Virus record (IMG/VR): IMGVR_UViG_3300044825_001015
Coordinates: 40,845-104,844 of that record
DNA: 64,000 nucleotides
From: a virus
Direction: 5' to 3' (one strand)
Both the position numbers and the translations under genes were made by a program. How positions within the stretch are numbered: position 1 is the first letter of the stretch; each line of letters opens with the position of its first letter. Under the pieces are notes generated by a model, which saw nothing but the letters and a program-made list of their open reading frames with translations, made no database searches and was not told where the DNA came from. Positions 1 through 64,000 of the stretch are shown here, one piece after another.

Positions 1-30
1 GTAGCATCAGAAACTGATGGTGGATACACT

Positions 31-1521
31 ATGCCAGTAGATTCCGCACGGTACGCAGCACAGATTCCAGGTGCTGATGTTAAAGATATAATCGCTCCAA
101 GTTTAAAGACAGTAACAGACTATAATCTAGCATTACAGGAACTTGATAAATTAAATGTAGCGCCAGATGTAGATCTAAGCCAAGTAGATGGTATGACCCA
201 GGAAACATTGTCTAATGTAACCAGCATCCTTCAAGAAATTTTAGCGCTACCAGATGACATTGTAAAAAGTATAGATGTTAACGCCGTATCAGCAATGGGA
301 GATCTTTCCAGATTTGAAGTTAATTGGAAGAAAGTAGATTCATTCCAAGATATAGAAAAGCAACTAGGAATGGCAGACAACTTCTCTGACACATTTAATA
401 AATTTGGAATAAATTACTCAGAGTTTGCAGCACTTCCAAATATTGTTAAGTACATGATTATGTACTATGTTGAACTTTTAATGAAAATTAATGCTCAAAT
501 TACAGCATTAGCAGGAACTGCAGCAACTGAGGGTCCAGAGGCTGGAAATAGAGCAATTGAAGGATTAAGAACCCAAGCCGCAACTATTATGGATACTGTA
601 AAGGGAATTATTTCTTCTGCTCAAGGATCTGGATATACTCCAAGCACTACTACTAGTCCTCCAAGCACTACTTCTGGTGGAGATGGCGGGTCTGGAGGAG
701 GAGGAAAAGATAAGAATCCATATGAAGATCTTATCAAGCAACAAAATAAACTTATAGATGGAATAAGAAGAGAAAGAGAAGAGAGGCAAAGAGTTTTAAG
801 ACTTCAAGAAGAATCTCTTAATTTTATGCTGAAGCAGCAAGGTCTGCAAAATCAAATTGCCCGTGCTAGGGCGGAGGGCAACCTTGCAGAAGCAGCATTA
901 TTACAGGCACAAAAAGATATAGATGCACAGCAGAGAGAGCGCGAACTTGAAGAAGAGAGAAGGCAGCAAGCAGAAGATCGTGAAATCCGCAAGAGAGAGC
1001 AAATTATTGAAATTCTTGAAAAGGGAGGAAAGTTTGCTGAAAAACTTGCTGCTGCAATAAAGAGACTTGATGGTGCTATCCCATATAGCCTTTTAGATGG
1101 TCGCGGAGGTAAGGGTAAAGGCAAGGGTAAGGGTAAAGCATTTGGAGGAATGATTTCTGGTCCAGGAGGCCCAAGAGATGACCTTATACCTGTAATGCTT
1201 TCAAACGGAGAATTTGTTGTTCAGGCTTCTGCCGTAGATAAGTATGGCGTTGGATTTATGCAAATGATTAATAATAAGCAACTTGATGGATTTGCTGGCG
1301 GAGGCTACTCATCAAGATACCCAGGAATGGTTGCTAAGATGGCTATTGGTGGTCAAGTAATGAGAGCGTCTGGAAGTGCATTGTTAGCAAACAATAATAC
1401 AGAGTATAATATAGAAGTAAATGTTGCTGGAACAAATGCTTCCCCAGATGATATTGCAACAGAAGTTATTAGAGCCATTGAAAGAAGACAAAGAATGAAG
1501 GGGACGATGATCAGAATATGA
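31..1521 (+). CDS. Tape measure protein, C-terminal part (gene probably starts before the window)
   Basis: Helical/coiled-coil sequence with the typical TMP C-terminal signature AFGGMISGPGGPRDDLIPVMLSNGEFVV; lies directly before the minor tail genes. Confidence 0.85.
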   Translation: MPVDSARYAAQIPGADVKDIIAPSLKTVTDYNLALQELDKLNVAPDVDLSQVDGMTQETLSNVTSILQEILALPDDIVKSIDVNAVSAMGDLSRFEVNWKKVDSFQDIEKQLGMADNFSDTFNKFGINYSEFAALPNIVKYMIMYYVELLMKINAQITALAGTAATEGPEAGNRAIEGLRTQAATIMDTVKGIISSAQGSGYTPSTTTSPPSTTSGGDGGSGGGGKDKNPYEDLIKQQNKLIDGIRREREERQRVLRLQEESLNFMLKQQGLQNQIARARAEGNLAEAALLQAQKDIDAQQRERELEEERRQQAEDREIRKREQIIEILEKGGKFAEKLAAAIKRLDGAIPYSLLDGRGGKGKGKGKGKAFGGMISGPGGPRDDLIPVMLSNGEFVVQASAVDKYGVGFMQMINNKQLDGFAGGGYSSRYPGMVAKMAIGGQVMRASGSALLANNNTEYNIEVNVAGTNASPDDIATEVIRAIERRQRMKGTMIRI

Positions 1522-1991
1522 CCTTCTCAACACCAAGCGTTATAAAACTTTCTGTAGTTGGAGGAAATGCTACAGAATTTGATAATTTAAATTCAGGCGG
1601 CGCCCTCACATTGTCTGATCATTCTAGATCCCCATTGTCCGTATCCTATGATGTTTTGAGCAAGTCTGACAGAATGGCAGATGGAACATTGAAGAGATAT
1701 GTTGTCGCTAGAAAGAAAATAATTCAATGTCAATGGTCTATGCTTCCAACAATCAGAAGCCAGGTTGCAGATGGAAATGCTGATGCAAGAGACATGAAAG
1801 AGTTTTATGAGTCTAATTTATATAGGCCCATGAGTATGACTTTATACTATAATAGAAATACTGCAGAGCGATCTGGCGGGGCGTATGCAGAAACACTATC
1901 AGTCTATTGGAACAATTTCACATTTGATGTAGTAAAAAGATATAAGAACTTTGACTACTGGAATGTAACAGCAGAATTTTTGGAGATATAA
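1518..1991 (+). CDS. Minor tail protein (distal-tail-like)
   Basis: Follows the TMP with an ATGA overlap; size and beta-rich composition fit. Confidence 0.65.
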   Translation: MTFSTPSVIKLSVVGGNATEFDNLNSGGALTLSDHSRSPLSVSYDVLSKSDRMADGTLKRYVVARKKIIQCQWSMLPTIRSQVADGNADARDMKEFYESNLYRPMSMTLYYNRNTAERSGGAYAETLSVYWNNFTFDVVKRYKNFDYWNVTAEFLEI

Positions 1992-4900
1992 TGCTAGGCA
2001 ATACTACAGTCAGAAACTCAATTAATGGGTCTGATGTTGTTGAAGCGAAGCCAAAAATTATTGCTGAATGGAATATGAATTCCATTGCAAGCCCATTTAT
2101 TCATGGTACTGAAACTCATCCAATATCTTTTACCCCGCTAACTCTTCAAAAGGGGGCGGCAGCGCCAAACATTACAAGTATTACTGAAACTTCAAACTTT
2201 GATAGAACTTTCTATAGTCCAGTTTTTAATGATAATACATCTCAATTAATTATTGCTTCTTCAAGTTCTACTTCTGCTCTAGTGTCTGGATATGCTATGG
2301 CTAATGGAACAGCATCTTTAATTTTAAAAAACAAGATACCAATTTCTAATGGCGATAGTATTCAAGTTTCTGGAGTAGGTCAACTTTTCGACGGCTCATA
2401 TGTAGTTGCATCACAACTAGGTGGAGTCCTTTTATCTTACGTTACAAATAATTCATCAAGTAATGTAAGCCTTACATCATCTCCAATACAAGGTAGAGTA
2501 TCTGCCAATATTTCAGAATATTATGTAGACTTTACAGTATCTACGTTTGCTAGCAGAGCAGCAAAAATATTTTTTAAATTGAAGTCTGACTATCAATTTC
2601 AATCACAAAGTTCTCAATTATTTTTAGAAGAATTTAATGTGACTCTTAGGGCGGTAGGTCTGAAAGATGGAGTCCCTGTATATACACAATCAATAACAAA
2701 GAATTACACAGTCAATTCAACTTCATGGACAGATGCATATATATCATTTGCAAATCCAGATAGCCAGGTAGATGTTGTTAGAGTTTATATCTCTATGGAA
2801 GTTTCAAATGATTATCGTGCCGCGTTGATAGTGGATCAGATATTTGGAGCGAACGTATCAGACTTTGAAGTGTATACAGAAGATAGAACCCCACTCTCAG
2901 AAGTTTTTGATGTTTATAGGCCAGGAGAAGTACTGCTAGATGCTGGGCCAAAAAATGTAGAAATAAACTCTACATTGACATATCCACAACAATGCACACC
3001 AACTCAGATGGCGCACAAGTATGCTATTGGTGATTTATATCAAAAGGTGCAGCGCAGCATAACCCCATTCGCTGGCAATCCATATAGTTACTATGTTTCT
3101 GCAACTGGGTGGGGTAGCAAAAGAATCTGGTGCATATACGATAAAGAAATTTCTGTAAATAAATTAGTAATAAAAGTCAATGCAATTGCAGCAAAGCCAG
3201 CGGTGGACTCTTTTGTAATAAAAATATTAGTAAATAAGCAATGGGAAACTATTCAAACAACTTCTATGGCATTTACTAATAATGGATTATTAACCCTCTA
3301 TTATAACGGTACTTCATGGAGTACAACACCATGGTCACTAGTTCCAACAATATCTGAAGCGACAGGACAAATAGATAAAAGAAGAATCATACAGGGCGTA
3401 GCGTTTGAATGCATTAATCAATCATACACTATAGAAAATAGTCCACTAAACAAGCCCGACGCTTTGCAAACATTAGAGTTGATAGAAATATCACCAAGAC
3501 TAGAACTTGATTTATCTAAGTTTGTTTCAGGACTTTCAGTAAATAAAGAGTTAGATAGTTCTGATATTCCGCTACCTCTAGGATCTATTACATCAAATAC
3601 TGCTACTATAGATTTTTCAAATATTCCAATAATTATCTCAAGTTCAGACATGAACACCGCAGAAGTTAATGATGTTGTTCCTATTAGCAATTATGCATCT
3701 ACATCTCCATTAAAAAATCTTTTAGTTAAGGGTGTCAAACTAAAAGGATCTTTTGACATTAATACTGGTGTAACATCTGGAACACAGAGTATTGTAAATG
3801 TACCATCCTTTATCATGTATGTAGAAAGATGGAAAGAGACAACAGACATTGTTTCTGCTGAATGCTATGATTCTGTTAAAAGATTACAAAATATAAAATC
3901 TAGACCTTTATATCTAAAAGATAAATCCATCAATGAAATAATATATAGCATACTTGACTCAGTAGGATTTGGAGACTACTACTTTGACGAACTAAGTAAA
4001 TTAAAGATAGTAAAGTATGAAAATGATCAATCTTCAATATCTGCTTCTACAACTTTAAATCAAAATATCGAATACTTCTGGGCAGTAGATGAAGATTCTA
4101 TTACAGATACCCTTAATGATTTATTAAAACCTTATCAAGTTTCCATATATACAGATGAGTATGGAGCATTAAGGTTCTTATCTCTGTATGAAATAAATAC
4201 AAAAGCAAATTCTGTTGCAGAATCAGATGTTTTATATATTCAAGATCTAAATCAAGTTCCACAGGGTGGAACTGTAAGAAGAAGCAATTTAATGTCCCTA
4301 GAGTTTGAAGAGATAGAAAGACCAGAGAAAGTAACTATTAAATATAAAAGACCTATGCCAAGCCTTTCTGACTATAGGCAGGCTAAAGACAGGCCGTATG
4401 CATCTATGACTGAGAGTGCCACAGATATTGTTTGGGAACCAGAGCAGCAGGCACAAGTACTCTCATTCTTTGAAATAGCAAGTCCAGGAATATTAACAGA
4501 AACACAGAATAGAATACCTTTCGACATTAATAGTGTTTCTAGAATAAATCGTGCGATAGAAAATTCTGGGTATTTATTGATTGATCAGGAAATAGTTAAG
4601 TATGATGGATTAGAGTATATATTTACATTTACTAATTCTACTGGAACATCTCAGTCAAGAACTGAAGTTATTAGAAATAGTGCAGATATAAATAGAGTTA
4701 TTTCAGAAATTTATCAATTAAATGAAGTTTCAAATATAACATGGAGTCCTTCAGGATACATGGTAAATGTAGAAAGAGGCTGCTTTGGCACAGAGCCAGC
4801 AAAGCATATTGTTTTATCTAATGGAAGTAGAAGCGGGTGGCTTGGTAGAGAATTCAATGCAGCATATAAACAAGTATCAAGTATAGATGAGGCAGACGGA

Positions 4901-5821
4901 ACATTTGGTGCTTCTAACGGTAATATTTCTATTAAGTGTGAAAAAGAAAGCGGAGGAATTTTAATATACCCATCTATTAATAATTTAGTAGGTAATAAGA
5001 GAAGATTCTTTGCAAGGTATGTATTAAATAATGTTCCTTCTGGGAAAACGGGATATTTAGGTTCTGTTGTCGGATTAAAAATAATTTCTAACCAGATACT
5101 TGATGGACTATTTGTATGGACTGGAGTTACAAATAAAAATAAGCAAACAACAATTACAATATCAATTGTTCAGGTTGTTAATGGAAATGTAAAAGTTATT
5201 TCAGAACCGAAAGACTTTGAGTTTACTGAAGATCTTTTCTCTGAAAATGAAGCACTTGAGATTTATATGGAATTTAATGATCCAATGAATAGGCTAAAAG
5301 TATTTATAGGATCAACATCACTATTTGAAGTAGTTAGATCAAAGGATAAAGAGAATGATCCTGGTAAGAGAAAGGTCGCATTTAAAACTTTAACAATACC
5401 GATCTCTTCAATTAATAAGGATGGCTTCTTTGGCTTTGCTGCCTTACAAAAGGGTCGTGGAACATTAGATGCTTTAGCGTTTACGGCTAGTTCTGATCCA
5501 AGAAATCTTAATAATATATCAATAAATTCATTAGATGGTGATTACTACGCTTCATCAAGTACCACTCCAGCATACTACGCAAATGCAAATACATTATTAA
5601 ATCAAATGGTTTACAACCAGTTCGTGCCTGGATTTAGCACATTCCAAGATTCGTTTGTATTTACTGGAGCGCCAGTAGCCAGAGGGATTAAGATATTCGA
5701 CGTAGAATATCAGGACTATCCAGTAATAGCATCACCAGAAGTTGAATTTTTGGGCTACTCATATAATATAGATGCTATCAGAGGATCTACTCCAATAACT
5801 GGTACGGAGGCAAATAAATAA
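1991..5821 (+). CDS. Large minor tail / baseplate hub protein (N-terminal portion)
   Basis: 1276 aa beta-rich protein in the tail module; hub-like motifs such as SIYTDEYGALRF and NVERGCFGT. Confidence 0.7.
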   Translation: MLGNTTVRNSINGSDVVEAKPKIIAEWNMNSIASPFIHGTETHPISFTPLTLQKGAAAPNITSITETSNFDRTFYSPVFNDNTSQLIIASSSSTSALVSGYAMANGTASLILKNKIPISNGDSIQVSGVGQLFDGSYVVASQLGGVLLSYVTNNSSSNVSLTSSPIQGRVSANISEYYVDFTVSTFASRAAKIFFKLKSDYQFQSQSSQLFLEEFNVTLRAVGLKDGVPVYTQSITKNYTVNSTSWTDAYISFANPDSQVDVVRVYISMEVSNDYRAALIVDQIFGANVSDFEVYTEDRTPLSEVFDVYRPGEVLLDAGPKNVEINSTLTYPQQCTPTQMAHKYAIGDLYQKVQRSITPFAGNPYSYYVSATGWGSKRIWCIYDKEISVNKLVIKVNAIAAKPAVDSFVIKILVNKQWETIQTTSMAFTNNGLLTLYYNGTSWSTTPWSLVPTISEATGQIDKRRIIQGVAFECINQSYTIENSPLNKPDALQTLELIEISPRLELDLSKFVSGLSVNKELDSSDIPLPLGSITSNTATIDFSNIPIIISSSDMNTAEVNDVVPISNYASTSPLKNLLVKGVKLKGSFDINTGVTSGTQSIVNVPSFIMYVERWKETTDIVSAECYDSVKRLQNIKSRPLYLKDKSINEIIYSILDSVGFGDYYFDELSKLKIVKYENDQSSISASTTLNQNIEYFWAVDEDSITDTLNDLLKPYQVSIYTDEYGALRFLSLYEINTKANSVAESDVLYIQDLNQVPQGGTVRRSNLMSLEFEEIERPEKVTIKYKRPMPSLSDYRQAKDRPYASMTESATDIVWEPEQQAQVLSFFEIASPGILTETQNRIPFDINSVSRINRAIENSGYLLIDQEIVKYDGLEYIFTFTNSTGTSQSRTEVIRNSADINRVISEIYQLNEVSNITWSPSGYMVNVERGCFGTEPAKHIVLSNGSRSGWLGREFNAAYKQVSSIDEADGTFGASNGNISIKCEKESGGILIYPSINNLVGNKRRFFARYVLNNVPSGKTGYLGSVVGLKIISNQILDGLFVWTGVTNKNKQTTITISIVQVVNGNVKVISEPKDFEFTEDLFSENEALEIYMEFNDPMNRLKVFIGSTSLFEVVRSKDKENDPGKRKVAFKTLTIPISSINKDGFFGFAALQKGRGTLDALAFTASSDPRNLNNISINSLDGDYYASSSTTPAYYANANTLLNQMVYNQFVPGFSTFQDSFVFTGAPVARGIKIFDVEYQDYPVIASPEVEFLGYSYNIDAIRGSTPITGTEANK

Positions 5822-7089
5822 TGGGAAATACTAATCCAAATGCACAGGAAGTAAGAGATGCACTTAGAGACTATAAAGTAGACTTTCAAACAATAGGTCC
5901 ATGGGATACTGTAGGAAGTGCCTGGAATAATACAGGTGGAGGTCTATATGGATGTATCATGCATCATACTGGGGCTGGAGTTCAGGGATATAAAGGGGCA
6001 CCCTCTCTTACATGGATGAGAAATCCAGTAATTGATGGACAGCCGCTTGGAAAGCCTGCATGTAATATTTTGGTAGGGCGCGGTAAAGGAGATACATATT
6101 TAATTTCAGCGCTAGCAGTTCTTCATTCTGGCCTAGGCGGACCTTGGCCTGCTATTGGAATTAATTCTGCAGGATATGGGGCAGAGTCCAGAACCTTTGG
6201 GGTAGAAATAGAAGGTTCTACGGCATATGCAAATATTCCAGAAAGTCGTCCGTACTTTACTGAATATCAAGAAGAGAATTCTGCAAGAATAGCAGCAGCA
6301 CTTTGGGATCTTTGCGGCTGGCCTGCAGATGGCTCCCGTATTGTCACACATGCTGACTGGACAGATTCTGGTAAATATTTAGGAACAAATAATTACGGAC
6401 CATATCTAGGAAGAAAGCCTGATACTAGAAGGTCTACACACTCTGGTAAATACTGGAGAAAGATGGCTGCAAAATATTTAGATCCATCTAAGGCAGGATC
6501 TGAACCATCTGGAAATACACAAAATGACGGCGGCAAAAAGGGATCAGACAATAAAACAGATGATAATGTTGTAGATTTAGCAAGACAGGTAAAGCCAAAT
6601 GCAGTTGCAAAATCTGTTGTAGCAGGCACTCCTCAAAGAGCCAGGTTTGCATTGATGAATATGGCTAATGAATCTATATATCTATCTGAAGGAGAAACAT
6701 CAGTACTTTCTGGAAGCGGCGAGGGGATACTTTGGGTTAAGGCAAGGACATTAATAGATGGAGAATCCTACGAAGTATCAAGAAAAATTTCAGACAAGTC
6801 TGCAAATGGAGATGTTACGATAGAAACTAATTGGATTCAAAATGATACATCTGCGGAAGCAGCCCTATCCCTCATAACAGACTCTTTTGATTTTAAATTT
6901 AAGTCTGTGACAGTACAGATTTTTGGCAATCCATTGATTCAATTAGGAGATTTGGTAAAACTTACATACAAGACTGGGAAGATATCATTTGATGACTCAA
7001 AATACTATATAGTAACAAAGGTATCCCAGTCTTTTGATATAGGTCTGTCAACAACCGTGTCACTCAGCCCTGTGAATAAATTCTCTTAA
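5821..7089 (+). CDS. N-acetylmuramoyl-L-alanine amidase (Amidase_2) fused to a tail-hub-type C-terminal domain
   Basis: Zn-amidase motifs MHHTG, LHSG, GVEIEG, THADW..RKPD; G/S/K/D linker; C-terminal IFGNPLIQLGDLVKLTY..YIVTKVSQSF. Confidence 0.75.
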   Translation: MGNTNPNAQEVRDALRDYKVDFQTIGPWDTVGSAWNNTGGGLYGCIMHHTGAGVQGYKGAPSLTWMRNPVIDGQPLGKPACNILVGRGKGDTYLISALAVLHSGLGGPWPAIGINSAGYGAESRTFGVEIEGSTAYANIPESRPYFTEYQEENSARIAAALWDLCGWPADGSRIVTHADWTDSGKYLGTNNYGPYLGRKPDTRRSTHSGKYWRKMAAKYLDPSKAGSEPSGNTQNDGGKKGSDNKTDDNVVDLARQVKPNAVAKSVVAGTPQRARFALMNMANESIYLSEGETSVLSGSGEGILWVKARTLIDGESYEVSRKISDKSANGDVTIETNWIQNDTSAEAALSLITDSFDFKFKSVTVQIFGNPLIQLGDLVKLTYKTGKISFDDSKYYIVTKVSQSFDIGLSTTVSLSPVNKFS

Positions 7090-7114
7090 ATGATATAATT
7101 TTAATAGGTGACCT

Positions 7115-7573
7115 ATGAATAAAAAAAAGCCAGATCCAAAGCCAGGTGTGTTTAAAAGACAAATTCTGAGATCTGCTAATGCATATACAGATGATAGAAT
7201 TGATGAAGTTCTGAGGCGTATTGAGTTATCAGAAGATACTGAGCCAGGTGACGGCGATGATGATAAAGATCCTAATAAGCCAAAACCACCAGGAGGTGGC
7301 GGAGGCGGTGGTGGACTAGGGGTAATTTTCCCACCAGAAACCCCTACCCCATGGGTAATACCAAGACCTCCAGTTAGAGAAGTTTCTGAAGTTGGTAAGG
7401 TTACTTCAATAAAATTCCAAGAAGGTGCTAGTCAGTTTACATATGACACAACTAAAACCTATGGAACTATGTACTTATCATCGGACGGATCTCTTGCAGC
7501 AAATGTAACAATAGAAATAGATGGGGAAGGCGAGATTGAAGATTACGAGGTACAGGTGACTAAAGTTGAGTAG
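7115..7573 (+). CDS. Pro/Gly-rich putative tail-associated protein
   Basis: ORF in the tail module after a TGATATAAT promoter. Confidence 0.55.
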   Translation: MNKKKPDPKPGVFKRQILRSANAYTDDRIDEVLRRIELSEDTEPGDGDDDKDPNKPKPPGGGGGGGGLGVIFPPETPTPWVIPRPPVREVSEVGKVTSIKFQEGASQFTYDTTKTYGTMYLSSDGSLAANVTIEIDGEGEIEDYEVQVTKVE

Positions 7574-8492
7574 CGGAAGGTATATATTAAGCATTGACAA
7601 TCAGATAATTTCTGAGTCATATAATGCTATTACAGATGAAGGACTTAATTTAATTAGATCATATCTAGCAAACCCTACATCTAATTGGGCAGGCGCTATC
7701 AGCGTGGGTGCTATGAATAGCACACAGTCAGCATCAACTAATACCTCCATGGACTTTGAATTAGCAAGGGTTCCAGTATTACTTAGATCTGTAGAAAATA
7801 ATGAAATTGTAATAAAGGGGGTGCTAGACTCAGATTTTTCTGGAAAGATATTTGAATTAGGCTTATACCCAGAAGTATTTAATATAGTTTCAAGCGGCTT
7901 TGATGATAAATTAATTTTAAATTTTGATGAACTATGGTTAAATACTTCAGATAATTTACAAATCAATTCTTCTAATTTTAGTTTAGATAGCAGGGCAGGA
8001 GAAAATAATCTAAAGATAGGAACCGCAGCGTTAGATATATACACTAACATAGGATTAAATATATCTGGCTACACGAACTTTGATGTAACATCTTTAATGT
8101 ATAACGTTACTGCTACTGGAACAAATAGATCATTTAGAGTAACGTTTATAGACAATCAGTTACCTACTCCTGGAACTAAATATGCAGACTTCATGCTAAA
8201 CTGCGCCTCCGTTGGCTATAAAAAGATAAATAAGTTGATCGGTGATTTTGTAGAAACTGGAAACTTTAATTCAGAAATCATAAAAATTAACATAACAGCA
8301 TCTTCATATGCAAATACTGCTAGAGTTGAACTGGATGCATTTAGAATAAATGACGCAGATGAAACTAATCCAGATTTCGCGTTAGTTAGTAGATCATTAA
8401 TAGGTACACAAAATGGATCTTCAGCATCAGATTATGTATACAAGCCAGGTGGTGTTGAAGTAGATATTGAATATAGGGTGCAGTTACTCTAA
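7566..8492 (+). CDS. Minor tail protein
   Basis: NAITDEGLNLIRSYLA...IFELGLYP motifs typical of baseplate/tail-fibre anchor proteins. Confidence 0.6.
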   Translation: MSSGRYILSIDNQIISESYNAITDEGLNLIRSYLANPTSNWAGAISVGAMNSTQSASTNTSMDFELARVPVLLRSVENNEIVIKGVLDSDFSGKIFELGLYPEVFNIVSSGFDDKLILNFDELWLNTSDNLQINSSNFSLDSRAGENNLKIGTAALDIYTNIGLNISGYTNFDVTSLMYNVTATGTNRSFRVTFIDNQLPTPGTKYADFMLNCASVGYKKINKLIGDFVETGNFNSEIIKINITASSYANTARVELDAFRINDADETNPDFALVSRSLIGTQNGSSASDYVYKPGGVEVDIEYRVQLL

Positions 8493-11461
8493 TGAAAAAA
8501 GTAATACAAGTACAAGACTTACAGCCAGGTACAAAATATCTTATTCGTGCCCGTGCAAAAAATCAGTATGATTTTTTTTCTGAGTGGTCACAAACATACG
8601 AATTAAATGTTGTCAAAGATAACGTAAAGCCCTCCAAGCCAGCGAAACCAACTATACAGATTGCTGGTCCTCAAAAGGTTATTGTGTCTCATGATAACAC
8701 TAAGCAGGGAGGCGGCAACCTAGAATTTGATGTAACTGCATATAAAGTTTATACAAATACTACTGCCTCAAATACTGGCGGCACTCTAATACATACAATG
8801 TCTGCAACCAGGCCAGGAAGCGGAATTAACTCTTTTGCCACAATCAATGTAAATGCTCCATTATCAGGAGGGTCTGCACAAACCCTTTACTTTTATGTCA
8901 CAGCAGTAGATAGTGGGGGAAATGAGTCTGATCCATCAGATGCTACAACAGGAACCGCTATAACTTACTTTGACTCTGCTTATATTTCTGAACTTACTGC
9001 AGATAAAATTAGAACAGGAACATTGCAGGCTAATCAATCTATTAGCGTGGGCACACTTTCACCTATCATAATTAAGTCAAATGAAACCAGTCCTCGCGGT
9101 CAAATATACATAGGAACTACAGTAAATCCAACTGGTGCAGTAGGTAGTGGATACAAAGATCCATCTACTGCATTTTATGTAGATTCTACAGGAAAGTTTT
9201 CTCTTAAAGATAAACTATATTGGGACGGAAATACTTTAACGATAGATGGATATTTCCAAATAGGTGATGAAGAAACAACTATTAGCGGTAATCAGATTCG
9301 TACTGGTAATCTAATATCAACTAACTATGTTTCTAATGTATCTGGGCAGCCACAGGCAAAGTCTACTGAATATACTACAGAGGGAACGTGGATTGATTTA
9401 GACGATGGAGAGATATACAGTAAAAACTTTTATCTAACTAGTGCTGGTGACGCAGTATTTAGAGGAAACATTTTTGGGTCTAGAGGTATATTTAATGGAG
9501 AACTTCCTGTATCTAAAATACCAGGATTACAGAATCCAGAAGGTGCAAGAGTTCCTACTGTTATTGTAGAATCAACAAATACCGACGATGGATATTTAGT
9601 ATTCTTTAAAAATACTGGAACTGATTCTGGAGCAGAATTCTATGTTAAGCAAGGCGACGGTACAAATTGGAGAAGAGGCTCATTAGCGCATTTAGATGAT
9701 GTTGCTGGCGGCTTCCTTAGGCTTGGAGCATATCCATCATCTACTGGAATCACCCCAGGAAGAATAAGAATCTTTGCTGAAAGTGCTGGAACTAAGCAAG
9801 GAGAAATTTACCTAGATGCAAGAAGAACTTTTGCTCAGAAAATATTTCTTACTCAGCCATCTACAACAGGAGACTGGGCAACCGACCCAGTAACCAATTT
9901 TTGGAAAGATCCTGATGGAGTTTCTAATGGTCAGGATTTTTTTAAGGTAGGCTCTACTACTGGGTCTGCTATTACTGTAAAGAAAACATCAACAGGAGCA
10001 AATAAGGTAGTCATAAAAGACTACGAAATAGAAGGCGTTTCAGAAGTTGTTGATAATTCAAAAATTACAGTTAATACTGTAGAAATAGGTAAAGGTGTTG
10101 GAGGATCTGGAAAGCATGGCATAAAAATAGATAGTAATAATTATTGGTATGACCCTGCACCACTATCTTCGTCCGATATTGTTTTTAGAGCGGGAGGTTC
10201 TGGTAATGATTCCTTAATAGTTAGAAAAAATGGATCAGTAGAATTTGAAGGAACTACCAATCCGACTGGCGGAGAAATTAAAGGTCTGCTAGTAATCAAA
10301 AATGTCTCTGATCAAACTACATTTTCTATAGGTAAAAATGTATTAACTGGGGGAAGGGACGGAATTCTATTAAATAGTAATAATTACTGGACTTTATCAC
10401 AAACTGGACTAACTGCTAATTTTAGAGTAGGTGGGGCATCAAGATTCCTTGAATGGACTGGATCAGCATTAAATATATCTACAGATTCTATTTTTATTAG
10501 CGGAGATCCTGCAGCAACACAAGCATTTGCTAGTAGTACTGCTACTTCTGCTGCAAATAACGCAGTAGCAACCTTCTCGCTTGTAGATAAGTGGAACGGA
10601 AGTATTTCTGGTGTAAATATTCAAGCATCTGGAATAATTCAAAGCATATACCAGGGAGTTGCTAAAACATATGGAAGTGCAACAAATGGGTGGATATTAG
10701 ACAATAGCGGCTCTCTTCCTAGATTTGATATAGGAACTTCTAATTTTTATCTTAGATGGACTGGTCTTGGACTAAGCATAAAAGGAACTATAGATTCTGG
10801 AACATCAATCCCAGGAGGAGCATTCCAAGATGGTGGAGGGGCAGGATCTGGTCTGCAACTTGGCTCTAATAGAGTAGTTATTACAGATGGCTATGGTGGA
10901 GGAATAGTTTCATTTACTGATGGCGCAGTTCCAACACCAGGACAACTAGGTACTATTCAAGCAGTATCACCAGACACCAATTCAAAATTCTCTGGTCTAG
11001 AAGGCGGAAGAGGAATTCTACTTGGAAATATAGCCTATCCATTTATAGAAATTGGAAAAAATCCTTCTCAAGAAAATAAAATATTACTTCTTACAGCAGC
11101 AAGCGTAGGTCTAGAAATTAGACCAACACATTTTATTTTAAGGGGAGGTTCATCTTCAAGAATTAGAGGAATACCATCCACTAGTAGCCAGCCATCAGGT
11201 AAAAAAGTTTTATATGGAGATGAAAATGAAACTTTAGAGTGGGGTCCTGCTCCAACTGGTGGTGGAGGAACTACATATCAGGCTGGTGCAGGCATAGAAA
11301 TTGATACATCAACAAATCCAGATAGTATAGTAAATACTGGATATAGGATGTTTGGAAATACCTCTGGTTCTGGAGGTAGAATATCTAATAATAATAGAAT
11401 ATATTTTTCGGTACAACCAACTAACGGAATGCAAGACGGCGACCTTTTGGTAGAATTTTAA
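8492..11461 (+). CDS. Tail fibre / receptor-binding protein with N-terminal fibronectin type III domains
   Basis: FN3 signatures LQPGTKYLIRARA and YFYVTAVDSGGNES; Gly-rich internal repeats. Confidence 0.75.
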   Translation: MKKVIQVQDLQPGTKYLIRARAKNQYDFFSEWSQTYELNVVKDNVKPSKPAKPTIQIAGPQKVIVSHDNTKQGGGNLEFDVTAYKVYTNTTASNTGGTLIHTMSATRPGSGINSFATINVNAPLSGGSAQTLYFYVTAVDSGGNESDPSDATTGTAITYFDSAYISELTADKIRTGTLQANQSISVGTLSPIIIKSNETSPRGQIYIGTTVNPTGAVGSGYKDPSTAFYVDSTGKFSLKDKLYWDGNTLTIDGYFQIGDEETTISGNQIRTGNLISTNYVSNVSGQPQAKSTEYTTEGTWIDLDDGEIYSKNFYLTSAGDAVFRGNIFGSRGIFNGELPVSKIPGLQNPEGARVPTVIVESTNTDDGYLVFFKNTGTDSGAEFYVKQGDGTNWRRGSLAHLDDVAGGFLRLGAYPSSTGITPGRIRIFAESAGTKQGEIYLDARRTFAQKIFLTQPSTTGDWATDPVTNFWKDPDGVSNGQDFFKVGSTTGSAITVKKTSTGANKVVIKDYEIEGVSEVVDNSKITVNTVEIGKGVGGSGKHGIKIDSNNYWYDPAPLSSSDIVFRAGGSGNDSLIVRKNGSVEFEGTTNPTGGEIKGLLVIKNVSDQTTFSIGKNVLTGGRDGILLNSNNYWTLSQTGLTANFRVGGASRFLEWTGSALNISTDSIFISGDPAATQAFASSTATSAANNAVATFSLVDKWNGSISGVNIQASGIIQSIYQGVAKTYGSATNGWILDNSGSLPRFDIGTSNFYLRWTGLGLSIKGTIDSGTSIPGGAFQDGGGAGSGLQLGSNRVVITDGYGGGIVSFTDGAVPTPGQLGTIQAVSPDTNSKFSGLEGGRGILLGNIAYPFIEIGKNPSQENKILLLTAASVGLEIRPTHFILRGGSSSRIRGIPSTSSQPSGKKVLYGDENETLEWGPAPTGGGGTTYQAGAGIEIDTSTNPDSIVNTGYRMFGNTSGSGGRISNNNRIYFSVQPTNGMQDGDLLVEF

Positions 11462-11462
11462 T

Positions 11463-13997
11463 ATGACAGTAAAAGCATTTAGATCAGCCTGGACATTAGT
11501 TAAAAATATAAAATCATTTAGATCTGGCATTGGATGGACAGATATTAAAAACATACGCGCATGGCGCGACCCCAATGGGGATAATATTGGATTCTGGGAT
11601 CTAGTTTATCCAGATTTACCAATATCTTCTGTAACTCCATTCGTATCTGGTACTGGGGAACCAGGAACTACATTTTCTCTATCCAATAATCAGCCATGGG
11701 TTAATGATGGGTATGTTAGAGTTCAAAATACTACTTACCAATGGGCTAGGTCAACAACATCTGGAGGCCCATATACCAATGTTTCTGGTGCTACTTCATC
11801 AACATACAATATTCAATCATCAGACTTAAATAATTATTTTATATGTAGAATTACAGGAACTAATGCAAAAGGCTCTACAACAGTTAATTCTTCACAAAGT
11901 TTACTAGTTAGTGATCCAAATTACACCTTTAACTTTTTACAGGAATTTGGAGTCAATGCTAACGCAATGATTATATTTGACAAAACAAATAATGTCTTCC
12001 CAGACACCGATATATTAATTATATCAGGAAGAGTACTCGCTTATTTCTTTGGGGACTACAAGCATTTTGATTTATGGTATAGATCAGATGCGACTACATT
12101 TAGACTTTATCATAGGATGTATAGAAATGATAGAACAACTAGGCCATCAACACCAGATATAGAATATGAAATAGTATTTACTAATGGTAGTAGAGTAGTA
12201 GATATATTTGTAATTAATCCAATAGCAACACAATACATATTAGATGATGTAGCATACCTAAAAGATTTTTTCCAGCAATTTAAAAGTTATAATATAGCGA
12301 ATTACGCAGCGGGAAGAAGATTTAGGGTTACTATGGATAGCACTACTGGAATATTTCAGGATTTCGCCTCGCCGTCAACAACAAGTCCTTCATTTACTGA
12401 TGGATGGATATATATTTCTTCTGGTAATGATAGTACTACTGGTACTATTACTTTTAGTTCATTACAAAATTTTCCATCCCCGTTGTCACCAGCACAGACG
12501 TTTGTTGGTCCCTACTTTTCATTTAATAAGTCAAATATGTTTTTCCCAAGATCGGTTACTATTAATAATGTATCCTATTCTAGTACGACTCAAGCAAGCG
12601 TATCTTGGTCGTATGGCACTTCAAGTCCATTAAACGGAACTTCATATACTATAGAAGTTTTGAATTCATCACAAACATCTGTTTTATCTACTCAGAATAC
12701 TACTTTAACTTCAGCAACAGTATCTGGACTTACAGTTGGAACATCATATGTAATTAGAGTTACCCCTAATTCAAGATCAGATTTTTTTGGTCAATATGGA
12801 TTTCCTACTGTGTCAAATTATTTACATGCTACTGTTCCTGGTGCCCCAACTGGAGTAACGGGTACTTCTGGAAATACTCAGGTAGCATTAAGTTGGACAG
12901 CGCCAACCTCTAATGGTGGATCTAACATTACTGGATATAAAATAAGATATTCTACAAATGGTGGTGTTAGTTGGCTTCCAGCAACACCAATTTCTACTGG
13001 AAGCACAACAACTTCATTTACTGTAACTGGACTAACTAATGGGACTTCATATATATTTCAGGTACTTGCTACCAATGCAATTGGAGATGGGGCATGGTCT
13101 TCATCCAGTTCATCAGTCACTCCGCAAGCAGTTGCTAGTAGAATTGGAGTAACGGTTTCCCCTGCTAGTGTACAAACTTTAAGTCAGACTGCTACATTTA
13201 CTGCACAATTACAGGATAATGCAACTCCGCCTAATAATGTTTCTATAAGTGGTAGAAGTATAACTTTTACATTAAATCCAGCCGCTGGAGGAAGTATTAA
13301 TACAACATCTGGGACAACAGATGCTAATGGCAGGGCGCAAGTTACATTTACTTCTGGATCACTAGGAGGAACTGCAACTGTTACTGCCACATCTACTGGA
13401 TTAACTCAAGGTTCAGCAGATTTAACAGTAACCCTTAGAGATGCATTAAATCCAACAATAACTGGAACTAGCACTACTAAAGGGGTCTCATTTTCAAATA
13501 CGAATCGTGACGCTGCATGGACATATTCTAATTGGATTGGACCTACAGTTGGAACGCTAGAATCTGGGGACTCGTATAATAATGCACAGTTCGATATATT
13601 AGTTCCAAGAGTAAAAAATCAAAATCCAAGTCTGACTGTAAATAGAACTGTCGGAAGTGGAGGAAACGCAGAAACAACAGATACTACATTTAATGCTAAT
13701 AGAAGCGTATCTATACAACTAATTTCATCAAGATCTGGGTATGCTTCTGGATTTAGTAATAGCGCTACCGCTACTGCTGGAGTTAGCATAGATGCTACTA
13801 GATCATATCAATGGCAACAATTTACTAATGGAACATGGAACACAAGTTTTGGAACAGCATTTTCAGGAATGCAAACCTTCAGATTGTCGTGGAGTAATAG
13901 AACCTTTACTTCTAGACAAATTAGATGTAGGGTAACTACTACATTTAGTGATGGCACTTCTGATATATCATTCAGCAATGAGCCAACTATTCCATAA
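11463..13997 (+). CDS. Ser/Thr-rich virion protein with FN3 and Big-1 Ig-like domains
   Basis: PGAPTGV..WTAPTSNGGSNITGYKI..GLTNGTSYIFQVLATNAIGDG (FN3); TTDANGRAQVTFTS (Big-1). Confidence 0.75.
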   Translation: MTVKAFRSAWTLVKNIKSFRSGIGWTDIKNIRAWRDPNGDNIGFWDLVYPDLPISSVTPFVSGTGEPGTTFSLSNNQPWVNDGYVRVQNTTYQWARSTTSGGPYTNVSGATSSTYNIQSSDLNNYFICRITGTNAKGSTTVNSSQSLLVSDPNYTFNFLQEFGVNANAMIIFDKTNNVFPDTDILIISGRVLAYFFGDYKHFDLWYRSDATTFRLYHRMYRNDRTTRPSTPDIEYEIVFTNGSRVVDIFVINPIATQYILDDVAYLKDFFQQFKSYNIANYAAGRRFRVTMDSTTGIFQDFASPSTTSPSFTDGWIYISSGNDSTTGTITFSSLQNFPSPLSPAQTFVGPYFSFNKSNMFFPRSVTINNVSYSSTTQASVSWSYGTSSPLNGTSYTIEVLNSSQTSVLSTQNTTLTSATVSGLTVGTSYVIRVTPNSRSDFFGQYGFPTVSNYLHATVPGAPTGVTGTSGNTQVALSWTAPTSNGGSNITGYKIRYSTNGGVSWLPATPISTGSTTTSFTVTGLTNGTSYIFQVLATNAIGDGAWSSSSSSVTPQAVASRIGVTVSPASVQTLSQTATFTAQLQDNATPPNNVSISGRSITFTLNPAAGGSINTTSGTTDANGRAQVTFTSGSLGGTATVTATSTGLTQGSADLTVTLRDALNPTITGTSTTKGVSFSNTNRDAAWTYSNWIGPTVGTLESGDSYNNAQFDILVPRVKNQNPSLTVNRTVGSGGNAETTDTTFNANRSVSIQLISSRSGYASGFSNSATATAGVSIDATRSYQWQQFTNGTWNTSFGTAFSGMQTFRLSWSNRTFTSRQIRCRVTTTFSDGTSDISFSNEPTIP

Positions 13998-14022
13998 TGA
14001 TATAATATAAAAGGAGGTAAAA

Positions 14023-14244
14023 ATGGAAGCATATCAAGTATTGACAAATGAAGAAAAAGCAACTTCTATTAGATCTAAGATAAAAAGTCTTCAGTACCAA
14101 AAGTACAGTTTTGAATTAGATTTAATTGCAGAAAACGCTATTAGCGAGCCAAATCAAACATCTATTTCTGAAATTCAAAAACAAATAGATAATTTAAATG
14201 ATCGTCAGGCTGCTCTTCAATCTGAATTAGATAGCATATCTTAA
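14023..14244 (+). CDS. Small coiled-coil protein
   Basis: AGGAGG SD and TGATATAAT promoter upstream. Confidence 0.6.
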   Translation: MEAYQVLTNEEKATSIRSKIKSLQYQKYSFELDLIAENAISEPNQTSISEIQKQIDNLNDRQAALQSELDSIS

Positions 14245-14245
14245 T

Positions 14246-14701
14246 ATGGAAAGCATAGTAGTTGATACAGATATAGAATTAGGAGAGTGGCCTCAAGAAT
14301 TTTCTGGCGCTTGGATGTATATCTACTACGATTTTCCTACTACAGATACAGTAATGTGCCTGTTTTTTGATTCAGATTTTGAAGAAGGAACTGTCATAGA
14401 AGGATATAGACCAACTATACAAATTCCATCAGCATATGTATCCTGGAAAGAAGATGGGGTATGCAGAGATATATTTGTACATCCAGATTTTAGAAGGCTT
14501 GGCGTAGGGTCAAAACTCTGCGCCTATGCTCGTTCTTATTTATTAAAAGAAGATAAAGTATTCAATGCTCCAGAAACAATGTCTGCTGCTGCTGACGGAA
14601 TGTATGAAAAAATTTCAGAGGTATATGGAGAGCCTTATCACACTCCAAATGTAGTTTCACATCCAATACCGTATGGCTATTGGGGAGGATATTTAGTATA
14701 A
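14246..14701 (+). CDS. GNAT-family acetyltransferase-like protein
   Basis: Acetyl-CoA binding motif A: IFVHPDFRRLGVGSKL. Confidence 0.6.
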   Translation: MESIVVDTDIELGEWPQEFSGAWMYIYYDFPTTDTVMCLFFDSDFEEGTVIEGYRPTIQIPSAYVSWKEDGVCRDIFVHPDFRRLGVGSKLCAYARSYLLKEDKVFNAPETMSAAADGMYEKISEVYGEPYHTPNVVSHPIPYGYWGGYLV

Positions 14702-14726
14702 TGTACTTACTATTGAAAGGATTTTT

Positions 14727-14900
14727 ATGTCAAACACATTAGAGTTAGTAGTGCAAGAACTTCAAAATAGAATTGGTCAGATTACATCAAACTATGAACT
14801 TCAGATGGCTATGCTAAAGGCTCAAGCCACAGATGAGATTCAAAAGCGTGACGCACAGATTCAAGAACTTCAAGAGGGCAAGCCAAAGGAAACTAAGTGA
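14727..14900 (+). CDS. Small coiled-coil protein (not in the ORF track)
   Basis: MSNTLELVVQELQNRIGQ...; GAAAGG SD; GTGA overlap with the next gene. Confidence 0.6.
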   Translation: MSNTLELVVQELQNRIGQITSNYELQMAMLKAQATDEIQKRDAQIQELQEGKPKETK

Positions 14901-15292
14901 GTGCAATCAATGAAGCATATGCAAGAATAGATTTTGCATATCTTAGATCATTGGAAGAAAAAATAGCAGCGCTAGATAGTAAAGTTGCTGATCTAGATAA
15001 GCAAGTTGATAATCTAGATGGAGAAGATAATAGTTTTTCAAATAAAAGATTTGTTACTAAAAGAATATCTTTAAATGCAAAAACTAATTCTGGTAAAGTT
15101 ACTTTTAGCCCAGCGTTTGCTTCCGTTCCAGTAGTTGTATTCTCTGCCCAAGATGATTCTGGTGTTTCTAGATCAATAACTATTACTGAAATTACTAAGG
15201 ATTATGTTAAGTTTTCTGTAAAAGTTGTATCTGGAACATCTAAGACTGGTAAATATTCAATTCATATGATGGCGTTGGGTAGAAGTAAGTAG
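14897..15292 (+). CDS. Coiled coil plus H-type lectin/gp53-like beta domain
   Basis: VTFSPAFASVPVVV motif. Confidence 0.5.
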   Translation: MSAINEAYARIDFAYLRSLEEKIAALDSKVADLDKQVDNLDGEDNSFSNKRFVTKRISLNAKTNSGKVTFSPAFASVPVVVFSAQDDSGVSRSITITEITKDYVKFSVKVVSGTSKTGKYSIHMMALGRSK

Positions 15293-15552
15293 TGCCATAC
15301 AAGCCAATAAATAATTGGTCTGGAAGAAAAACAAAAATACAAGATGGATATGTTTTAGTCTGGATTCCAGAGCATCCAAAATGTTTTGGTGGCGGGTGGT
15401 ATTATGAACATCGACTAGTCATGGAAAAAAAGTATTCTAGAATACTAAAAGATTGGGAAACAGTACATCATATAAATGGTGACAAAGAATATAACGAGGA
15501 GTATAATCTTTTCGTATGTACTCGCGCCCAACATATGAAGGCGCATAAATAG
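15292..15552 (+). CDS. HNH endonuclease (HNH_3 type)
   Basis: YEHRLVME...VHHINGDKEYNEEYNL. Confidence 0.8.
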   Translation: MPYKPINNWSGRKTKIQDGYVLVWIPEHPKCFGGGWYYEHRLVMEKKYSRILKDWETVHHINGDKEYNEEYNLFVCTRAQHMKAHK

Positions 15553-15563
15553 ATAGGAATTTT

Positions 15564-16319
15564 ATGAATAACGATTTAAAGTGGATGATGGTTTCAGACG
15601 TTCACTTTCCTAGGCACGACCCGCGTAAGGTAGAACTATTTCTTAAAGTAATGAAATGGTTTAAGCCAGATGCAGTAGACTTGCTTGGAGATATTGACGA
15701 TGCAGATTCCACAAGTCGTTGGGCGGCTGATAAGCCGTTAGAAATGTCAATTTCATTAGAAGATGGAGGGGTTCGTGAAACAAGACAGTTCCTCAAGGAC
15801 ATTAGAAAGATCGTACCCAATGCTGATTGTCATTTTCACGATGGGAATCATGGCTGGACTCGCCACGGCGAATACCTTGCTAAAAAAGCGCCACAATTCC
15901 TTGAATTAGTAACCGCAGATACATTATATGATTATTCAAATGCTGGGTTTGAGTGGCACAATTGGAATGAACCTCCAGTAAAAAGATTTGGAGACATGTA
16001 TGGTCATCATGGAGAATCTATCTCTAAGCACGCTGGAGAATCAGTTCGTAATGACGTAAACAATTGGGGCGTTTCTCTAGTGCGAGGACATTCTCACAGA
16101 ATGGGTGCATACTTCCAGACATATAATCTTTCTGGTCAAGAGTTGCGTGGCTATGAAATTGGGCATCTTTGTGATGAAGATCAGATGGACTACTCTATCC
16201 AAAAGAACTGGCAGGCAGGATTTGCTGTAGCCCATGTCGTAAATGATTATCCTCACATGCAACTAATTCAGATTCATGATTATACCTGTGTTGTAGATGG
16301 AAAGGTATTTACAGCATGA
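15564..16319 (+). CDS. Calcineurin-like metallophosphoesterase
   Basis: SDVH, LGDIDD, GNH, HG and GHSH motifs. Confidence 0.85.
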   Translation: MNNDLKWMMVSDVHFPRHDPRKVELFLKVMKWFKPDAVDLLGDIDDADSTSRWAADKPLEMSISLEDGGVRETRQFLKDIRKIVPNADCHFHDGNHGWTRHGEYLAKKAPQFLELVTADTLYDYSNAGFEWHNWNEPPVKRFGDMYGHHGESISKHAGESVRNDVNNWGVSLVRGHSHRMGAYFQTYNLSGQELRGYEIGHLCDEDQMDYSIQKNWQAGFAVAHVVNDYPHMQLIQIHDYTCVVDGKVFTA

Positions 16320-16486
16320 ATCACAAAAAATGTGGCGGAAGTGTATTTATTGATAGAGTTTTTAGTCATGAATTAAGACTAGATTTATTCTGCCTCAGAT
16401 GTGGTAATAGATGGTTTATTAAACGAAACAAAGGTGCTTTTGGAAGATGGTTAAGCGAAATAGAATTAAAAAAGGCTCTTCCCTAA
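16316..16486 (+). CDS. Small Zn-ribbon protein (not in the ORF track)
   Basis: HKKCGG...FCLRCG. Confidence 0.55.
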   Translation: MNHKKCGGSVFIDRVFSHELRLDLFCLRCGNRWFIKRNKGAFGRWLSEIELKKALP

Positions 16487-16962
16487 GATACTTTTTTTTA
16501 AATGGTCAACATCATAAATGTTTAAGAATTAGTAGATCTGAAGATATCCTAGTTGCTTGGAATTACCCAGATGGTAAAAGAGTTACATATATTTGGTCTG
16601 TTGCTAAAAAAGATATAGGTCGTGCATTTACTGTTAAAATGGTATCAAATATATTCCAAAGAGACAGATTAATAATTCACGACTATATAAAAAATGGTAA
16701 GATAAAAAGACCAGCACAGACCTATTCTCTAGATGGAGAGAAAAGGCCAGGTAAGTTTTTATTTAGTGAAGATGATTTAAGAGATTTACATTCTTATTTA
16801 TTGACTGTCCATAGGGGAAGGCCCAGAAAAGATGGACAAATAACTCAGTCTAAGGTAATGTCTAGGGCAGAACTAGAAGCACTAATGAGAGAAGATACTG
16901 TTTTATATACAAAAGACTCTGCTGGAGAATTTGTTCCAGTATGGAAGCAACCAGATTGGTGA
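16447..16962 (+). CDS. DNA-binding protein (MerR-like HTH plus AT-hook)
   Basis: HTH-like segment with FSEDDL wing; HRGRPRK AT-hook. Confidence 0.55.
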   Translation: MVKRNRIKKGSSLRYFFLNGQHHKCLRISRSEDILVAWNYPDGKRVTYIWSVAKKDIGRAFTVKMVSNIFQRDRLIIHDYIKNGKIKRPAQTYSLDGEKRPGKFLFSEDDLRDLHSYLLTVHRGRPRKDGQITQSKVMSRAELEALMREDTVLYTKDSAGEFVPVWKQPDW

Positions 16963-16964
16963 TT

Positions 16965-17198
16965 ATGGGTAAAAAGAAAAAGCAAGAAGATAAAATATTA
17001 GATCAAGATGGAATCCTTAGTGAGTGTGCAACATCGTTAGATACAGCATTTACTTATGCTGTTGAGCATAGGGATGTTGAGGCTATGCTGGCAGTATCAG
17101 ATAGATGGCTAAGACTTTATGCTATGCTATCCCAATTAGAAGAAGATCAAAAAGAACAATTAAAGTTAGGATTTATTGATGACAACTCACAATCATGA
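16965..17198 (+). CDS. Hypothetical protein
   Basis: Tightly packed ORF in the operon; ATG at 16965 preferred. Confidence 0.5.
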   Translation: MGKKKKQEDKILDQDGILSECATSLDTAFTYAVEHRDVEAMLAVSDRWLRLYAMLSQLEEDQKEQLKLGFIDDNSQS

Positions 17199-17397
17199 AT
17201 CGACTAATGTCAGAGTAGAGTTACAGTTTGTAAGAAATCTTGGTAACTATGAAAGTTTAAGAGTGTCTATTGGAGTAGAAGACTATGTTCGTCAAGGAGA
17301 AACTGTTGACGCAGCAACCGATAGGGTGTATGATTTCGTAGAAGGAAAAATTGTAGAAAAGGTTTCAGATATTGAGAAGGAGTTAAAGAATGGCTAA
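17176..17397 (+). CDS. Hypothetical protein
   Basis: RNLGNYESLRV motif; operon packing. Confidence 0.6.
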   Translation: MMTTHNHESTNVRVELQFVRNLGNYESLRVSIGVEDYVRQGETVDAATDRVYDFVEGKIVEKVSDIEKELKNG

Positions 17398-17713
17398 GGC
17401 TGATACCAAACAGCCATACGCACTTCTAAGCCTTTATGAAAAATTGTATACTGAAAAGTACAACAAAAGTGCCCGACTTAATAAGTTCAAAGAAAAGTGG
17501 GCTATGCAAGACGTTATTGAATCAGTCGGCTATGACAGGGCGAGAGAACTGCTTGAGTATTATTTTCGCGTTACTAAGCAGGGGCATCCGATTCAATGGT
17601 TCTTCTATAATTTCGACAGACTAGACGAAATGCTTCTTCAATCAGAAGAAGATGCAATAAGGCGCAGGAAAATGCGCGAGGCTACTAAGAAGATGGTGGA
17701 GGAAAGACTATGA
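17390..17713 (+). CDS. Hypothetical protein upstream of the helicase
   Basis: AAGGAG SD; ATGA overlap with dnaB. Confidence 0.6.
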   Translation: MAKADTKQPYALLSLYEKLYTEKYNKSARLNKFKEKWAMQDVIESVGYDRARELLEYYFRVTKQGHPIQWFFYNFDRLDEMLLQSEEDAIRRRKMREATKKMVEERL

Positions 17714-18936
17714 ACACAGAAGCAGCAGTTATTACTTCAGTATGCAAGAATAAAGATATCTCCACCATTCTTGCTGATAATGTAGATGAGATCTTCCAAT
17801 CACATAGAGATGTGTGGGAAGGTCTAAAGTCGTATTACTATAAGTTCAAGTCTGTTCCAGAAGTTAATGTACTTCAAGAAAAGTTTAGGGATTTTGAGCC
17901 AGTAAACGTTACTGCTGAAACTGGATACTATGTTGATCAGTTAAAGAATGAATATCTTTCTTCTAGAATGAGAAATCTTCTCATGAAGAGTGGTGCATCT
18001 CTTAAGGATAATGCAGCATCAAGAGTTCTTTCAGATATGCAATCAGAAATTGCATCACTATCTAGGCTTACAAATAATGTTCGTGACGTAGACCTTACGG
18101 ATTATGAACTTGCAGAAAAGCATCTTATTGCTGTTAAAGAGCGCTCAGATGTTATGGGTGGAAGCCCAGGAATTAAAAGCGGATTTACCGCACTAGACTT
18201 AGCCTATCCTACAGGTATGGCACCAGGACACCTAATCGTCGCTATTGGCTGGCCTGGAAGGGGAAAGACATGGATGACCTCCTACCTTGCTTGCAAGGCT
18301 TGGGAGCAGGGCTTCAAGCCAATGATTGTATCTCTAGAGATGAGTCCTGAGAACATGCGTGACCGTATTTACACAATGCTTGGTAGCGGTATGTTTAGGG
18401 CTTCTGATTTTTCACGCGGCAATATTAATATTGATGACTTCCATCATTGGGCTAAGAAGCGCTTTGATGATAAAAATGGATTTATTCTAGTATCAAACGA
18501 GGGAACAAATGAAGTTACTCCACAGACAGTACAAGGTAAGATCGATCAGCATCGCCCCGACCTTGTTATCCTTGATTATCACCAGTTGTTTAATGACACT
18601 AAGCGATCTAATTCTGAAGTTGAGCGGAACCGAAACATATCGCGGGAATTCAAACTACTAGCAGTTCGTAATAACATTCCAGTAATTGATATTACTGCAG
18701 CCACAATGGATGACGTATCAGATCAAGATGCTCCACCATTACTATCACAGGTAGCATGGTCAAAGGCTATTGAATATGATGCTGATATGGCTATGGCTGT
18801 ACATCGTCATCCAGATACCAATATTATTGAGGTTGTCTCACGAAAGAATAGGCATGGTACAGATTTTGCCTTCTACCTTGATTGGGACATTGACCGAGGT
18901 ATTGTTAAAGAGATTTACGATGATATACCAGTCTGA
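17710..18936 (+). CDS. dnaB: DnaB-like replicative helicase
   Basis: Walker A GWPGRGKT, SLEMS, LVILDY, IEYDAD, KNRHG. Confidence 0.92.
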   Translation: MNTEAAVITSVCKNKDISTILADNVDEIFQSHRDVWEGLKSYYYKFKSVPEVNVLQEKFRDFEPVNVTAETGYYVDQLKNEYLSSRMRNLLMKSGASLKDNAASRVLSDMQSEIASLSRLTNNVRDVDLTDYELAEKHLIAVKERSDVMGGSPGIKSGFTALDLAYPTGMAPGHLIVAIGWPGRGKTWMTSYLACKAWEQGFKPMIVSLEMSPENMRDRIYTMLGSGMFRASDFSRGNINIDDFHHWAKKRFDDKNGFILVSNEGTNEVTPQTVQGKIDQHRPDLVILDYHQLFNDTKRSNSEVERNRNISREFKLLAVRNNIPVIDITAATMDDVSDQDAPPLLSQVAWSKAIEYDADMAMAVHRHPDTNIIEVVSRKNRHGTDFAFYLDWDIDRGIVKEIYDDIPV

Positions 18937-18953
18937 TGTATAATTGACTTATA

Positions 18954-19232
18954 ATGAATAAAAAACTGAAGAGTTTCGGAATGCAGGGACAGATTAATGA
19001 TGATGCTGCTATTCCAAGGTTAAGATCTCAATATGAAGCATTAATAGAATCAGACATGAGAGAGCAAGGATACGTCCCGATACTTGACCTAGAAACTCAG
19101 TTTTCTTTATCATATGTTGAAGAAAAAGACTTGTATGAATTTGATCTAATAGTGTATGGTATATATGTGGGAAAGAAAAAGTCTCACATGTATGAAGGTT
19201 TCTCAGGACAAACATTAGTCCCTAAAAAATAA
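18954..19232 (+). CDS. Hypothetical protein
   Basis: ORF between helicase and primase. Confidence 0.6.
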   Translation: MNKKLKSFGMQGQINDDAAIPRLRSQYEALIESDMREQGYVPILDLETQFSLSYVEEKDLYEFDLIVYGIYVGKKKSHMYEGFSGQTLVPKK

Positions 19233-19240
19233 GGAAATAA

Positions 19241-20200
19241 ATGCTATTGGAAACTTACAGTCCCTCGCATATGCGAGCCATAGTAAGGCAACTTGGCCTA
19301 CATGTTGTAAGTGAAACCTCTAATGACTTTTTATGTCTATGCCCATTTCATGGAAATAGGCATACACCATCATTCTCAGTAAGTCATCAAAAGGGTTTAT
19401 ACCTCTGCTTTAATCCATCATGCGGTGCTAGTGGAACTATTGTAGAGTTGGTAAAGAATATGACTAAGAGAAATGAATATGAGGCTCTTAGATTTATTCT
19501 TTCTGCCCAAGTAGAAGCCGCAGCGCACTTTGAGGATGAGTTAGCAGAGATACTTGATGATAAGCCTGAATACACCGACTTTGACCAGAATGTCTTAGAT
19601 CGCCTATATTCTCAAATGAATGATAGGGCAAGAGAATACCTTAATGGACGAGGTATTGATGATGAGTCCATTGATCATTTTAAACTAGGATACTCTGCTA
19701 GCCAGGACATGGTTATTGTTCCAGTACATTCACCAGATGGAATTCCTGTGGGTCTTGTAGGAAGATCAATAGAAGGCAAATCCTTTAAGAACAGTACTGG
19801 ATTGCCAAGAAATAAAACTATGTTTAATATCCATCGTGCTAAGAGAATGGGTGGATCAGTAATAATTGTGGAGTCTTCTTTCGATGCAATTAGAGTTCAT
19901 CAGTCTGGGTATCCAAATGTTGTGGCTACACTAGGAGGATTCATGTCAAAAATCAATATGCAGAATCTGAATAGGAACTTTACTAAAATAATAATTATGA
20001 CTGACGCTGATCAGGCTGGAAGAGAACTTGGTAAAAATATAGCAGAGACTTTAAAGAATAAAGAAATCTTGTGGGCACACTATTCAAATGATATTCTATA
20101 TCCACATGACGCAAAAGATGTAGGGGACATGACAGAAGAAGAGATTAGAATTTGCATAGAAAATTCCCTTGCCGATTACGAATACAGAATGGTACAATAG
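19241..20200 (+). CDS. dnaG: DNA primase (CHC2 Zn finger plus TOPRIM)
   Basis: CPFH..TPSF..C..C; VESSFDA; DADQAG; KDVGD. Confidence 0.92.
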   Translation: MLLETYSPSHMRAIVRQLGLHVVSETSNDFLCLCPFHGNRHTPSFSVSHQKGLYLCFNPSCGASGTIVELVKNMTKRNEYEALRFILSAQVEAAAHFEDELAEILDDKPEYTDFDQNVLDRLYSQMNDRAREYLNGRGIDDESIDHFKLGYSASQDMVIVPVHSPDGIPVGLVGRSIEGKSFKNSTGLPRNKTMFNIHRAKRMGGSVIIVESSFDAIRVHQSGYPNVVATLGGFMSKINMQNLNRNFTKIIIMTDADQAGRELGKNIAETLKNKEILWAHYSNDILYPHDAKDVGDMTEEEIRICIENSLADYEYRMVQ

Positions 20201-20244
20201 ATATACAGGGCATCCTATAGCCCAATACACTTAGGAGATATATT

Positions 20245-20910
20245 ATGGGATTAGTAAAAGGTCTTAAGGCCATGAACCAAACAATTGATCGCCCCGCTGC
20301 TTCTTCAGACGGCCCTCGCGGTCGCTGGCTAAAGTTGAACGATGGTCAGAGTGTTAAGATTAAATTTCTTCAGGAACTAGATCCTGATTCACCAAATTAC
20401 AATGATAAGGCTGGACTAGCATTTATTGCTGTTGAGCATACCAACCCATCCGATTACCGTCGCAAGGCTCTTTGTAGCATTGAAGATCAGGGTCGTTGCT
20501 TTGGATGCGAAATGCATCGTCGTGACCCCAAGGCTGGATGGAAGGGCCGTAGCCGACTCTACTGCAACATTCTTGTAAATGATGGTAATGAAGATCCATA
20601 CGTTGCAATTTTCTCTCAGGGTACTGGACCAAAGTCAGCAACGCCTGAGATTATTCAATATGCTGGAGAGACTGGAAGCATTACTTCCAACACCTGGCGA
20701 TTGAAGCGCACAGGTGAGCGCACAGATACAAACTACAGCATTATTCCTCTACCTACTGATTCAGATCCAGTAGATATTGATGAACTAGAACTGTTCGATC
20801 TTGAGAAGTTGGCAGTTCGTGATGTTCCTTACGATGAGCAAGAATCCTTCTACACAGGTGTTTCTGGTGGAGAAGAGAGCGGTTCATCATCATCAAATGT
20901 TGAATGGTAA
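20245..20910 (+). CDS. ssb: Single-stranded DNA-binding protein (gp32-like)
   Basis: Position between primase and polymerase; RTGERTDTNY; acidic C-terminus ending in W. Confidence 0.75.
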   Translation: MGLVKGLKAMNQTIDRPAASSDGPRGRWLKLNDGQSVKIKFLQELDPDSPNYNDKAGLAFIAVEHTNPSDYRRKALCSIEDQGRCFGCEMHRRDPKAGWKGRSRLYCNILVNDGNEDPYVAIFSQGTGPKSATPEIIQYAGETGSITSNTWRLKRTGERTDTNYSIIPLPTDSDPVDIDELELFDLEKLAVRDVPYDEQESFYTGVSGGEESGSSSSNVEW

Positions 20911-20926
20911 ATAGAAGATATGCTAC

Positions 20927-20954
20927 GCTAGGGCGGTAGAAATACCGCCCTAGC
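20927..20954 (+). terminator. 12-bp perfect GC-rich hairpin with GAAA tetraloop (terminator, attenuator or stabiliser)
   Basis: GCTAGGGCGGTA-GAAA-TACCGCCCTAGC between ssb and dnaE; no U-tract. Confidence 0.6.
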
Positions 20955-20971
20955 AGCATTATAGGAGACAA

Positions 20972-23900
20972 GTGACTGATTTAGTACATCTACATGTTCA
21001 TAGCCATTACAGTCTAATGGATGGCCTTTCCTCACCAGCAGAATTACTCGCTGCAGCAAAGGATCTTGGACAGACGGCTCTCGCTGTGACAGATCATGGC
21101 ACACTATCTTCCCACCGCGATATGCAGAAATCAGCACGCGAGGCGGGACTAAAGCCAATCCTAGGTGTAGAGGCTTATATCTCAGAGACAGACAGATTCG
21201 ACAAGCGAGATATTAAGAGTCGTGACGATAATACTCAGGTATTCAATCATATTATCCTTCTGGCTAAGGACCAGGCTGGTCTTCAGAATCTTCAGAAGTT
21301 ATCTGAGTTAGCGTGGAATGAAGGATTCTACCGCAAGCCGCGCATCGACTTTGAAGTCTTGAGTGATTATGGTGATGGCCTTATTGTCCTGTCGGGATGC
21401 CTTAATGGGCTTATTTCTAAGGCTATCCAGCGAGGCGATGAGGCCAAGGCCCGTGATATGCTTAGATTCTTTAAGAATCGATTCAATGATGACTTCTACA
21501 TGGAAGTTCAGCCACATAATCCTCCAGAGATTAATCATGCTCTTCTTAATCTGGCTGACGAGTTTAAGATCAAACCAGTAACTACTTCAGACTGCCATTT
21601 TGCGCGGGAAGATCAAAGAGCCGTAGAAGAAGCCCTACTTATCCTTTCTACTAAGCCTAATATGAATAAGGATGCATCTTACGCATCTGGCAAGCAGATC
21701 AAGGATGTATTCGAACGTCTTAACCACCTGTATCCAGAGCGCCCGATTTCCTTTGAGGGGTGGGACTTGTTCATCCAGAGTCGCCTAGATATCGACACAT
21801 GGTATAAGAAGTCTGGGATTGATCGTACCGATATCTACGAAAGCACGCTGGAGATTGCAGATAAGATCGGGGAATACGAATATTACGAAAACCTATCCCT
21901 GCTCCCACAGCCTAAGAAAGATCCTAATGTTCAGTTAGCAGAGATGTGTGGGTATGAACTTAGAGCAAAGGGGCTGGAGGCTGAAGAATACATTAATAGA
22001 CTTAATGAAGAATTAGAGGTAATTAAGGACAAGGACTTTGCCTCCTACTTCTTAGTTGTTGCAGATATGATTCAGTATGCTAAGAAGAACAATATTTTAG
22101 TGGGTCCAGGACGAGGATCAGCAGCAGGATCACTAGTATGCTACTTGCTTGGAATCACAGAAGTAGATCCTATTGAGTATGATTTACTGTTCTTCCGATT
22201 TATTAACCCAGAACGAAACGATTTCCCAGATATTGATACAGACTTTATGGATCGCCGTCGTAACGAGGTTAAGGAATACCTACGCAAAAAATTTAAAAAC
22301 GTTGCTAGTATTTCTACCTTCCAATATTTTAAGGACAAGGGTGTCGTTCGTGATGCTTCTCGCGTATTTGCAGTACCACTAGGAGATGTAAACAAGGCTC
22401 TAAAGGGTATTGAGACTTGGGAAGATTTTGAATCAAATCCAAATACTAGATGGTTCCGCGATAAGTATCCAGAAGTTACAGATTTGGCTAGCAAACTTCG
22501 TGGAAGAATTCGCGCAGTTGGAGTTCATGCTGCAGGAGTGGTTGTTGCAAAGGAGCCTATTTCTAAGTACGCTCCTATGGAAACTAGAAGTGACACTAAC
22601 GACAAGGTAAGTGGTCGCGTTCCAGTAGTTGCATATGACATGGAGCAAGCAGCGGATATTGGATTGATTAAACTAGACGCCCTTGGCCTTAAAACTCTTT
22701 CAGTAGTTAAAGACACTCTAGACATTATCAAGGATAGGACTGGTAAAGATATTGACTTGCATTCAATATCTTTAGATGATGAATTAGTTTATCAAGACCT
22801 ATCTAATGGTTTTACCAAGGGTGTGTTCCAGGCAGAGGCAACTCCGTATACTAATTTGCTAATTAAGATGGGTGTAGAAAGATTTGAGGATTTAGTAGCC
22901 TCTAATGCACTTGTTCGCCCTGGCGCTATGAATACTGTAGGCGCTGCATATATCGCTCGTAAGCAGGGTAGAGAGCAAATTAAATATGTTCATGAGATAA
23001 TGCGTCCTTTCACAGAACGAACATATGGTGTTATCATATATCAGGAGCAAGTTATGCAGGCTTGTGTTTACCTAGGTGGTATGACATGGGCAGAAGCAGA
23101 TAAGGTCCGAAAAATTATTGGTAAGAAAAAGGATGCAAAAGAGTTTGAACAGTTCAGAGAAAAATTTGTTTCTGGCGCTACAAAGCACATTAGCCAAGAG
23201 GCGGCAGAACATCTTTGGCACGATTTTGAGGCCCATGCTGGATATTCCTTTAACCGCTCTCACGCCGTTGCGTACTCCATGCTCTCTTATTGGACGGCTT
23301 GGCTCAAACATTATTACCCACTTGAATTCATTTTCGCAATACTCAAAAATGAGGGAGACAAGGATGCGAGAACAGAATACTTACTGGAGGCTAAAAGGCT
23401 AGGTCTTAAAGTGCTTCTCCCACATGTTAATGAATCTGACATAGATTTTAGTTTACAGGGAGATAGCATTAGATTTGGCTTGGCAGATATTAAATTTATT
23501 TCAGAGTCTATTAGTAATAAGTTAATTGCAGCAAGGCCATTTAAGAATTACGAACAACTATTAGAGTTCTCTAAGGCAAAGGGTAGCGGAGTAAATAGTC
23601 GTGCTATCTCAGCATTAAATGCAATCGGAGCAGCAGCATTTGACGATAACCCAAGAAGTGGTAATGAATCTGAAAATTACTATGAGTATTTAAACATACC
23701 AAAGTTTGACGTAAAGGGTCTTACTCCTTTTATCAAGAGTCAGGTGTCCCCGCTTGAAGATTTTACAGAAGATGGGTGCTATATCCTGATGGCTATGGTT
23801 AAGTCAATTAAGAAGGGAAATGGATGGTCCAGAGTAGAGTTAGTAGACGATACAGGAGCAATTGGTATTTTCCACACAGAAAATACTCAAATAGAAACAG

Positions 23901-24247
23901 GGAACATGTATTTCTTCCTAGTTGGAGACAATCGAATTCATCGATATGTTACCATAGAAGATGTAGTTGAAAGAAAGGCAGACCCATTCGTAGAGTTTTT
24001 ATACATGGAAGATACACTCGCTGGTGATGGCGAGAAGTATATTGTTGATTTTACAAACTACAAGACTAAGGCTGGGAAAATGATGGCCCACGTTATAGTT
24101 GCCAATGGTCAAAAAGAAATGCAGAGGCTTATTGTTTTCCCCAAATTATATCCAGTTGCGTTAGGTAAAATGAAGGCTGGAACAATTGTAGACCTTAATA
24201 TTGGAAAAATGGAAGATGGAACACTAACAGTAAGGAGTGTAGGATGA
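20972..24247 (+). CDS. dnaE: DNA polymerase III alpha subunit
   Basis: PHP motifs HLHVHSHYS, TDHG, SDCH; GRGSAAGS; PDIDTD; GYSFNRSHA. Confidence 0.97.
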   Translation: MTDLVHLHVHSHYSLMDGLSSPAELLAAAKDLGQTALAVTDHGTLSSHRDMQKSAREAGLKPILGVEAYISETDRFDKRDIKSRDDNTQVFNHIILLAKDQAGLQNLQKLSELAWNEGFYRKPRIDFEVLSDYGDGLIVLSGCLNGLISKAIQRGDEAKARDMLRFFKNRFNDDFYMEVQPHNPPEINHALLNLADEFKIKPVTTSDCHFAREDQRAVEEALLILSTKPNMNKDASYASGKQIKDVFERLNHLYPERPISFEGWDLFIQSRLDIDTWYKKSGIDRTDIYESTLEIADKIGEYEYYENLSLLPQPKKDPNVQLAEMCGYELRAKGLEAEEYINRLNEELEVIKDKDFASYFLVVADMIQYAKKNNILVGPGRGSAAGSLVCYLLGITEVDPIEYDLLFFRFINPERNDFPDIDTDFMDRRRNEVKEYLRKKFKNVASISTFQYFKDKGVVRDASRVFAVPLGDVNKALKGIETWEDFESNPNTRWFRDKYPEVTDLASKLRGRIRAVGVHAAGVVVAKEPISKYAPMETRSDTNDKVSGRVPVVAYDMEQAADIGLIKLDALGLKTLSVVKDTLDIIKDRTGKDIDLHSISLDDELVYQDLSNGFTKGVFQAEATPYTNLLIKMGVERFEDLVASNALVRPGAMNTVGAAYIARKQGREQIKYVHEIMRPFTERTYGVIIYQEQVMQACVYLGGMTWAEADKVRKIIGKKKDAKEFEQFREKFVSGATKHISQEAAEHLWHDFEAHAGYSFNRSHAVAYSMLSYWTAWLKHYYPLEFIFAILKNEGDKDARTEYLLEAKRLGLKVLLPHVNESDIDFSLQGDSIRFGLADIKFISESISNKLIAARPFKNYEQLLEFSKAKGSGVNSRAISALNAIGAAAFDDNPRSGNESENYYEYLNIPKFDVKGLTPFIKSQVSPLEDFTEDGCYILMAMVKSIKKGNGWSRVELVDDTGAIGIFHTENTQIETGNMYFFLVGDNRIHRYVTIEDVVERKADPFVEFLYMEDTLAGDGEKYIVDFTNYKTKAGKMMAHVIVANGQKEMQRLIVFPKLYPVALGKMKAGTIVDLNIGKMEDGTLTVRSVG

Positions 24248-24456
24248 CACCAGATCAAATTGTAGAAATGAACTTAGGAAAAATTCTTACTGCTATTATG
24301 AAGCAGTACGATAGATTAATAATTGATCCTAAGTTTATGATTGAAGAAGATGAAGTACTTTATAAATTAGTTATAGACTTTAATGATGAGACACAAATGT
24401 TTGAGTTGAGTATTACAGAAGATATTTTAGAGGACGATGAAGATGCATCTGGATGA
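24244..24456 (+). CDS. Hypothetical acidic protein
   Basis: ATGA overlap; SD present. Confidence 0.55.
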   Translation: MTPDQIVEMNLGKILTAIMKQYDRLIIDPKFMIEEDEVLYKLVIDFNDETQMFELSITEDILEDDEDASG

Positions 24457-24784
24457 CTTAGCAAATAGCCTTAATGAAACAGCAGTAGAAAAAGGATTTT
24501 GGACCCCATTAAGTCGTATGGAGTCAGAGGACGATTTTATCTTTTATGCAAAGCAACTTGCTATGATTCATTCTGAAGTTACTGAAGCATTAGAGGCATT
24601 GCGAAAAGATCAAGGTGATCAGAAATTTGTTGAAGAACTTGCAGACATTATTATTCGCGTTTTAGATCTATGGGCAGGAATGAATAAAATGAGAGTCAAG
24701 GAACTACCATCAATTCATAATACCCTTAGAGACAAGGCTTTATTAAATAAAGGAAGAGAAAAACTGCACGGCGTCCGTGGATGA
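24437..24784 (+). CDS. MazG-like NTP pyrophosphohydrolase
   Basis: IHSEVTEALEA...EELADIIIRVLD. Confidence 0.85.
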   Translation: MKMHLDDLANSLNETAVEKGFWTPLSRMESEDDFIFYAKQLAMIHSEVTEALEALRKDQGDQKFVEELADIIIRVLDLWAGMNKMRVKELPSIHNTLRDKALLNKGREKLHGVRG

Positions 24785-24953
24785 TATAATAGATATATAA
24801 TGGAAGGCTATGTCCTGACAGGTGTAGAAGAAGAATACCTTCTTGTAATAAAGTCGGAAGACTATGAAACTATACTCTATCTTATTGACAGAATAGCCGC
24901 TAGCAGACGAAAAGAATTTAAAGAGTTTGCCCTAGAATTAGAAAAGAGTTTAA

Positions 24954-25952
24954 ATGATGATGGTCGCAGAAGAAATTCTAGCGAAATTAGATCCAAAGAC
25001 AAGACAAAGAATTCAAATAGCAACAGAGGTAGACGTACAAAAACAGCCTACCCCAAGCATCGGTCTAAACCAGGCTCTTAAGGGTGGCCTTGGGTATGGT
25101 CGCCAAGTTCTAGTTTGGGGAAATAAAAGTGCTGGCAAGTCCTCCTTTTGCCTACAAATGATAGGTATGGCTCAAAAAGAGGGAAAAACATGCGCCTGGA
25201 TTGATTCAGAATCTTCTTATTCAGCAGAGTGGGCCTCCAGTCTTGGAGTAGATTCATCTAACGTTATTTATTCACCAGCAAAGACTATTAATGATATGGT
25301 GGATGTTGGAACAGGGTTGATGGAGGCTGGAGTAGACATTATTGTTGTAGACTCTATCTCAGCCCTACTCCCAGCCATCTACTTTGATAAAGACGGTGAC
25401 GAACTAAAACAACTGCAAGATACAAAGCAAATTGGTGCAGAGGCTAAGGATATGACACATGCTGTTAAGATGTTGAACTATGCTAACAAAAATACTTTGC
25501 TAGTGCTTATTAGTCAGCAGAGGAATCAATTTGGAAGTATGCACGCATCTCATATCCCAACAGGAGGCATGGCTGTTAAGTTCTTTTCTAGTACAGTAAT
25601 TAAACTATGGTCTTCAGAAGCAGAAGCAAATCAGATTAAGGATGATGTTCAAGTTGGGGACAAGTTAATTCAGCAAAAGGTTGGTCGCCCAGTAAATTGG
25701 ATTATTGATTATAATAAACTTGGACCGCCAAATCTTTCTGGTCAATATGACTTTTACTATCAAGGATCTCATGTTGGTGTAGATAGAGTGGCAGAAGTTT
25801 TAGACGTAGCAGAAATGATGGGCAAGGTGGAGCGAGGAGGAGCCTGGTATACAGTACTTGGGGAGAGGCTTCAAGGTAGAGCAAAGGCTGTCCAGTATCT
25901 TAGAGAAAATCCTGAAGTGGTAGATACCTTGGAGTCAATGATTTATGGCTGA
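24954..25952 (+). CDS. recA: RecA-like recombinase
   Basis: Walker A GNKSAGKS, WIDSE, IVVDSISAL, GGMAVKFFSS, GGAWY. Confidence 0.92.
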   Translation: MMMVAEEILAKLDPKTRQRIQIATEVDVQKQPTPSIGLNQALKGGLGYGRQVLVWGNKSAGKSSFCLQMIGMAQKEGKTCAWIDSESSYSAEWASSLGVDSSNVIYSPAKTINDMVDVGTGLMEAGVDIIVVDSISALLPAIYFDKDGDELKQLQDTKQIGAEAKDMTHAVKMLNYANKNTLLVLISQQRNQFGSMHASHIPTGGMAVKFFSSTVIKLWSSEAEANQIKDDVQVGDKLIQQKVGRPVNWIIDYNKLGPPNLSGQYDFYYQGSHVGVDRVAEVLDVAEMMGKVERGGAWYTVLGERLQGRAKAVQYLRENPEVVDTLESMIYG

Positions 25953-26124
25953 GTCCCTAGAAGATTTCCTTGGCATTAATAAAAAATCTAAGTCTATACA
26001 TGCAAGCGGTTCTTTATCATGTCAGGAATGTGATGAAATCGTATCAGAAGGATACATAGATGAAGAAACTATGATACTTACTTATCAATGTTCACGCGGT
26101 CATGATTCTAGGGTCAAGTTGTAA
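25945..26124 (+). CDS. Small Zn-finger protein (not in the ORF track)
   Basis: CQEC...CSRGH. Confidence 0.55.
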   Translation: MAESLEDFLGINKKSKSIHASGSLSCQECDEIVSEGYIDEETMILTYQCSRGHDSRVKL

Positions 26125-26435
26125 TGTCTGAAGCAAATGAAGTAAAAAGAGATAACGCAAGGGCTCAAAAAAATTCTGGTCGTGGTCAGTATCAGAAGGG
26201 TGATGCAAAGTGGTATAACTTTGTAGTAGATTACAAAGAAACTGCAAAGTCTGTCTCTGTAAATAAAGATATGTGGGCAAAAATATGTACTGATACATTT
26301 CGTGTAGATAGAAATATGCATCCACTTCTTAAATTAATAATTGGTGAGGGGTCTTCAAAGGTACGCCTTGCAATAGTAGAGTGGGAAGTTTTAGAAGAAT
26401 TGGTAGAGGCTTATGAACGTGATAGAAACAGTTAG
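26124..26435 (+). CDS. PD-(D/E)XK nuclease, Holliday-junction-resolvase-like
   Basis: NSGRG..KGDA....VDYKE. Confidence 0.65.
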   Translation: MSEANEVKRDNARAQKNSGRGQYQKGDAKWYNFVVDYKETAKSVSVNKDMWAKICTDTFRVDRNMHPLLKLIIGEGSSKVRLAIVEWEVLEELVEAYERDRNS

Positions 26436-26730
26436 TGAGATTACAGAGTTTAATGAACTCTCAGAGTATATGCAGGACCCAGACTTAGATCAGGCCATGG
26501 AGTTAATCATCAAGTTGATTGCCAAGCCAGATGTTCCAGCAGCAAAGGCTCCAGAGATTATTACCCGCCTTCAGGCTATCGCTGCCAAGTTAGCAATCAT
26601 GTCTAGGTACTACACGACCTTTGAGAAGGGGCCAGAAGCCTCTAAGAAAAAGAACGTATACTACACAACAGCAGAAGCAATTAATAAGTTAGTAGATGCG
26701 CTCAAATACAATGCGAGGTTTGGCCTGTGA
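26413..26730 (+). CDS. Hypothetical helical protein
   Basis: Operon packing. Confidence 0.55.
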   Translation: MNVIETVSEITEFNELSEYMQDPDLDQAMELIIKLIAKPDVPAAKAPEIITRLQAIAAKLAIMSRYYTTFEKGPEASKKKNVYYTTAEAINKLVDALKYNARFGL

Positions 26731-27512
26731 GTAAGAACGTAGTTAAAAGTTTAAAGTTTAAAAAGGTAGATGGATTCGACTATGCTGAATTCTCTAAACT
26801 TATTGATGATGCATATAACAAGCGTCGTCGCGGTAAGCGTGACATGCAGAAAAAAACTTTTAGTCCTAGTACAGTAGGATATGGTCATGGTAATTGTCCT
26901 CGCTACTGGTTTATCGCTTTTAACGGAGAGGAATTTGACGAGAAATTTGATGCTACTGCCATAGCAAATATGTTAAATGGCACATATGCACATGAACGCT
27001 TACAAAAAATTATAGAAGAAACTGGAGTTCTTAAGGAAACTGAGCGTGAGATTGTATCAGAAGATCCACCGATTAGAGGCTTTGCTGATGTTGTGCTGGA
27101 CTGGAATGATACAGAAATCATTGGCGAAATAAAGACTACTAAGGAAGAGCAATTTATCCATAGACAGTCATCTATGAAGCCCTCGTCAAACCATCTTCTA
27201 CAGATACTAACTTATATGAAGGTGGAGGGTGCGTCAGAAGGATTCTTGTTGTATGAGAATAAGAATACTCAAGAGATCTGTATCATCCCTGTTAGCATGA
27301 ATAAGAGAAATGAAAAAATAATAGACGAAGTATTTGAATGGATGCGTGAAGTCTATTCTATGTATATCGCTAATATTGTTCCATCAAGAGGGTTCGCCAA
27401 AACATCCTATGCTTGTGCTAATTGTCCAGTAAAAAAGCATTGCTGGGCAGCAAAAAATAACAAGTATGGTGATGGCGTAGACGCAATAAAGGTGTTGGTT
27501 CCTCCAAAATGA
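26727..27512 (+). CDS. Cas4/RecB-like exonuclease
   Basis: CPRY; GTYAHE; GFAD..EIKT; QILTY; C..CP....C Fe-S cysteines. Confidence 0.85.
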   Translation: MSKNVVKSLKFKKVDGFDYAEFSKLIDDAYNKRRRGKRDMQKKTFSPSTVGYGHGNCPRYWFIAFNGEEFDEKFDATAIANMLNGTYAHERLQKIIEETGVLKETEREIVSEDPPIRGFADVVLDWNDTEIIGEIKTTKEEQFIHRQSSMKPSSNHLLQILTYMKVEGASEGFLLYENKNTQEICIIPVSMNKRNEKIIDEVFEWMREVYSMYIANIVPSRGFAKTSYACANCPVKKHCWAAKNNKYGDGVDAIKVLVPPK

Positions 27513-27793
27513 TTTGTGCAAATGACGGATGCGTTAACGAATTTATAAAAACTACACACAATCAAAAATACTGCTCTGATGAATGTTGCAGAATTGCTAC
27601 AAATAAAAAAATCAGGGAAAAGTATTATGAAGAAAAAAATAGACTTGCTGGTAAAAAAAGACAATGCTCAAATCGTGGCTGTAAAAACCAATTAAGCAGA
27701 TACAATGAAAACAAGATATGCAACGAGTGTGTTGCTAAAGAAGAAGCAAAAAATAAAAATGAACTATTAAGGATATTCAATGTCGATTGCTAA
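27509..27793 (+). CDS. Cys-rich Zn-finger protein
   Basis: CANDGC..QKYCSDECC..CSNRGC..CNEC. Confidence 0.6.
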   Translation: MICANDGCVNEFIKTTHNQKYCSDECCRIATNKKIREKYYEEKNRLAGKKRQCSNRGCKNQLSRYNENKICNECVAKEEAKNKNELLRIFNVDC

Positions 27794-28340
27794 ATTGGCT
27801 AAGTCTAACGATACGCGGGTACTTGGGATAGATGCAAGCACAAGATCAGTAGCGTTCTGCCTTTTCGATAATAAAGTTCCTATAAAGTGGGGAGAGGTAT
27901 TTTTTGAAGGCGGTGATGTTTATGAGCGTATACTTGATGCAAAGAAAAAGGTTAGATCAATATCTAAAGCATTCCCGTCTGACTTTGTGGCAATTGAAGC
28001 AGCAGTAATGGTTCGTAGTGCTAATACTGGTTTAAAGATGGCATATATTTTTGGTGCTATAATGGGTGAGTTAGTAGACGATGGCAGAAAGGTTGTTGAA
28101 GTACACCCAATAACTTGGCAGTCATTTATAGGAAATAAAAATTTTACTAAGGATCAAAAGGCTGCTGTAAAAAAGTCTTTCCCAGGTAAAACTGAAAACT
28201 GGTATAAAAATAAAATTAGAGAAATTAGAAAGCAAAAAACTATAGACTTCTGTAAAGAACTTGGCGTGTTTGTAGAAAGCGATAATGTGGCAGACGCCTG
28301 CGGAATCGGCTGGTACGCTGCTAATAACATGGTGAGATAA
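27780..28340 (+). CDS. ruvC: RuvC-like resolvase
   Basis: VLGIDAS, AIE, DNVADACGI. Confidence 0.8.
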   Translation: MSIAKLAKSNDTRVLGIDASTRSVAFCLFDNKVPIKWGEVFFEGGDVYERILDAKKKVRSISKAFPSDFVAIEAAVMVRSANTGLKMAYIFGAIMGELVDDGRKVVEVHPITWQSFIGNKNFTKDQKAAVKKSFPGKTENWYKNKIREIRKQKTIDFCKELGVFVESDNVADACGIGWYAANNMVR

Positions 28341-28502
28341 ATGAAATTATATGAAGATATAAATTGGTTAAAAAAAAGATATGTGGTAGAGAAAAAGACA
28401 ACTCTGCAAATGGCTAAAGAGGCAGGATGCTCTCATATGACTATTCAAAGGGCACTAGAAAAATATGGACTTATTAAAAATCAAAGAAAGTGGACTAAGT
28501 GA
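28341..28502 (+). CDS. Small HTH protein (not in the ORF track)
   Basis: WLKKRY..TTLQMAKEAGCSHMTIQRAL. Confidence 0.65.
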   Translation: MKLYEDINWLKKRYVVEKKTTLQMAKEAGCSHMTIQRALEKYGLIKNQRKWTK

Positions 28503-29278
28503 TTCCTAAAAAAATTTGGCAGACTTATAGAACAGAATATTCTGAACTGCCTGATTACGCAAAAGAGGCAGCCGAGACTTGGATAAATAAAAATCCAGAA
28601 TGGGAATATAACTATTTATCAGACTCAGATGTTCTAGATTTTGTTAAAGATAACTTTGGAAATAAATGGTTAAGTATTTTTAATTCATGTCCAGTTGGAG
28701 TTATGAAAGCAGATATATGGAGAATAATGACTCTATATGTGAACGGTGGAATATACACGGACCTTGATACAATATGCCATGTTCCCATCGATACTTGGAT
28801 TAAAAATATTCCTAATAAAAGAGTTATTTTAAATGCGGAGCATGAAATTCATATTCAACAATGGACATTCCTGTCAGAAGATAGCCATCCTCTTTTTTCT
28901 TATATGTTAGAAAATATAGAAGAGGCTTTTCATGATCCAGATTATTCAAACCCACATTTTGTCCATGCAATGACTGGTCCAGGAATATTTACTAGATCTG
29001 TTCTAGAGTTCCTTGATATGTGGGAACCTTCAGATCATGTAAATGGAGATATTTATATGGGAGATGAATATGCAAAGTTTAATATACATAAGGTAAATTT
29101 TATTGAAGATGTTGATAAAATTAATAATTTACCATCATCTATAGAAAATGAAATTTTTATTGTTCCATCTCATAGATTTTTTCACAATGAAGTATCTTCA
29201 CATTTATATGGAAGTCAGTCATGGAGTGACGGTCAGTACGCACAATGGATACTTGAAAGAGAGAAATATGCAAACTAA
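28499..29278 (+). CDS. Glycosyltransferase, GT32 / DXD (Och1-like)
   Basis: IPKKIWQT; KADIWR..LY..GGIYTDLD; TGPG. Confidence 0.85.
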   Translation: MIPKKIWQTYRTEYSELPDYAKEAAETWINKNPEWEYNYLSDSDVLDFVKDNFGNKWLSIFNSCPVGVMKADIWRIMTLYVNGGIYTDLDTICHVPIDTWIKNIPNKRVILNAEHEIHIQQWTFLSEDSHPLFSYMLENIEEAFHDPDYSNPHFVHAMTGPGIFTRSVLEFLDMWEPSDHVNGDIYMGDEYAKFNIHKVNFIEDVDKINNLPSSIENEIFIVPSHRFFHNEVSSHLYGSQSWSDGQYAQWILEREKYAN

Positions 29279-30017
29279 AACTATTTATGATAATAGACTT
29301 GGTAATTTAATTTTCCCAGATTATGATCACACAATATCTGGATTAATTACACAGTATGGAACATGGGAGCCAACTGAGCAAGCATGGATAGAAAATAATG
29401 TTTTTAACAATAGCATAGTTTATAATTTAGGTGCTAATATTGGGTATCATTCTTTCGTAGCATCAAAAGTACAAGGTGGTACTGGTAGGGTTATAGCAGT
29501 AGAGCCATCAAAAGATCTATGCGATTTGATAAAACTAAATTGTAAAAATTTAAATATAAATAATATCGAAACATTTAATTGTGCAGTAACGGATAAAGAT
29601 GGTCAGGATTTAATATATTACTCAGAAAATAATTGTGGAGATAACAGAGTATCCAATAAAAATGCTGGGAATAAGAGTGAGATAATTAACTGTCTTACTA
29701 TTAATAAACTTATCGAAAAGGTCGGTGATTATCCAGATATTATTATTATGGATATACAGGGCTGGGAAACTAATGTTATAAATCAATTAGGAGAGCCAGA
29801 GAGAAGTATTAAGATTCTATTCGAATTTACCCCAAGTTTTATAATTCAAATGGGTTGGGACATAGAAGATGAAATTTATAAAATAGAAAACTCTGGCTGG
29901 GAAATTAAAGATATTCTAGGAAATCCTATAACACTATCTGATGTGTATAGAAATTATTTAATAGATAGAACTCCTGAAAACTTTTTTGTTAACTTATCTG
30001 CTGAATGGAATAAATAA
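29268..30017 (+). CDS. FkbM-family methyltransferase
   Basis: LGANIGYHS, AVEPS, MDIQGWE, FEFTP. Confidence 0.85.
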   Translation: MQTKTIYDNRLGNLIFPDYDHTISGLITQYGTWEPTEQAWIENNVFNNSIVYNLGANIGYHSFVASKVQGGTGRVIAVEPSKDLCDLIKLNCKNLNINNIETFNCAVTDKDGQDLIYYSENNCGDNRVSNKNAGNKSEIINCLTINKLIEKVGDYPDIIIMDIQGWETNVINQLGEPERSIKILFEFTPSFIIQMGWDIEDEIYKIENSGWEIKDILGNPITLSDVYRNYLIDRTPENFFVNLSAEWNK

Positions 30018-31058
30018 ATGAAATTATATAAAAACTCAACTCTATGCTTCGATGATATTTTACTAGTACCACAATATTCTGATGTAGCAAGTAGGAAAGA
30101 AGTAGATATTTCTGCACATATAGGAGGCGGCGGAAAGGGAATCTCAATGAGCATACCAGTCATAGCCGCACCAATGGATACTGTATGTGACGGTAAAATG
30201 GCCTACGCAATCAGAAAACTAGGCGGCTTTGGCATTATGCATAGGTACATGTCAATAGATGAGATGAGAGAAGAACTCACCTTTATTAGATCTACTGACC
30301 CAGTTTCTTTAGGTGTTGCAGTAGGCGCTAAAGGAGATTACCTAGAGAGGGCTTTTGCTGCTGTCTCAAATGGTGCCCACCTTATTCTTGTCGATACTGC
30401 TAATGGTCATAGCGAGTATGCAATAAATGCTGTTAAGGAAGTTCGTCGTAATATTGGAAATAAAGTTCATATAATGGCTGGTAATGTTTCAACATATGAT
30501 GGATTTATGAGACTTAATGATGCTGGCGCAGATTCAATTAGAGTAGGAATTGGTGGAGGATCTGTATGCACAACTAGAATAGTTAGTGGTCATGGAATGC
30601 CAACACTAGCATCTATCTTAGACATAAGATCAAGGTTAACTTATGGCGATGGCGCTTCTATAGTTGCAGATGGCGGTATCAGAAATAGCGGAGATGCAGT
30701 AAAGGCTCTGGCAGCAGGAGCAGATGTAGTCATGCTTGGAAGTTACCTTGCTGGAACAGATGAATCTCCTGGAGAGGTATATAGATCTGAAGGTAAGAAG
30801 TTTAAAATCTTTAGAGGCATGGCTAGTGCTGAAGCACAAATTAGTGCAAAAGGAACTGTATCTGTAGCAGAAGGAGTAGAAACTACAGTACCTTACAAGG
30901 GTTCCTTAGAAAAAATACTTGAAGAATTTAAAGGTGGCATAGGTAGCGGATTATCATATACTGGTGCCCACAATCTCAAGGAATTGCATGAAGATTCTAT
31001 GTTTATTAAAGTAAGTCAGGCAAGCCTTAGTGAAAGTAGGCCACATGCAGCACATTGA
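30018..31058 (+). CDS. guaB: IMP dehydrogenase / GMP reductase family, CBS-less
   Basis: FDDILLVP, APMDTV, GIGGGSVCTTR (catalytic Cys), ADGGIR, RGMAS. Confidence 0.88.
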   Translation: MKLYKNSTLCFDDILLVPQYSDVASRKEVDISAHIGGGGKGISMSIPVIAAPMDTVCDGKMAYAIRKLGGFGIMHRYMSIDEMREELTFIRSTDPVSLGVAVGAKGDYLERAFAAVSNGAHLILVDTANGHSEYAINAVKEVRRNIGNKVHIMAGNVSTYDGFMRLNDAGADSIRVGIGGGSVCTTRIVSGHGMPTLASILDIRSRLTYGDGASIVADGGIRNSGDAVKALAAGADVVMLGSYLAGTDESPGEVYRSEGKKFKIFRGMASAEAQISAKGTVSVAEGVETTVPYKGSLEKILEEFKGGIGSGLSYTGAHNLKELHEDSMFIKVSQASLSESRPHAAH

Positions 31059-31374
31059 TCCATCAGATACGCTAAGGACTACAAATCCCGACGCCAAGTT
31101 TCACCCAATAAATAAAACAGAAATGGCTATACTGGATGTTTGTAATGAAGTTGCAGATTTGTTAATTAGAAAAAATAGAGCCTACGGTAATTCAGCATTA
31201 GATCCAGTTAGAATATTTTCAAATGCAGATGAAAAAGAGCAATTAAGGGTAAGAATTGATGATAAACTTAGCAGATTTGCTCGCGGCGGTGATTATCCTG
31301 GAGATAATGACATTGACGACTTAATAGGTTATCTGGTATTATTAAAGGTAGCGAATAGCGGTAATTGGAGATAG
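31045..31374 (+). CDS. Nucleotide-modification-associated domain 1 (DUF1599-like) protein
   Basis: KNRAYGNS...VRIDDKLSR...DLIGYLVL. Confidence 0.7.
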   Translation: MQHIDPSDTLRTTNPDAKFHPINKTEMAILDVCNEVADLLIRKNRAYGNSALDPVRIFSNADEKEQLRVRIDDKLSRFARGGDYPGDNDIDDLIGYLVLLKVANSGNWR

Positions 31375-31375
31375 G

Positions 31376-31549
31376 ATGCCTTTATACACTTACTACTGTA
31401 ATGTTTGCGACATTGATGTAGAAATAATTTCTAAAATAGAAAGTAGAGATGAGCAGCGTTGTCAAGATTGTGGATATAAACTTATTAGGAATCTAGATAG
31501 ACCAGGAATGGTTTGGAGTCCTACTCGCAATGGTGGATACTCTCTCTAG
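31376..31549 (+). CDS. FmdB-family Zn-ribbon protein (not in the ORF track)
   Basis: MPLYTYYCNVC...CQDCG. Confidence 0.7.
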   Translation: MPLYTYYCNVCDIDVEIISKIESRDEQRCQDCGYKLIRNLDRPGMVWSPTRNGGYSL

Positions 31550-31557
31550 GAGGAATA

Positions 31558-31857
31558 ATGCCTCGTAAGAAAAAAGAATATGAATATGTTCCATATAGCA
31601 TGAATCCAGATATTCATGTTTACTATGAACTACAATTCCTTAAAGATGTAATTAAGCCAGGTGACAGAATAACCTTTAAGGGAGTTCGCGGTGAGTTTAC
31701 ATTCGTACATATGGCACATAACTCTCAACTAGATGTAACGTGGATTGACTGTAGGAATCCAGTAACTGGTGAATATAGGTCATTCTATGTAGATAGGCTA
31801 AAGGGATTAGTAAGAGCAAAGAAGAGCAGAAGGAAGAAGCAACTTGTCAGAGATTGA
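31558..31857 (+). CDS. Hypothetical SH3-like protein
   Basis: GGAGG SD before ATG 31558; YRSFYVDRL. Confidence 0.55.
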   Translation: MPRKKKEYEYVPYSMNPDIHVYYELQFLKDVIKPGDRITFKGVRGEFTFVHMAHNSQLDVTWIDCRNPVTGEYRSFYVDRLKGLVRAKKSRRKKQLVRD

Positions 31858-32359
31858 GTTAACTAGTTCGTTTGATCAAATGAACTTAGTTGTAGAAGAA
31901 TTACTAAAAGGTAAAAATCCAACAGACATTGCTAAGTTCCTTGGAATTAAAAGATCTCAGGTTCTAGAACATATTGATACCTGGCGTGAATTAGTATCTG
32001 GAGATAGCAGAATCAGAGAAAGGGCCAAGGAAGCCTTGGCTGGTGCAGACCAGCATTATTCAATGATTATTCAGCGTGCATGGGAAACAGTAGATCAAGC
32101 AGATGCAAATCAGCAGTATAATACTAAAGCCTCCGCATTGAAGATGATTGCAGATGTTGAGCAAAAGAGAATTGACATGCTTCAAAAGGCTGGCCTTTTA
32201 GAAAATAATGAAATGTCTGCCCAACTTTTAGAAACTGAGCGTAAGCAAGAAATTCTTATGAATATTTTAAAGGAAGTAACATCTGACTGTAATCATTGTA
32301 AAGTAGAAGTTGCTAGAAGATTATCAGAAGTTACTGGCAAGGTAGAGCCAATTGATTGA
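31844..32359 (+). CDS. HTH protein, probable terminase small subunit
   Basis: N-terminal HTH; directly upstream of terL. Confidence 0.6.
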   Translation: MSEIELTSSFDQMNLVVEELLKGKNPTDIAKFLGIKRSQVLEHIDTWRELVSGDSRIRERAKEALAGADQHYSMIIQRAWETVDQADANQQYNTKASALKMIADVEQKRIDMLQKAGLLENNEMSAQLLETERKQEILMNILKEVTSDCNHCKVEVARRLSEVTGKVEPID

Positions 32360-34142
32360 TTTTAGTGACTTTATAGATGCACTTGACGGTGACCAATTTG
32401 AAGAGGTCCCAGCAGATATAGAGGAATTTGTCACTAATAATGACTACTTAGATTTACCCCCTCTTTCTGAATATCAATATCAATCTATTAGGGCAATGAC
32501 CCAAATTTATAAAAAGGATACTCTAGTAAAATGGCTAGGCGAGGAAGAGGGAATTAAGAGATGGAATCAGACATGCAAGGAAGTTATTCTTCAGATAGGG
32601 AAGGGCGGGGGGAAGGACTTTATCTCTACTATCGGGTGTGCCTATGTTGTCCACCTATTGTTGTGCCTAAAGGACCCTGCTAAGTATTATGGAAAGCCGC
32701 CAGGAGATTCAATTGACATTATTAACATTGCTATCAACGCTGTTCAAGCAAATAGGGTATTCTTTAAAGGATTCAAGCGCATCATTGAAAAGTCGGCTTG
32801 GTTCCAGGGAAGGTACATCCCAAAGGCTAACAGTATTGAATTTGATAAAGAAATAACAGTACACTCAGGACATTCAGAGGCAGAGTCCTGGGAGGGGTAC
32901 AATGTTATGTTGGCTATCCTTGACGAAATCTCAGGCTTTGAATTAGAAAATACTACAGGTCGTCAGAGTCCAAAAACTTCTGCTGCAATATATAAAATGT
33001 ATAGAGCGTCTGTTAACTCTCGCTTCCCAGATTTTGGTAAGGTCATTATGCTCTCCTTCCCCAGATTTAAGAATGACTTTATCCAGCAAAAATATAATGA
33101 TGCTGTGGCAGAAAAAGAGACTATAATAAAATCACACAGTTTTAAAATAGATCCAGACCTTCCTGATGGTCACGATGGAAATGAATTCACCATTGAGTGG
33201 GAGGAGGATCATATAGTATCCTACGCCCTACCCTACATCTTTGCGCTTAAAAGGCCCACATGGGAATTTAATCCGACTAGGAAAATACAAGACTTTACAA
33301 TTGCATTCTATGACGATCCATTAGACTCTCTAATGAGATTTGCCTGTATGCCTCCAGAGGCCACAGACGCATTCTTTAAGTCACGCGAAAAAATTGAAAA
33401 AGCATTTAGTAATCCTAAATTTGCTGTAGATTTTAGCGGAAGATTTGCAGAATGGTTTAAGCCAGAAGAAGGCCGTCAGTATTTCTTACACGTTGACTTA
33501 GCCCAAAAGCATGACAATTGTGCTGTTGCAATGGCACACATTGAGGGATGGGTACAGATGAAGATCGCTGGCACGATGACAGAGGCGGCTCCTAGAGTTG
33601 TAGTAGACGCCGTAAGATATTGGCAACCAACATCTACCACTAGCGTAGATTTATCAGAAGTAAAAGATTACATTATTGAATTGCGTGAGCGCGGGTTTAA
33701 TTTGGGAGTGGTCACGTTTGACCGCTGGAATTCTCATGATATGATGCAACAATTGAAGCATTATGGAATTAATACAGAGTTATTGTCTGTCGCAAAAAAG
33801 CACTATGAGGACATGGCCCTTTTAGTAACTGAAGAAAGAGTATACGGGCCAGAGATAAAACTTCTTATTGATGAATTATTACAGTTGAGAATTATCCGTG
33901 ATAAGGTAGACCACCCAAGAAAGGGAAGTAAGGACTTAGCAGACGCAGTTTGTGGCTCCATATATAATGCTATATCAAGATCCAGAAGAGACAATATGCA
34001 GGAAATAGAAATTTATTCCTACGATATGATTGCACAAGATAGCGAGGAAGAGATAAAATTAAGGATGGGACGACAAAGAAATAAAGATTTAATCATCCCT
34101 CCTGCTCTACAAAATGCTATTGACAGCATGGAAATAATTTAA
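32352..34142 (+). CDS. terL: Terminase large subunit
   Basis: GKGGGKD, ILDE, LHVDLA, TFDRW, KVDHP..GSKDLADA. Confidence 0.9.
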   Translation: MIDFSDFIDALDGDQFEEVPADIEEFVTNNDYLDLPPLSEYQYQSIRAMTQIYKKDTLVKWLGEEEGIKRWNQTCKEVILQIGKGGGKDFISTIGCAYVVHLLLCLKDPAKYYGKPPGDSIDIINIAINAVQANRVFFKGFKRIIEKSAWFQGRYIPKANSIEFDKEITVHSGHSEAESWEGYNVMLAILDEISGFELENTTGRQSPKTSAAIYKMYRASVNSRFPDFGKVIMLSFPRFKNDFIQQKYNDAVAEKETIIKSHSFKIDPDLPDGHDGNEFTIEWEEDHIVSYALPYIFALKRPTWEFNPTRKIQDFTIAFYDDPLDSLMRFACMPPEATDAFFKSREKIEKAFSNPKFAVDFSGRFAEWFKPEEGRQYFLHVDLAQKHDNCAVAMAHIEGWVQMKIAGTMTEAAPRVVVDAVRYWQPTSTTSVDLSEVKDYIIELRERGFNLGVVTFDRWNSHDMMQQLKHYGINTELLSVAKKHYEDMALLVTEERVYGPEIKLLIDELLQLRIIRDKVDHPRKGSKDLADAVCGSIYNAISRSRRDNMQEIEIYSYDMIAQDSEEEIKLRMGRQRNKDLIIPPALQNAIDSMEII

Positions 34143-34158
34143 TATAGTAATACTATAC

Positions 34159-34232
34159 GGGGCGGTGGCGCAGTCGGTGAGCGCAGTACTCTTATAAGGT
34201 AAAGGTCGTGGGTTCAAGTCCCACCCGCCCTA
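34159..34232 (+). tRNA. trnI: tRNA-Ile (anticodon UAU)
   Basis: Cloverleaf GGGGCGG/CCGCCCT, loop CT-TAT-AA, T arm GTGGG-TTCAAGT-CCCAC, discriminator A; no encoded CCA. Confidence 0.88.
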
Positions 34233-34233
34233 C

Positions 34234-34364
34234 GGTTACAGATGGCAATATCTTAGGATGGTGTAGTTACATACAAATATCCCGTTATAGCGAGTCTGCC
34301 GTTGAGTGCGTTGAATTCGTTTCTAGCGTCTTTCGTGCAAAAGGATTCGTAGCCATCTGTAATC
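34234..34364 (+). ncRNA. Unidentified structured RNA between tRNA-Ile and tRNA-Pro
   Basis: 13-bp closing stem GGTTACAGATGGC/GCCATCTGTAATC plus internal stems; fills the inter-tRNA gap exactly. Confidence 0.6.
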
Positions 34365-34367
34365 CTA

Positions 34368-34441
34368 CGGGATGTGGCGCAGTTTGGTAGCGCACCTGTT
34401 TTGGGAACAGGGGGCCGAAGGTTCAAATCCTTTCATCCCGA
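34368..34441 (+). tRNA. trnP: tRNA-Pro (UGG)
   Basis: CGGGATG/CATCCCG, anticodon arm CCTGT-TTTGGGA-ACAGG. Confidence 0.92.
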
Positions 34442-34442
34442 C

Positions 34443-34730
34443 ATGGAAATTTTATTTGTAATTACAGCAGGCACCTTGCTTGCAGAAGGATTTGCTTTTG
34501 TGCTTTTAATGAAGCATATAAAGCAAATTCGTTCTGAGTTTAATATGTATCAGAAGAACCAAAACGATGCAGATATAATTTCCGAAACTATAGATATGTA
34601 CCAGGAAAAAATTATAGAACTTGAAGAAAAAAATAATAAGTTATCAATAGAAAATAAACTTCTTCAAGAAAAACTATCTAAAATAAATAAGCAAATGAAG
34701 CAGATCAGCGATCATTTTAAAACAAACTGA
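34443..34730 (+). CDS. Membrane-anchored coiled-coil protein
   Basis: ATG after a 1-nt gap following tRNA-Pro; N-terminal TM helix. Confidence 0.6.
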   Translation: MEILFVITAGTLLAEGFAFVLLMKHIKQIRSEFNMYQKNQNDADIISETIDMYQEKIIELEEKNNKLSIENKLLQEKLSKINKQMKQISDHFKTN

Positions 34731-34742
34731 TATAATTAATGT

Positions 34743-34979
34743 ATGGGAGACTCAATGGAAACTGAAGTTCAGGGAAAGGAAAGAGTTCTTACCAGAAGCG
34801 ACAGGTGCGATGCTCCAAAGTGTCCAGCCCAAGCGTGGGTTATTGCTAAGTTTGTAACTGGAGAATTGTATTTCTGTGGGCACCACTTTGACAAGTATGA
34901 AGTCAGTATCATTCGTGATGCATATGACATTGTAGATGAAAGAGAATTTATCAATGCTAAATCAGAATCTTCTGCTTAG
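34743..34979 (+). CDS. Small Cys/His actinobacterial-type protein
   Basis: DRCD..CPAQA..LYFCGHH; leaderless after TGATATAAT. Confidence 0.6.
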   Translation: MGDSMETEVQGKERVLTRSDRCDAPKCPAQAWVIAKFVTGELYFCGHHFDKYEVSIIRDAYDIVDEREFINAKSESSA

Positions 34980-35463
34980 TAAGAAAGATAAAATAAAACT
35001 TGTTAGAGAGCGTGACGGATTTACATGCGCTATCTGCCTAAAAGATTTTAAAGCAAATTCTGATGTAACGTTAGATCATTGGATTCCCAAATCAGCGGGT
35101 GGATCTGAGGATATATCTAATCTAAGACTTGCACATAAAAAATGTAATGCATGGAAAAGCGATAGGATACCTAATGAAGATGGAACAATTCCTCCACGCC
35201 CTCCAAGATCTAATTTTCAGGATAGAAAGCGGAGAAAGCAGGAGATACTAGAAAACCTTTGCACAGATTGTTATGACGGAAGGCTTTTGCTGCAGGGGGA
35301 GACATGCCCATATTGTGGATCTCCAGCGGGTCCAGAAGACTGGCCCCATTGGGCAAGGCGTCCAGCAAACAAGTGTGATCATACTCCGCCAGAATGGTGT
35401 TGGGCATGTTCTATAGGAATAGTTGACCGAAAGCCAGTATTTTTGGTACTATTAGAGGGATAG
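34954..35463 (+). CDS. HNH endonuclease with C-terminal Cys-rich region
   Basis: RDGFTCAIC..TLDHWIPKSAGG..NLRLAHKKCN. Confidence 0.85.
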   Translation: MLNQNLLLSKKDKIKLVRERDGFTCAICLKDFKANSDVTLDHWIPKSAGGSEDISNLRLAHKKCNAWKSDRIPNEDGTIPPRPPRSNFQDRKRRKQEILENLCTDCYDGRLLLQGETCPYCGSPAGPEDWPHWARRPANKCDHTPPEWCWACSIGIVDRKPVFLVLLEG

Positions 35464-35467
35464 GTAA

Positions 35468-35538
35468 TCCCCATTGGTGTAATGGCAGCACAAATGACTT
35501 TGGATCATTTAGTCGTAGTTCGAATCTATGATGGGGAG
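35468..35538 (+). tRNA. trnQ: tRNA-Gln (UUG)
   Basis: TCCCCAT/ATGGGGA, AATGA-CTTTGGA-TCATT. Confidence 0.9.
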
Positions 35539-35550
35539 CGGGAGGTAAAA

Positions 35551-35799
35551 ATGCCTTGGAAGATAGTAAGAAACTTTGGTGATTGCAATGGATATGCAGT
35601 AGTCAAAGAGGGGACTAGTGAGATTGAAGGTTGTCATTCTACTAGGTCCGCAGCAGAAGCACAGCAACGTGCGCTATATGCATCTGAAAATAAGTCAATT
35701 CATAATGATGATGAAGAGGATGATGAGCGCAGAGGTAAGCGCAGAAATGAATCCCACAAATTCTGGGATGGCGCATTTATTGAAAAGGGTTATAATTGA
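35551..35799 (+). CDS. Small protein with C-terminal KFWDGAF motif
   Basis: GGAGG SD; MPWKI..GCH..AAEAQQRALYASE. Confidence 0.65.
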   Translation: MPWKIVRNFGDCNGYAVVKEGTSEIEGCHSTRSAAEAQQRALYASENKSIHNDDEEDDERRGKRRNESHKFWDGAFIEKGYN

Positions 35800-35938
35800 C
35801 ACGCGATAAAGTAATTGAGAAACTTAAGAATAAGAGAATGGAGAATAACGCTATCTCTAGCGAAATCTCCTCATACATTGCAGGATGGAATGGTGCAATC
35901 GACTATGCCATTCAGCAACTAAAGAAGAAAGATTAATT

Positions 35939-36352
35939 ATGAAGAAGATTATTATTGCTACTGCAATTTCTGCTGTAGCGCTAGTTGGATGTACTTCACA
36001 GTCAGCACAACCAGCACCTACTGTAACTATTACAAAGGCTGCACCAGCACCATCACTAGATGATCCAGAGGTAATCCCACAACCAGCCATGGGTAATGAG
36101 GAACTGTACCTTATTGGTCTTAAGTCGATGGATAATCCGCTTATCAATATTGCTACAGACGAGCAACTTCTTGATATGGGCTACTCCGTATGCGAGGCTC
36201 TTGAATCTGGGTTCACAGTAGAGGATATTATTCAGTATATGGCTACAGAGATGGCAAGAGAGGGTCTTACTTCTGATTACCAGTCAGAGGCAGTAGGATA
36301 TATTATTGGGGCTGCAGATACCGCTCTGTGCCCAGGATCTAGTACATTCTAG
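35939..36352 (+). CDS. DUF732-like lipoprotein
   Basis: Lipobox LVGC; GYSVCEAL..AADTALCP. Confidence 0.75.
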   Translation: MKKIIIATAISAVALVGCTSQSAQPAPTVTITKAAPAPSLDDPEVIPQPAMGNEELYLIGLKSMDNPLINIATDEQLLDMGYSVCEALESGFTVEDIIQYMATEMAREGLTSDYQSEAVGYIIGAADTALCPGSSTF

Positions 36353-36360
36353 ATCCAAAC

Positions 36361-36431
36361 GCGGCTGTGGTGTAGAGGTAACACATCTGCCTTCCAAGCA
36401 GTTATCGCCAGTTCGATTCTGGTCAGCCGCT
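36361..36431 (+). tRNA. trnG: tRNA-Gly (UCC)
   Basis: GCGGCTG/CAGCCGC, loop CT-TCC-AA. Confidence 0.92.
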
Positions 36432-36433
36432 CT

Positions 36434-37105
36434 ATGAGTGATTTAAAGTATTCTGTTGTTGAATATGATACATACTTAACATATGCTATATGGACGCCAG
36501 AAAGAGAAGATTCTGATTTTATAATAGGATATGGAACAGAAGTATCAGTAATTTATCCAATAGTAGAATATATTTATCCTAACGATTATCCAAATAATTC
36601 TGGGTGGAATAGATTATTAAAATCCAAAATTTTTAAAAACCAAAGAGGAGAGTATTCTGGTCAAGGATGTGATGAATCAGGAACAATGCCATTATTTAAT
36701 TTACATTATTCTTTACCAGTAATATTTAGAGCGTTTTCACACAAAGACTACAAGGCGCTATTTACAATTCTCATGGCACTAGCATTAGTAGATAGTAAAA
36801 ATAGATTTGGGACAGAGGGAGTGTCGTCTTTTGAACTATCACCAGAGATGCTTAATTTCTTAGAAAGAACTGATAAATTCTGGGGTAGCAGAAGCGCAGA
36901 AATACACATGAAGGCCGAACTTCTTGAAGAATATGATTCTGACAATTGGGAAGTAAAACTTCCTAAAAACAAAATATTAGACATTGAAAAAAATGTAGTA
37001 TTGCAATCTAAGGCAGAATTCAAGCGCAGAATATTTTACAAAAAATATAGCAATAGAGTAAACTTAAGTAATTGTGAGCAGTTAGAAATAGACTGGCCCC
37101 AGTAA
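36434..37105 (+). CDS. Hypothetical protein
   Basis: Starts 2 nt after tRNA-Gly; its stop codon lies inside tRNA-Arg. Confidence 0.6.
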   Translation: MSDLKYSVVEYDTYLTYAIWTPEREDSDFIIGYGTEVSVIYPIVEYIYPNDYPNNSGWNRLLKSKIFKNQRGEYSGQGCDESGTMPLFNLHYSLPVIFRAFSHKDYKALFTILMALALVDSKNRFGTEGVSSFELSPEMLNFLERTDKFWGSRSAEIHMKAELLEEYDSDNWEVKLPKNKILDIEKNVVLQSKAEFKRRIFYKKYSNRVNLSNCEQLEIDWPQ

Positions 37106-37168
37106 CTCAGAGGATAGAGTGTCGGACTTCTAATCCGTTGGTCGCAGGTTCGAATCCTGCCTGGGGCG
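37096..37168 (+). tRNA. trnR: tRNA-Arg (UCU)
   Basis: GCCCCAG/CTGGGGC, loop CT-TCT-AA. Confidence 0.92.
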
Positions 37169-37169
37169 C

Positions 37170-37682
37170 GTGGAAAAAATATATCATAAATTTCATATAT
37201 CTGACTATCTTAATATAAAAAGTGATTTGATAGAAAAGATACACCTCTCTGAGTCAAAAAAGGACTTTGAGAATATATCAAGGACAGACTGGGATATTAA
37301 AAACGATGACCTTGATAGAGACTGGGCTAAGTGCTTTTTAGATAATTTTTATAAAAAAATAAAGTACACATATAACCAAATTGGATTTAAAAAAATAGAA
37401 ATACAAAATATCTGGTTCCAAGAGTACGATTACCAGTCGAGTTTTGAGTGGCATAACCATCCAGGAGCAGACTTTGCAAGCGTATTCTTTTTGAATTTTT
37501 CAAAAAATAATCCTGGAACAGAATTCATGGTAAATGATAAAATATTAAGAGCAGAAGTAGAGGAAGGAGATATAATTATATTTCCAGCAACTATAATGCA
37601 TAGATCTCCACCAAATTTATCTGATGATAAAAGAATTATTATAGCCTTTAATGTAAAAGTAAATGAAAAAAATATGTCATAA
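37170..37682 (+). CDS. 2OG-Fe(II) oxygenase / cupin (TIGR02466-like)
   Basis: WHNHP..EEGDIIIFPA..HRS..RIIIAFN. Confidence 0.75.
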   Translation: MEKIYHKFHISDYLNIKSDLIEKIHLSESKKDFENISRTDWDIKNDDLDRDWAKCFLDNFYKKIKYTYNQIGFKKIEIQNIWFQEYDYQSSFEWHNHPGADFASVFFLNFSKNNPGTEFMVNDKILRAEVEEGDIIIFPATIMHRSPPNLSDDKRIIIAFNVKVNEKNMS

Positions 37683-37770
37683 TTGTAAAAATGAAAAGGA
37701 TCTAATAGAATTCCTTTTAAAGTCAGGGCAACGAGTTGGCGCTAGAGGAATTTGTTTAGATTGCTTCAAT

Positions 37771-37850
37771 GCCAGATAGTCCCCAAGGTGGGGAAGCGGT
37801 CTGTAAAACCGTCGCCATCGGCATGGTTGGTTCGATTCCAACATCTGGCA
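37771..37850 (+). tRNA. trnY: tRNA-Tyr (GUA)
   Basis: GCCAGAT/ATCTGGC, loop CT-GTA-AA, long variable arm. Confidence 0.88.
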
Positions 37851-37854
37851 CTTG

Positions 37855-37926
37855 TGGCGTGTGGCGCAATGGCAGCGCAATCGGCTGTTAACCGATGGGT
37901 TGTAGGTTCGAATCCTACCACGCCAG
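37855..37926 (+). tRNA. trnN: tRNA-Asn (GUU)
   Basis: TGGCGTG/CACGCCA, ATCGG-CTGTTAA-CCGAT. Confidence 0.92.
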
Positions 37927-37927
37927 C

Positions 37928-38914
37928 GTGAAGAGTATATTTGTTTCTGTAGTTTCTTTTAATGAACCTTTTTTAAAAGAGACTATTTTAAGTGCAATAA
38001 AAAAATCTAGTAAGCCAGAAAGAATATACTTTGGTGTTGTAGAACAACGTACTGACTCAAACTTTGCAGACCTAAAAGAAATAAAAAATGTAAAGCATAT
38101 TTCTATGCAAGTAGGAGGCCCACTTGGAGTAGGCATTCCAAGAAAACTAAGCATGGAACTTCTAGATAATCAAGATTACTGTCTAATCATAGATTCTCAT
38201 ATGATTTTTAATGACAACTGGGACGAAAATATAATCAGAAGAATAAAGCACATAAGTAAAATTTATTCTGAAAAAGTTATTATATCTCAGCATTTACCAG
38301 TATTAGATGTAGATGATAATAATTTAGTTTTATATCCAGAAAAGAAAAAAGACACACCATGTTATTTAAAATTTGATGGAATATTTATTGATGACATTCC
38401 AATACCAAATGGTCATGAATTTTATCAGCAGTACGCACTCACATGCCACTATTTGTTTTCACTTTCAAAATCCTTCAAGGAAGTAGTGTTTGATCCACGA
38501 ATATTTTATTTCGCAGAAGAGTCATCCTTAGCGATGAGATTTATAACTAGAGGATATAAAATATTTTCTACGAGATATTTCCCTATGTTTCATCTACAAA
38601 AAACAAATGGTAAAAAAATTAAAAGTTGGCAGACATTAAATGGAACATCAAGGCTTCAAGACGATATTGAAATAGTTTATAGTATATTTTCGGGCAAGGA
38701 AATAGGTGTATGGGGGGCACCGTCAAAATGTAGGTTAGATGATTTTTTGGCGGAATCTAGGCTAGACATATCATATTATATGTCTGGGGTAGACCATGAT
38801 TTAGATATAAATAAGCAAATAAGAAGTAAGATAGTAGACATGTTTGATAATGGTAATGATTTTTATGAAAACCTATATCAAAATTTTATTCCAGCAATAA
38901 GGAGTCCTAAATGA
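37928..38914 (+). CDS. GlcNAc transferase, GT60-like (Skp1-hydroxyproline GlcNAc-transferase family)
   Basis: SIFVSVVS..PERIYFGVVEQ..LIIDSHMIF..WDE; EE motif. Confidence 0.75.
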   Translation: MKSIFVSVVSFNEPFLKETILSAIKKSSKPERIYFGVVEQRTDSNFADLKEIKNVKHISMQVGGPLGVGIPRKLSMELLDNQDYCLIIDSHMIFNDNWDENIIRRIKHISKIYSEKVIISQHLPVLDVDDNNLVLYPEKKKDTPCYLKFDGIFIDDIPIPNGHEFYQQYALTCHYLFSLSKSFKEVVFDPRIFYFAEESSLAMRFITRGYKIFSTRYFPMFHLQKTNGKKIKSWQTLNGTSRLQDDIEIVYSIFSGKEIGVWGAPSKCRLDDFLAESRLDISYYMSGVDHDLDINKQIRSKIVDMFDNGNDFYENLYQNFIPAIRSPK

Positions 38915-40590
38915 AGGTTTTAGGGTTGTCTCCGTTTCATGATGCTGGCGCAGTCCTAGTAGAAGACGGGTTTGTAAAAAAATATTTTAAAGAAGAAAGA
39001 CTTAATAGAATAAAAAGAAGTTCCTGTCCAGAATTATCTATAGAGAAATGTTTAGAGGGCGTAGAAGAAGTTGAATTATTTTCATACTCTGCAGCGACAC
39101 ACAGATTATCATTCGCAAAAAGAGATGAAGATTTATCTTATAAGTTTCTACATTGGCAAGATGCCGTTAAAAAGCATTCAAAATTAATAGATTCAATAGA
39201 TTTATCTAGAATGCATCATCTCCAGCACGCATCCACTTCATTTTATAATAGCGGGTTTAGTGATGCTGCTGTCATAGTTGTCGATGGTAGAGGCTCTAAC
39301 TTTGGAACTATAGTAGAAACAGAAACAATATTTTATGCAGAGTATCCAGATATTTTTACTCCTGTATATAAAGCATATGAAAAAACATTTAGATTTAATA
39401 AAGAAGATGTAGATCGGGAAAGAAAAAGGCTTCCAGATTGTGAAATAAAAGTATCTTCTAATTTAGGAATAACTCACCTATACTGCACGGCAACACATTT
39501 GATTAATGAATCATTCTTAGAAAATGGAAAGACTATGGGCCTTTCCGCGTATGGAGATGCTAGCATTAATTACGAGCCGCTACTCTTGGAGGGAGAAGCC
39601 CTAGTAGATCCAGGCAAATTTATTATTTTTGAAACTCCAGAATTAGCAGAATCACCGCTTGAAGTTATTTATCATAAAGACTATGTAGGTAAACAAAATA
39701 TTGTAACTAAAGAAAACTATCATATTTATGCTAATTATGCTTTACATGTTCAAAAAGAAACAGAACGTGCATTAGAAATATTAGTAAATAAGGCAATAGA
39801 AAAAACTGGTAGTAAAAACATATGTTTGGCAGGAGGCTATGGACTTAATATAGTTAATAATTTAAAGTTGCTTCAAAAGTTTCCTGGGGTAAAGTTTTAT
39901 TTCGATCCAATGTCTGATGACGGAGGTACTTCAATCGGTGGAGCAATGATTGCTTATAGATCTGTAACTAAGGATCGTGAACCGAAACCTATTAAAAATA
40001 ATTTTATACATGGGATAGATCATGATATAAGTAATATAAAGGGTACCAGCGTTTCAGAAAAAGATATTGCTAAAATAATTTATTCTGGAAATATAGTAGC
40101 AATGTATTACGGTCTAGCGGAGGCTGGACCAAGGGCACTAGGAAATAGATCCATCTTGTTTGATCCTAGAATAAAAAATGGAAAAGATATAATTAATGTA
40201 GTAAAAAAAAGAGAGTGGTATAGGCCATTTGCTGCCTCTATGCTAGAGGAAGATGCCACTAGGTACTTTGACTACATTGATAATATTGGTTATGAATACA
40301 TGCTAGTTAATGCAATAGCAAAGCCAGATACTAAAGACATAATCCCCTCCGTTATTCATGAAGATGGATCATGTAGAATACATATAGTAAAAGATACTAG
40401 CCACCCACTATTTAAATTACTTACAAGTTTTAAAGAAATAACTGGCATCGGAGTTCTTCTTAATACAAGTTTCAACCTTGCTGGAGAGCCACTTATTGAA
40501 ACTCCACAGGAAGCAATCGGCACCTGGAAGATTTCAGATATAGATTGTTTATGGTTTCCAAAGATACAAACTGCTCTAATAAAAACATGA
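38911..40590 (+). CDS. Carbamoyltransferase (NodU/CmcH/TobZ family)
   Basis: HDAG, EERLNR, HHLQHA, GKTMGLSAYG, EAGPRALGNRS, KKREWYRPFA, LNTSFN. Confidence 0.92.
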   Translation: MKVLGLSPFHDAGAVLVEDGFVKKYFKEERLNRIKRSSCPELSIEKCLEGVEEVELFSYSAATHRLSFAKRDEDLSYKFLHWQDAVKKHSKLIDSIDLSRMHHLQHASTSFYNSGFSDAAVIVVDGRGSNFGTIVETETIFYAEYPDIFTPVYKAYEKTFRFNKEDVDRERKRLPDCEIKVSSNLGITHLYCTATHLINESFLENGKTMGLSAYGDASINYEPLLLEGEALVDPGKFIIFETPELAESPLEVIYHKDYVGKQNIVTKENYHIYANYALHVQKETERALEILVNKAIEKTGSKNICLAGGYGLNIVNNLKLLQKFPGVKFYFDPMSDDGGTSIGGAMIAYRSVTKDREPKPIKNNFIHGIDHDISNIKGTSVSEKDIAKIIYSGNIVAMYYGLAEAGPRALGNRSILFDPRIKNGKDIINVVKKREWYRPFAASMLEEDATRYFDYIDNIGYEYMLVNAIAKPDTKDIIPSVIHEDGSCRIHIVKDTSHPLFKLLTSFKEITGIGVLLNTSFNLAGEPLIETPQEAIGTWKISDIDCLWFPKIQTALIKT

Positions 40591-40609
40591 TTGCTGGTAT
40601 AATTGTAAT

Positions 40610-40975
40610 ATGGAACTCTATGATGAATTAACAGAAGAAGAAAAAGCATATCATGATGCAATGGTTTCTATTGCAGAAAGATTTGGCCCGTTTGACCAGG
40701 GAACATCAAGTATTTGGGTTGGATATGAAGGCCCAGAAGACAATGAAGATGCTCAAATTGGTGTTAAGTGTGCTAATTGCTCCCTGCATATTGAGAGAGA
40801 AGACGGTCAATTAGGATGTGCTATCCTTTCTTATCTAGTTCATCCAGAAGCAAAGTGCCGCTTGGCAGCAATTCCAGATGGCTATGTAAATGCATCAATG
40901 GATGATGAAGATGATGATCCAAATGACGACGATGATATGATGGGCAAATTCTGGGGCGGATCTTTTCTTAAATGA
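40610..40975 (+). CDS. Acidic 4-Cys protein with C-terminal KFWGGSFL motif
   Basis: CANC..C..C; leaderless after TGGTATAAT. Confidence 0.6.
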   Translation: MELYDELTEEEKAYHDAMVSIAERFGPFDQGTSSIWVGYEGPEDNEDAQIGVKCANCSLHIEREDGQLGCAILSYLVHPEAKCRLAAIPDGYVNASMDDEDDDPNDDDDMMGKFWGGSFLK

Positions 40976-41262
40976 ATAATGTAATTACCACGGAGACAAT
41001 CCGTGGCGGAGGTGGCGGAATAAAGAATCCAGACCACTCAGATGGTAAAATAAAAATAGGTAAATCTCCGCTTAAAGTTCGTCGCGGGAAGAAGTAGTGT
41101 TCACTTTTTATTGCTTAGTTAAACACAATGGTAACTACTACCTCAGACCTTACATTACTTTGTATAATAATATGATTGAAATTGTAAATTATCCAAAATC
41201 GTTGACCATATCGTAATATTCCGGTATAATAGAATTCATGTTGCCGCCACAAGGAGGTCAAT

Positions 41263-41877
41263 ATGACGACAATAAACCGATTTGGTGCTGCATTAGTATC
41301 AACAGTAACAGTATTATCAATGCTACTAATCTCTCCAAACCTGGCGTATGCTAAGTCTACGCCTTTGGCGGAAGGTACGGGTAACTTTGCCACCGCTGAT
41401 ACATTAGAAAGAAGGGCAATAACAGATAGAAACTGGACTTTGCCATCTAACTGTAATGATAAGCAGGCAAAGATACTATTTAAGGCGGGTTTTAATAGAC
41501 CTGGAATGCTAAGAGGAGCCTGGGCAATTACCTGGCGTGAATCTAAGCACCAGAATCTTTCCGAAAGCAGTCCTTGGTATTCAGGTGCGTTGGGTACTTG
41601 GCAAATTCAAACAAGTGCCTGGTCAGGAAAATCCTGGTGGTCTAGGGATAATATGCTAGACAAAGATAAGCAATCAGAAATTGTAAGAAAGCATTTCCTT
41701 AATGATGGTATGCATAATTGGGGATATGACTATTCATTTAAAAATGACTCATGGCATGAAGATGCAGGAATGTATTATTCACTATGGGGTTCTGGACTAA
41801 CGTATTCATGGGTAATCGCACCATTCAATACTGGATGGTCGTTGTTCCCAAAGAAATGTACACCTGAAAAGATTTAA
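41263..41877 (+). CDS. Secreted lysozyme-like / lytic transglycosylase
   Basis: Signal peptide (AYA); WAITWRES catalytic Glu; GTWQI; AAGGAGG SD. Confidence 0.7.
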   Translation: MTTINRFGAALVSTVTVLSMLLISPNLAYAKSTPLAEGTGNFATADTLERRAITDRNWTLPSNCNDKQAKILFKAGFNRPGMLRGAWAITWRESKHQNLSESSPWYSGALGTWQIQTSAWSGKSWWSRDNMLDKDKQSEIVRKHFLNDGMHNWGYDYSFKNDSWHEDAGMYYSLWGSGLTYSWVIAPFNTGWSLFPKKCTPEKI

Positions 41878-41930
41878 ATGATAGAATTATATTCTAGGCG
41901 CAAATAAAATTGCGGCAACAGCCTAGGATC

Positions 41931-42003
41931 GCCACAGTAACTCAGTTGGTAGAGTACCCGCCTTGTAAGCGGAAAGTCATCGGTTCGAATCCGATCTGTG
42001 GCT
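41931..42003 (+). tRNA. trnT: tRNA-Thr (UGU)
   Basis: GCCACAG/CTGTGGC, loop CT-TGT-AA. Confidence 0.92.
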
Positions 42004-42004
42004 C

Positions 42005-42322
42005 ATGGACTATAGTAATGAAGAAATAGAACACTTCATGAACTATTTAGAAGATGAAGGCGTTCTTGAATGGGTAGGTATGAGTGACGATGGAGAAAGA
42101 ACGTTCGTCTTTAATTTTGAAAAGATGTACTTTGTTTTCCCAGAACTATATCATGCGATGATGGAAGAATTAAATAAAGAGTTGTTAAATCTTTACGACC
42201 TAGGGTTAGTTACTATAGAATACGATACAAATCTGCAGGCAAAATTTAGAATAACAGATGCTGGTAAAAAATATTTAGAAGAAAATGGTGTTCCAATACC
42301 AGAAGATTGGGAAGACGAGTGA
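42005..42322 (+). CDS. Winged-helix-like acidic protein
   Basis: LYDLGLV...FRITDAGKKYL. Confidence 0.55.
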   Translation: MDYSNEEIEHFMNYLEDEGVLEWVGMSDDGERTFVFNFEKMYFVFPELYHAMMEELNKELLNLYDLGLVTIEYDTNLQAKFRITDAGKKYLEENGVPIPEDWEDE

Positions 42323-43023
42323 GAAAAGTACTAACAAAGGAATACATCGAAAACCTTGGCTATGAGGTAGAAGAAATAAGTTATAGAATCTTTTTAGTAA
42401 AAAATTTTCTTACTGATGCAGAATCAAATAAATTAGTTAAAATAGGTAGACAGTCTAGTGATGAAGAATGGTCCTTTCATTACATGAATGGTGTCAGAGA
42501 GATGGCGCTATCAAAGTTCGGTAGAACAGATTTAGATAACTTAGTTGCAGAAGGACTATACGAAATAACTCATAATTGGATAGATAAGACCCTTCCAATT
42601 AAAGATGATAATTTAAGAATAAGCCTAGACAAGAGATGCCAAAGATTGTTTGACTTTGTAGATGATCTGCAATTCAAAGGATGCGGAACTATTCAGAGAC
42701 AATATGATGGTGTTCCACTAAAAGATCATGTTGACAATCATACAGATCCATCACTAGAATATGCAGTAGTTTTTTATCTGAATGACGACTATACTAATGG
42801 TGAAGTGTTTTTTGTAAATCAAGAAATACAGATGCGTCCTCCAAAAAATTCTCTTTTAATATTTCCAACATCAGAAGAATGGAGACATGGGGTAAATGCC
42901 CCAGGGCCAGGGCCACATAGATATGTGATCCCAGGATTTGTTGAGGTAAGAGATTTCTGGAAAAAGCATGAAGAGAATGGGTATAATTTAGAGGTAACGT
43001 TGAGCGAACTTAAAGGAGATTAA
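42319..43023 (+). CDS. 2OG-Fe(II) oxygenase, prolyl-4-hydroxylase-like
   Basis: HVD..YLNDDYTNGE..HGV..R. Confidence 0.85.
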   Translation: MRKVLTKEYIENLGYEVEEISYRIFLVKNFLTDAESNKLVKIGRQSSDEEWSFHYMNGVREMALSKFGRTDLDNLVAEGLYEITHNWIDKTLPIKDDNLRISLDKRCQRLFDFVDDLQFKGCGTIQRQYDGVPLKDHVDNHTDPSLEYAVVFYLNDDYTNGEVFFVNQEIQMRPPKNSLLIFPTSEEWRHGVNAPGPGPHRYVIPGFVEVRDFWKKHEENGYNLEVTLSELKGD

Positions 43024-43025
43024 TT

Positions 43026-43550
43026 ATGTCTAAGAATGTAATTGATTACTACAAGGAGTGGGAGACAGATCAGATTAAGGCTGATCTAGACACCCGTCGC
43101 CTTCCATTTATTGTAGGGTTTGAGAATCTTTCTGGAGATTTTAATAAGGCTACTGGAGTTCGTAATGCAAATGCATTCATGGCTAAGGAATGCTGGATTA
43201 TTGGAAATAAGAAGTGGGATAAGCGTGGTGCCGTTGGAACACAGCACTATAATCATTTGAAGTATGCACCTAATCTAGATAATATTTATCTACATGAGCA
43301 TCAGGTTCGTGGTGCTAGATGGGTGGCTATCGATAATGTTCCAGGCGCTATTCCAATTACTTCATATGAGTGGAAACCAGATACATTTATGATATTTGGT
43401 GAGGAGCAAAGAGGACTCAGCCCCATGGCACTTGGTATGGCAGATGACATTGTTTATATTCCACAACTAGGAAGTGTTAGAAGTCTAAACGTGGGTACTG
43501 CTAGCGGCATAGTTATGTATGACTATGTGAGCAAACTAGGCATGATATAA
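43026..43550 (+). CDS. SpoU/TrmH-family RNA 2'-O-methyltransferase
   Basis: FGEEQRGLS..IPQLGSVRSLNVGTASGI. Confidence 0.88.
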   Translation: MSKNVIDYYKEWETDQIKADLDTRRLPFIVGFENLSGDFNKATGVRNANAFMAKECWIIGNKKWDKRGAVGTQHYNHLKYAPNLDNIYLHEHQVRGARWVAIDNVPGAIPITSYEWKPDTFMIFGEEQRGLSPMALGMADDIVYIPQLGSVRSLNVGTASGIVMYDYVSKLGMI

Positions 43551-43582
43551 TTATATTTAAGAGAACAAAGAAAAGGATAAAA

Positions 43583-43918
43583 ATGGATAACAATATTAAT
43601 AAGTCTGTATGGTCTGGTGTATTTTTCCCAGCAGACGAACCTGAGCAAGTTAGTTTACCAGCAGAAGAGCCTCAAAACGCCCCTCTTGATACAGCAGATG
43701 TTGTAGAAACCAATTTTGAAGTAGAGCGTCAAGACATTTCTGAGGATACTTCAGTAACTAATGAAGTTGAAGACACCCCTGCTATTGAAACTGTAGATGA
43801 AGTTGAAGAGCAGATAGTAGAATTGTCAGATGTTGAATCAGAACCTGTTCAGCAAACAGCGGCTACTGAAGATGTTGCAGTTGAAAATGTAGAAGTTTCA
43901 GAAACAGTTTCTGAGTAA
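43583..43918 (+). CDS. Highly acidic low-complexity protein with N-terminal KSVWSGVF motif
   Basis: E/V/T-rich; promoter and SD upstream. Confidence 0.6.
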   Translation: MDNNINKSVWSGVFFPADEPEQVSLPAEEPQNAPLDTADVVETNFEVERQDISEDTSVTNEVEDTPAIETVDEVEEQIVELSDVESEPVQQTAATEDVAVENVEVSETVSE

Positions 43919-43933
43919 TTTTACGGAGAAATA

Positions 43934-44326
43934 ATGAGAGTTTTAGTAAGTGGCAGCCGTAATTGGGTTGACTACAATGAAATCATGCGTAAGATGACAG
44001 TCACACTTGATGAGTGGGTTTCAACAAATCCATCAGATAGGAAGATTACATTTGTGCATACAGCATCTTCTCCTGCTGAAAATATGATTACTGAATATAT
44101 TGGCAAGGTAGAAAAATTAATTAAGCAAAAGGGTTACACTATATCAGAGCAATTGTTTAAGCCAAAGCGCGGTGAGCAATGGCAGGGAAGACTATCTATT
44201 GATGATATTTCAAAGATGGAAGTAGACAAGGCAATAATGTTCATCAGAGACTCTTGCAAAAAGACACAGAATATTGCTAATATTACTAGTGCAATGGGTA
44301 TTCCTACGGATATTGTGAAAGGGTGA
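43934..44326 (+). CDS. SLOG / DUF2493-like protein
   Basis: MRVLVSGSRNW. Confidence 0.6.
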   Translation: MRVLVSGSRNWVDYNEIMRKMTVTLDEWVSTNPSDRKITFVHTASSPAENMITEYIGKVEKLIKQKGYTISEQLFKPKRGEQWQGRLSIDDISKMEVDKAIMFIRDSCKKTQNIANITSAMGIPTDIVKG

Positions 44327-44380
44327 TGATGATGCCAAAAGGAGATCTTTTCTCGTCTATCGCGTCGTGACCAGAACTAC

Positions 44381-44701
44381 TTGGACTTGGCGCTAAACGT
44401 AGCGCAGTCGTCGGAATGTAGAATGAAGCACGGTGCAGTAATTGTAAAGGGTGGAAGAGTGATTAGCGTAGGTATTAATAAGAATAGAAACCATCCTACC
44501 GTTGTTTCATCAGAACATATCAAGACGCATTGCTCTGTACATGCAGAAATCGATGCATTGCGTAAGGTAAAGAATCCTAAGGGGGCTACGATTTATGTAG
44601 CCCGTGTAAATAAGCGAGGACAGGATAGACTTTCCCGCCCCTGTGATCGCTGCCACAAGGCAATTAACGAGGCGGGAATCAGGAAAGTAGTTTATACATG
44701 A
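44381..44701 (+). CDS. Cytidine/dCMP-type deaminase
   Basis: HGAVIV..HAEIDAL..SRPCDRC. Confidence 0.85.
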   Translation: MDLALNVAQSSECRMKHGAVIVKGGRVISVGINKNRNHPTVVSSEHIKTHCSVHAEIDALRKVKNPKGATIYVARVNKRGQDRLSRPCDRCHKAINEAGIRKVVYT

Positions 44702-44818
44702 GCGATATTAGAAATATAGAAGCACTTCTAGATGGTATTAAAGAAGAACTGTCAAGAATACGGATTGTTCTTGAACAGGATGCGTACAAGAAATCAATGA
44801 TTCTACAGAAGGCAAAAG

Positions 44819-45052
44819 ATGAAAACAATAACACTAAACTATTCTGAGGCACACGATTTTGTCGCCAAGAATTCACATCGTGGATATTTCTGGAACGGAT
44901 GGGATATTCATCGGTGGGTTCCCAATGCATCTGGATATATGTCTAAGGACGGGGAATTCAGAAATGATAGGTGGGGCATGAAGTTTACCTTCCCCGTGTC
45001 TCACGATGGAACTTGGAAGGTTAAGGTTCCTGATAATGTCCAATATAATTGA
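44819..45052 (+). CDS. Hypothetical Trp-rich protein
   Basis: FWNGWDI; operon packing. Confidence 0.55.
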   Translation: MKTITLNYSEAHDFVAKNSHRGYFWNGWDIHRWVPNASGYMSKDGEFRNDRWGMKFTFPVSHDGTWKVKVPDNVQYN

Positions 45053-45371
45053 GCAATTAGGTTTAGATCCAGAAAATGTAAAATGGTATCAACTTTCCGC
45101 ATGTGTTGGAATGGACATAAACTTATTTTACGATGATTATGAAACAGATAAGCACATTGCATCACAAGTAGATGAGGTATGCCTTCATTGTCCAGTTGTA
45201 AAACAATGCTATAATGAAGGTACCTCTAACAAAGAGCGTGGCGTATGGGGTGGCGTCTACTTAGATTTAGGAAGAGTAGATAAAGAGCATAACTCCCATA
45301 AAACTCAGGAAGTGTGGAAGAACTTAAAGAGAATACATGGATCAGGTATTTTACACAAAAGAGATGGCTAA
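45036..45371 (+). CDS. whiB: WhiB-family transcription factor
   Basis: W..SAC..F..CLHCPV..C..GVWGG. Confidence 0.88.
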   Translation: MSNIIEQLGLDPENVKWYQLSACVGMDINLFYDDYETDKHIASQVDEVCLHCPVVKQCYNEGTSNKERGVWGGVYLDLGRVDKEHNSHKTQEVWKNLKRIHGSGILHKRDG

Positions 45372-46002
45372 TGCCATAAGGCAAATCAAGCCACCGTTCA
45401 AAGGCATAATTATAGACATTAGAAAAAGACCAAATTATATTGCTTTAGTTATTCATGAAAACAATATTATGGAATTTTCGGAGTCTAAGCGTATGCAAAT
45501 AATGGATTATCTACTTCAGATGCGTGCCATGGTACAGAACTTTGGCGTAAGATGCGAAATAGAAGGCATAAAGTATGACAAGTAGGTCAATACATCACTT
45601 TATAGTTTATATTCCACATGAAGAATGTTATGGAATGACAAAATCTATGGGAGCATTTGCAAGTTTAGTTAAATACAATAAGGGCGGGATGGACTATGAA
45701 GTATTCATCCTTAATGAAGAACTTATATTTTTAGAAGATATTTCAATAGGATTAGAGGAAGAAGAGTTTTAATGGTTTGTTATTCATGTAGCCATCCAAA
45801 GAACGAGTTGACCCCTAAGAAGTCAACTCTACTACCAGGCGTGAATTTGCTACTTTGTAAAAAGTGTATAGAATTAAGGTACGAGCCTAGATGGATTATT
45901 ATTCTCGCGGGAAGAAAGTTCGGGGCTACTTCTGTAAGGGATTATGTTGTAAAACATAGGTATGTTGGAAAAGAAATCTCTGCTAGCGAACTTATCGTGT
46001 AA
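45337..46002 (+). CDS. Three small hypothetical genes (45337-45585, 45575-45772, 45772-46002; the last is a Zn finger)
   Basis: Overlapping stop/start codons. Confidence 0.5.
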
Positions 46003-46249
46003 TAATCTATGCTCAGAAATTACTTCTGAAATAAACCATATAGTTCAAAAAATCCGAAGCGGTTCAGCAAATAATAATGATATAGGTCTGTGTAATAAAC
46101 TTGTTACATATTTATCTAATCTATTAGATAACTCCAAGAGTATAGATAGTACAGATAGATGGATTGCCAGAGAAACAATAGACATGTGTGAGTTTATTAA
46201 GACAAAGTATGATAGTAACTATATGAATGATAAAATATAGATATCATAC

Positions 46250-46576
46250 TTGTCTGGGGTGAAATCATTGGTAATTACTGACGCCATAATAATTGCTATT
46301 ATTGGTTTAATTGGTGCTGTTTTTACTGGTGGTGCCGCCAAACTATTTGATTATAGACTGAATAAAATCAAGCATGAGTTTGAGAAAAATGCACATATCA
46401 AGTCTATGGAGATTGAAGAATTAAAGATTCTTAAATTGGAACTAGAAAATAGAAAAGAAGAGATCAGAAAACTTGAAGAAGATCTAGATATGTGGAAGAA
46501 TAAGTACTATGAAATGCTTGAGCATCTAATAGAATTAAGGGCTAAGTTAAAGATAGGCGATACTGAGGAAAACTAA
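46250..46576 (+). CDS. Single-TM plus coiled-coil membrane protein
   Basis: IIIAIIGLIGAVF TM segment followed by heptads. Confidence 0.55.
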   Translation: MSGVKSLVITDAIIIAIIGLIGAVFTGGAAKLFDYRLNKIKHEFEKNAHIKSMEIEELKILKLELENRKEEIRKLEEDLDMWKNKYYEMLEHLIELRAKLKIGDTEEN

Positions 46577-47109
46577 TGACCTGTATAGTTGCATTAACTG
46601 ATGGTAAAAAAGTATACATGGGCGGCGATTCAGCAGCCGTAGAAGTAGACTCAAATTTTGTGTCATCTAGAATAGAGCCAAAGGTGTTTGTCACAGGAGA
46701 CTACATCATCGGATATTCTGGATCATTTAGATTTGGCAAAGTAGTAGAATACTCATGTGAATTGCCAAGACCAGAGTATAGAGATATCCATAAGTTTATG
46801 AATACTAAGTTTGTTAATGCCATTAGAGAAGCAGTTGAAGAAAACAAACTTGATAACTCAGAAGATAAAGATGCGGCGGAACTATTAATTGGATTACACG
46901 GTCACATTTTTGAATTAAATAGTGATTGGCATGTCGGGGAAGATAGTAATAGTTATAATGCAATAGGCTCAGGCTCATCGTTTGCCCTTGGATCTTTATT
47001 TTCTACTAGACGAATAAAAGATCCATATGCTAGAATAAAGATGGCATTGAATGCTTCTGAAGCATACTCGCCATACGTTCGTTCCCCATTTACTATACTG
47101 GAGAATTAA
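46576..47109 (+). CDS. Ntn-hydrolase, HslV/proteasome-beta-like peptidase
   Basis: MTCIVA (N-terminal Thr), GGDS, KVF, AIGSGSSFALG. Confidence 0.8.
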   Translation: MTCIVALTDGKKVYMGGDSAAVEVDSNFVSSRIEPKVFVTGDYIIGYSGSFRFGKVVEYSCELPRPEYRDIHKFMNTKFVNAIREAVEENKLDNSEDKDAAELLIGLHGHIFELNSDWHVGEDSNSYNAIGSGSSFALGSLFSTRRIKDPYARIKMALNASEAYSPYVRSPFTILEN

Positions 47110-47300
47110 TGCTAGATGCTAGAGGTCTTCCGACCCCAGAGTGCCCTAGTTGTGGAAGTTGGTTGCTTAAAGTAACCCTTAATTTTGATGAAGAATATAA
47201 TATAGTTTCATATTTACTTGACGGAGAGTGTGCCATGTGCGGCACACTTCTTACTGTACCTACTCCATTAGACCATCCAGACCATGAGGAGATGCTGTGA
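47109..47300 (+). CDS. Small Zn-ribbon protein
   Basis: CPSCG..CAMCG. Confidence 0.6.
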   Translation: MLDARGLPTPECPSCGSWLLKVTLNFDEEYNIVSYLLDGECAMCGTLLTVPTPLDHPDHEEML

Positions 47301-47752
47301 AAACCGCAGTAATATTCGATATGGACGGCACGCTTGCAGATGTATCGTCTATTCGTCATCATCTAACTAAATATGATGAGGGTAAGCGTAGGGTTATTAA
47401 GCATTTTAATAAATTTCATGCTGAATCAGTTAATGTTCCTCCACATAATCATGTAGTAAATGCTACCCAAGTCGCACATATGCTAGGACATGCGGTATTA
47501 GTTGTTACTGCAAGAAAGCATATGTGGAGAAATCAAACGGCATGGTGGCTAGCAATGCATAATGTTCCTAGTGATATGCTAATGATGCGCGGGGATGAAG
47601 ACAATCGTAAGGACTATGAGGTCAAGAAAGATATGCTTGACACTCTCCGTAAGGCATACGATATAATTCATGCATGGGATGATAATCCAAGTATTATCAA
47701 ACTATGGCAGGAAAATAATATTCCAACTACAGTAGTTCCAGGATGGGAGTGA
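47297..47752 (+). CDS. HAD phosphatase (polynucleotide 3'-phosphatase-like)
   Basis: FDMDGTL, VTAR, D..VK, WDDN. Confidence 0.85.
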   Translation: MKTAVIFDMDGTLADVSSIRHHLTKYDEGKRRVIKHFNKFHAESVNVPPHNHVVNATQVAHMLGHAVLVVTARKHMWRNQTAWWLAMHNVPSDMLMMRGDEDNRKDYEVKKDMLDTLRKAYDIIHAWDDNPSIIKLWQENNIPTTVVPGWE

Positions 47753-48160
47753 CCATGGACGGTATTGACGACTACTTTGAGATGAAGTTTCAGGATAAGT
47801 ACAATGACTACTAGTTCTGAATATGAAAAGAAGGCCATGCATTTTGCTGAAATTGGCATGTATGCAGCAGCACAGGTATTTGCTACACTAGCATTGGCAG
47901 CGGCGACTAGAGAAAGTAATTCATGACACACGACCCTCTATGCAACTATATGCCTGATGTTGCCGTTGATTATGGAGTTTGGGATAAAGGATATTCATGC
48001 CGATGTGAAATTATTTCTATGGTTAGAGAAGATATAGCATATAAAATAATTCAGTATGCAAATGATACACATATTCCACATAGTCCTCAAACTGCATGTC
48101 AGAGATGCGATATAGTTGCTGCCTATAACTTCGCCGCTAAAATAGCATATGGAGAATATA

Positions 48161-48751
48161 ATGCATAATGGTCCCTTAAATAAGGGGCAAGAGGTTGCCC
48201 CTGGAATAGTTATACATGATAATATAATTCAAAATTCTAAAGAACTTATAGATTTAGCAAACATTGATCAAAATATTTGGCAAGATGCTTTAGTTTATAC
48301 TGATAGGTCATCAAAAGACAAAAGTTATAGGAGTGCTCAAACCGTAAATATACCATTTCACTATAGCATGAGAAATGAATGGTTTAATGTATATAAAATA
48401 ATTTGGGAGTATTCTCAAATGTACGCTGCCAAGCAGGGTTCTGAGTTTTATGTAATGGAAGATATAGAAGTTATTCATTATAAAAAGAATTCTGACTTTT
48501 TTAAAGAACATGTTGATAAAGGTAAAGAAAACACTAGAGAAGTATCTGCATTATTATATCTAAATGATGTAGAATTAGGTGGTGAGACTTACTTCAAAAA
48601 GTTTGATGTATCCATTAAACCAAAAGCAGGCAGGCTAGTGTTTTTCCCATCTAACTATGTATACATACATGAAGCCAAGCCTCCTATTAGTAATGATAAG
48701 TTTCTTATTGTAACTTGGCTAAAACTAAAAAAAGATTACATTGATAATTAA
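48161..48751 (+). CDS. 2OG-Fe(II) oxygenase, prolyl-4-hydroxylase-like
   Basis: HVD..LYLNDVELGGET..HEAKP..K. Confidence 0.85.
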   Translation: MHNGPLNKGQEVAPGIVIHDNIIQNSKELIDLANIDQNIWQDALVYTDRSSKDKSYRSAQTVNIPFHYSMRNEWFNVYKIIWEYSQMYAAKQGSEFYVMEDIEVIHYKKNSDFFKEHVDKGKENTREVSALLYLNDVELGGETYFKKFDVSIKPKAGRLVFFPSNYVYIHEAKPPISNDKFLIVTWLKLKKDYIDN

Positions 48752-48771
48752 TCTTTAGAATAGAGAGTAAT

Positions 48772-49251
48772 ATGCAAGTATTTTTACCAGAACCAGATTT
48801 TGATTACACAGCGCAGCAATTAGATACTAAGCGTTTAGTCAAGCAACTTCTAGAGGGTCGTCAGATTATGACAATTCTAGTAGGAGAATCTAAATCAAAT
48901 GCCTGGAAGAATCATCCAGCCGTAAGAATGTTTGACGGCTATCCCGTAGCCCTGTATACTTATCTTGCAGCCATTAGAAAAGAAATGGAGCGCAGGAATT
49001 ATAAATGGGAAAAGAATTGGTATGAGATTCAGCGTATGGTCAGCGAACGCATCACAGAGACTGGAATACCGTACTGGATGCTGGACGACAATGCATTTTA
49101 TCGTGTCATTGTTACCCACCGTGGTCGGCTATATGAAAAAGCCCCAGAACTTTACGGACAATATAGAACAGAATACGAAATGTACCAAGATTATGTATGC
49201 TGCCCAGGAAAATGCACATACTATTGGCCCACACATTTAGGAGAGAAATGA
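48772..49251 (+). CDS. Pyrimidine-dimer DNA glycosylase family (MSMEG_6728/DenV-like)
   Basis: MQVFLP..LDTKRLVKQLLE..WKNHPAVRM..H...L..K. Confidence 0.8.
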   Translation: MQVFLPEPDFDYTAQQLDTKRLVKQLLEGRQIMTILVGESKSNAWKNHPAVRMFDGYPVALYTYLAAIRKEMERRNYKWEKNWYEIQRMVSERITETGIPYWMLDDNAFYRVIVTHRGRLYEKAPELYGQYRTEYEMYQDYVCCPGKCTYYWPTHLGEK

Positions 49252-50767
49252 CATATCTAACAGGAAATGTTAAGATCACAGAGGCTACAAAGTCTGAGCC
49301 TGTTTATTCTAGCAATAATATTAATATCACAGCATCCAATGCAAAGTCTGATGATAGACCATGGATGGCTTATTATGTAACTGCCGATGAATTCTTTGAG
49401 GTTCTGCGTATTGCATACGATGACACTTATGGCGGTGGATCAGATACCCCATGGCACCCAGAGGACATGTACGTTAATGTCTCTTGTGTCCTAGAGGTAG
49501 TTACAAATACTTTATCAAACATGGCAAAACTTAGGTCAGGTCGCCAGGTAAAAGGAATTAAGGAAGCATGACAGAAGTTCAGCATGTAGCCAATGCTCTT
49601 ATGAAGTCATGGTTTCCTAAGAGCCATAGCGATCAGTCCTGGCTAACTAGTGAAGATGGTCAAAACTGGTATGACATAGCCATGCTAGATGCGGCGGTAG
49701 CAATAGATGCCTATTTAGATTGGCAGTTAAAGTACGGGGACGATCTTAAATAATGTACGTTAAATGCTGGCAATGCTCAGAAAGTATTGATACAATTTCA
49801 GTAGAGAAGCAAATCTACAGTAATGTAATCAATGATCTGCGCGGGATGCTTTGCAAGAGTTCTATAGGTGACTCCTGCGATCTTGATTGGCGGCATGAAG
49901 ATTGTAGAGTAATATCAGCACTTATTAAACACTATAAGGAAAAACTATGAAGGTAACTGATTTAGAAGATATTGTTAGTCGTGTAGCACTAGACTTCTTT
50001 CATTTTAAGAATCCTGGGTTCTCAGCAATTGATAACCCAAAGAGCGTTCAGACCGCTATTGACGACACCGCTTTTGTTATTAATAAGTTTATTGGATATT
50101 TTAATCAGATGGCAGAAGGAGAAGTAAATGGCAAGTCAGGAAAATGAGGATCTTCTTAGGGATCTTAACATTGCAAGCCAGGATGTAAAGAAGGCAACCG
50201 CTGGAAAGTCTGGCGAGGGTGCTGAGAAGAAGTACGGTCAAGCCTACGCTGCTTGCGTTAAGGCAGGCATCAAGCCTCCCCTAAAGCGCAAGTACCGTCC
50301 ATGAAAAGTCCTTGCACTAGCAATAAGCATTCTGAATATACATGCCTCATAAAATGGGGAGTAAGCAGTAAGAAGTTTAAGGTAGAAAAGTGGTGTAAAG
50401 AATGCATACAGCATCATTCCCATACACATATCGTACAGGAATATCTCGCCACGAATGAGCGCGAAAAAGAGAAACACACACCCAATAATGAGCCTAAGCC
50501 GCGACGCGGCAGAAAGAAGAAGACATGAGAAACTTTGGAATTGTGGTCGGAAGATGGACGGGTATTTGGGCATGGGTATGGTATGCAGACATTATGCATG
50601 AATCAGATGATGTGCCGTATATGTCGTTCAATGCCCTCTCAAAGAGAGGGGCATTGCGTAAGGCCAAAAGATATATCCGCCGCCTGACTTCCCCCATCGA
50701 AGAGAAGAATGCATATATTTACTACTACGATGAGAACCAATTTAAAACTGGTAAAATGGAAATATGA
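49248..50767 (+). CDS. Run of small hypothetical genes (49248-49571, 49568-49753, 49753-49950, 49947-50147, 50128-50304, 50301-50528, 50525-50767)
   Basis: Tightly overlapping stop/start codons. Confidence 0.5.
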
Positions 50768-51339
50768 GCGTATTATATAAAGATAACTTCTTATCTCAGG
50801 AAGAGATTGATATCTTCCTAGAATTTTACGACTTCATTGATAAGAATGATATGTGGGAGTCTTCCACCATGGATTTTTGGGATGGAAGAACGTTTGAATT
50901 CTCATATTATATGAAGACATTCGGGGATAGAGATAAATTTAAGTTCTTTATGTCAATTCTCAAAAGAATGCAGCAGACAATAATGCATGAATTCGGCCTT
51001 ATAGATATTATTTATGCCGATACAATGCAAATTGTCAAATGGAAAGATGGTACTGAGCAGCCCCCCCACGCAGACAATGTAGAGCAAGATGGGACTCCCA
51101 ACGTAAGTCCATGGCGTCTATACTCAGGTATTATTTATCTCAATGATGACTATGAGGGTGGTCAGACTTATTTTCCGAACCTCAAGCAAGAGATAGAGCC
51201 TAAGGCTGGGAGACTTGGCATGTTCTATGCTGATTTAGAACACACCCACGGGGTGAAGAAAGTAGTTGGGGGAGAAAGAAAAACAATAATTACTTTCTGG
51301 AATCATGAGTTATTAAACAAGACACTAAGGTTAGGATAA
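50764..51339 (+). CDS. 2OG-Fe(II) oxygenase, prolyl-4-hydroxylase-like
   Basis: PHAD..YLNDDYEGG..HGVKKV..R. Confidence 0.85.
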   Translation: MSVLYKDNFLSQEEIDIFLEFYDFIDKNDMWESSTMDFWDGRTFEFSYYMKTFGDRDKFKFFMSILKRMQQTIMHEFGLIDIIYADTMQIVKWKDGTEQPPHADNVEQDGTPNVSPWRLYSGIIYLNDDYEGGQTYFPNLKQEIEPKAGRLGMFYADLEHTHGVKKVVGGERKTIITFWNHELLNKTLRLG

Positions 51340-51456
51340 TTATGTTTAGTTTTGTAGGAGAGGCCGTCAATGGTGTTGTGGATAAGTTTGTCGATTGGCT
51401 AGTGCCACTTGATAACTTTGGTCCACTCACAGATGACGATGAAGTCTCTTGGTAAG

Positions 51457-51957
51457 ATGAGAAAATACTATGCCAGGGTAAAAGCACCAAGCGAGCATAT
51501 CTGTCAATTCTACAGCCTTCCTAGGCTGTCTAAATTAGACTGGGTGCCGTTTGAGGGCTTTACTGGTTTTCTCATCCCAGAGGAAATTTGGGGGAAAGAA
51601 AAGTTCCTGGCAGCAGTAAAAGAAAGATATCCACAATCACTAGCCATCATAATGAGGCTGGAACCAGGAACCGCCTATACATGGCATAAGGATGTAGATA
51701 GATCGTTCACGATCAATATGCTGATGCATCGAAATGGGCATAGCCATACTGTATTCGGAGAAAAGGAATCTGATTACACTAATTCAATTCATGAATTAGA
51801 TTATGAGCCAGGATATTTCTATCTATTCAATACCCAAGAATTGCATGAGGTATATAATTTAGATGAGTATAGATATTTATTTACCATGAAAATCGTAACT
51901 GAGGATTCTTATGAAGATGTACTCAGTTGGGCGGAGGCGAAAGGGTGGCTGTATTAA
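51457..51957 (+). CDS. Cupin/2OG-oxygenase-like protein
   Basis: WHKD..FNTQELHEVYN..R. Confidence 0.6.
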   Translation: MRKYYARVKAPSEHICQFYSLPRLSKLDWVPFEGFTGFLIPEEIWGKEKFLAAVKERYPQSLAIIMRLEPGTAYTWHKDVDRSFTINMLMHRNGHSHTVFGEKESDYTNSIHELDYEPGYFYLFNTQELHEVYNLDEYRYLFTMKIVTEDSYEDVLSWAEAKGWLY

Positions 51958-52424
51958 AGTGGGCATCTTTCCTTGTAGGACTATGGATTATATCCTATAC
52001 TATAACTACGATCATCTTGAGGATGAACAAGAAGCAATATAATATAACACACTACTATCCACAGAATGCGATAAATATATGAGCGACTTAGATAAGATGC
52101 TTCAGGAAATGGAAAGGCTTCTCAAGAGGTACAGAAGGCTTCTGAATATCTCTACGCCTATCCTTGTGGGTATCTTTGTGTCGCTATTTTTTGCAGCATA
52201 CATGGTCTATATCATAGGGATAAATTAATGAATCAGAATCCACATGGGGCAGTTGGAAGTGACTGTCTTACTACACTATTGGCGGGGGGATGCTTTATGA
52301 TTCTCCTCTTTACTACTATAGTAATTATACTAGGATGGCTCTTTACATGAGTACAAAAGAAACACTAATGATAGCAATCTATTCTTTGGCTATTGTCTAT
52401 TTGACAGCACGAATTGGCTATTTT

Positions 52425-52799
52425 TTGTCCACATAGGGCTATATACATGTGGATAAGTTGTGTATAACTTCATACAAATTGTGAATAAAGATATACAACT
52501 ATTAAATTAATTGTGTAGGTGTAATGGGCCAAGATACACCCCCCATCGTAATGTCAAGAAAAATGGGGCATTTTTATAATATATTTACCAAATATGACCC
52601 CATATTATTTAATTATGCCAAATTCTGTAAAATTCCATGAAAAAATTAGCCCCTTCGTAATATGCCCAAAGATATCCACAATCTGTGGATAAAATGTGGG
52701 CGGGATATGTAATGTGTATCCTATATTTATCATATATAGTATATGTAAAGGATTAGATCCAATTACCCCCCTGTGGATAACTTGTGGAAAATATCCACA
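52425..52799. promoter_or_regulatory. Cluster of DnaA boxes
   Basis: TTGTCCACA 52425; TGTGGATAA 52448, 52684, 52772; TGTGTATAA 52459; TGTGAATAA 52480; ATATCCACA 52672, 52791; TGTGGAAAA 52783. Confidence 0.75.
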
Positions 52800-52912
52800 A
52801 ATTTCCATGATTTTTTTATGTCCGTCGTAATGTCTAATTAATTTTTTATATCGGCGCTATCTCCGAAATTTCTAAAAATTTCCATGATTTTTTATAAGCC
52901 GTCGTAATATGC

Positions 52913-52960
52913 TTGACAAATTTTATTGTCGGTGCCGCCACCGAAATCGGTGGCTGTCAA
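52913..52960. repeat. 48-bp dyad element, copy 1
   Basis: TTGACA-N10-TCGGTG-N4-CACCGA-N10-TGTCAA. Confidence 0.85.
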
Positions 52961-52961
52961 G

Positions 52962-53210
52962 TCACAACATGAATGCAATCCAATTGTCAATCCAATCCTG
53001 CTGGGTCCAATTGTCAATATTGGCATATCGCTCTGGGGTGAACTGCTTGCGAATCTCCTCCGCCTCAGGGTACTTGGAAGGAATAGAGAATCCCCAAGGT
53101 GTGAAGTACCCATCCTCTGCGATAGCCTGCTTCACCTGGGCGGTGAAGTTGGGCTTATCAAACTCAAGGATACCCATGTCAATCGCTGCAACTGCTTCAT
53201 CAAATGTCAT
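52962..53210 (-). CDS. Hypothetical protein (leaderless)
   Basis: ATG 6 nt after the -10 of promoter 53217-53238. Confidence 0.6.
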   Translation of the reverse strand: MTFDEAVAAIDMGILEFDKPNFTAQVKQAIAEDGYFTPWGFSIPSKYPEAEEIRKQFTPERYANIDNWTQQDWIDNWIAFML

Positions 53211-53216
53211 ATCCAT

Positions 53217-53238
53217 ACTATACACCCGCCCTCTGACA
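53217..53238 (-). promoter_or_regulatory. PafBC/RecA-NDp-type promoter
   Basis: TGTCAG-AGGGCGGGTG-TATAGT. Confidence 0.75.
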
Positions 53239-53396
53239 TTAGTCAAGAAAAGTGGTCTGGCTGCTAGGAATTTCAAGGCTCCTGCTTTAGTTAACGACTA
53301 GGGCGTCCCCTGATAGCCGCACCAGACCTTCTACCTTACCTACTCCAATATTGTATCACTTCAACTTTTTGTACGTCAAGCCCTGGCTTGATGGGT

Positions 53397-53753
53397 CTAC
53401 TCAGCCCCTCGCTGAACGAACGACGGAGCATATCGGCTTGTATAGTCTTCGATAGTTCCTCGGGCAGTTGTACCACCAGCCGCAAATCCACGACCAGGGT
53501 TGTAGTCGGGTACTTCTTCATAGTCATTCACCACCTCATGCATGATACGAGAGGCCATCTCACCAATCACGGGATCGCCAATGCCATAGCGCCAGTCAAT
53601 CTCGTTGAGCATGAACCATCCAATCGCAACCTTGTGCAACATAGCCGCAGGATATCCACCAGCAGTCTTTACTAGATTAGCAAACTGATATGGATTATAG
53701 AGCCTGTTATTTGCTGCCTCCACAAATGCTTTCGCTGCCTTTTCCTCTATCAT
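53397..53753 (-). CDS. Hypothetical protein
   Basis: GAAAGGA SD. Confidence 0.6.
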   Translation of the reverse strand: MIEEKAAKAFVEAANNRLYNPYQFANLVKTAGGYPAAMLHKVAIGWFMLNEIDWRYGIGDPVIGEMASRIMHEVVNDYEEVPDYNPGRGFAAGGTTARGTIEDYTSRYAPSFVQRGAE

Positions 53754-53779
53754 GATATCCTTTCGATGGGGAGTCTACA

Positions 53780-54142
53780 TTATACACGAACGAGCGGGTC
53801 TTTGCTAGTGGCAATGGAAGAAGGAGCCTTTACTCCCCCCTCGCATGTGCAGTACATCATGTGGTAATGACAATCAAAACATGTAACAAACTCTATAACG
53901 TATCCCTCTTTACTACGACCCTTGAGTTTCTTAGGCTTGCGAACAGCAGTCATAGGTGGAACATGTGGACGGATAACAGCAGGCTCTACCTCAGGTAGAC
54001 CATCGTCACGCTTTCCTGTACGTCCTTCTAGTTTCCCGCCCTCTTCTTGATAATCCTTCAGAGCAGTCATCATCTCAGCAGTAAAGCGACCACGCTCTCC
54101 TACTGTGAATCCCAGACTACGCAGATACTCACGCTTGTCCAT
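53780..54142 (-). CDS. Lsr2-like DNA-binding-domain protein with C-terminal Cys cluster
   Basis: REYLRSLGFTVGERGRFTAE resembles the Lsr2 C-terminal domain with its RGR AT-hook. Confidence 0.7.
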   Translation of the reverse strand: MDKREYLRSLGFTVGERGRFTAEMMTALKDYQEEGGKLEGRTGKRDDGLPEVEPAVIRPHVPPMTAVRKPKKLKGRSKEGYVIEFVTCFDCHYHMMYCTCEGGVKAPSSIATSKDPLVRV

Positions 54143-56379
54143 TCCATACTCCGTTCTCTGTCATGATCTCTACTTGTACCTCTAGGTTGTATTCAGCCTG
54201 AGTATAGAATCTGAAAGCAACATCAACCATTCTAAGCAGGGCAGCATCATTCAACATAGCCGCCTCGTTCTCGTATGTCCTAAGATGGTCATGATCTTCT
54301 GAGTGTAGTTCCCACACATACCCGCCAGGACCACAGTCAATCTCTATAAACTTTAGCATTAGATATCCATCCTTAGTTGTCCATCGACCTGATTAGCCCA
54401 CTCCGCTTCCTCGCGCTCGTAGTCTGCCCACAACTCATCTGGCTCTGAGCAATCCCAGAAGAGCGCATCCCACAGACGCAACTCATCGCACATTGAGCGA
54501 CCTGTCACCACCGCACCGTTAGGCAACTCATACTTACGATCAAACACAGTCTCATCAGAAAACTCGTAGTCCCAGTTATCTTGCATGTCTGCCCAACCTA
54601 GGATGTATGGATCGGAGTCACGCTGTAACTCATCGAATATCTCCTGCACGCGCAACTGAATGTCATGCGGAATCGGCGGGTAGAAGTTAGCAGTAAGGTG
54701 CATGGTGATATCTGTCATTAGTCCTCCACAGGATCGACACTAACGGAATCTTGGATATAGCCGCCCTCAACAAGAATGGCGTCGGAATGATTATACTTGC
54801 CATTCCAGAAGTTCGCAAGAACATCGTCAAGCGTGTCTGCCTCTACGAACAAGTCCCACCAGTCCTCGGTTTGATAACTAATCTTATACTTAGGCATAAG
54901 GAACCTCCAATGGAAGAACGAACCAGTCACCATCACCATGATTAGATCCATAGTCAATGGCTTCATCCCTAGAAACGAACGGTCCATGAAGAGTATGACC
55001 ATCGAAAGCATTACCAAATGCAACTATGTATTTCACAGTTCCTCCCCATTCTCATCCTGATAGATAATTCCATAGGAATCACCAAAGTCCTCATACACCC
55101 AATCTTCGATATACGCCAGCACTTCCTCTAGGGTAGGCTCATATGGCTCGGCATTATCATCACCACGGCTGCCATAATCGTTCATAGCCTGCAATGATTC
55201 TACAATCTGGACAACATCATAGGTAACAGTCTTGATAGCGTTGATACGTTCAGGAAGAGACATTATTACCCACCATCCTACCCGACACCACTATCCCAGG
55301 AGCAGGCCAGGTATCGACAATGTATCCAAGAAGTCTAACTAGAGACTCATCAAGTGCTGCCGTGATAGGTGTATCATCATCTGGCGCTTCCCAGCGATCA
55401 GGTAGCCTATCGTCAGAAATAAAGATATTACCATCTGGGAAGTAGGCGGCGGTATCAGATTCTACCCCCCACCTCTGAGTATCTGTGTCATAGAATACAA
55501 CATAGTGCAACTGCATGATTACTCCTTATCCTGCGTAGGGCTGGGTCCAGTCCCAGGCATACTCCTGGAGAATCTCTTCTACCCTAGCAATAGCCTCGCT
55601 CTCATCATCAGCGTCAATGATGAAACTAACATTCTGAACGTCTACTGAAATATCCATCAGTCCTCCATGAAGTTGTAGTAGTAGCGAGTATAGCCAATCG
55701 GCTCGGAAGAGTCAAGAGGGTCAAGGGTGGGATGGGAAGAATACTGCAACGTCCCCTTCACTCCATCACTCTTACGCTTGACAATACACAGATCATAGAA
55801 GAATCCTAGAACCTCATACTGCTCTAGCATCTGATCTTTGGTAAGCATATTACTGGCTAGCATCAGTCCTCTGCCTCCTCATATGTCATGAGATACAAAC
55901 TCTGCTCTCTTACCACCCACACCAAACCCTCGCGGGTGTTGGTGTTGAGATATTCTAGTGCATCCTCATAGGTCCAGTCAATAGCATCCAGAATTTCATA
56001 GTGCCTATCATCATCTACCTCATCAGAGGATAGCCAATTCATATCAGCAATAAACTGATCCCACTCCAACTCAAATCCATAGTCGTGAGCCAATTCGATA
56101 ACTAGGCACATGAATTCTAGGTTTGATCTATGGCTACCGTCAATGTAGCAACCAGTCTCAGTCTTCATCTGGGATTACATCCTCCACGGTGGGAACAATA
56201 GAAATGTTGTTCATGATCTCGTTATACAACTCAGGATCACGACCACTAGCAAGGTCGTCAGCCAACTGCTCCAACTCCTCGCGGGTCATGTCATCATATG
56301 CCTCATACTCATACTCAAAATCCATGAAATGACCAGTTCCCTCATAGATGAGTTCTACTGAGAATGTGATAGTAGCCAT
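54129..56379 (-). CDS. Operon of small acidic hypothetical early proteins (54129-54359, 54359-54718, 54718-54897, 55033-55263, 55250-55516, 55657-55863, 55863-56168, 56158-56379)
   Basis: Overlapping stop/start codons and GGAG SDs. Confidence 0.55.
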
Positions 56380-56648
56380 TCTAACTCCAGTCGTCTGGGC
56401 GGAATCCGCCTGATGTAAGCCAATTATCCAATGCAAAGAAGGCATCTGTCAAGAAATCCATAGCCTCTTCTGCATCAACTTCCAAAGTTCCCCACTCCTC
56501 CCAACGTGCAAGCGCGACGCGGATAGAAGAAAGAGTTTCATTCGGGTCCATATTCTCTCCTTTCTAGGTATATCTAGTAAAGCCTATGCGAGAGTATATG
56601 TCAAGCAGGTTTTCTGTGATTTCCGTGATTTTTTCGTAACCGTCGTAA

Positions 56649-56696
56649 TTGACATTAGGTAGATTCGGTGCTGCCACCGATTTGCGGATTTGTCAA
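56649..56696. repeat. 48-bp dyad element, copy 2
   Basis: TTGACA-N10-TCGGTG-CTGC-CACCGA-N10-TGTCAA. Confidence 0.85.
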
Positions 56697-56697
56697 G

Positions 56698-56765
56698 CCC
56701 CACCCCAGAGAATCGAACTCTGCCCGACAGGTTTTGGAGGCCCGTCTGCGCCCAGCGCGGGTGGA
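56698..56765 (-). tRNA. trnW: Atypical 68-nt tRNA-Trp (CCA) with a minimal D arm
   Basis: TCCACCC/GGGTGGG, D arm GCGC-TGG-GCGC, loop CT-CCA-AA, T arm CAGAG-TTCGATT-CTCTG, discriminator G. Confidence 0.7.
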
Positions 56766-56768
56766 TCG

Positions 56769-56870
56769 GAGCAGTTTATCCATTGTCCAATCTAGGATTC
56801 CCTCATGCTCAGGAGGTTTTCGGCCCCATGCCTGCCGATGGCAGGGCAGTTTTACATCATGCCCAGGATG
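56769..56870 (-). ncRNA. Two tandem H-type pseudoknot motifs (56844-56870 and 56769-56816)
   Basis: CATC-CTGGGCAT-GATG-TAAAAC-TGCCC and CCTC-CTGAGCAT-GAGG-..-TAAAC-TGCTC. Confidence 0.7.
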
Positions 56871-56875
56871 TTTGA

Positions 56876-57880
56876 TTACGCGAAGGCGATTTCCTTGACC
56901 GCCTTCAGGATGCGACCCTTCTCCGCATTGGTGACAGGATCGAAACCGCTAGCGGCTGCTGCAACATTCTCAGCACCCCGCTCACCACGGCCCTTGCGGA
57001 ACCAGTCCAGACGCTCCGTGAGAGCATTGAACGCACCCCACGCGGTGCCTGCGATCATGTTAGTGGTGTCGGAAGAGTAAATCTCCTCCAGCAGATCGAC
57101 CTTAGTCTCCCACTTCTTGACAGCACCCTTGGCATCCTTGTCGGGACGCGGGTAGACAGCCTCAACAATGGCATCAAACTTAGCCTTGGTAATCTCCTTG
57201 GCAATAAGAGCCTGAGCCTCCTTATCGAAGGTGTCAAGGTACTGATTGGCGAGAGAAAGAGCCTCGCGTGCAGCCTGAACCTTACCACCCACGGTCTGCG
57301 TGTGGCGAATCTTGAAGGACTGCTTCACACCCTGAAGAGCCATGTTCAGAGTGTTCTGGCACACCACGCGAACGGGAGTGATGGAAGCCTGCACAGCAGT
57401 AGAACCATCATGCGAGGTGTGGACGAGAAGGTAGGACTTCACAACATCCGACACACCATTGGGGTCAAGGACAGTCTCACGCTCCAGCGCAAGCGAACCG
57501 AACACGACACGACCCTGGCGAATAGAGCCAGCAGTCTCCCAACGACCACCGTCAAGGAGGGCGTCACCAAAGTTGAAAAGATCCTCGTTCTGAAGAACGT
57601 GGTAGCGCTCACCAACGGTAGCAAGAACGTCAGTACCCTGGTCGAATGGGTTGTCACGAAGGACCATGTAGGAAGGCGTGATCACATTGTACGCCTTGGG
57701 GTAAGGAACGGCCTCCAGGCGAACGTTCCAGTTGGACAGGTAAGCCGCATCCAGCATCTCCTGGGTGGACTTCTCCTCAAAGAACACGGTCCCAAGACCA
57801 TGCCAAGCGGGTTCGCGGAAAGAAGCAAAAGACTGCTTCTCGCCATCCCGACTAACCTCTACTGCGTGTGGCATATTCAT
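56876..57880 (-). CDS. DUF932 (phage/plasmid TIGR03299-like) protein
   Basis: PAWHGLG, WETAG, SHDGS, TPVRVVCQNT, RHT, GTAWGAFNALTE. Confidence 0.9.
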   Translation of the reverse strand: MNMPHAVEVSRDGEKQSFASFREPAWHGLGTVFFEEKSTQEMLDAAYLSNWNVRLEAVPYPKAYNVITPSYMVLRDNPFDQGTDVLATVGERYHVLQNEDLFNFGDALLDGGRWETAGSIRQGRVVFGSLALERETVLDPNGVSDVVKSYLLVHTSHDGSTAVQASITPVRVVCQNTLNMALQGVKQSFKIRHTQTVGGKVQAAREALSLANQYLDTFDKEAQALIAKEITKAKFDAIVEAVYPRPDKDAKGAVKKWETKVDLLEEIYSSDTTNMIAGTAWGAFNALTERLDWFRKGRGERGAENVAAAASGFDPVTNAEKGRILKAVKEIAFA

Positions 57881-57908
57881 CTCCTTAGTTGATCGAACTT
57901 ATGGAACT

Positions 57909-57930
57909 ACTATACACCTGGGGACTGACA
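57909..57930 (-). promoter_or_regulatory. PafBC/RecA-NDp-type promoter
   Basis: TGTCAG-TCCCCAGGTG-TATAGT. Confidence 0.75.
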
Positions 57931-57980
57931 CTCGCAAGACTTTTTCTAAAAAATCCGTGAAAAATATTCTCTCGTCGTAA

Positions 57981-58013
57981 TTGACTTTACTAGGATTTCG
58001 GGGCAGGCACCGA
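57981..58013. repeat. Dyad element, copy 3 (partial)
   Basis: TTGACT-N11-TCGGGG-CAGG-CACCGA. Confidence 0.7.
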
Positions 58014-58018
58014 AAATA

Positions 58019-58046
58019 TGAGCAGTTTTTCGTCATGCTCAGGACG
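58019..58046 (-). ncRNA. H-type pseudoknot motif
   Basis: CGTC-CTGAGCAT-GACG-AAAAAC-TGCTCA. Confidence 0.7.
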
Positions 58047-58147
58047 CCATTAATGGTTGCAATGCTGGGGAATATAGGCGCTATTGGAAGTCCATGAGTC
58101 CCTAGGTTGACTTTCTCTTCCCTCACCCTATGTTGCCATACTCTGCG

Positions 58148-58220
58148 TACCCCCAACGGGATTCGAACCCGTGCTACCGCCTTGAAAGGGCGGCGTCCTT
58201 GGCCTCTAGACGATGGGGGC
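58148..58220 (-). tRNA. trnE: tRNA-Glu (UUC)
   Basis: GCCCCCA/TGGGGGT, CCGCC-CTTTCAA-GGCGG. Confidence 0.92.
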
Positions 58221-58228
58221 TATCTGGT

Positions 58229-58654
58229 CTAACTCTCAGACCAGTCAATCTCCATGCGATCCTCTGAGAAGTCTGCCTCTACATCAGCAGAGTAGTAGTG
58301 CGACTCAAGGCTAGCACTCAGATCATTCTCAAGATTATCCATGTCGTAGTTCAGAGGAACACTAACGGTCCCGCTGAATGTGACGGTCACAGTAACATCG
58401 TAGTCCTTGCTGATGCTAAGACCAAAGATATCGACAAGGCTCTGAGAAATCTCCTCGTCAATGTAGTCATACTGCTCCTTGACGTACTGCTCAAGGTTGT
58501 CGATCATCATCTGACGATCATGTGCCCTGGCCTGCCAGAAATCACGATCAGCAGTCATACTAGCAAGGGCGTTGTTCAGTTGATCAATCTTAGTCTCCAA
58601 CTCCTGCATGGTGGGCGGGAATGGATGAATGTCAGTCATGCTAGGGTCAATCAT
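58229..58654 (-). CDS. Hypothetical coiled-coil/acidic protein
   Basis: GGAGG SD; host-like codon usage. Confidence 0.65.
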   Translation of the reverse strand: MIDPSMTDIHPFPPTMQELETKIDQLNNALASMTADRDFWQARAHDRQMMIDNLEQYVKEQYDYIDEEISQSLVDIFGLSISKDYDVTVTVTFSGTVSVPLNYDMDNLENDLSASLESHYYSADVEADFSEDRMEIDWSES

Positions 58655-58655
58655 G

Positions 58656-59045
58656 TTACACCTCCATCAATGTCTTAGCGTACTTATTGATGAACTCGTT
58701 CAGGGAGAACGTGACAATGATATCAGTCAGCACTCCTGACTTCCAATCATAGTCATACAGAGTTACGGTCTTAAATGCAAAGTCAAAGACAGGAACCTTA
58801 TGCTCGTTGTCTGCAAGGTAGTTCACAGTAACACCCCAGCCAAGATCACCCTGCCATGCATCACCAACCAACTGCGAGATGATAATACGATTTGCATAAG
58901 CCTGATCGTCAATGCGTCCAGCATCCTGCACATGGTCAAGAGCATTAGCAAACCTAGCAAGCATACCCTCGCCAGCCCAATGTCCGTAGATGAAGATGGT
59001 GTTGCCATCGACCTGTCGAAGTCCGAAATTAGCGCGGTCGCCCAT
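58656..59045 (-). CDS. Hypothetical protein (MGDRANFG...)
   Basis: GAAAGG SD before ATG 59045; promoter at 59075-59096. Confidence 0.65.
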   Translation of the reverse strand: MGDRANFGLRQVDGNTIFIYGHWAGEGMLARFANALDHVQDAGRIDDQAYANRIIISQLVGDAWQGDLGWGVTVNYLADNEHKVPVFDFAFKTVTLYDYDWKSGVLTDIIVTFSLNEFINKYAKTLMEV

Positions 59046-59074
59046 GGTAGTGCCTTTCTGTAGTAGGTAGGGAA

Positions 59075-59096
59075 ACTCTATCATGTAGGTCTGACA
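59075..59096 (-). promoter_or_regulatory. PafBC/RecA-NDp-type promoter that also has a TTGACA -35
   Basis: TTGACAAC-TGTCAG-ACCTACATGA-TAGAGT. Confidence 0.75.
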
Positions 59097-59105
59097 GTTG
59101 TCAAG

Positions 59106-59188
59106 TGCCCCAAGCGGGAGTCGAACCCGCACTCCGTTATGGAACTTGATTTTGAGTCAAGCGTGTCTGCCAATTCCACCATCGGGGC
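59106..59188 (-). tRNA. trnL: tRNA-Leu (CAA)
   Basis: GCCCCGA/TTGGGGC, CTTGA-CTCAAAA-TCAAG, long variable arm. Confidence 0.9.
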
Positions 59189-59191
59189 GTG

Positions 59192-59222
59192 TGGGCAGTT
59201 TTAGCGAACATGCCCAGGTTCG
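59192..59222 (-). ncRNA. H-type pseudoknot motif directly 5' of tRNA-Leu
   Basis: CGAAC-CTGGGCAT-GTTCG-CTAAAAC-TGCCCA. Confidence 0.7.
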
Positions 59223-59232
59223 TCCCAACTAA

Positions 59233-59608
59233 TCAGCGACCAGCGGGGATGCCATGCTTCAGAGTCTCCAACGCGGGGGTGGAGTCAATGAACTTGCCAT
59301 TCTGACGAGTGACAATACGAGTCTGGACACCATAACGGGTGTTCCAAGTCTCAAGGTAGGTGAACTTAGGGGTCTTGCTCTTCTTGCTTGCCATGTTTTC
59401 TCCTTTACTAGTAAACGGGTAGTGCATCAACTACGGCAACAATCTTACCATTTGCCGCTCTTGCAATCAAGTCTGCGCGGGACTGATTATGAATCGTGAT
59501 ATCAAAATGCGTATCATCATAGATATCAAATTCCACGCCATGCTTGATTGCTTCAAATACCCCCGCGCCCGTGGATGAGCGGGAGGGAGTACGGATAGTA
59601 GCAATCAT
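59233..59608 (-). CDS. Two small hypothetical genes (59233-59394, 59408-59608)
   Basis: SDs present; downstream of promoter 59635-59656. Confidence 0.55.
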
Positions 59609-59634
59609 GTTACCCTCTTTTCTGTTGTAGTACT

Positions 59635-59656
59635 ACTATAGCCTAGGGGTCAGACA
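59635..59656 (-). promoter_or_regulatory. PafBC/RecA-NDp-type promoter (variant)
   Basis: TGTCTG-ACCCCTAGGC-TATAGT. Confidence 0.7.
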
Positions 59657-59707
59657 CTCACAAGAAAAAATTTCTATGATTTCTGTGATTTTTCTTAAAA
59701 CTCGTAA

Positions 59708-59756
59708 TTGACATATGTGAGAATCGGTGCTGGCACCGCCCTGACAGATTTGTCAA
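59708..59756. repeat. Dyad element, copy 4
   Basis: TTGACA-N10-TCGGTG-CTGG-CACCGC-N11-TGTCAA. Confidence 0.85.
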
Positions 59757-59901
59757 GGAGATACGCTCTAGTATTCCTGACTTTCTACTTGGTCAAGGAT
59801 ATCGCAGTATAGCGAACCTAGAATGTATCCTTCATTCATCAAGTCCCGCAGGCACATGAGTACCTGATCCCAATCAGCACGCGGCATCTCTACCTTTACC
59901 A

Positions 59902-60132
59902 CTACACACCCGCCAATCTCTTACGCTCTACACCCGTCATGCCACCATAGACATGAGGCTCGAAATCCTCGTTGCGAATCGCAAATGCGAGGCAATCCTG
60001 CACAACGCTGCACGTTGCACAAATCGACTTAGCCTTTTCGATGCGCGAGGCAACACCTGAGAGAAACAGGTTGCTATCCGCATCCTTGCACGCTGCCCTA
60101 TCCTGCCACATTCTGATCCTTCTTCCACTCAC
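59902..60132 (-). CDS. whiB: WhiB-family transcription factor (early region)
   Basis: WQDRAAC..F..AKSICATCSV..C..HVYGGMTGVER. Confidence 0.88.
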   Translation of the reverse strand: MSGRRIRMWQDRAACKDADSNLFLSGVASRIEKAKSICATCSVVQDCLAFAIRNEDFEPHVYGGMTGVERKRLAGV

Positions 60133-60521
60133 GCGCTTCCTTGCGCTTGATTAGTCTAGTCTGCATCTTTCGCGGTGCTGACGGGCAGCAGCCGTAGTAG
60201 CAATTCATCCGATGCTTGCCGACATTACGGCGGGATCGAATCAAAAAGGCACCTCCTCATAGCGCACCCCATCGACAATCAGAGTGCCGTCATCCAGATA
60301 CATGCACCGCGCATAGTCGAATGCATGGTCGCCCAGCATGTAGTAGTTATCCAGCCAAGCCTTCTCAAACTCCACCGTGGTCATCATGCTACCACCTCCA
60401 CAATCTCAACAGTCTGACGGGGCGATGCCCAAAAGTCTCGGATAGTCTCAGCACCCTCGCGGGTGGCGACCGTGGAAAAGAACTGCCCATCTACGAATAC
60501 CTTGTATGTTGTCATGGCTTC

Positions 60522-60848
60522 ACCTTATCAGAGGGGTCTGACACCCAAGGGTTGGGGTCAAGGTCAAGGGTGGCCTCCAAGCGGAGGAAGTTCTCATACA
60601 GTTCTTCTAGGTTCATGCGTATACCTTATCATCTAGGTCTGACAGGCAATCACAGTCATATGAAACCTTGAGGTAGTCCTCAAAGGCTTCCACGGTCATG
60701 ATGCCCTTGTATTCATGGCACAGTCCGCACCACTTGGCATCCAGGGAAATCTCGTTATCGCAAAAGCAGCAAACGAGGTGGGAATGGAGAGTGTTGTTCA
60801 TTTCTAGCCTTTCTTTCTATGCCCTAAGGCTATCATGAGGGACTGACA
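60522..60848 (-). promoter_or_regulatory. Three tandem PafBC/RecA-NDp-type promoters (60522-60543, 60623-60644, 60827-60848)
   Basis: TGTCAG-N10-TAAGGT twice, TGTCAG-N10-TAGCCT once; each heads a tiny ORF. Confidence 0.72.
60613..60801 (-). CDS. Small Zn-finger protein
   Basis: CCFC..CGLC; GAAAGG SD. Confidence 0.55.
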   Translation of the reverse strand: MNNTLHSHLVCCFCDNEISLDAKWCGLCHEYKGIMTVEAFEDYLKVSYDCDCLSDLDDKVYA

Positions 60849-60914
60849 TTCACCGAATCCAAAATATATACAAATCGGACAACATTTCTGTGATGTATTT
60901 CACTTCGTCGTAAC

Positions 60915-60963
60915 TTGACAAATTCAAATTTCGGTGGCGGCCCCGAATTTCACTTGTTGTCAA
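60915..60963. repeat. Dyad element, copy 5
   Basis: TTGACA-N10-TCGGTG-GCGG-CCCCGA-N11-TGTCAA. Confidence 0.85.
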
Positions 60964-61144
60964 GTACCTTGTATATGACATAGATCACGGCGACTACGGG
61001 AAGTACGAGGCATGACATTCCCAGCACTAACATAGCGGTACTAAAAATGTCAAGCGCCTGCGAGTCTACAATATTATGCTCTGCCATTTCACACCCCCAC
61101 AAAGTCGCGCAGCATCTCCCGAAAGTTCTCTAGCGTGATATCGT

Positions 61145-61690
61145 TCATGCTGCACCCCCTCGCACGATAATCCAGATGAGAGCCTGCGCGGTGCGCGGTG
61201 TGATATCAAACTCCGCAGCGACAGTAGTGACAGCCTCAGAAAGTTCGCGGTATTGCGTCTTATTGGGCGAGTCAGTATCCATGCCAGCGGCTCGCATCAT
61301 CCATACGTCAATGACAACCGCGTCAGTATCGCCAGCGATAGCGCGAGCGAAAGCGTTAGTCTTTAGTCCGTTCAACGCATCAAATCCCGCGACCATGGAA
61401 GCCTGAGCCATGCGGAGATTATTGCCCAAGCCCTTAGGGGTCTGACCAAGCGAGAACGCGATAGCCTTAGCGACGTTAGTGGACCAACGCTCACGCGGCG
61501 AGAATGCTGCGACGATGGATGCGCCTACCTCTAGGGTAGTGTCAAGGTTACGGGCGACTTCCTCTGCAACCTCCTCCGCATCACGGTACCAGACGGATGC
61601 TTGCTCCATCTGCGCGAGGGTGGCGGTCATGATAATGGAACGGAAGGTGTCAGTAGCGGTAGGGGCGAGAGTATCTGTCATCGTTGTCAT
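61145..61690 (-). CDS. Helix-hairpin-helix DNA-glycosylase-like protein (leaderless)
   Basis: WY..AAFSPR..W..N; GLKT.AF; VVIDVWM; AQALIW. Confidence 0.6.
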   Translation of the reverse strand: MTTMTDTLAPTATDTFRSIIMTATLAQMEQASVWYRDAEEVAEEVARNLDTTLEVGASIVAAFSPRERWSTNVAKAIAFSLGQTPKGLGNNLRMAQASMVAGFDALNGLKTNAFARAIAGDTDAVVIDVWMMRAAGMDTDSPNKTQYRELSEAVTTVAAEFDITPRTAQALIWIIVRGGAA

Positions 61691-61696
61691 GGAATG

Positions 61697-61907
61697 ATCC
61701 TAGCACTAGGGTCCGACATTGGGAAGGGGTAATTAGTCATTTTCGGTAACGAAACGGTTACGATGCTTAGGCTTGCGAGAATACTTAGCCTTATTCCGAT
61801 GGGGCGCGGCAATATTAGAGCGGCGCAACTCCAAGGTACGCTGAATCTCATCACGGGTACGCTTACGATTCTTGATCATGGGAAAATACTAGCACACCCC
61901 TCCGACA
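61697..61907 (-). promoter_or_regulatory. Two PafBC/RecA-NDp-type promoters (61697-61718, 61886-61907)
   Basis: TGTCGG-N10-TAGGAT and TGTCGG-N10-TAGTAT; an ATG lies 6 nt downstream of each. Confidence 0.78.
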
Positions 61908-61947
61908 ATGGGAAGAAATCTCAGGAAAAATATTTTCGTGTCGTAAC

Positions 61948-61995
61948 TTGACAAACTTGGATATCGGTGGCGGCACCGAATTTAGGATTTGTCAA
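61948..61995. repeat. Dyad element, copy 6
   Basis: TTGACA-N10-TCGGTG-GCGG-CACCGA-N10-TGTCAA. Confidence 0.85.
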
Positions 61996-62350
61996 GTCTA
62001 TTTCTAATAGAGTTAGCAAGAATCTCTAGCGAGTATTCTATATCCTCTAGAATTTCAAAGTCTGCTGGATTCTCTGCAGATGCCCACATGCGCTTGCAAC
62101 GTGTGAGCAATTCTTGAATGTCATTCCATTGCATTGTGAGATTTATATCGAATGGACGACGCTCTATCACCTTGACGTTACTCACCGATCCACCTCGCAA
62201 CTGCCGCGCAGAAATCTTCAAACGTTGTCTCCTTATCGAATCCAAACGTGAAGCAGTCTACCTCGTTGTTTCCATTGTCATAGACATTGACAGTATGCGA
62301 ACCGTTCCATACATACGTCCATCCTGAGCGGGAGTCATGAAGTTCTAGCA

Positions 62351-62623
62351 TTACTCCACCGCCCGAAAGTTCTCCATGAACTGTGCAAAGTAGATCAGCG
62401 GAACGTACGGGTACACCTCATGCGAGTAGAGTGCGGCAAACTCTGGCAGAGGCTCAGTAACCCACTCATCATTCTTGAAGAATGCCAGTTCGACAGAATG
62501 CGGGAAGCGTGCGTATGCTCCATCTCCGATTGCAATGGATACCTCATCGGCCATGGGGTGAGCGATCTTGGCCCTGGCGTTGATGTAGTGCCTATCACCA
62601 TATGTTTCAGCGCGGGTAATCAT
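62351..62623 (-). CDS. Hypothetical protein
   Basis: SVELA..VYPYVP; SD present. Confidence 0.55.
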   Translation of the reverse strand: MITRAETYGDRHYINARAKIAHPMADEVSIAIGDGAYARFPHSVELAFFKNDEWVTEPLPEFAALYSHEVYPYVPLIYFAQFMENFRAVE

Positions 62624-62748
62624 TAGAAGCCTTCCTCTATTCCACCAACGATTGCCATAGCAGTAAGGATACCGCTAATAATGACGAATGACAAGACATG
62701 CTGTGCGAATGTTCTCATGATTCCTCCCTCTCGCATGTGCATGATCCA

Positions 62749-62770
62749 AAGTTACCACGGGCGTCTGACA
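62749..62770 (-). promoter_or_regulatory. PafBC/RecA-NDp-type promoter
   Basis: TGTCAG-ACGCCCGTGG-TAACTT; ATG 6 nt downstream. Confidence 0.7.
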
Positions 62771-62806
62771 GTAGAAGCCTGCCACACTTAGCGCATGTGC
62801 GGAACA

Positions 62807-63088
62807 CTAGAATTCCAATCCCATCGAAGCCAGTCCTGTGATCAGTTGGGCCTGGATCACAGGGTCATTCTTGTCCTCAGGCTTGAGCCACTTTACCATG
62901 GCAGACCCACGGGACTGCATGGTATTACCCTGCGTGTCGGTTACGAGGAACCAGTCATCCTCTAGCGGTTCGATGATGAACCACCGAGTATGGAGCATCC
63001 CCTTAGCGTTCTCTCCAAGGATACCCTCCACAAATGGTGGGCACTCTCGCATGGGAGTGGTGACGATACGATCTACTGATTCGATCAT
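62807..63088 (-). CDS. Hypothetical protein
   Basis: GAAAGG SD before MIESVD. Confidence 0.5.
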   Translation of the reverse strand: MIESVDRIVTTPMRECPPFVEGILGENAKGMLHTRWFIIEPLEDDWFLVTDTQGNTMQSRGSAMVKWLKPEDKNDPVIQAQLITGLASMGLEF

Positions 63089-63214
63089 GGCCTGACCGCC
63101 TTTCCATTGACGAGGACCCATTCCCCGCAGCCATAGCAAATCCAACGAGGGGCGGCGGTACCAAGACGGATGCTGCCCTTGCAGTTCTCACACGGTGTCT
63201 TTCTCATGTCTCCG

Positions 63215-63236
63215 ACTCTACACTAGGGGGCCGACA
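63215..63236 (-). promoter_or_regulatory. PafBC/RecA-NDp-type promoter
   Basis: TGTCGG-CCCCCTAGTG-TAGAGT; ATG 7 nt downstream. Confidence 0.75.
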
Positions 63237-63313
63237 ATAGTCAAATCCAAAATGCATACAAATCGGACATTTTCAAAGTTTTTTTTCTGGGAAAAAATCC
63301 AAGGTTTCGTAAC

Positions 63314-63345
63314 TTGACATTTTATGATTTCGGTGGCGGCACCGA
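63314..63345. repeat. Dyad element, copy 7 (partial)
   Basis: TTGACA-N10-TCGGTG-GCGG-CACCGA. Confidence 0.8.
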
Positions 63346-63423
63346 AAAATTCCATGAAATTTCTGTGACAGTAGTAATACCGTCGTAAGACTTTTTTATA
63401 TCTAATTATTCGGTCACAGGTGT

Positions 63424-63439
63424 TCGAACTGTTGTTCGA
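63424..63439. promoter_or_regulatory. LexA (SOS/Cheo) box
   Basis: TCGAAC-TGTT-GTTCGA, a perfect match to the actinobacterial TCGAAC-N4-GTTCGA. Confidence 0.7.
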
Positions 63440-63449
63440 ACCCTGCCGC

Positions 63450-63468
63450 TTAGGTTAGGCTGACCTAA
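63450..63468. promoter_or_regulatory. IdeR/DtxR iron box
   Basis: TTAGGTTAGGCTGACCTAA versus consensus TTAGGTTAGGCTAACCTAA (18/19). Confidence 0.7.
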
Positions 63469-64000
63469 GCGCACGCGCCAGACGGATTAGGTCACGGTAG
63501 TATTCTACTCGCGCCGCATCCTGTCGGGATACCGCGTCCTGCCCGATACGGGCGACCAATGCGCGGCGTTCACGTTGCGCCATAGTCTGACGCGGCGGGA
63601 TGCCACGGTAGGGATAGGCGTTCACCTACGCCCCCTAGCACTCTTAGCGTACTCCAAGACTCTCATCTCAGAGCCACAGTCGCAGATAGCGCGACCAGCG
63701 CGAGACCCACGACCATTCACGCGGTCCCAGACCACGTTGGTTACGACATGACCAACGCGCATGAACGCGCCGTCCCTAGTGGTACACGCCCCATCGAAGG
63801 ACGAGACTGCATACCAATTTCTCTTGCTATTCATGCGGACACCTCCTGCAGCACGCGACGCTTGGACTCTACGGCGAAGCGACCTGTGAGGCTACGGTTC
63901 GCGTAGCGAAGGTAGGTCATGGCCTCGCCATGGGTAATCCAACGAGTGACGGGCACACGCCCATAGATCGAAGCGTGATCCAAGCGGACTACGCGGTATC

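What the first reader, a model, noticed from the sequence alone, without database searches (positions are those of the whole stretch)
34234..34364. Unknown ~131-nt structured RNA framed exactly by two tRNAs
Seen: it begins 1 nt after tRNA-Ile and ends 3 nt before tRNA-Pro. It has a 13-bp closing helix (34234-46/34352-64), a hairpin GGATG..TGTA-GTTACA-TACA..TATCC (34256-82), and a long arm GCGAGTCT/GGATTCGT (34290-97/34343-50) capped by a GCGTTGAA..TTCTAGCGT hairpin, forming a three-way junction. It is GC-richer than its surroundings and I do not recognise it as tRNA, tmRNA, SRP or hammerhead. Inference: RNase Z and RNase P processing of the flanking tRNAs would release it as a discrete phage ncRNA, possibly a protein or RNAP decoy or an anti-defence RNA.
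Basis: partly seen in the sequence, partly recalled or inferred. Interest (0 to 1): 0.8.

Follow-up and report, generated by a model that had tools for sequence, protein, structure and literature searches.

The report
Phage RNA antisense to ribosomal helix 69
The 131-nt gap between two phage tRNA genes encodes a real, conserved folded RNA whose only invariant stretch is the reverse complement of helix 69 of the host's (actinobacterial) 23S ribosomal RNA, so the phage may aim an RNA at a key functional hairpin of the host ribosome.

Summary
Window 34234-34364 (+) lies between tRNA-Ile(UAU) and tRNA-Pro(UGG) and folds as described (-46.6 kcal/mol, z -5.2). It matches no Rfam family.

It belongs to a family of 51 distinct sequences (77-144 nt) in uncultured freshwater phages. 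Most copies sit between tRNAs, with at least 13 different tRNA pairs. The 12-13 bp closing helix covaries at all 12 modelled pairs, and its G-U pairs indicate the + strand. The 3' domain is swapped between subgroups.

The new result concerns the invariant block CUUAGGAUG(G/U)UAUAGUUAC (34252-34270). It is antisense to 23S rRNA 1910-1929(31): the helix 69 loop and 3' strand plus the linker to H70. The match fits the Actinobacteria-specific H69 (CCAUCC, on the same helix as the HGC69a probe site) better than the E. coli form. The phage carries two WhiB genes, which fits an actinobacterial host.

My best reading (about 0.55) is a tRNA-processed antisense RNA that pairs with H69 of free or nascent 50S subunits. 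Expression, processing and pairing are untested.

The scan flagged this stretch twice, and a likely relative in another genome.

The parts
34120..34148 (+). Promoter-like site TTGACA-17 nt-TATAGT. It overlaps the end of the terminase gene and ends about 10 nt before tRNA-Ile.
   Evidence: This is the best consensus match (11 of 12) in 31500-36500. It is conserved in close relatives. An equivalent TTGACA-17/18-TAGAAT precedes the first tRNA of the array in the other subgroups. Consensus match only; part of the conservation may be coding constraint.
34159..34233 (+). tRNA-Ile(UAU), the upstream frame. It has no encoded CCA.
   Evidence: ARAGORN; Rfam tRNA, 67.4 bits.
34234..34364 (+). The structured RNA (131 nt), a member of a new family. 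Model R1 scores it 85.7 bits.
34234..34246 (+). P1, 5' strand of the closing helix. It pairs with 34352-34364.
   Evidence: In the family, the 12 modelled pairs are 99.3% paired and all 12 show changes on both sides. Sliding the partner by 1-3 columns drops pairing to 23-46%.
34252..34270 (+). Invariant block CUUAGGAUGGUGUAGUUAC, antisense to 23S rRNA about 1910-1929 (E. coli numbering): H69 loop, H69 3' strand and the linker to H70.
   Evidence: 14 of the 15 invariant alignment columns lie in this block. Antisense matches to E. coli rrlH at 1920-1910 and 1929-1923. Near-perfect antisense to an actinobacterial-type 23S. H69 is the best RNAduplex site in 23S+16S (-32.7 kcal/mol with flanks, z = -5.0). 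Net about -11 kcal/mol after opening both hairpins.
34256..34282 (+). P2 hairpin: GGAUG/UAUCC, then UGUA/UACA, with loop GUUACA. It partly cages the antisense block. CUUA (34252-55) and the loop (34266-71) are predicted single-stranded.
   Evidence: The inner stem covaries A-U / G-C / U-A.
34290..34350 (+). 3' arm, the variable peripheral domain. It is replaced by other helices in the other subgroups and nearly absent in the 77-79 nt forms.
34352..34364 (+). P1, 3' strand.
34365..34367 (+). 3-nt linker (CUA; CCA, CCU or UG in relatives) before tRNA-Pro.
34368..34442 (+). tRNA-Pro(UGG), the downstream frame. An ATG (34443) follows directly.

Best explanation
The element is a phage small RNA gene of a previously uncatalogued family.

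Biogenesis (inferred). It is transcribed with the tRNA array, probably from a sigma-70/sigmaA-like promoter just upstream. It is cut out by the enzymes that mature the flanking tRNAs: RNase Z or another 3' processing activity on the upstream tRNA, and RNase P on the downstream tRNA. A 12-13 bp terminal helix (P1) then clamps its ends.

Business end (shown as sequence complementarity, inferred as function). A 19-22 nt block is invariant while everything else covaries or is swapped. This block is the antisense of the host-type (actinobacterial) 23S rRNA from the loop of helix 69, through its 3' strand, into the H69-H70 linker (E. coli numbering 1910-1929/31). Half of the block is exposed: CUUA in the junction and GUUAC in the hairpin loop. 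The rest sits in a weak A-U-rich hairpin. This is the layout of a toehold or kissing-loop antisense RNA.

Proposed action. The RNA pairs with H69 where that helix is free, in nascent 23S rRNA or dissociated 50S subunits, and unfolds it. H69 forms intersubunit bridge B2a and contacts the A- and P-site tRNAs. Occupying it would take 50S subunits out of subunit joining, or would create a roughly 20-bp duplex that exposes 23S rRNA to double-strand-specific cleavage. Either way the phage would gain control over the host ribosome pool (shut-off, remodelling or recycling). Which of these outcomes occurs is not known.
For: Real RNA, + strand:
- Fold z = -5.2 on +, -2.1 on -.
- 86 hits, 51 distinct sequences, all co-oriented with the tRNAs.
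- P1 is 99.3% paired, with 12/12 pairs changed on both sides and 21 G-U/U-G cells that would be A-C on the other strand.

Processing context:
- In most copies the neighbours are tRNAs within 0-3 nt and 2-10 nt, in at least 13 different tRNA pairs.
- Conserved promoter-like sites lie upstream of the arrays.

Antisense core:
- 14 of the 15 invariant columns lie in one block.
- On a real E. coli rrlH the block matches antisense at 1920-1910 (11 nt) and 1929-1923 (7-9 nt).
- The leftover mismatch (invariant A-U-G opposite E. coli GG) disappears on the actinobacterial form ...GGUGGUAACUAUAACCAUCCUAAGG.... This form was found in at least 119 metagenome contigs and in a complete rrn operon, L168. The L168 23S also carries the target of the Actinobacteria-specific probe HGC69a on the same helix.
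- Antisense identities to L168 23S: L054 19/20, L051 20/22, L120 13/13, most others 19/20 with one missing nt.
- Actinobacterial 23S genes are known not to be cut by I-CeuI, whose site covers this sequence (PMC2790883).

Statistics:
- H69 is the best hybridisation site in the whole 23S for 48/51 members on E. coli 23S.
- It is the best site for 8/8 members on the actinobacterial-type 23S+16S: -25.6 to -32.7 kcal/mol, z -2.4 to -7.2, 0-1 of 25 shuffles as good.
- 42 of 78 short BLAST hits of the family against a whole rrn operon fall on this site, antisense.
- Net about -11 to -12 kcal/mol after paying to open both hairpins.

Host phylum, from independent evidence:
- Two WhiB genes in the phage.
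- The terminase is about 60% identical to those of Streptomyces and Gordonia phages.

Substitutions in the block are often wobble-compatible with the target: A to G opposite U1917, U1923 and U1926, and C to U opposite G1929.

H69 can be invaded by antisense oligomers with loss of translation. An anti-H69 PNA is described in PMC10777018, citing Kulik et al. 2017.
Against: - No expression, end-mapping or interaction data. The public RNA runs held only other organisms' tRNA-Pro, and all runs were available only as contigs.
The actinobacterial form was taken from metagenomic rrn operons.
- The target is invariant, so intermolecular covariation cannot be tested. The argument rests on conservation plus complementarity.
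- Half of the block is paired inside the RNA. In 70S ribosomes H69 is engaged in bridge B2a. Accessibility in a real 50S subunit is not modelled.
- A one-nucleotide discontinuity opposite A1918-C1921 is kept in nearly all members. A simple blocker would not need it.
- A phage that carries many tRNAs depends on translation, so wholesale 50S inactivation looks counter-productive unless it is timed or selective.
- I noticed the match by eye after considering other targets, so some multiple testing applies. The later fit to the actinobacterial variant was, however, a successful prediction.
- Some members (L017, L018, L043 type) lack flanking tRNAs, so tRNA-coupled release is not universal.
Confidence: 0.55

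Rival explanations
1. Guide RNA rather than blocker. The RNA pairs with H69 as above, but its role is to present a specific 23S nucleotide to an enzyme for modification or site-specific cleavage. The candidate site is the conserved discontinuity opposite A1918-C1921. The variable 3' domain or P1 would recruit the protein.
For: - It uses the same complementarity as the best explanation.
- Nearly every member keeps exactly one imperfection at the same place in the duplex: one nt missing, or a mismatch in the full-length variants L054 and L051.
- From established knowledge: H69 carries clustered modifications (pseudouridines 1911/1915/1917; 2'-O-methyl-C1920 made by TlyA in mycobacteria). In archaea and eukaryotes H69 is a target of guide RNAs.
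Against: - No box C/D or H/ACA features. The antisense stretch is contiguous rather than a bipartite pocket.
- No partner protein was identified. No RNase III, RtcB, CCA-adding enzyme or Ro is encoded by the phage.
- The discontinuity may simply reflect the need to keep the P2 hairpin.
- RNA-guided rRNA modification is unknown in bacteria.
Confidence: 0.12
2. Protein-binding or decoy RNA. The invariant block is the binding site of a host or phage protein. The complementarity to H69 is a coincidence, or reflects mimicry of something that H69 contacts.
For: - A conserved internal-loop/hairpin module on a covarying scaffold is also typical of protein-binding RNAs.
- The helix that closes the conserved block shifts position between subgroups: GGAU/AUCC, UUAG/CUAA, ACC/GGU or CUCC/GGAG. 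This shows the sequence itself, not one fixed fold, is under selection, which also fits a sequence-specific protein.
Against: - A 19-22 nt antisense match centred on one rRNA hairpin, the best site in 23S+16S for every member tested, is unlikely by chance. BLAST E is down to 6e-5 against a single 23S, and 0-1 of 25 shuffles do as well.
- The match improves precisely on the phylum-specific variant of the presumed host.
- No candidate protein co-occurs. The neighbours are only tRNAs, small ORFs and HNH genes.
Confidence: 0.2
3. Processing element or aberrant tRNA: either a self-cleaving ribozyme or spacer structure that helps to cut the tRNA array, or a degenerate or unusual tRNA-like gene.
For: - It sits in the tRNA array.
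- P1 is 12 bp, the length of a tRNA acceptor/T-arm stack.
- The short forms are 77-79 nt.
Against: - No tRNA, tmRNA, hammerhead, twister, pistol, hatchet, HDV-like or other ribozyme match at E <= 10.
- No cloverleaf by ARAGORN.
- No CUGAUGA/GAAA core in the sequence.
- The flanking tRNAs already provide RNase P/Z sites.
- This reading does not explain an invariant rRNA-antisense block.
Confidence: 0.05
4. Non-functional remnant or DNA-level element: a captured antisense fragment of an rRNA gene, or a protein-binding DNA site.
For: The block is similar to rDNA.
Against: - Similarity to rDNA stops after 20-22 nt.
- Compensatory changes and strand-specific G-U pairs in P1 show selection on an RNA.
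- The block stays invariant across phages whose terminases are only 64-97% identical, while the flanks diverge.
Confidence: 0.02

Closest known systems
Bacteriophage T4 stable RNAs C and D (species 1 and 2; rnaC, rnaD)
   Same: Small stable non-coding RNAs (139 and 119 nt) encoded directly behind a tRNA in the phage tRNA cluster, separated by 1-6 nt. Presumably released by the tRNA-processing machinery. Function unknown.
   Different: No homology: the family model finds nothing in the T4 locus. T4 rnaC carries a T-arm-like GGUUCGAAUCC hairpin, and ours does not. Neither T4 RNA shows a notable antisense match to E. coli 23S rRNA.
Synthetic antisense oligomers against helix 69 (the anti-H69 PNA of Kulik et al. 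2017, and the Actinobacteria FISH probe HGC69a)
   Same: They pair with the same helix. The 5' nine bases of HGC69a (TATAGTTAC) are identical to the RNA's invariant UAUAGUUAC. The PNA is reported to invade H69 and to block translation and growth (PMC10777018).
   Different: Those are man-made short oligomers. This is a natural, structured, 77-144 nt RNA that extends over the 3' strand of H69 and into the H70 linker.
Trans-acting antisense RNAs of bacteria, plasmids and phages that start pairing through a hairpin loop (CopA/CopT, RNAI/RNAII, Sok/hok type; recalled from knowledge)
   Same: The antisense segment is displayed partly in a hairpin loop and partly in a single strand. Stable terminal structure. 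The predicted mechanism is loop-loop contact followed by helix propagation.
   Different: The target would be a functional hairpin of ribosomal RNA, not an mRNA or a replication primer. Biogenesis is by tRNA punctuation.
Box H/ACA and box C/D guide RNAs directed at H69 in archaea and eukaryotes (recalled from knowledge)
   Same: Natural RNAs that base-pair with the H69 region of large-subunit rRNA.
   Different: No ACA, H, C or D boxes and no bipartite pseudouridylation pocket. Such guide RNPs are not known in bacteria.
Bacterial and phage Y RNAs (YrlA) and phi29 prohead RNA
   Same: Structured RNAs of about 100-130 nt whose 5' and 3' ends form a long stem. Some are encoded by actinophages (PMC4201824). 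The element lies close to the terminase gene, as pRNA lies close to packaging functions.
   Different: No Ro60/TROVE gene in the phage and no Rfam YrlA or pRNA match. The stem is not sequence-conserved, and there is no tRNA-like D/T module.

Membership tests
tRNA (RF00005) or tRNA-like | Cloverleaf with D, anticodon and T arms, detected by ARAGORN or the Rfam model | tested here: not met
   Only the two flanking tRNAs are called. Nothing is called inside 34234-34364, even at E <= 10. No calls in the homologous gaps either.
T4 rnaC/rnaD-type stable RNAs of phage tRNA clusters | Non-tRNA small RNA gene embedded in, and co-oriented with, a phage tRNA cluster, a few nt from a tRNA | tested here: met
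T4 rnaC/rnaD-type stable RNAs of phage tRNA clusters | Sequence or structure homology to T4 rnaC or rnaD | tested here: not met
   Model R1 finds no match in the T4 locus L136. The folds and motifs differ.
Y RNA / YrlA | Encoded next to a Ro60 (TROVE) gene | tested here: not met
   No TROVE match in the complete 104.8-kb phage genome.
Y RNA / YrlA | GNCGAAN0-1G motif near the 5' end and a conserved tRNA-like T/D module (PMC4201824) | tested here: not met
   The element contains no CGAA (sequence). No Rfam YrlA hit at E <= 10.
Self-cleaving ribozymes (hammerhead, twister, twister-sister, pistol, hatchet, HDV-like) | Match to the family covariance model or its conserved catalytic core | tested here: not met
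   No hit at E <= 10. There is no CUGAUGA...GAAA core in the sequence. Self-cleavage itself is not testable here.
phi29-type prohead RNA | Match to RF00044, in a phi29-like phage with a protein-primed genome | tested here: not met
   No Rfam hit. The phage has a large terminase and direct terminal repeats.
Box H/ACA or box C/D guide RNA | ACA/H boxes with a bipartite pocket, or C (RUGAUGA) and D (CUGA) boxes flanking the antisense element | tested here: not met
   The antisense block is contiguous, the 3' tails are CUA/CCA/CCU, and no boxes are conserved in the alignment.
Trans-acting base-pairing antisense RNA | Extended, conserved complementarity to a defined target RNA | tested here: met
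   19-22 nt antisense to 23S rRNA 1910-1929/31. This is the best site in 23S+16S for all members tested.
Trans-acting base-pairing antisense RNA | Part of the antisense segment exposed (loop or single strand) to nucleate pairing | tested here: met
   Predicted folds leave CUUA and GUUAC(A) unpaired. Prediction only.
Trans-acting base-pairing antisense RNA | Demonstrated pairing with, and effect on, the target in vivo or in vitro | not testable with these tools
   No cultured host. The public RNA runs were uninformative.

The most novel reading that the evidence does not exclude
This would be the first natural anti-ribosome antisense RNA. A phage makes, by tRNA punctuation, a clamped small RNA that invades helix 69 of the host's 23S rRNA, using a phylum-specific sequence. 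It thereby inactivates, marks for degradation or re-tools free and nascent 50S subunits. By extension, some of the many orphan structured RNAs in phage tRNA arrays might be directed at host stable RNAs.
Probability: 0.5. Interest if true: 0.95.

Novelty: new variant of a known kind. Interest (0 to 1): 0.85.

Why it matters
Small stable RNAs in phage tRNA clusters have been known since T4, but none has an assigned function. This family offers a concrete, testable hypothesis: its only invariant sequence is antisense to helix 69, the hairpin that forms the central intersubunit bridge and touches the A- and P-site tRNAs. The match is to the Actinobacteria-specific version of that hairpin.

If confirmed, it would show that viruses can target the ribosome's RNA directly by base pairing. 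It would also be a natural counterpart to synthetic anti-H69 oligomers. And it would suggest a way to read other orphan phage RNAs: look for antisense matches to the host's stable RNAs. The phylum-specific match could also serve as a host-prediction signal for uncultured phages.

Tried and rejected
- **Rfam**, at gathering and at E <= 10: only the flanking tRNAs.
- **Homology to T4 rnaC/rnaD, and to the 6-kb Faust terminase/tRNA locus (L001)**: none. blastn found no relative in 50,697 GenBank phage records. A search of those records with the H69 region returned only contaminating rRNA genes.
- **Y RNA**: no TROVE gene.
- **Hammerhead-like core**, looked for by eye: absent.
- **Small ORF**: the AUG in P1 gives M-A-I-S-stop in some members, but the frame is not conserved. 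Rejected.
- **Anticodon-loop mimicry** (CUUAGGA like a tRNA-Leu(UAG) loop; GUUACA carrying a Tyr codon or Val anticodon): the flanks do not form an anticodon stem. Dropped in favour of the rRNA match.
- **E. coli-type H69 as target**: it leaves a bulged G and a wobble opposite the invariant A-U-G. Superseded by the actinobacterial form.
- **Second segment CCGUUAUAG** (34282-34290), antisense to E. coli 1914-1922: it matches the actinobacterial form at only 7 of 9 positions and is not conserved outside the closest relatives. Treated as minor.
- **Other conserved 3' motifs** (CCCG, GAGUC, GAGAUAGGGCAGC, CUGGAA): no recurrent rRNA complementarity. I could not derive a common 3'-domain structure. 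RNAalifold on the whole family returns only P1, and the subgroup folds differ.
- **RNAcofold of element plus H69**: the small gain (-4 kcal/mol) is an artefact, because the program must break P1 to allow the pseudoknot-like pairing. It was replaced by an opening-energy calculation.
- **Sequencing runs**: the element is held in freshwater and lake DNA runs. The RNA-labelled runs held only tRNA-Pro-like pieces of other organisms, and all runs were contigs, so nothing can be said about expression or ends.
- **Literature search** for the actinobacterial H69 string: nothing found.

Full report
**1.

ARAGORN and Rfam place tRNA-Ile(UAU) at 34159-34232/3 and tRNA-Pro(UGG) at 34368-34441/2.
- a 13-bp closing helix;
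- a hairpin with a GUUACA loop;
- a long 3' arm.

The fold energy is -46.6 kcal/mol, against -28.7 +/- 3.4 for shuffles (z = -5.2). The minus strand folds poorly (z = -2.1). GC is only slightly above the surroundings (0.427 against 0.385-0.396). No Rfam 15 family matches, even at E <= 10.

**2. It is a member of a sizeable, uncatalogued RNA family.**

The record is a complete 104.8-kb IMG/VR phage genome with direct terminal repeats. Using its terminase as a handle, I fetched 80 related loci. A motif scan of IMG/VR gave 55 more stretches. A covariance model built from 39 sequences finds 86 copies, 51 of them distinct. All are on the tRNA strand, with one copy per locus. Lengths range from 77 to 144 nt.

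The terminal helix P1 (12 modelled pairs) is 99.3% paired. All 12 pairs show changes on both sides. Sliding the partner strand by 1-3 columns drops pairing to 23-46%. Its 21 G-U cells would be A-C on the other strand, so the RNA is read from the + strand. The inner stem of the hairpin also covaries (A-U / G-C / U-A).

The 3' half is not conserved:
- The window's subgroup has one long arm.
- Other subgroups have two hairpins, one capped by GNRA or by GUAAGA.
- The shortest members keep only a 4-bp hairpin.

I could not derive a common 3' structure.

No homologue was found in 50,697 GenBank phage records by blastn. The family model also finds nothing in the T4 tRNA locus or the 6-kb Faust locus.

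**3. Context.**

In most copies both neighbours are tRNAs, 0-3 nt upstream and 2-10 nt downstream. The identities differ, with at least 13 different pairs, for example Ile/Pro, Leu/Gly, Gln/Gly, Met/Gly and Asp/Ser. What is conserved is the arrangement 'between tRNAs', not any particular tRNA. A few divergent members lie directly behind the terminase gene with no tRNA beside them.

A near-consensus promoter-like site (TTGACA-17-TATAGT, 34120-34148) ends about 10 nt before tRNA-Ile. Equivalents precede the arrays of the other subgroups.

Release by RNase P and a tRNA 3'-end nuclease is therefore the obvious inference, by analogy with T4, where rnaD and rnaC follow tRNA-Arg at 1 and 6 nt. It is not shown.

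The phage is an actinophage by independent evidence:
- two WhiB genes;
- a terminase about 60% identical to those of Streptomyces and Gordonia phages.

It encodes no Ro60, RtcB, CCA-adding enzyme or RNase III.

**4. The key result.**

Fourteen of the fifteen invariant alignment columns lie in one stretch, CUUAGGAUG(G/U)UAUAGUUAC (window 34252-34270). The helix that closes this stretch shifts between subgroups: GGAU/AUCC, UUAG/CUAA, ACC/GGU or CUCC/GGAG. The sequence itself, not one fixed fold, is therefore under selection.

I recognised the stretch as the reverse complement of the helix 69 region of 23S rRNA, and then checked this on real sequences.
- In E. coli rrlH, GUAACUAUAACGGUCCUAAGG starts at position 1910. 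Family members match antisense at 1920-1910 (11-12 nt) and 1929-1923 (7-9 nt).
- This left one bulged G and a wobble opposite the invariant A-U-G.
- A paper on I-CeuI, whose 26-bp site covers this sequence, notes that actinobacterial 23S genes are not cut (PMC2790883). That implies a phylum-specific difference.
- I scanned metagenomes for the variant I recalled for Actinobacteria (...GGTAACTATAACCATCCTAAGGTAGCG...). It gave at least 119 contigs.
- One of them, L168, is a complete 16S-23S-5S operon. Its 23S reads ACGGCGGUGGUAACUAUAACCAUCCUAAGG. It therefore carries the target of the Actinobacteria-specific FISH probe HGC69a, TATAGTTACCACCGCCGT.

Against this form the mismatch disappears: the invariant GGAUGG pairs with CCAUCC. 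The perfect antisense of 1910-1931 is ACCUUAGGAUGGUUAUAGUUAC. Members carry it in these forms:

| Member(s) | Match to the perfect antisense |
|---|---|
| most members | one nt missing (19/20) |
| L054 | full length, 19/20 |
| L051 | full length, 20/22 |
| L120 | 13/13 |
| L015, L017 | 12/12 |

**5. Statistics.**

- H69 is the best RNAduplex site in the whole 23S for 48 of 51 members on E. coli 23S.
- On the actinobacterial-type 23S+16S it is the best site for 8 of 8 diverse members. Energies are -25.6 to -32.7 kcal/mol, z is -2.4 to -7.2, and 0-1 of 25 shuffles do as well. This includes two members that missed the site on the E. coli sequence.
- Of 78 short BLAST hits (E <= 1) of the family against the whole rrn operon, 42 fall on this site in antisense orientation. 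No other site recurs comparably.
- After paying to open both the RNA's own hairpin and H69, the net interaction energy is about -11 to -12 kcal/mol. From my own knowledge, this is in the range of functional sRNA-target pairs.
- Several substitutions inside the block keep wobble pairing with the target: A to G opposite U1917, U1923 and U1926, and C to U opposite G1929. A few do not, for example G24 to A or U.

**6. How it most likely works.**

Shown:
- a conserved, structured, + strand RNA;
- tRNA framing;
- a phylum-matched antisense block, half of which (CUUA and the GUUAC loop) is predicted to be single-stranded, while the rest sits in a weak A-U hairpin.

Inferred:
- excision by tRNA-processing enzymes;
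- nucleation on the H69 loop and the H69-H70 linker, followed by strand exchange that unfolds H69.

From established knowledge, H69 forms bridge B2a and contacts the A- and P-site tRNAs. It is free only in dissociated or nascent 50S subunits. A synthetic anti-H69 PNA is reported to invade the hairpin and to block translation and growth (PMC10777018).

The RNA would therefore either withdraw 50S subunits from joining or create a roughly 20-bp duplex open to double-strand-specific cleavage. Possible purposes are host shut-off, a bias towards a particular mode of initiation, or recycling of rRNA nucleotides. A GMP-reductase-like gene lies nearby. These purposes are speculation.

The conserved single discontinuity opposite A1918-C1921 keeps the guide-RNA variant of this idea open.

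**7. Caveats.**

- There is no expression or interaction evidence. The public runs were contigs, and the RNA-labelled ones held only foreign tRNA-Pro.
- The host and its own 23S are unknown.
- The target is invariant, so intermolecular covariation cannot be tested.
- Accessibility inside real ribosomes is not modelled.
- I noticed the match by eye. The later fit to the actinobacterial variant is, however, an independent success of the hypothesis.
- A protein-binding role for the block cannot be excluded.

**8. Comparison and novelty.**

In location and presumed biogenesis the element works like T4 rnaC/rnaD, but it is not homologous to them. The T4 RNAs show no comparable rRNA complementarity. 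It fails the tested membership criteria of tRNA, Y RNA, pRNA, the known ribozymes and H/ACA or C/D guides.

It fits the computable criteria of a trans-acting antisense RNA, with an unprecedented kind of target. I therefore rate it a new variant of a known kind. There is a substantial chance that it represents something categorically new: a natural anti-ribosome antisense RNA.

Earlier notes of this scan flagged the same stretch twice, and a 134-nt look-alike between tRNA-Ile and tRNA-Pro in another genome. None of them mentioned the rRNA complementarity.

Noticed in passing
window 34443-34730, and other tRNA 3' ends in 34159-42007: An ATG follows tRNA-Pro directly (…CCCGAC|ATG). The downstream ORF (about 95 aa, coiled-coil-like) has no room for a Shine-Dalgarno sequence.
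   Followed up: partly
window 34120-34148; L029, L049, L056 and others upstream of tRNA-Asn: Near-consensus sigma-70-type promoter motifs (TTGACA-17/18-TATAGT or TAGAAT) sit in the last codons of the preceding ORF, immediately before the first tRNA of the array. They are conserved across subgroups.
   Followed up: partly
L017:5805-5910, L018:5805-5902, L043:5859-5959, L047, L041: Divergent family members (98-106 nt) lie directly downstream of the terminase gene with no flanking tRNA. Their ends must be made in another way, by a promoter and terminator or by other nucleases.
   Followed up: no
L137 (JBBALJ010000049.1, 'Bacteroidia bacterium' MAG contig of 23.8 kb), 4791-4914: The only hit in the species-representative genome collection is a contig with the same phage tRNA array (Asn, Met, Gln, element, Gly, Thr). 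It is probably a phage contig mis-binned into a Bacteroidia MAG, not evidence for a Bacteroidia host.
   Followed up: partly
window 34282-34290: The window's subgroup carries a second short segment, CCGUUAUAG. It is antisense to E. coli-type 23S 1914-1922 but matches the actinobacterial form at only 7 of 9 positions. Together with CUUAGGA it would flank the P2 hairpin. Its significance is unclear.
   Followed up: partly
window 29148-31058: An FkbM-family methyltransferase (289 aa) and a GMP reductase/IMPDH-family protein (346 aa, E 4e-103) are encoded about 3-5 kb upstream of the RNA, just before the terminase region. A link to the RNA (rRNA modification, purine salvage) is only speculation.
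   Followed up: no
window 34743-35463: A DUF7455 protein (78 aa) and an HNH endonuclease (175 aa) lie between tRNA-Pro and tRNA-Gln. HNH genes and small ORFs are interspersed in the tRNA arrays of the relatives too.
   Followed up: no
phage collection hits H77-H96: Several short GenBank records labelled as phages (Listeria, Staphylococcus, Escherichia, Salmonella and others) consist of bacterial 23S rRNA genes. This looks like contamination in the collection.
   Followed up: no

Follow-up and report, generated by a model that had tools for sequence, protein, structure and literature searches.

Start codons flush with tRNA 3' ends in a phage of a putative actinobacterial host: tRNA processing as a possible source of leaderless mRNAs

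The tRNA/ORF array and its phage

The window, i.e. the whole stretch of 64 kb analysed here, comprises the last part of a complete 104.8-kb freshwater phage genome, which is very compact with overlapping genes throughout. Two WhiB genes and a terminase closest to those of Streptomyces and Gordonia phages support an actinobacterial host (Actinomycetota), bearing out the setting assumed in the initial annotation. No near-identical phage was found by megablast against cultured phages, the sole match being an 81-nt carbamoyltransferase stretch of cyanophages. A scan of genome contigs for WhiB, intended to locate the host, returned one contig of a 'Phycisphaerales' MAG, which was discarded as a probably mis-binned phage contig. 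The array of tRNA genes and ORFs consists of the following features:

34120..34148, + strand: near-consensus promoter TTGACA-17-TATAGT (11/12 matches; consensus match only), 10 nt upstream of tRNA-Ile
34159..34233 (including C74), + strand: tRNA-Ile(UAU) (ARAGORN, Rfam); its flush 3' neighbour is a structured RNA, not an ORF
34234..34364, + strand: structured RNA of ~130 nt with a 12-bp closing helix, framed by tRNA-Ile and tRNA-Pro
34368..34442, + strand: tRNA-Pro(UGG), A73 34441, C74 34442 (ARAGORN, Rfam)
34443..34730, + strand: g2, 95 aa, N-terminal hydrophobic helix and coiled coil; ATG flush after C74 of tRNA-Pro
34728..34979, + strand: g3, 78 aa, ATG 34743; extended -10 TGATATAAT (34728-34736), 6 nt, ATG, a putative promoter-made leaderless start
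35468-35539, + strand: tRNA-Gln(UUG), the contrast case with an SD-led ORF downstream
35468..35799, + strand: region comprising tRNA-Gln and the 82-aa ORF after it, ATG 35551, SD-led (GGGAGG) at +12
36361..36432, + strand: tRNA-Gly(UCC), T73 36431, C74 36432 (ARAGORN, Rfam)
36434..37105, + strand: g7, 223 aa, no assigned function; ATG 1 nt after C74 of tRNA-Gly
37096..37169, + strand: tRNA-Arg(UCU), G73 37168, C74 37169 (ARAGORN, Rfam)
37170..37682, + strand: g8, 170-aa 2OG-Fe(II) oxygenase (PF13759 1.4e-9, phrog_81 2e-32); GTG flush after C74 of tRNA-Arg
37771..37927, + strand: tRNA-Tyr(GUA) and tRNA-Asn(GUU), 3 nt apart; Asn G73 37926, C74 37927 (ARAGORN, Rfam)
37928..38914, + strand: g9, 328-aa glycosyltransferase (PF11397 7.7e-27); GTG flush after C74 of tRNA-Asn
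38911-40590, + strand: g10, carbamoyltransferase, overlapping the end of g9
40595..40975, + strand: g11, 121 aa, ATG 40610; TGGTATAAT, 6 nt, ATG, a putative promoter-made leaderless start
41202..41230, + strand: promoter TTGACC-17-TATAAT, upstream of g12, tRNA-Thr and g13
41263-41877, + strand: g12, SD-led
41931..42004, + strand: tRNA-Thr(UGU), T73 42003, C74 42004 (ARAGORN, Rfam)
42005..42322, + strand: g13, 105 aa, of a widespread viral family; ATG flush after C74 of tRNA-Thr

The promoter at 34120..34148 probably drives the first part of the array. The structured RNA behind tRNA-Ile matches no Rfam family; its closing helix carries compensatory changes at 10 of the 12 pairs among 14 relatives. 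The RNA always lies flush after a tRNA. Two of the five genes that begin directly behind a tRNA encode recognisable enzymes by Pfam and PHROG matches, and the initial description of these genes as accessory enzymes holds for g8 and g9, whereas the other three products are not recognisable as such; for g7 and g13, no function was obtained from Pfam, PHROGs or the protein atlas. That the phage already uses promoter-made leaderless genes elsewhere is shown, as far as promoter motifs can tell, by eight ORFs whose first start follows TGnTAnnnT at exactly 6 nt (ATG in each case), and the start of g11 is kept in five of the six relatives compared.

Five start codons abut tRNA 3' ends

The phage has 11 tRNA genes, all without an encoded CCA and all with C74 followed by a base other than C. 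The tRNAs are bona fide (Rfam scores of 42-71 bits), and ARAGORN places the discriminators at the same positions as the Rfam tRNA model, which ends at 34441, 36431, 37168, 37926 and 42003 for the five tRNAs at issue. These five are followed by a start codon 1-2 nt past the discriminator, exactly as first described: tRNA-Pro by A73, C and ATG 34443; tRNA-Gly by T73, CT and ATG 36434; tRNA-Arg by G73, C and GTG 37170; tRNA-Asn by G73, C and GTG 37928; and tRNA-Thr by T73, C and ATG 42005. Counted from C74, the distance to ATG or GTG is 0-1 nt (starts at C74+1 or +2). The 20 nt upstream of the five starts contain no AGGA, GGAG or GAGG; a canonical SD 5-10 nt upstream is absent from all five junctions, unlike the tRNA-Gln ORF, and the absence of both CCA and SD noted at the outset stands. 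No base pairs across the tRNA/mRNA boundary are predicted by folding. Structure in the first 40 nt is no lower in the five flush ORFs than in 104 other genes, a comparison that is uninformative.

Among the + strand tRNAs that directly precede an ORF, five of six are flush, the sixth being tRNA-Gln; this proportion and the recurrence in relatives mark the pattern as more than chance. In AT-rich DNA, an upstream RTG is within reach of many ORFs, but eight different tRNA/gene-family junction types are found again in relatives even though synonymous divergence is saturated, and two of the products have clear family matches; coincidence or an annotation artefact is hardly conceivable.

Across 98 distinct tRNA-to-ORF junctions, 25 starts lie at C74+1 to +4 and 73 at +10 or beyond. 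The finer breakdown gives 19 at +1, 6 at +2 to +4, none at +5 to +9 and 19 at +10 to +16. TTG starts are absent from all 98, and the 25 starts at +1 to +4 are invariably ATG or GTG. Apparent +3 and +4 junctions in two relatives (L052, L057) are probably spurious, given that a later ATG there is preceded by a TGTATAAT promoter. Leaderless initiation in mycobacteria requires no more, and no less, than an ATG or GTG at the 5' end (PMC4633059). According to a second study, every additional 5' nucleotide roughly halves translation (PMC8459731). The distance distribution and the lack of TTG fit both published results.

The flush codons as true starts

Alignment with homologues shows that the five flush RTGs are real start codons, because the N-termini coincide, including those of SD-led or promoter-leaderless copies in other phages. 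The initial choice of these codons over downstream SD-led ones is thereby upheld. Three gene families share the start residue in other contexts (an SD, or an extended -10 located 6 nt upstream): the g9 homologue in L011 has the same start residue behind the SD GGAGGG; distant homologues of g13 are SD-led, with the same N-terminus within 1 aa; and g26, a gene that follows tRNA-Arg+C+GTG in L011 and L017, is preceded by TGATATACT+6 nt+ATG in L007, the N-termini aligning residue for residue. In-frame codons further downstream do exist, namely a GTG at +58 behind GAAGGA in g2, an ATG at +34 in g13 and a TTG at +58 in g8, and SD-led starts of this kind could make the flush RTGs incidental. Against this, no alternative start occurs within 60 nt in g7 or g9, the g9 glycosyltransferase has its first beta-strand running from residue 4 and is aligned by the phrog_24687 profile from residue 1, amino-acid conservation of the flush genes runs from codon 2, and viral clusters related to g13 have a similar length (105-110 aa). 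True starts at downstream codons are very improbable in the light of these observations.

Comparison of relatives further shows the flush junction to be under selection, since the RTG stays flush although synonymous sites are saturated (pS 0.5-0.9), and in all pairs pN of the flush genes is much lower than pS (dN/dS 0.02-0.75 for those that could be computed). Orthologues of g2 always start at +1 despite diverged N-termini (dN/dS 0.17-0.75), and those of g7 in L011 and L017 retain both the N-terminus and the overlap with tRNA-Arg (pN 0.20-0.22 vs pS 0.68-0.79; dN/dS 0.14 for the one pair with computable dS). Close relatives differ in a mosaic fashion in the genes behind the same tRNAs, in line with the earlier proposal that tRNA 3' ends may be gene-capture hotspots. 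Some relatives have GAGG or GGAGG within the acceptor stem, just 3 nt from the ATG.

Leaderless mRNAs could also be made directly by transcription, from a promoter hidden in the 3' half of the tRNA gene. The phage has -10 boxes 6 nt before ATG elsewhere, and in L007 the 3' part of tRNA-Gln contains TATGAT 7 nt before a flush ATG. At the five junctions of the window, however, no -10 box occurs in the 20 nt before any start and none (0/5) has TANNNT 5-8 nt upstream; moreover, the positions needed are constrained T-stem and acceptor-stem bases, which makes a promoter at these sites highly unlikely.

Processing at C74 as a possible source of leaderless mRNAs

C74 is invariant in the tRNA genes of the phage and its relatives (192/192), only 27 of which encode CCA, and may point to a nuclease rule for actinobacterial tRNA 3' ends. 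The junctions could yield translatable messages in the following manner: (i) the tRNA genes and the intervening accessory genes would be co-transcribed from few promoters, for which strong promoter-like sites at 34120 and 41202 and the absence of + strand terminators from 33900-42500 provide the context at the sequence level; (ii) 3'-end maturation by the host would cut the precursor at C74, just after or just before it, the cutting enzyme possibly being RNase E, RNase Z or another candidate nuclease; (iii) the downstream fragment would carry a 5' phosphate and begin with AUG/GUG, a 0-nt leader, if cut after C74, or with C-AUG/C-GUG, a leader of 1 nt (2 nt for Gly), if cut after N73; (iv) actinobacterial ribosomes would translate the cut product by the leaderless route, so that no SD is needed. 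A capacity of the host for this last step is inferred from Mycobacterium and Streptomyces. On balance, the chances are slightly better than even that host processing at C74 releases mRNAs with 0-1-nt leaders that are translated in this way. The structured RNA framed flush by tRNAs may likewise be counted in support of processing at tRNA ends.

In Streptomyces coelicolor and P. acnes, tRNA precursors are cut between C74 and C75 (PMC4681348, PMC3848588); P. acnes is without RNase Z, and mycobacterial RNase E cleaves 5' of C (PMC10641625). The RNase Z cut after N73 envisaged in the initial annotation is accordingly only one of several candidates. Phage-encoded enzymes of the pathway were not found, neither a CCA-adding enzyme (PF01743 search) nor an RNase Z-type metallo-beta-lactamase (PF12706 search). 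No RNA run containing 34100-42400 turned up, and two metatranscriptome-labelled runs of the same study, when searched, matched only over tRNA pieces of 30-55 nt that belong to other organisms.

The stop codon of g7 limits how far such processing can go. The ORF between tRNA-Gly and tRNA-Arg does end inside the latter, as reported at first, with its TAA at 37103-37105 corresponding to positions 8-10 of the tRNA (start 37096). RNase P cleavage would leave the g7 message stopless here as well as in L011 and L017, and excision can therefore not be both complete and pre-translational for every molecule; complete mitochondrion-style excision before translation, the analogy drawn initially, is argued against by this overlap. 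Furthermore, in maturation of the E. coli type the precursor is cut downstream by an endonuclease and then trimmed by exonucleases (reviewed in PMC4681348); if the host proceeded likewise, tRNA and mRNA would be alternative rather than joint products. The 5'-monophosphate end expected of a cut mRNA also invites decay.

A rival reading is that compaction alone brought the genes together: ribosomes would initiate internally and without an SD at the flush RTG of unprocessed polycistronic RNA, with maturation competing or irrelevant, and the folded tRNA might stabilise the 5' side of the message. In its favour, besides the compactness of the genome, g7 depends on the first 10 nt of tRNA-Arg for its stop codon, an arrangement implying that here, at least, unprocessed RNA is translated; a canonical SD is missing from 53% of leadered genes in M. 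smegmatis (PMC6448022); and with trimming of the E. coli type (PMC4681348) the ORF would lose its 5' end. Compaction leaves unexplained, however, the clustering at C74+1 with the gap at +5 to +9, the absence of TTG and the alternation of the same genes with promoter-made leaderless contexts; in addition, a stable tRNA helix 2 nt before the start would presumably deny the 30S subunit a single-stranded 5' landing site. Compaction alone is accordingly rather unlikely, though it deserves to be taken seriously.

A broader interpretation is given a little less than an even chance: the phage tRNAs may be dual-purpose, host cleavage at the invariant C74 yielding a tRNA and a perfectly leaderless mRNA. 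In a large actinobacterial phage family that includes these freshwater phages and the cultured Streptomyces Stanwilliamsviridae, they would form a portable expression module independent of promoter and SD, as well as a conserved recombination anchor for swaps of accessory genes, and thus a bacterial-virus counterpart of mitochondrial punctuation. If cleavage is real, bacteria and their viruses would have a third route to a translatable message, in addition to SD leaders and leaderless transcripts made by promoters, and phage accessory genes would depend for their expression on tRNA maturation. Cleavage would also explain the small ORFs interleaved in phage tRNA arrays and the difficulty that gene callers and annotators have with flush starts.

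Comparison with known systems

A literature search of partial coverage retrieved no paper on flush tRNA-to-start-codon junctions in phages. The tRNA punctuation of animal mitochondrial transcripts was reportedly described by Ojala, Montoya and Attardi in 1981. As in this system (reviewed in PMC3790967, PMC4394434), tRNAs abut coding sequences in presumably polycistronic units, start codons lie within 0-3 nt of a tRNA 3' end, and tRNA excision would create an mRNA 5' end with neither leader nor SD. Unlike in mitochondria, the phage tRNAs are flush on the 3' side only, with gaps of 4-88 nt on the 5' side; all stop codons are complete and need no polyadenylation, one of them even falling within the tRNA that follows; the array also contains promoters and SD-led genes; and a bacterial virus would rely on host nucleases. 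In the tufB operon and the phage T4 tRNA cluster, tRNAs and ORFs share one transcript that is processed by RNase P and 3' nucleases. The downstream ORFs keep an SD leader in both cases, unlike the flush phage ORFs.

In plant mitochondria, mRNA ends are set where RNase P or RNase Z cuts tRNAs or tRNA-like folds, the t-elements (PMC1920247), which is similar to what is proposed here; t-elements are, however, tRNA mimics that mostly leave UTRs, whereas the phage tRNAs are bona fide and flush with start codons. With actinobacterial leaderless mRNAs (PMC4633059, PMC6448022), the phage junctions share an ATG or GTG at or near the 5' end, here a predicted one, and the lack of an SD, and sister phages use the promoter-made leaderless route for the same gene families (g26, g11). 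Promoter-made leaderless mRNAs start with a triphosphate, while the phage 5' end would arise by cleavage and carry a monophosphate.

The same junctions occur in cultured Streptomyces relatives, which makes the proposed mechanism directly testable. In Streptomyces phage Gilson (NC_048742, Stanwilliamsviridae), the terminase is likewise followed by a tRNA array in which small ORFs and an HNH gene are interspersed, C74 is present in 20 of 20 tRNA genes, and two annotated CDS begin at C74+1, gene 122 behind tRNA-Phe and gene 132 behind tRNA-Arg. Gilson differs in that it is a soil phage of high GC content, has a 128-kb genome and carries additional tRNAs as well as a tmRNA. Terminase identity amounts to only 62%, and the two ORFs flush with Gilson tRNAs are short, at 49 and 59 aa.

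Genes beginning flush behind tRNAs

The observation in the initial annotation that protein-coding genes begin flush behind tRNAs is confirmed, and it extends to relatives of the phage. ARAGORN predicts 11 tRNA genes, of which eight lie on the + strand within 34159-42004. Six + strand tRNAs are directly followed by an ORF, and five of these junctions are flush. By sequence reading, with position 73 as the discriminator, the five are:

ATG 34443, + strand: tRNA-Pro to g2 (95 aa), A73-C-ATG
ATG 36434, + strand: tRNA-Gly to g7 (223 aa), T73-C-T-ATG
GTG 37170, + strand: tRNA-Arg to g8 (170 aa), G73-C-GTG
GTG 37928, + strand: tRNA-Asn to g9 (328 aa), G73-C-GTG
ATG 42005, + strand: tRNA-Thr to g13 (105 aa), T73-C-ATG

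The claimed discriminators match those of the Rfam tRNA model exactly (34441, 36431, 37168, 37926 and 42003); all five tRNAs lack an encoded CCA, and the 20 nt 5' of each start are free of SD tetramers and -10 boxes. The sixth tRNA, tRNA-Gln, is an in-array example of an SD-led junction: GGGAGG is followed by ATG at +12 (offset +1 being the first base after C74). The 5' sides of the tRNAs in the array are not flush. As had also been noted, the ORF between tRNA-Gly and tRNA-Arg stops inside the latter: the TAA of g7 (37103-37105) forms positions 8-10 of tRNA-Arg (from 37096), an overlap shared by the related loci L011 and L017, and a longer form of g7 (L007, L013) ends 3-7 nt 5' of the tRNA without overlap. 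RNase P cleavage would thus leave a non-stop g7 message, so g7 would be translated before processing, or rescued. An HNH endonuclease gene (34936-35463) lies within the array between tRNA-Pro and tRNA-Gln; the cultured Streptomyces phage Gilson (NC_048742, Stanwilliamsviridae) has an HNH gene in the corresponding place, after tRNA-Pro.

The source record (104,844 bp, of which the window is bases 40845-104844) has a 127-bp direct terminal repeat, and the phage genome is therefore complete. It encodes two WhiB proteins, and its GC content is ~37% in the long + strand arm as against ~50% in the short early arm on the - strand, which lies beyond ~52 kb. The terminase (596 aa, 32352-34142) is 58-62% identical to those of ~128-kb Streptomyces phages (Stanwilliamsviridae), many further matches being from Gordonia and Rhodococcus phages, and the DNA is present in freshwater and lake metagenomes; the phage is read as a freshwater actinobacterial phage. 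The 7-kb contig JBIKTI010000524.1, assigned to a 'Phycisphaerales' MAG, encodes a WhiB 71% identical to that of the phage and is probably a mis-binned relative.

Products and reality of the starts

The flush genes had been taken for accessory enzymes, which fits two of the five: g8 is a 2OG-Fe(II) oxygenase and g9 a glycosyltransferase, whose PHROG profile alignment starts at residue 1. No protein family was matched by g2 (a small membrane protein with a coiled coil), g7 or g13. These three are nevertheless kept in relatives, with pN well under saturated pS (0.5-0.9) and dN/dS of 0.02-0.75 in pairs with computable dS.

Translation might instead start at downstream SD-led codons. Three gene families found in different contexts, g26 (the gene after tRNA-Arg in sister phages), g9 and g13, serve to calibrate the starts: (i) g26 lies flush behind tRNA-Arg in L011 and L017 and behind TGATATACT+6 nt+ATG in L007, with all three N-termini aligning residue by residue; (ii) g9 is SD-led in L011 (GGAGGG-N10-GTG), with a start residue identical to that of the flush window copy; (iii) g13 is SD-led in distant relatives, its N-terminus being equal within one residue. 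This agreement makes downstream initiation very unlikely and identifies the flush ATG and GTG codons as real starts.

Junctions in related phages

An IMG/VR scan with the terminase yielded more than 590 loci, of which 80 were taken. In the close clade (terminase at least 90% identical), tRNA-Pro is always followed by the g2 ATG at +1, despite diverged N-terminal sequences, and g13 always stands at +1 after tRNA-Thr; two forms of g7 follow tRNA-Gly at +1, +2 or +4, tRNA-Arg is followed by the GTG of a different gene, g26, at +1, and in L007 and L008 yet another gene is at +1 after tRNA-Gln. A 173-aa ORF is at +1 after tRNA-Arg(UCU) in a more distant clade (L051, L058, L068), and two GenBank CDS of Gilson are annotated at C74+1, after tRNA-Phe and tRNA-Arg. 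A literature search in a partial library found no published description of such junctions in phages.

Start offsets from C74 at 98 distinct tRNA-to-ORF junctions of the window and relatives (first start opening an ORF of at least 60 aa); the sequences are related and not all independent, and comprise eight independent tRNA/gene-family combinations
+1: 19 junctions (15 ATG, 4 GTG)
+2 to +4: 6 junctions
+5 to +9: 0 junctions
+10 to +16: 19 junctions, mostly with SD; mode +12
+17 or more: 54 junctions

None of the 98 starts is TTG. The peak at +1 and the gap at +5 to +9 would be expected if a start must be either terminal or distant enough for an SD or promoter. In Caulobacter reporters, leaderless translation is roughly halved per added 5' nucleotide (PMC8459731); mycobacteria need an ATG or GTG at the 5' end for leaderless initiation and nothing beyond it, whereas TTG works poorly (PMC4633059).

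Leaderless genes and transcription

At eight ORFs, an extended -10 (TGnTAnnnT) lies exactly 6 nt 5' of the ATG, which is the first start codon:

Window: 11463 (844-aa ORF), 34743 (g3), 40610 (g11), 50764, 61690 (-), 61879 (-)
Genome: 2580, 26886

They span the late and early arms, with two in the early arm, and the g11 layout is conserved in five of six relatives compared. Judged by this motif, the eight are promoter-made leaderless genes, and the phage already employs leaderless starts. In many of the distant relatives, the same promoter-plus-ATG module stands immediately behind a tRNA. Two further promoters are predicted in the tRNA-array region:

34120-34148, + strand: near-consensus promoter, 10 nt upstream of tRNA-Ile
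41202-41230, + strand: second promoter

This region has no predicted + strand terminator. At none of the five flush junctions does the tRNA contain a suitably spaced -10 box, and transcription would therefore have to run through the tRNA to reach the flush ORFs. On the - strand of the early arm, TTGACA directly follows C74 of tRNA-Trp and tRNA-Leu (56691-56696, 59099-59104), continuing after tRNA-Leu as TGTCAG-N10-TAGAGT, and CTTGAC follows tRNA-Trp in Gilson; these may be promoter boxes butted against tRNA ends.

tRNA 3' ends and proposed cleavage

Across the window and relatives, each of 192 distinct tRNA genes has C74, although only 27 (14%) encode CCA; in the Gilson locus C74 is found in 20/20 tRNA and tmRNA genes. 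This constancy suggests that C74 is needed or retained under some rule of processing or CCA repair. A search of the phage genome found no CCA-adding enzyme and no RNase Z. Most CCA-encoding tRNAs of S. coelicolor are cut between the two Cs (Romero et al. 2014, PMC4681348), as are those of P. acnes, which has no RNase Z homologue (Lin et al. 2013, PMC3848588), and the mycobacterial RNase E cleavage site, RN|CNU, lies directly 5' of a cytidine (PMC10641625). Two cut sites are therefore plausible at the flush junctions: cleavage after C74 would give a 0-nt leader, and cleavage before it a 1-nt leader, the end being C-RUG.

The proposed interpretation is partly supported: the flush starts are real, and the leaderless logic (offsets, exclusive ATG/GTG usage and TGnTAnnnT genes) and the mosaicism between syntenic flanks hold. 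Excision of the tRNAs would create the near-leaderless mRNAs, and expression may be coupled to tRNA processing.

A conserved structured RNA of ~130 nt (34234-34364) separates tRNA-Ile from tRNA-Pro and has no match in Rfam. In relatives (L006-L071; e.g. L031:12741-12865, L033:5088-5208) it measures ~115-138 nt and is always flush after a tRNA, usually just 5' of another, the flanking tRNAs varying. In its 12-bp closing helix, ten pairs have undergone compensatory change, and CTTAGGATG...TATAGTTACATA loops are conserved. This would fit a phage family in which tRNA processing serves to free adjacent RNAs.

Gene turnover behind tRNAs

Between phages with ~92% identical terminases, the genes after tRNA-Arg, tRNA-Asn/Tyr and tRNA-Gln differ and the flanks are syntenic; this makes the array a variable accessory island, the tRNAs being its constant landmarks. 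For the suggested role of tRNA 3' ends as gene-capture hotspots, the mosaic gene content stands, and exchange may have occurred by recombination within the tRNAs. After tRNA-Arg, where the window has its oxygenase (37170-37682), sister phages (L011:10260-11021, L007:10440-11174) encode a different protein of ~250 aa, which shows an HxD...H pattern and may be a distant paralogue; the two genes open with GTG-GAA or GTG-GTA.

Follow-up and report, generated by a model that had tools for sequence, protein, structure and literature searches.

A leftward small-gene arm of a freshwater actinobacterial phage carries an array of host PafBC-type promoters with LexA and DnaA sites

Analysis of a 64,000-nucleotide window, which forms the end of a complete virus record 104,844 bp long (IMG/VR IMGVR_UViG_3300044825_001015), placed 11 promoters of the host PafBC (RecA-NDp) type in a leftward small-gene arm, an assignment supported by both motif and geometry. 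The virus is a freshwater actinobacterial phage of 105 kb without an integrase. Its arm lies on the minus strand at window positions 52962-64000, extends about 450 bp beyond the record junction (about 12 kb in all), and is predicted to comprise 11 or more short transcription units. Its description as a promoter-dense, modular small-gene block in an integrase-free phage is supported. The sites suggest that the phage ties this arm to host sensors of DNA status, and the best explanation, to which we give somewhat better than even chances, is an arm that would be driven by PafBC with additional LexA and DnaA inputs. The original prediction had read the region as a broader switchboard of host-regulator sites; its PafBC-type promoters and its DnaA and LexA sites stand, while the inputs proposed for IdeR, CRP, and GlnR/MtrA are not supported. 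It had also seen no integrase or repressor in the window, and a search of the whole genome likewise found no integrase of the tyrosine or serine type; no repressor was seen in the phage either.

The pattern TGTCNG-N10-TANNNT matches exactly 11 times between 52425 and 63468, always on the minus strand, which is the gene strand. In 300 dinucleotide shuffles it occurred 0.35 times on average (maximum, 3), and in the remaining 90.8 kb of the genome it occurs 3 times; a 12th match sits just beyond the record junction. The predicted number of 11 such promoters is therefore upheld by strand-specific matches well above the shuffled expectation. Seven of the 11 direct leaderless genes starting 6 nt past the -10 element, and the others have leaders with Shine-Dalgarno (SD) sequences.

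63215-63236, minus strand: PafBC-type promoter; ATG 7 nt past the -10, 40-aa ORF at 63085-63207
62749-62770, minus strand: PafBC-type promoter; leaderless 39-aa ORF
61886-61907, minus strand: PafBC-type promoter; leaderless 48-aa basic ORF at 61733-61879
61697-61718, minus strand: PafBC-type promoter; leaderless DUF7178 gene
60827-60848, minus strand: PafBC-type promoter; 25-nt leader with SD, 62-aa Cys-rich ORF
60623-60644, minus strand: PafBC-type promoter; leaderless 34-aa ORF
60522-60543, minus strand: PafBC-type promoter; leaderless 43-aa ORF
59635-59656, minus strand: PafBC-type promoter; 26-nt leader, 66-aa ORF
59075-59096, minus strand: PafBC-type promoter; directly next to the tRNA-Leu 3' end, a -35 (TTGACA) present as well
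57909-57930, minus strand: PafBC-type promoter; drives the DUF932 gene
53217-53238, minus strand: PafBC-type promoter; serves the arm's last gene, leaderless from 53210

The promoter class is shared by a family of phages. About 300 occurrences of the motif, never on both strands, were found among 33 contigs from related lake phages, and in four relatives of about 100 kb the motif is confined to a single 8- to 10-kb block, again on one strand. Arms of the relatives carry 9 to 27 PafBC-type sites, compared with about 12 in 12 kb here. Of 33 genomes compared, comprising the window and 32 related loci, 28 retain the promoter in place ahead of the DUF7178 gene; in them the protein is 61 to 100% identical while the leader varies. 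A comparison of motif maps across related phages had been proposed as a check on the original prediction, and it finds the promoter class conserved and restricted to one strand. More than 120 IMG/VR stretches carry the consensus pattern; the cultured phages BillNye and Timshel show chance-level counts only (2 matches in BillNye).

In the family logo, built from 303 distinct sites, the element TGTCAG(A/T)CCC occupies -28 to -23 from the inferred start and is combined with a sigma-A -10, TANNNT; A stands seven nt past the -10 in 89% of sites, preceded by a pyrimidine, and an ATG lies at +6 or +7 in 100 of the 303. When sites were anchored solely on an extended -10 and a leaderless ATG, blind to the element (n = 112), about 80% of them had TGTC exactly where PafBC promoters carry it, which was not so on the control strand. 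At a spacing of 16 to 18 nt, three or fewer of the six TTGACA positions match in 75% of the 303 sites; five or six match in 17%, a minority with a good -35 that would represent dual promoters. A TG-extended -10 is present in about 68%.

These properties match those of PafBC promoters in mycobacteria and other Actinomycetota, in which TGTC(R)G is likewise followed after 10 nt by TANNNT, the element takes up positions -28 to -23 (counted here from the inferred start), a sigma-A -10 is present, and a -35 is usually lacking. The published PafBC motif is tGTCgg(N10)tA(N3)T; its element spans -23 to -28, and it lacks a -35 (PMC8635444). PafBC is reported to be recruited to RNA polymerase that already occupies the promoter and not to bind DNA by itself (PMC11804915). 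The phage consensus was found in at least 120 places in bacterial genomes, with Actinomycetota accounting for 50 of the 80 listed. Genes downstream of the listed matches encode RadA (7), DUF222 (9), WGR (4), a DEAD-box helicase read as RecQ-like (2), GCS2, the EgtA family (3), and a LysM protein, and many of them are leaderless at +6 or +7; the identical extended consensus stands before radA, DUF222, egtA-like, and LysM genes of actinobacteria. The phage promoters differ from their chromosomal counterparts in being phage-borne, in forming a dense array, in preceding small ORFs without annotated function rather than repair genes, and in having a TG-extended -10 more commonly. Two Nanopelagicales genomes, those of candidate hosts, encode pafB and pafC in tandem, their PafB retains both arginines that read GTC, and recA of both carries a PafBC-type promoter together with a LexA box. 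Neither a WYL domain nor a sigma-70 region 2 was detected among the phage genes.

The arm also encodes the following proteins and tRNAs.

61145-61690, minus strand: DUF7178 protein, a homologue of gp85 of Mycobacterium phage Timshel
59902-60132, minus strand: WhiB-like protein (PF02467, E = 1.2e-16, full domain), four Cys in the translation
59105-59188, minus strand: tRNA-Leu
58147-58220, minus strand: tRNA-Glu
56876-57880, minus strand: DUF932 protein
56697-56765, minus strand: tRNA-Trp, called by ARAGORN only
53780-54142, minus strand: protein with an Lsr2-like DNA-binding N terminus (phrog_6269, E = 5.9e-8)

Both the WhiB gene and the Lsr2-like gene had been recognized from the sequence; the Pfam match above bears out the first, and the PHROG match gives the second an Lsr2-like N terminus. 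WhiB was detected in 13 of 32 related loci. In the Lsr2-like protein, residues 1 to 40 alone match the phage Lsr2-like family, without a Pfam match; Lsr2 itself has an N-terminal oligomerization domain followed by a C-terminal AT-binding domain, and the domain order here differs. Timshel gp85 is encoded by the second gene from the right end of that phage's minus-strand block. Among the small arm ORFs, 20 were searched and none matched a Pfam or PHROG family. An Rfam search returned two tRNAs only at E <= 0.1.

At its far end the arm meets the plus-strand arm in an AT-rich junction, and in its most upstream module it carries a LexA box.

52437-52961, no strand: AT-rich junction of the plus and minus arms, with a DnaA-box cluster and 3-4 bipartite repeats
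52448-52456, 52684-52692, and 52772-52780: perfect DnaA boxes, TTATCCACA
63424-63439, no strand: LexA (SOS) box of actinobacterial type, perfect TCGAAC-N4-GTTCGA, 0 in shuffles

Between 52448 and 52800 there are three perfect TTATCCACA boxes, two TATCCACA boxes on the opposite strand, and three relaxed ones; perfect boxes averaged 0.11 in shuffles. They lie in both orientations, some spaced 11 bp apart, in AT-rich DNA beside iteron-like repeats, so that an oriC-like arrangement (a DnaA-box cluster beside an AT-rich unwinding region) is found at 52437-52961. Clusters recur in relatives, with up to nine perfect boxes within 250 bp in one, and some relatives carry DnaA-box pairs inside promoter modules instead of one cluster. 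The same 9-mer is overrepresented and clustered in Nanopelagicales genomes. Enrichment over shuffles and recurrence in relatives thus confirm the predicted DnaA boxes, and the cluster is a candidate origin or DnaA sink. GC skew tracks the coding strand, so skew does not distinguish an origin from a terminus. The predicted LexA box is likewise real as a perfect palindrome: the family loci, 0.55 Mb in all, contain six perfect boxes where about 0.03 would be expected, and such boxes recur in some relatives. No convincing promoter overlaps the box at 63424-63439, and the next PafBC-type promoter lies about 190 nt downstream.

The units of the arm are separated by hairpins of the TCGGTG-N4-CACCGA type and by copies of a bipartite motif.

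63361-63388, minus strand: bipartite motif, module 7
63330-63347, minus strand: hairpin 7, inner stem only
61948-61995, minus strand: dyad 6
60915-60963, minus strand: dyad 5
60886-60913, minus strand: bipartite motif, module 5, containing the CRP-like site 60889-60904
59708-59756, minus strand: dyad 4
59681-59707, minus strand: bipartite motif, module 4
57998-58013, minus strand: hairpin 3, inner stem only
57953-57980, minus strand: bipartite motif, module 3
56649-56696, minus strand: dyad 2, directly after tRNA-Trp
56612-56648, minus strand: bipartite motif, module 2
52913-52960, minus strand: dyad 1, TTGACA...hairpin...TGTCAA
52803-52907, minus strand: bipartite repeats TTACGACGG-N9-AAAATCATGGAA at 52803-52830 and 52880-52907, with a third at 52633-52660, interleaved with DnaA boxes

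All seven predicted dyads were found as hairpins, five of them framed by TTGACA...TGTCAA, and the predicted bipartite motif, TTACGACG...TCAYGGAA, is present in nine copies. The exact hairpin has one match in IMG/VR, a chance one inside a gene of a 66%-GC phage, which indicates that structure is conserved and sequence is not; these covarying dyads between units are taken to be putative terminators or insulators. In some relatives a DnaA-box pair, in others the TTACGACG motif, occupies the middle of the module, and the gene content of the arm turns over among relatives. By these two features the modules do look like the exchangeable cassettes that had been proposed.

The sequencing runs that contain this DNA are freshwater or lake metagenomes, three of which may represent the source sample, with no RNA run listed. 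Megablast of the region and of the plus arm against 50,697 phage records found no nucleotide similarity, and a k-mer search of the plus arm found no repeated intergenic motif. Nanopelagicales are a candidate host clade. A host search by the phage GMP reductase found no confirmed relative among GTDB genomes, and a search by the phage WhiB gave matches in 210 of the 401 Actinomycetota genomes sampled, at 55% identity or less among the matches listed and without taxon labels, so the WhiB search is uninformative on the host. This sample includes unpublished genomes, on which none of the present conclusions depends. Isolated Nanopelagicales phages belong to a different family, with genomes of 39 kb and 45% GC (PMC10202952).

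In the model that we favor, each unit would start at a hybrid promoter, in which a sigma-A -10 that is often TG-extended is combined with TGTCAG(A/T)CCC and mostly lacks a -35, and units would be separated by dyads and by a conserved bipartite box bound by some factor. By "sigma adaptation," host PafBC loaded with single-stranded DNA (ssDNA) would insert itself between the -26 element and region 4 of sigma-A and thereby activate the arm promoters, so that the arm would fire upon ssDNA arising from DNA entry, end resection, or replication start, or present in a damaged cell. The LexA box at the most upstream module may add an SOS input, and the DnaA-box and repeat cluster at the arm end a DnaA input, whether as origin or as DnaA sink. 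We infer the PafBC dependence, the ssDNA trigger, and the early timing of the arm.

Some observations argue against PafBC dependence. An activator that needs ssDNA would be an odd choice for the very first genes, and BillNye, the nearest cultured relative, is without the motif although Streptomyces has PafBC. With their frequent TG-extended -10 and occasional good -35, many of the promoters could fire by sigma-A alone. The promoters may be genuine extended -10 sigma-A promoters with PafBC uninvolved, TGTCAGACCCC either tuning the spacer or being read by another factor, such as an early-made or injected phage protein or another host protein; we consider this possible, though not probable. An unrecognized phage protein may be the reader, and a novel DNA binder could be among the small ORFs without a family. 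The arm's own WhiB is another candidate, since WhiB-type proteins bind sigma-A region 4, but its detection in just 13 of the 32 related loci means that it cannot be the general reader. The lack of a WYL domain in the phage and the occurrence of the same extended consensus before DNA-repair genes of actinobacterial chromosomes, where no phage factor exists, both speak against this alternative. It is improbable that the sites serve mainly as decoys, with replicating phage DNA soaking up PafBC, DnaA, and LexA and so weakening the host's response to damage, its control of replication, or defences under WYL control, as the sequestration idea of the original prediction would have it. The abundance of sites in each genome (about 12 of PafBC type, and as many as nine perfect DnaA boxes within 250 bp in a relative) would suit such a role, as would a DnaA cluster at a convergent junction rather than in a classic origin context; however, ATGs exactly at the predicted start of seven of the 11 sites, and SD leaders at the rest, point to use as promoters, and a PafBC that joins promoter-bound RNA polymerase (PMC11804915) makes simple titration less likely.

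That the IdeR (iron), CRP, and GlnR/MtrA inputs function as well, as the full switchboard would have it, appears very improbable. The predicted IdeR box does exist:

63450-63468, no strand: IdeR/DtxR-like palindrome, 18/19 against TTAGGTTAGSCTAACCTAA, overlapping the stop codon of ORF 63455-63625

A DtxR-family gene is present in one Nanopelagicales genome. The site is nevertheless single, lies over a stop codon with no promoter there, and is not conserved as such: its sole positional counterpart, in relative L005, is a palindrome of other spacing; it folds into a long GC hairpin suggestive of a terminator-like structure. The CRP-like site at 60889-60904 (9 of 10 positions) is a variant within a copy of the bipartite motif, and the genome holds no perfect CRP site. 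As for GlnR/MtrA, the single inverted repeat at 61746-61761 codes for the C terminus of a small ORF, which the closest relatives also begin. A chimeric assembly of a 50%-GC fragment with a 37%-GC phage, or a recent duplication of one cassette, would account for the sharp GC jump at 53 kb but is scarcely credible: the same arm and GC contrast occur in more than 20 independent contigs of other metagenomes, the record closes on its 127-bp terminal repeat, and the arm promoters have different flanks and drive unrelated genes.

A more far-reaching version of the PafBC-driven arm, which we regard as doubtful, is that this entire family of virulent lake actinophages reads DNA status through three host sensors. 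PafBC would report ssDNA at every arm promoter, LexA would report RecA activity at the upstream module, and DnaA would report replication potential through box pairs or clusters; expression of the takeover genes would then depend on whether a slow-growing, streamlined host is replicating or damaged. Dyads beside the promoters might supply local single-stranded DNA for PafBC.

Several known systems offer comparisons. Middle promoters of T4 (MotA/AsiA, sigma appropriation) likewise swap the -35 contact for an element read by a factor; T4 supplies its own factors, whereas the present phage, in which neither a WYL nor a sigma gene was detected, would rely on an activator of its host. The T4 comparison, with a factor on sigma region 4, has been drawn for PafBC (PMC8635444). 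The best DnaE match, at 57% identity, is from the Streptomyces BE-cluster phage BillNye (Stanwilliamsviridae), whose left part has the same kinds of genes (minus-strand ThyX, glycosyltransferase, structural, helicase, and primase genes, then DnaE) but no DNA similarity and no motif above chance. L5-like mycobacteriophages have a right-arm early region with one strong promoter and repressor "stoperators," and phiC31 has repeated early promoter/operator units. The arm resembles them as a leftward small-gene block with regulatory units repeated between small genes, its DUF7178 gene having a homologue in the minus-strand block of Timshel, and differs from L5 in its many promoters of host damage type and in the lack of a visible repressor or integrase. 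LexA boxes are known in phages, and DtxR controls tox on corynephage beta; such textbook host-repressor cases are single operators overlapping a promoter. Host-type sites (LexA, DtxR/IdeR-like) are embedded in phage DNA here too, but the LexA box stands well upstream of a promoter and the IdeR-like box is not conserved. Clusters of DnaA boxes occur at oriC, at plasmid and phage origins (P1 oriR), and at DnaA-titrating loci. The present cluster is like oriC and P1 oriR in its several perfect boxes in both orientations in AT-rich DNA beside iteron-like repeats, and unlike them in its position at the convergence of two transcription arms, in a phage that encodes its own DnaB, DnaG, and DnaE.

To our knowledge, PafBC sigma adaptation is known solely as a chromosomal DNA-damage response of Actinomycetota, and our literature search found no paper tying the PafBC promoter motif to phage transcription. 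If the PafBC-driven arm is correct, this would be the first lytic phage family in which a host damage activator drives an entire gene arm and would provide a host-factor counterpart to T4 MotA/AsiA. Such arms could then also be recognized in metagenomic actinophages by the motif, a simple sequence marker, and infection would be linked to the sensing of ssDNA in abundant, hard-to-culture freshwater bacteria.

The IMG/VR record is complete (104,844 bp, closed by a 127-bp terminal repeat), and the window forms its final 64 kb. Plus-strand genes, whose products include a DnaB-like helicase, a DnaG-like primase, a DnaE-type polymerase, RecA, and GMP reductase, extend to about position 52436. Minus-strand genes run from the record end back to 52962, and this leftward block of small genes (the minus arm) crosses the record junction and reaches ∼450 bp into the record start, beyond which lie more minus-strand genes of ordinary low GC content. 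The arm has ∼50% GC (window 53000-64000) versus about 37 to 42% elsewhere in the genome, a contrast shared by over 20 independent contigs of relatives (loci L004 to L035). Conceivably, an arm that is richer in GC and expressed first would evade AT-seeking Lsr2-type silencing. The plus arm (window 1-52436 and genome 2500-40844) is very compact, with 28 gaps of at least 40 nt totaling 3.5 kb in 90 kb, and no repeated intergenic motif was found in it. No DNA-level relatives were found among 50,697 phage records; the closest DnaE noted, at 57% identity, is that of Streptomyces phages of the BE cluster, among them BillNye, the left part of which has a similar set of gene types. The DNA sequencing runs containing the phage sequence are freshwater or lake metagenomes, and whiB-encoding freshwater actinophages are a known group (PMC10914622). 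The original prediction saw no integrase in the window, and neither a tyrosine nor a serine integrase was found in the genome.

The original prediction described the arm as a switchboard of host-regulator sites, including 11 promoters of the type activated by PafBC, the DNA-damage activator of Actinomycetota. Almost all of the features it lists were recovered. All 11 matches to TGTCNG-N10-TANNNT were recovered in 52425-63468, every one on the minus strand, versus 0.35 on average and never more than 3 in shuffled sequences, and 3 matches in the remaining 90.8 kb of the genome. An A lies seven nucleotides 3′ of the −10 element in 10 of the 11 sites. In seven, an ATG begins exactly at this predicted start, the signature of a leaderless mRNA, and the remaining four have 25- to 29-nt leaders with a Shine-Dalgarno sequence.

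A DUF7178 protein search gathered 33 related contigs, many of ∼100 kb, which hold 303 distinct gene-strand sites and nearly none on the other strand. The promoter logo in these relatives reads AA-TGTCAG-A-CCCC-N2-TG-N-TANNNT-N6-A; the predicted start base is A in 89% of the family sites, 100 sites have an ATG at +6 or +7, and a −35 element is absent in three quarters and good in 17%. Because the original pattern imposed TGTC, the retest was anchored on TGnTAnnnT and an ATG at +6 only, and TGTC still appeared at the exact position in ∼80% of 112 sites, with no such placement on the control strand. The motif is limited to one 8- to 10-kb block on one strand in four ∼100-kb relatives, and 28 of 33 genomes (32 related loci and the window) keep the promoter 5′ of the DUF7178 gene, the gene itself alternating between leaderless and leadered forms. 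These sequence regularities indicate that the arm sites are real promoters of a single class specific to the arm. IMG/VR has the consensus in at least 120 stretches, many of which are dense one-strand arrays, and the feature is therefore widespread. The L5-like Mycobacterium phage Timshel has only two matches, one near the genome's right end (record position 52899) and one just 5′ of repressor gene 71 (47308), which may be meaningless because their count is at chance level. We found no literature linking the PafBC motif with phage promoters.

The published PafBC motif, tGTCgg(N10)tA(N3)T, places its 5′ part at −23 to −28 with a canonical sigma-A −10 and no −35, and its GTC is read by PafB residues R46 and R50 (PMC8635444). 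The phage motif is identical to it in sequence core and register. A search of GTDB (one genome per species) with the phage consensus TGTCAGACCCC-N2-TG-N-TANNNT gave at least 120 matches, and the 80 listed include 50 from Actinomycetota and 13 from Myxococcota or "Deltaproteobacteria." Genes downstream of the bacterial matches listed include RadA (7), DUF222 (9), WGR proteins (4), GCS2, EgtA family (3), and a DEAD-box helicase read as RecQ-like (2), and they are frequently leaderless at +6 or +7; in a Nanopelagicales genome, a LysM protein gene follows the consensus. Besides recA and the ergothioneine cluster, RadA, DUF222, and the remaining downstream genes belong to the PafBC regulon. Both recA and the ergothioneine cluster are named as members (PMC8223512). 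The consensus also lies directly 5′ of recA, recN, and recJ in Myxococcales (MAG contigs L103, L099, and L113), which suggests that a PafBC-like damage regulon exists outside Actinomycetota.

Within the candidate host clade, one "Ca. Planktophila" genome and one Nanopelagicales genome each carry two adjacent WYL genes. The Nanopelagicales pair examined matches the solved PafB and PafC of M. smegmatis best, and its PafB retains both GTC-reading arginines. The recA upstream region carries TGTCGG-N10-TANNNT and a LexA box in both genomes, and one candidate-host radA is leaderless and preceded by GTCAG-N10-TAAATT. Searches of the phage for a WYL domain and for sigma-70 region 2 found neither.

Regulator-related features of the window and of related phage loci
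Window 24954-25952, plus strand: phage-encoded RecA
Window 63424-63439: perfect actinobacterial LexA box
Window 63450-63468: IdeR-like box, 18/19 match to the DtxR/IdeR consensus
L018 5050-5062, 5621, 6157-6169: perfect DnaA-box pairs or runs
L029 7049-7061: perfect DnaA-box pairs or runs
L035 7359-7403: perfect DnaA-box pairs or runs
L014 6963-7159: perfect DnaA-box pairs or runs

The other predicted regulator sites fared unevenly. The DnaA boxes are borne out, with three perfect copies, two other-strand 8-mers, and three relaxed copies within 350 bp of the AT-rich junction. Clusters of perfect boxes recur in relatives at one or other end of the arm (L014 has 9 perfect boxes in 250 bp), and a perfect box lies within 150 nt upstream of 19 of 330 promoters versus ∼0.4 by chance; the 9-mer is also overrepresented and clustered in Nanopelagicales genomes. 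In more distant relatives, box pairs 12 bp apart lie between a hairpin and a PafBC-type promoter, and such pairs or runs occupy the position held in this phage by the bipartite motif TTACGACG...TCAYGGAA. In this phage the DnaA boxes alternate with three or four bipartite repeats in an AT-rich stretch, an arrangement resembling an iteron-plus-DnaA origin; the cluster may equally be a DnaA sink or have a role in transcription. The single LexA box is likewise real, and six perfect boxes occur in 0.55 Mb of related loci versus about 0.03 expected, with differing spacers, which argues for selection on the palindrome arms. No recognizable promoter overlaps any perfect LexA box in the phage or its relatives. 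The phage RecA could speed LexA cleavage and thereby interact with this box. The IdeR-like box exists as a single site; in the one relative with an element at this position, a differently spaced palindrome folds into a long GC hairpin, and we read the box as a probable terminator-like hairpin resembling an operator by accident. The CRP-like sequence proved to be a variant copy of the bipartite motif, and the GlnR/MtrA-like repeat, though present, is located within a 48-amino-acid ORF.

All seven predicted hairpin dyads are present, as are nine copies of the bipartite motif, and the proposed order of dyad, bipartite motif, promoter, and genes holds in five or six modules. Dyads have outer arms of conserved sequence (TTGACAA and TTGTCAA); their inner 6- to 7-bp GC stem varies among copies and relatives with pairing always kept, and the median folding z-score is −3.4 (31 distinct dyads). 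This covariation favors a structural role at the cassette end (for example, terminator, insulator, or processing site) and makes a sequence-specific operator less likely. The distance from bipartite box to promoter varies (about −63 to −90), and a fixed-position activator site is therefore unlikely.

Gene content of the arm changes fast. The predicted WhiB gene (Pfam E = 1e-16), Lsr2-like gene (N-terminus match, PHROG E = 6e-8), DUF932 and DUF7178 genes were confirmed, together with three tRNAs, and WhiB was detected in 13 of 32 related loci, against 7 for the Lsr2-like gene and 29 for DUF932. The Lsr2-like protein is encoded by the GC-richer arm itself. The tRNA-Trp (56697-56765) is 69 nt long according to ARAGORN and was not reported by the Rfam tRNA model at E ≤ 0.1; a dyad begins at the base directly after it. 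A three-copy gene-strand repeat, TCCTGRGCATGA (56798-56868 and 58028-58044), is located in the 3′ regions preceding tRNA-Trp and following tRNA-Glu and is probably the element originally described as a pseudoknot.

Many arm promoters could be independent of PafBC and act through extended −10 elements. Control by PafBC has against it the absence of the motif in BillNye and a host assignment, to Nanopelagicales, that is a candidate one. In its favor are the class, register, and conservation of the promoters, their identity with chromosomal damage promoters, and the pafBC genes of the plausible host clade; PafBC dependence and an ssDNA trigger are inferred. Early timing of the arm is suggested by its small-gene content and by the position of the DUF7178 homologue in an L5-like phage, where it lies at the right end of the minus-strand block, known to be early. 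ssDNA is the switch that turns the PafBC activator on (PMC11804915). On balance, we lean slightly toward ssDNA-loaded host PafBC adapting sigma-A RNA polymerase to the arm promoters, with LexA and DnaA as accessory inputs, such that the arm would switch on once ssDNA is present, be it in the course of infection or in a damaged cell.

Follow-up and report, generated by a model that had tools for sequence, protein, structure and literature searches.

A dense array of DnaA boxes occupies the junction between the two convergently transcribed arms in the genome of an uncultured lake phage, a junction that probably also forms the inner limit of a long terminal repeat. Alignment with relatives gives a clear indication that the array is under purifying selection across its lineage, from lake phages to Streptomyces phages. 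Binding of host DnaA, with the array as its docking site, is the parsimonious reading of these sequences, and our first choice of function is a DnaA-dependent replication origin of the phage (probability roughly 0.35). The conservation of the array, its repeat-edge position in relatives, the prediction of the genome ends and the identity of one box pair with that of Candidatus Planktophila origins are new here; phage DnaA boxes have commonly been put down to chance or cited from the output of origin-prediction programs.

The stretch analysed (the window, 64,000 nucleotides) is the final 64 kb of one 104,844-bp contig, the ends of which overlap by 128 bp and thus indicate a circular assembly. 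Portal, protease, tail-tube and tape-measure genes are among the structural genes of this tailed phage, and the initial annotation's statement that it encodes its own helicase, primase and polymerase was borne out by gene coordinates (DnaB-like helicase, 17710-18936; DnaG-type primase, 19241-20200; Pol III alpha, 20972-24247). The phage likewise encodes SSB, recombination proteins (RecA, RuvC and a Cas4-like exonuclease) and nucleotide-supply enzymes (RNR, ThyX, dCMP deaminase and GMP reductase; bacterial relatives of the last were sought and none was found), and its two WhiB genes point to an actinobacterial host. The best identity of Pol III alpha (57%) was to Streptomyces phages of the Stanwilliamsviridae, and gene order is syntenic with that of phage BillNye (a minus-strand ThyX cluster, a divergent junction, then plus-strand glycosyltransferase, RNR, lysin and portal genes). 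Searches of deposited phages found no DNA similarity to this phage, and no relatives were found for the ORF at 51409-51957. Among 121 phage ORFs scanned, none matched the Bac_DnaA, Bac_DnaA_C or Rep families, a phage-encoded DnaA-like binder being rejected on the zero matches to the first two, and PHROGs named no initiator among 47 phage ORFs. The plus-strand arm covers ~91 kb at a GC content of ~0.37; the minus-strand arm of small genes covers ~13.5 kb at 0.46-0.54 (window 52962-64000, continuing to genome 2464) and includes an Lsr2-like gene (53780-54142), DUF932, WhiB and 3 tRNAs.

Counting as a DnaA box any sequence that differs from TTATCCACA at no more than one position, we found 40 boxes in the 104,844-bp genome and 30 in the window (shuffle mean, 21.5), with nine inside 52425-52799 (52425+, 52448-, 52459-, 52480-, 52672+, 52684-, 52772-, 52783- and 52791+), as the initial annotation had reported for ~375 bp of this DNA. 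Its outliers at 51377- and 52055+ were also recovered, together with a further one at 51627+. All four perfect boxes of the whole genome lie at window 51377-52780, that is, within 1.4 kb. In first-order Markov simulations of the local 561-bp stretch (52400-52960, GC 0.33; n = 5,000), the box count averaged 0.33 with a maximum of 4; no simulation reached the nine observed, which rules out chance or AT-richness as the source of the array, and none reached three perfect boxes. The inverted pairs noticed at first are present, as are tandem pairs (52448/52459 and 52772/52783, both with 2-bp spacers).

The reported coincidence of the cluster with a switch in strand and GC content also holds: plus-strand genes extend to 52436 and minus-strand genes begin at 52962, and GC content is 0.35 at 52-53 kb versus 0.48 at 53-54 kb, with the maximum of the cumulative GC skew at the same place. 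The same switch in 6/6 relatives and in the isolate Bmoc rules out a chimeric assembly as its cause. The 525 bp between the ORFs at 52290-52436 and 52962-53276 are AT-rich and non-coding, as the initial annotation had largely described them, because the small internal ORFs are not conserved in relatives; coding sequence is ruled out for the array region on the same grounds. Only box 52425 reaches into an ORF: it covers the stop and final codons of the one at 52290-52436, which is 48 aa long and conserved. No non-coding stretch of the genome is larger than the array region: two bigger apparent gaps (window 28503-29147 and genome 13531-14007) proved to be coding and were rejected as rival origin sites; the divergent junction at genome 2464-2580, also tried as an origin candidate, is without boxes. 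A known RNA family was discarded, the sole Rfam match being at chance level (E = 0.31). The features of the region and its surroundings, in window coordinates, are as follows.

51377-51385, minus strand: outlying perfect DnaA box within the plus-strand arm
52425-52433, plus strand: DnaA box TTGTCCACA (1 mismatch), first of sub-cluster 1
52448-52467, minus strand: tandem pair, reading TGTGGATAA-GT-TGTGTATAA on the plus strand; one perfect box and one with 1 mismatch
52480-52488, minus strand: DnaA box TTATTCACA (1 mismatch), fourth of sub-cluster 1
52516-52530, no strand: conserved motif TAGGTGTAATGGGCC, predicted left boundary of the terminal repeat
52546-52554, plus strand: unit 1 core TCGTAATGT
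52619-52663, plus strand: unit 2 (TTCCATGA, 15 nt, TCGTAATAT), with an inverted box pair 8 nt downstream
52672-52692, no strand: inverted box pair ATATCCACA-ATC-TGTGGATAA, 3-bp spacer
52695-52703, no strand: GC cluster TGTGGGCGG, a GC clamp and degenerate box (4 mismatches)
52704-52745, no strand: AT-rich segment, containing the least stable 40-mer of the region
52766-52799, no strand: CCCCCC clamp, then TGTGGATAA-CT-TGTGGAAAA overlapped by ATATCCACA; three boxes
52789-52833, plus strand: unit 3 (TTCCATGA, 14 nt, TCGTAATGT)
52866-52910, plus strand: unit 4 (TTCCATGA, 14 nt, TCGTAATAT), abutting the first dyad
52913-52960, no strand: 48-bp dyad TTGACA...CGGTGCCGCCACCG...TGTCAA, first of the early-arm dyads
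52962-64000 and past the window end to genome ~567, minus strand: GC-rich small-gene arm, predicted terminal repeat

Relatives were fetched through a minus-arm protein (53397-53753), independently of the boxes, giving six loci with four distinct sequences. The array stands at the same position in 6/6 of these loci, with 6-7 perfect boxes each and the same GC switch; boxes are also kept in cultured Streptomyces phages, so that the outcome named by the initial annotation as refuting, a lack of conservation in relatives, did not occur. When the window was aligned with the four relatives (five sequences), 7 of the 9 boxes had a counterpart in at least three of the four, and invariant columns made up 45/80 of the box columns versus 134/406 of the others. 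In sub-cluster 1, box 52425 faces the next three boxes over 14 bp; a box occupies its aligned position in 3/4 relatives, and the same geometry (plus-strand box, N14-15, minus-strand box) recurs in Bmoc, Daubenski and G001-G004. The first box of the tandem pair 52448/52459 is invariant in 5/5 aligned sequences, and its second box, like box 52480, has at most one mismatch in 5/5. TAGGTGTAAT, the first ten bases of the motif at 52516-52530, is also invariant in 5/5. The inverted pair at 52672-52692 is present in 4/5 sequences (shifted by one column in L003, absent from L004), TGTGGGCGGGAT of the adjacent GC cluster is conserved in the alignment, and among the three boxes at 52766-52799, which pairs with 52660-52680 as inverted repeat I3, box 52772 is perfect in 5/5, 52783 is kept in 3/5 and 52791 occurs in the window sequence only. 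The AT-rich segment between these box groups (52704-52745) has a dG of -39.8, versus a genome mean of -51.0 (sd 4.4), ranks 12th genome-wide among non-overlapping 40-bp windows, and is flanked by GC clamps, which are conserved, as well as by the boxes.

Interspersed with the boxes are four conserved plus-strand units of the form TTCnnnGA, 14-15 nt, TCGTAATRT, spaced 77-170 bp apart; TCGTAATRT has seven matches genome-wide, four of them within the array region, all on the plus strand. The run TCGTAATATGCCCAAAG.TATCCACA of unit 2 is kept in the window, L001 and L005, and with a one-base shift in L003. The upstream half of unit 3 forms, in relatives, a hairpin followed by a T run, the arms of which differ between L001 and L027 by compensating changes (judged by eye). 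Five further 48-bp dyads of the early arm bear a TTCnnnGA-N13-14-TCGTAA unit on their plus side, so the non-coding region shares the regulatory vocabulary of the arm. Neither as sigma-70 nor as actinobacterial promoters did the units give a consistent reading on either strand, and tandem iterons with an adjacent Rep gene were not found: the units are dispersed and recur at early-gene cassette borders.

Beyond the fetched loci, BillNye, Muntaha and Gilson carry 3-4 perfect boxes in a syntenic non-coding region (~1.3 kb) that closes the long plus-strand arm and is 7.1-7.7 kb distant from the right end of the genome. The fetched parts of BillNye contained no detectable homologues of the flanking arm proteins; despite this divergence, its non-coding region retains both boxes and TCGTAA units, and an intrinsic terminator stands at the end of its plus-strand arm. 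Long-repeat Streptomyces relatives have just 2-3 boxes at the homologous site, and box number among relatives ranges from 2 to 11. A further 14 IMG/VR loci rich in boxes, from unrelated lineages, are surrounded by phage-like genes with neither dnaA nor dnaN among them, which suggests that DnaA-box clusters in uncultured phages may be under-recognised.

The position of the array relative to the physical genome ends was assessed through isolates with long terminal repeats, which in cluster BE1 are of ~11 kb (in the portion of PMC5764925 that describes them). The repeat of Bmoc (11,063 bp, verified exact) is its GC-rich minus-strand small-gene arm (GC 0.46 climbing to 0.57) and begins in the non-coding region, 114 bp past the first box; that of Daubenski (10,714 bp, from mapping of the left end) starts 94 bp past the first box; and in G001-G004 the first box lies 93-94 bp ahead of a repeat start computed from the offset of the right-end motif. 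The first box is thus 93-114 bp outside the repeat start in 6/6 long-repeat isolates, with repeats of 10,714 to ~11,438 bp. Both the Bmoc and the Daubenski repeat start after a conserved sequence (ending in GTGTGTAATT and GTATGTAATG, respectively) at the same distance from the boxes at which this phage family has the invariant TAGGTGTAATG, ~102 bp past its first box. We predict from this homology that the left repeat boundary here follows ...GTAATG, at ~52527/52528. The right repeat end is marked by the 17-mer TATGGKCGCACYATNTG, 30 nt past which the records end exactly in 7/7 right-end matches listed (isolate records); the 17-mer occurs in 91 IMG/VR stretches, and in this phage at genome 521-537, an over-specific version of the end pattern giving zero matches. 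The presence of both end motifs leads to a predicted repeat of ~11.9 kb, from window ~52528 to genome ~567, and a physical genome of ~116.6 kb. In the probable source run, the contig at 37873-54209 has a depth of 17.3 and perfectly matching contigs rightward of it have 35, 29.3, 39.2, 35, 41.8 and 43.5, these being contig means whose ~2x rise in the arm could also come from GC bias or shared strains. We consider the long-repeat model likely for this phage; under it, four boxes would lie just outside the repeat and five inside its first 270 bp. Short-repeat phages differ: in BillNye (terminal repeat, 2,262 bp) and G005, the boxes lie 5-6 kb from the repeat start and bound a terminal small-gene block 6.6-7.7 kb from the right end.

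In the origin reading, host DnaA would fill the tandem and inverted box pairs on either side of the AT-rich segment 52704-52745, which would then open, aided by local transcription and/or a further phage factor; the phage DnaB-like helicase would be loaded, followed by the DnaG-type primase, SSB and Pol III alpha. The array would straddle the left edge of the ~11.9 kb repeat, as suggested by the homology of both end motifs, and rightward synthesis from it would traverse the repeat. For this phage, we infer that DnaA binds, that the segment opens, that the helicase is loaded and where the repeat boundary lies. Nine boxes where 0.33 were expected, all four perfect boxes of the genome within 1.4 kb here, an array kept in 6/6 loci and box columns that are more often invariant than others all favour an origin, as does an origin-like anatomy (pairs with 2-3 bp spacers, and the least stable segment between box groups and clamps) in the largest non-coding stretch of a genome that offers no other candidate region. 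The replisome genes of the phage are also of bacterial type (helicase, primase, SSB and Pol III alpha), yet no initiator was found among the scanned ORFs.

The initial annotation had held that forks starting here would meet transcription head-on in both directions; both arms of this phage are indeed transcribed towards the array, and the cumulative GC skew peaks in a terminus-like manner, although confounded by gene orientation, both of which count against an origin. In BillNye, however, the genes on the right of the array point away from it, and nearly all genes are co-directional with a rightward fork from the array region. The replication genes lie ~30 kb from the array, long-repeat Streptomyces relatives retain only 2-3 boxes, and in T5 a DnaA-box region at the repeat edge need not be an origin, each of which weakens the case. 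Literature searches returned no replication data for this phage family.

Comparison with host origins bears on the same question. The invariant tandem-pair pattern (TGTGGATAA-GT-TGTGnAYAA) is generic: at least 120 viral stretches contain it, as do at least 121 from bacteria, across many phyla, which rules out the 20-mer as a family marker; TCGTAATRT units are shared by just 5 of the 120 viral loci listed. The dnaA-dnaN spacer is the canonical actinobacterial origin, and the same 20-mer lies in this spacer in two Ca. Planktophila MAGs (lake actinobacteria, GC 0.45) and in Microbacterium nanhaiense, suggesting that the DnaA of likely host groups uses such boxes and adding to the evidence for an origin. 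A captured copy of a host oriC was ruled out, only the boxes matching the Planktophila and Microbacterium origins. The basal unwinding system, as set out in excerpts of Pelliciari et al. (2021), PMC8287927 (alongside which PMC6669920 is cited), comprises DnaA boxes with at most two mismatches, often in tandem with spacers of at most 3 bp. We searched for DnaA-trios as at least three NAN within 16 bp of a box and lying 5' of it on the strand that reads TGTGGATAA, an orientation taken from the 5'-tailed scaffolds in those excerpts (PMC8287927) and in agreement with the Planktophila origin. No trio run was conserved next to any box in the window and four relatives, isolated runs occurring in 1-2 sequences or inside a 12-bp spacer between boxes, whereas the Planktophila origin has, 14 bp past its last box, a trio-like TTA-CTA-CGA-CTA followed by an AT run. 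This difference argues against an origin, as does the quality of the boxes, which in regulated origins are not known to be nearly all of perfect consensus, unlike those of the array.

The alternative that survives best, which we hold as a tentative second choice and think unlikely, is that the array is a T5-like boundary of a first-entering segment: by analogy, the right end would enter first, the repeated early arm would come in and be expressed, and entry or read-through would then halt at the DnaA-bound array until released by early proteins. A stop signal of this kind had been proposed in the initial annotation, which stated that the T5 iss carries repeats and DnaA-like boxes; this is correct according to passages of Davison (2020; 10.1101/866236), in which 25 T5-like phages have eight paired DnaA boxes in a conserved non-coding iss region and T5 origins map near mid-genome. 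The analogy has grown stronger, relatives having an ~11 kb repeat of small genes with the boxes at its inner edge, and these are genomes of 105-133 kb with repeats of ~10-12 kb bearing small early genes, in which the non-coding region spans the inner repeat edge and is more conserved than the flanking ORFs. Inverted-repeat arms around a spacer (I3) hold boxes paired at 2-3 bp, the repeat of 6/6 isolates starts 93-114 bp past the first box, which is thus outside it (here a predicted ~102 bp), boxes still border the terminal small-gene block in short-repeat BillNye and G005, and the arm is transcribed inwards from the predicted right end. Against it, no A1/A2-like annotation appeared among 21 arm ORFs scanned; Pfam and PHROGs scans found no A1/A2-type proteins, although most arm ORFs were unmatched and distant analogues are possible. 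The repeat boundary in this phage is itself a prediction, a protein on already-entered DNA would not be an obvious stop, and SPO1, also a long-repeat phage, is without such a cluster (67 scattered matches versus 51 for a control pattern), so that a general rule for long-repeat phages was rejected. In the parts of the T5 literature that address the point, a DnaA role at the iss is hypothesis only (10.1101/866236; PMC13250531) and the injection mechanism is still open (PMC13250531).

It is improbable, although conceivable from the layout of the region, that the array serves instead as a DnaA-dependent insulator or regulator between the late plus-strand arm and the early arm, with bound DnaA blocking read-through or, if the TCGTAA units are promoters, tuning them. 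E. coli DnaA is an established transcription block or factor. In every lineage, the array sits precisely where the long plus-strand arm gives way to the early arm, a box pair follows unit 2 by 8 nt in 4/5 sequences (window, L001, L003 and L005; not L004), a box of the window overlaps the upstream half of unit 3, and TCGTAA units flank every early-arm dyad. The intrinsic terminator at the end of the BillNye plus-strand arm fits a boundary of this kind, but with intrinsic terminators and dyads already there, a DnaA block looks redundant.

Less probable still is a part in end formation, in which DnaA beside the left cut site would help the terminase or terminal-repeat duplication, much as IHF helps at lambda cos. 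The constant distance from first box to left end (93-114 bp, 6/6) despite differing repeat lengths speaks for it, together with the GTAAT(G/T) motif at the boundary, matched here by the invariant TAGGTGTAATG; the boxes of BillNye and G005, 5-6 kb from the repeat start, and the lack of boxes beside the conserved right-end motif speak against it.

The least probable of the five is the datA-like sink that the initial annotation had proposed beside the stop signal, in which hundreds of phage copies with ~9 high-affinity boxes each would drain DnaA and stop host initiation; datA and similar box clusters do titrate DnaA. High-affinity boxes are indeed present (nearly all of perfect consensus; each relative locus of the six has 6-7 perfect ones), there is no trio part, the RNR, ThyX, dCMP deaminase and GMP reductase genes amount to a large investment of the phage in nucleotide supply, and some titration would follow automatically from copy number. 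The 2-3 boxes kept by long-repeat Streptomyces phages are too few, however, which makes a sink unlikely as the conserved role, and titration needs neither a fixed geometry nor a fixed position. The remaining probability is kept for explanations beyond these five readings.

Together, these results partly support the initial interpretation and clearly indicate that the boxes are under selection, and fixed relative to the physical genome end, across a widespread lineage. A replication origin, our preferred reading, makes the array a testable candidate in a phage family with a bacterial-type replisome but no initiator, and the conserved end motifs predict the genome ends of an uncultured phage. 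The question of the T5 iss is ~50 years old. The array may show the T5 design in a second, independent case. Stanwilliamsviridae-like actinophages and the unrelated T5-like coliphages might each on their own have put boxes at the inner repeat edge, marking a first-acting, possibly first-entering segment, which we regard as doubtful but which, if true, would make the question testable in a second system, culturable Streptomyces phages. In a variant of this reading, a DnaA-fired start would define the left repeat edge, and the repeat would come from re-synthesis from the boxes to the right-end cut site. Full-text literature searches found no paper tying DnaA boxes to these actinophages, and a term search of the available text of one on the Stanwilliamsviridae (10.1101/2024.02.16.580700) gave no mention of DnaA.

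Among known systems, the array resembles datA as a high-affinity box cluster without an unwinding module, and differs from it in a position fixed relative to the genome ends and in a box number that varies from 2 to 11 among relatives. P1 oriR is a DnaA-assisted plasmid or prophage origin. With it, and with the phage origins predicted by Ori-Finder in portions of PMC11512268 and PMC12484599, the array shares boxes by an AT-rich stretch, repeats and a partial replication machinery of the phage's own; unlike P1 oriR-type origins, it has no tight iteron array, and no Rep initiator gene was found in the phage. The bacterial oriC of Ca. Planktophila has the same consensus boxes and a tandem pair with a 2-bp spacer within an identical 20-mer, and an AT-rich segment with GC clamps beside boxes is also found in the phage, whereas the phage is without a conserved DnaA-trio array and without an adjacent dnaA or dnaN, and its boxes are nearly all of perfect consensus (6-7 perfect per relative locus). 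The T5 iss belongs to an unrelated lineage, the present phage being an actinophage with DnaE polymerase, WhiB and Lsr2-like genes and no A1/A2 homologues seen, and T5 has its boxes ~700 bp inside the repeat rather than outside or across its edge. Both the iss and the array are nevertheless conserved non-coding regions that span the inner edge of an early-gene repeat of ~10 kb (a predicted edge in this phage), carry boxes 2-3 bp apart in inverted-repeat arms among many repeats and hairpins, and outdo the neighbouring ORFs in conservation.

The early arm, the GC-rich minus-strand arm of small genes that we predict to be a terminal repeat, was found at 85-99% identity (window 53205-58000) in runs from other lakes, and these same runs contained almost none of the adjoining end of the plus arm (50000-52400); strain-to-strain conservation of the arm is therefore much higher than that of the accessory genes next to it. 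Its GC content (52962-64000) is 10-13 points above that of the rest of the genome (compared with 1-52436), a difference found in the window phage, all six lake relatives and the cultured Streptomyces phage Bmoc. The arm carries the following genes:

53780-54142, Lsr2-like protein gene
56697-56765, minus strand, tRNA-Trp gene
58147-58220, minus strand, tRNA-Glu gene
59105-59188, minus strand, tRNA-Leu gene

An Lsr2-like protein is also encoded within the repeat of Bmoc. One possible reading is that host Lsr2, which silences AT-rich DNA, does not act on the early arm, and that the arm then relieves this silencing in the remainder of the genome. Directly after two of the three tRNA genes lies a dyad, one of the 48-bp inverted repeats that recur through the arm.

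A unit of the form TTCnnnGA-N13-15-TCGTAA lies next to each early-arm dyad (units at 56649, 59708, 60915, 61948 and 63314) and is present in four copies in the region of the DnaA-box array (52546-52910). TCGTAA units are also present in the non-coding regions of Bmoc and two further cultured Streptomyces phages, BillNye and Daubenski, and in some relatives the upstream half of the full unit is a hairpin with compensating changes, followed by a T run.

On the plus-strand side, what had appeared to be the largest gap in the genome is occupied by an ORF:

28499-29278, 259-aa ORF with a GTG start, which by eye looks like a putative glycosyltransferase

A further short element lies outside the window:

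genome 521-567, region of the 17-mer TATGGKCGCACYATNTG, 40.3 kb ahead of the window start

For 7 of 7 isolate right ends among the matches listed, the distance from the 17-mer to the end of the genome is exactly 30 nt; the motif is also present in 91 IMG/VR stretches. As a candidate signal for terminase or end formation throughout the lineage, it is usable for predicting the genome ends of uncultured relatives.

Downstream of the DnaA boxes of BillNye, a TTAGCTAAnGAAAT-like repeat recurs four to five times in an AT-rich stretch (record positions 119815-119990; 9815-9990 of the fetched locus, L131), and the copies look like iterons; the annotated minus-strand ORF that overlies them may be spurious. 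Clusters of 7-11 DnaA boxes within 700 bp were also found in unrelated uncultured phage contigs (L019, L030, L034, L039, L064, L065, L075 and others). No dnaA or dnaN gene lies beside these unrelated box-rich loci, and their neighbours are phage-type genes (RecT, peptidase M15, Acb3 and Kyano_Gp96); such box clusters may be widespread among phages.
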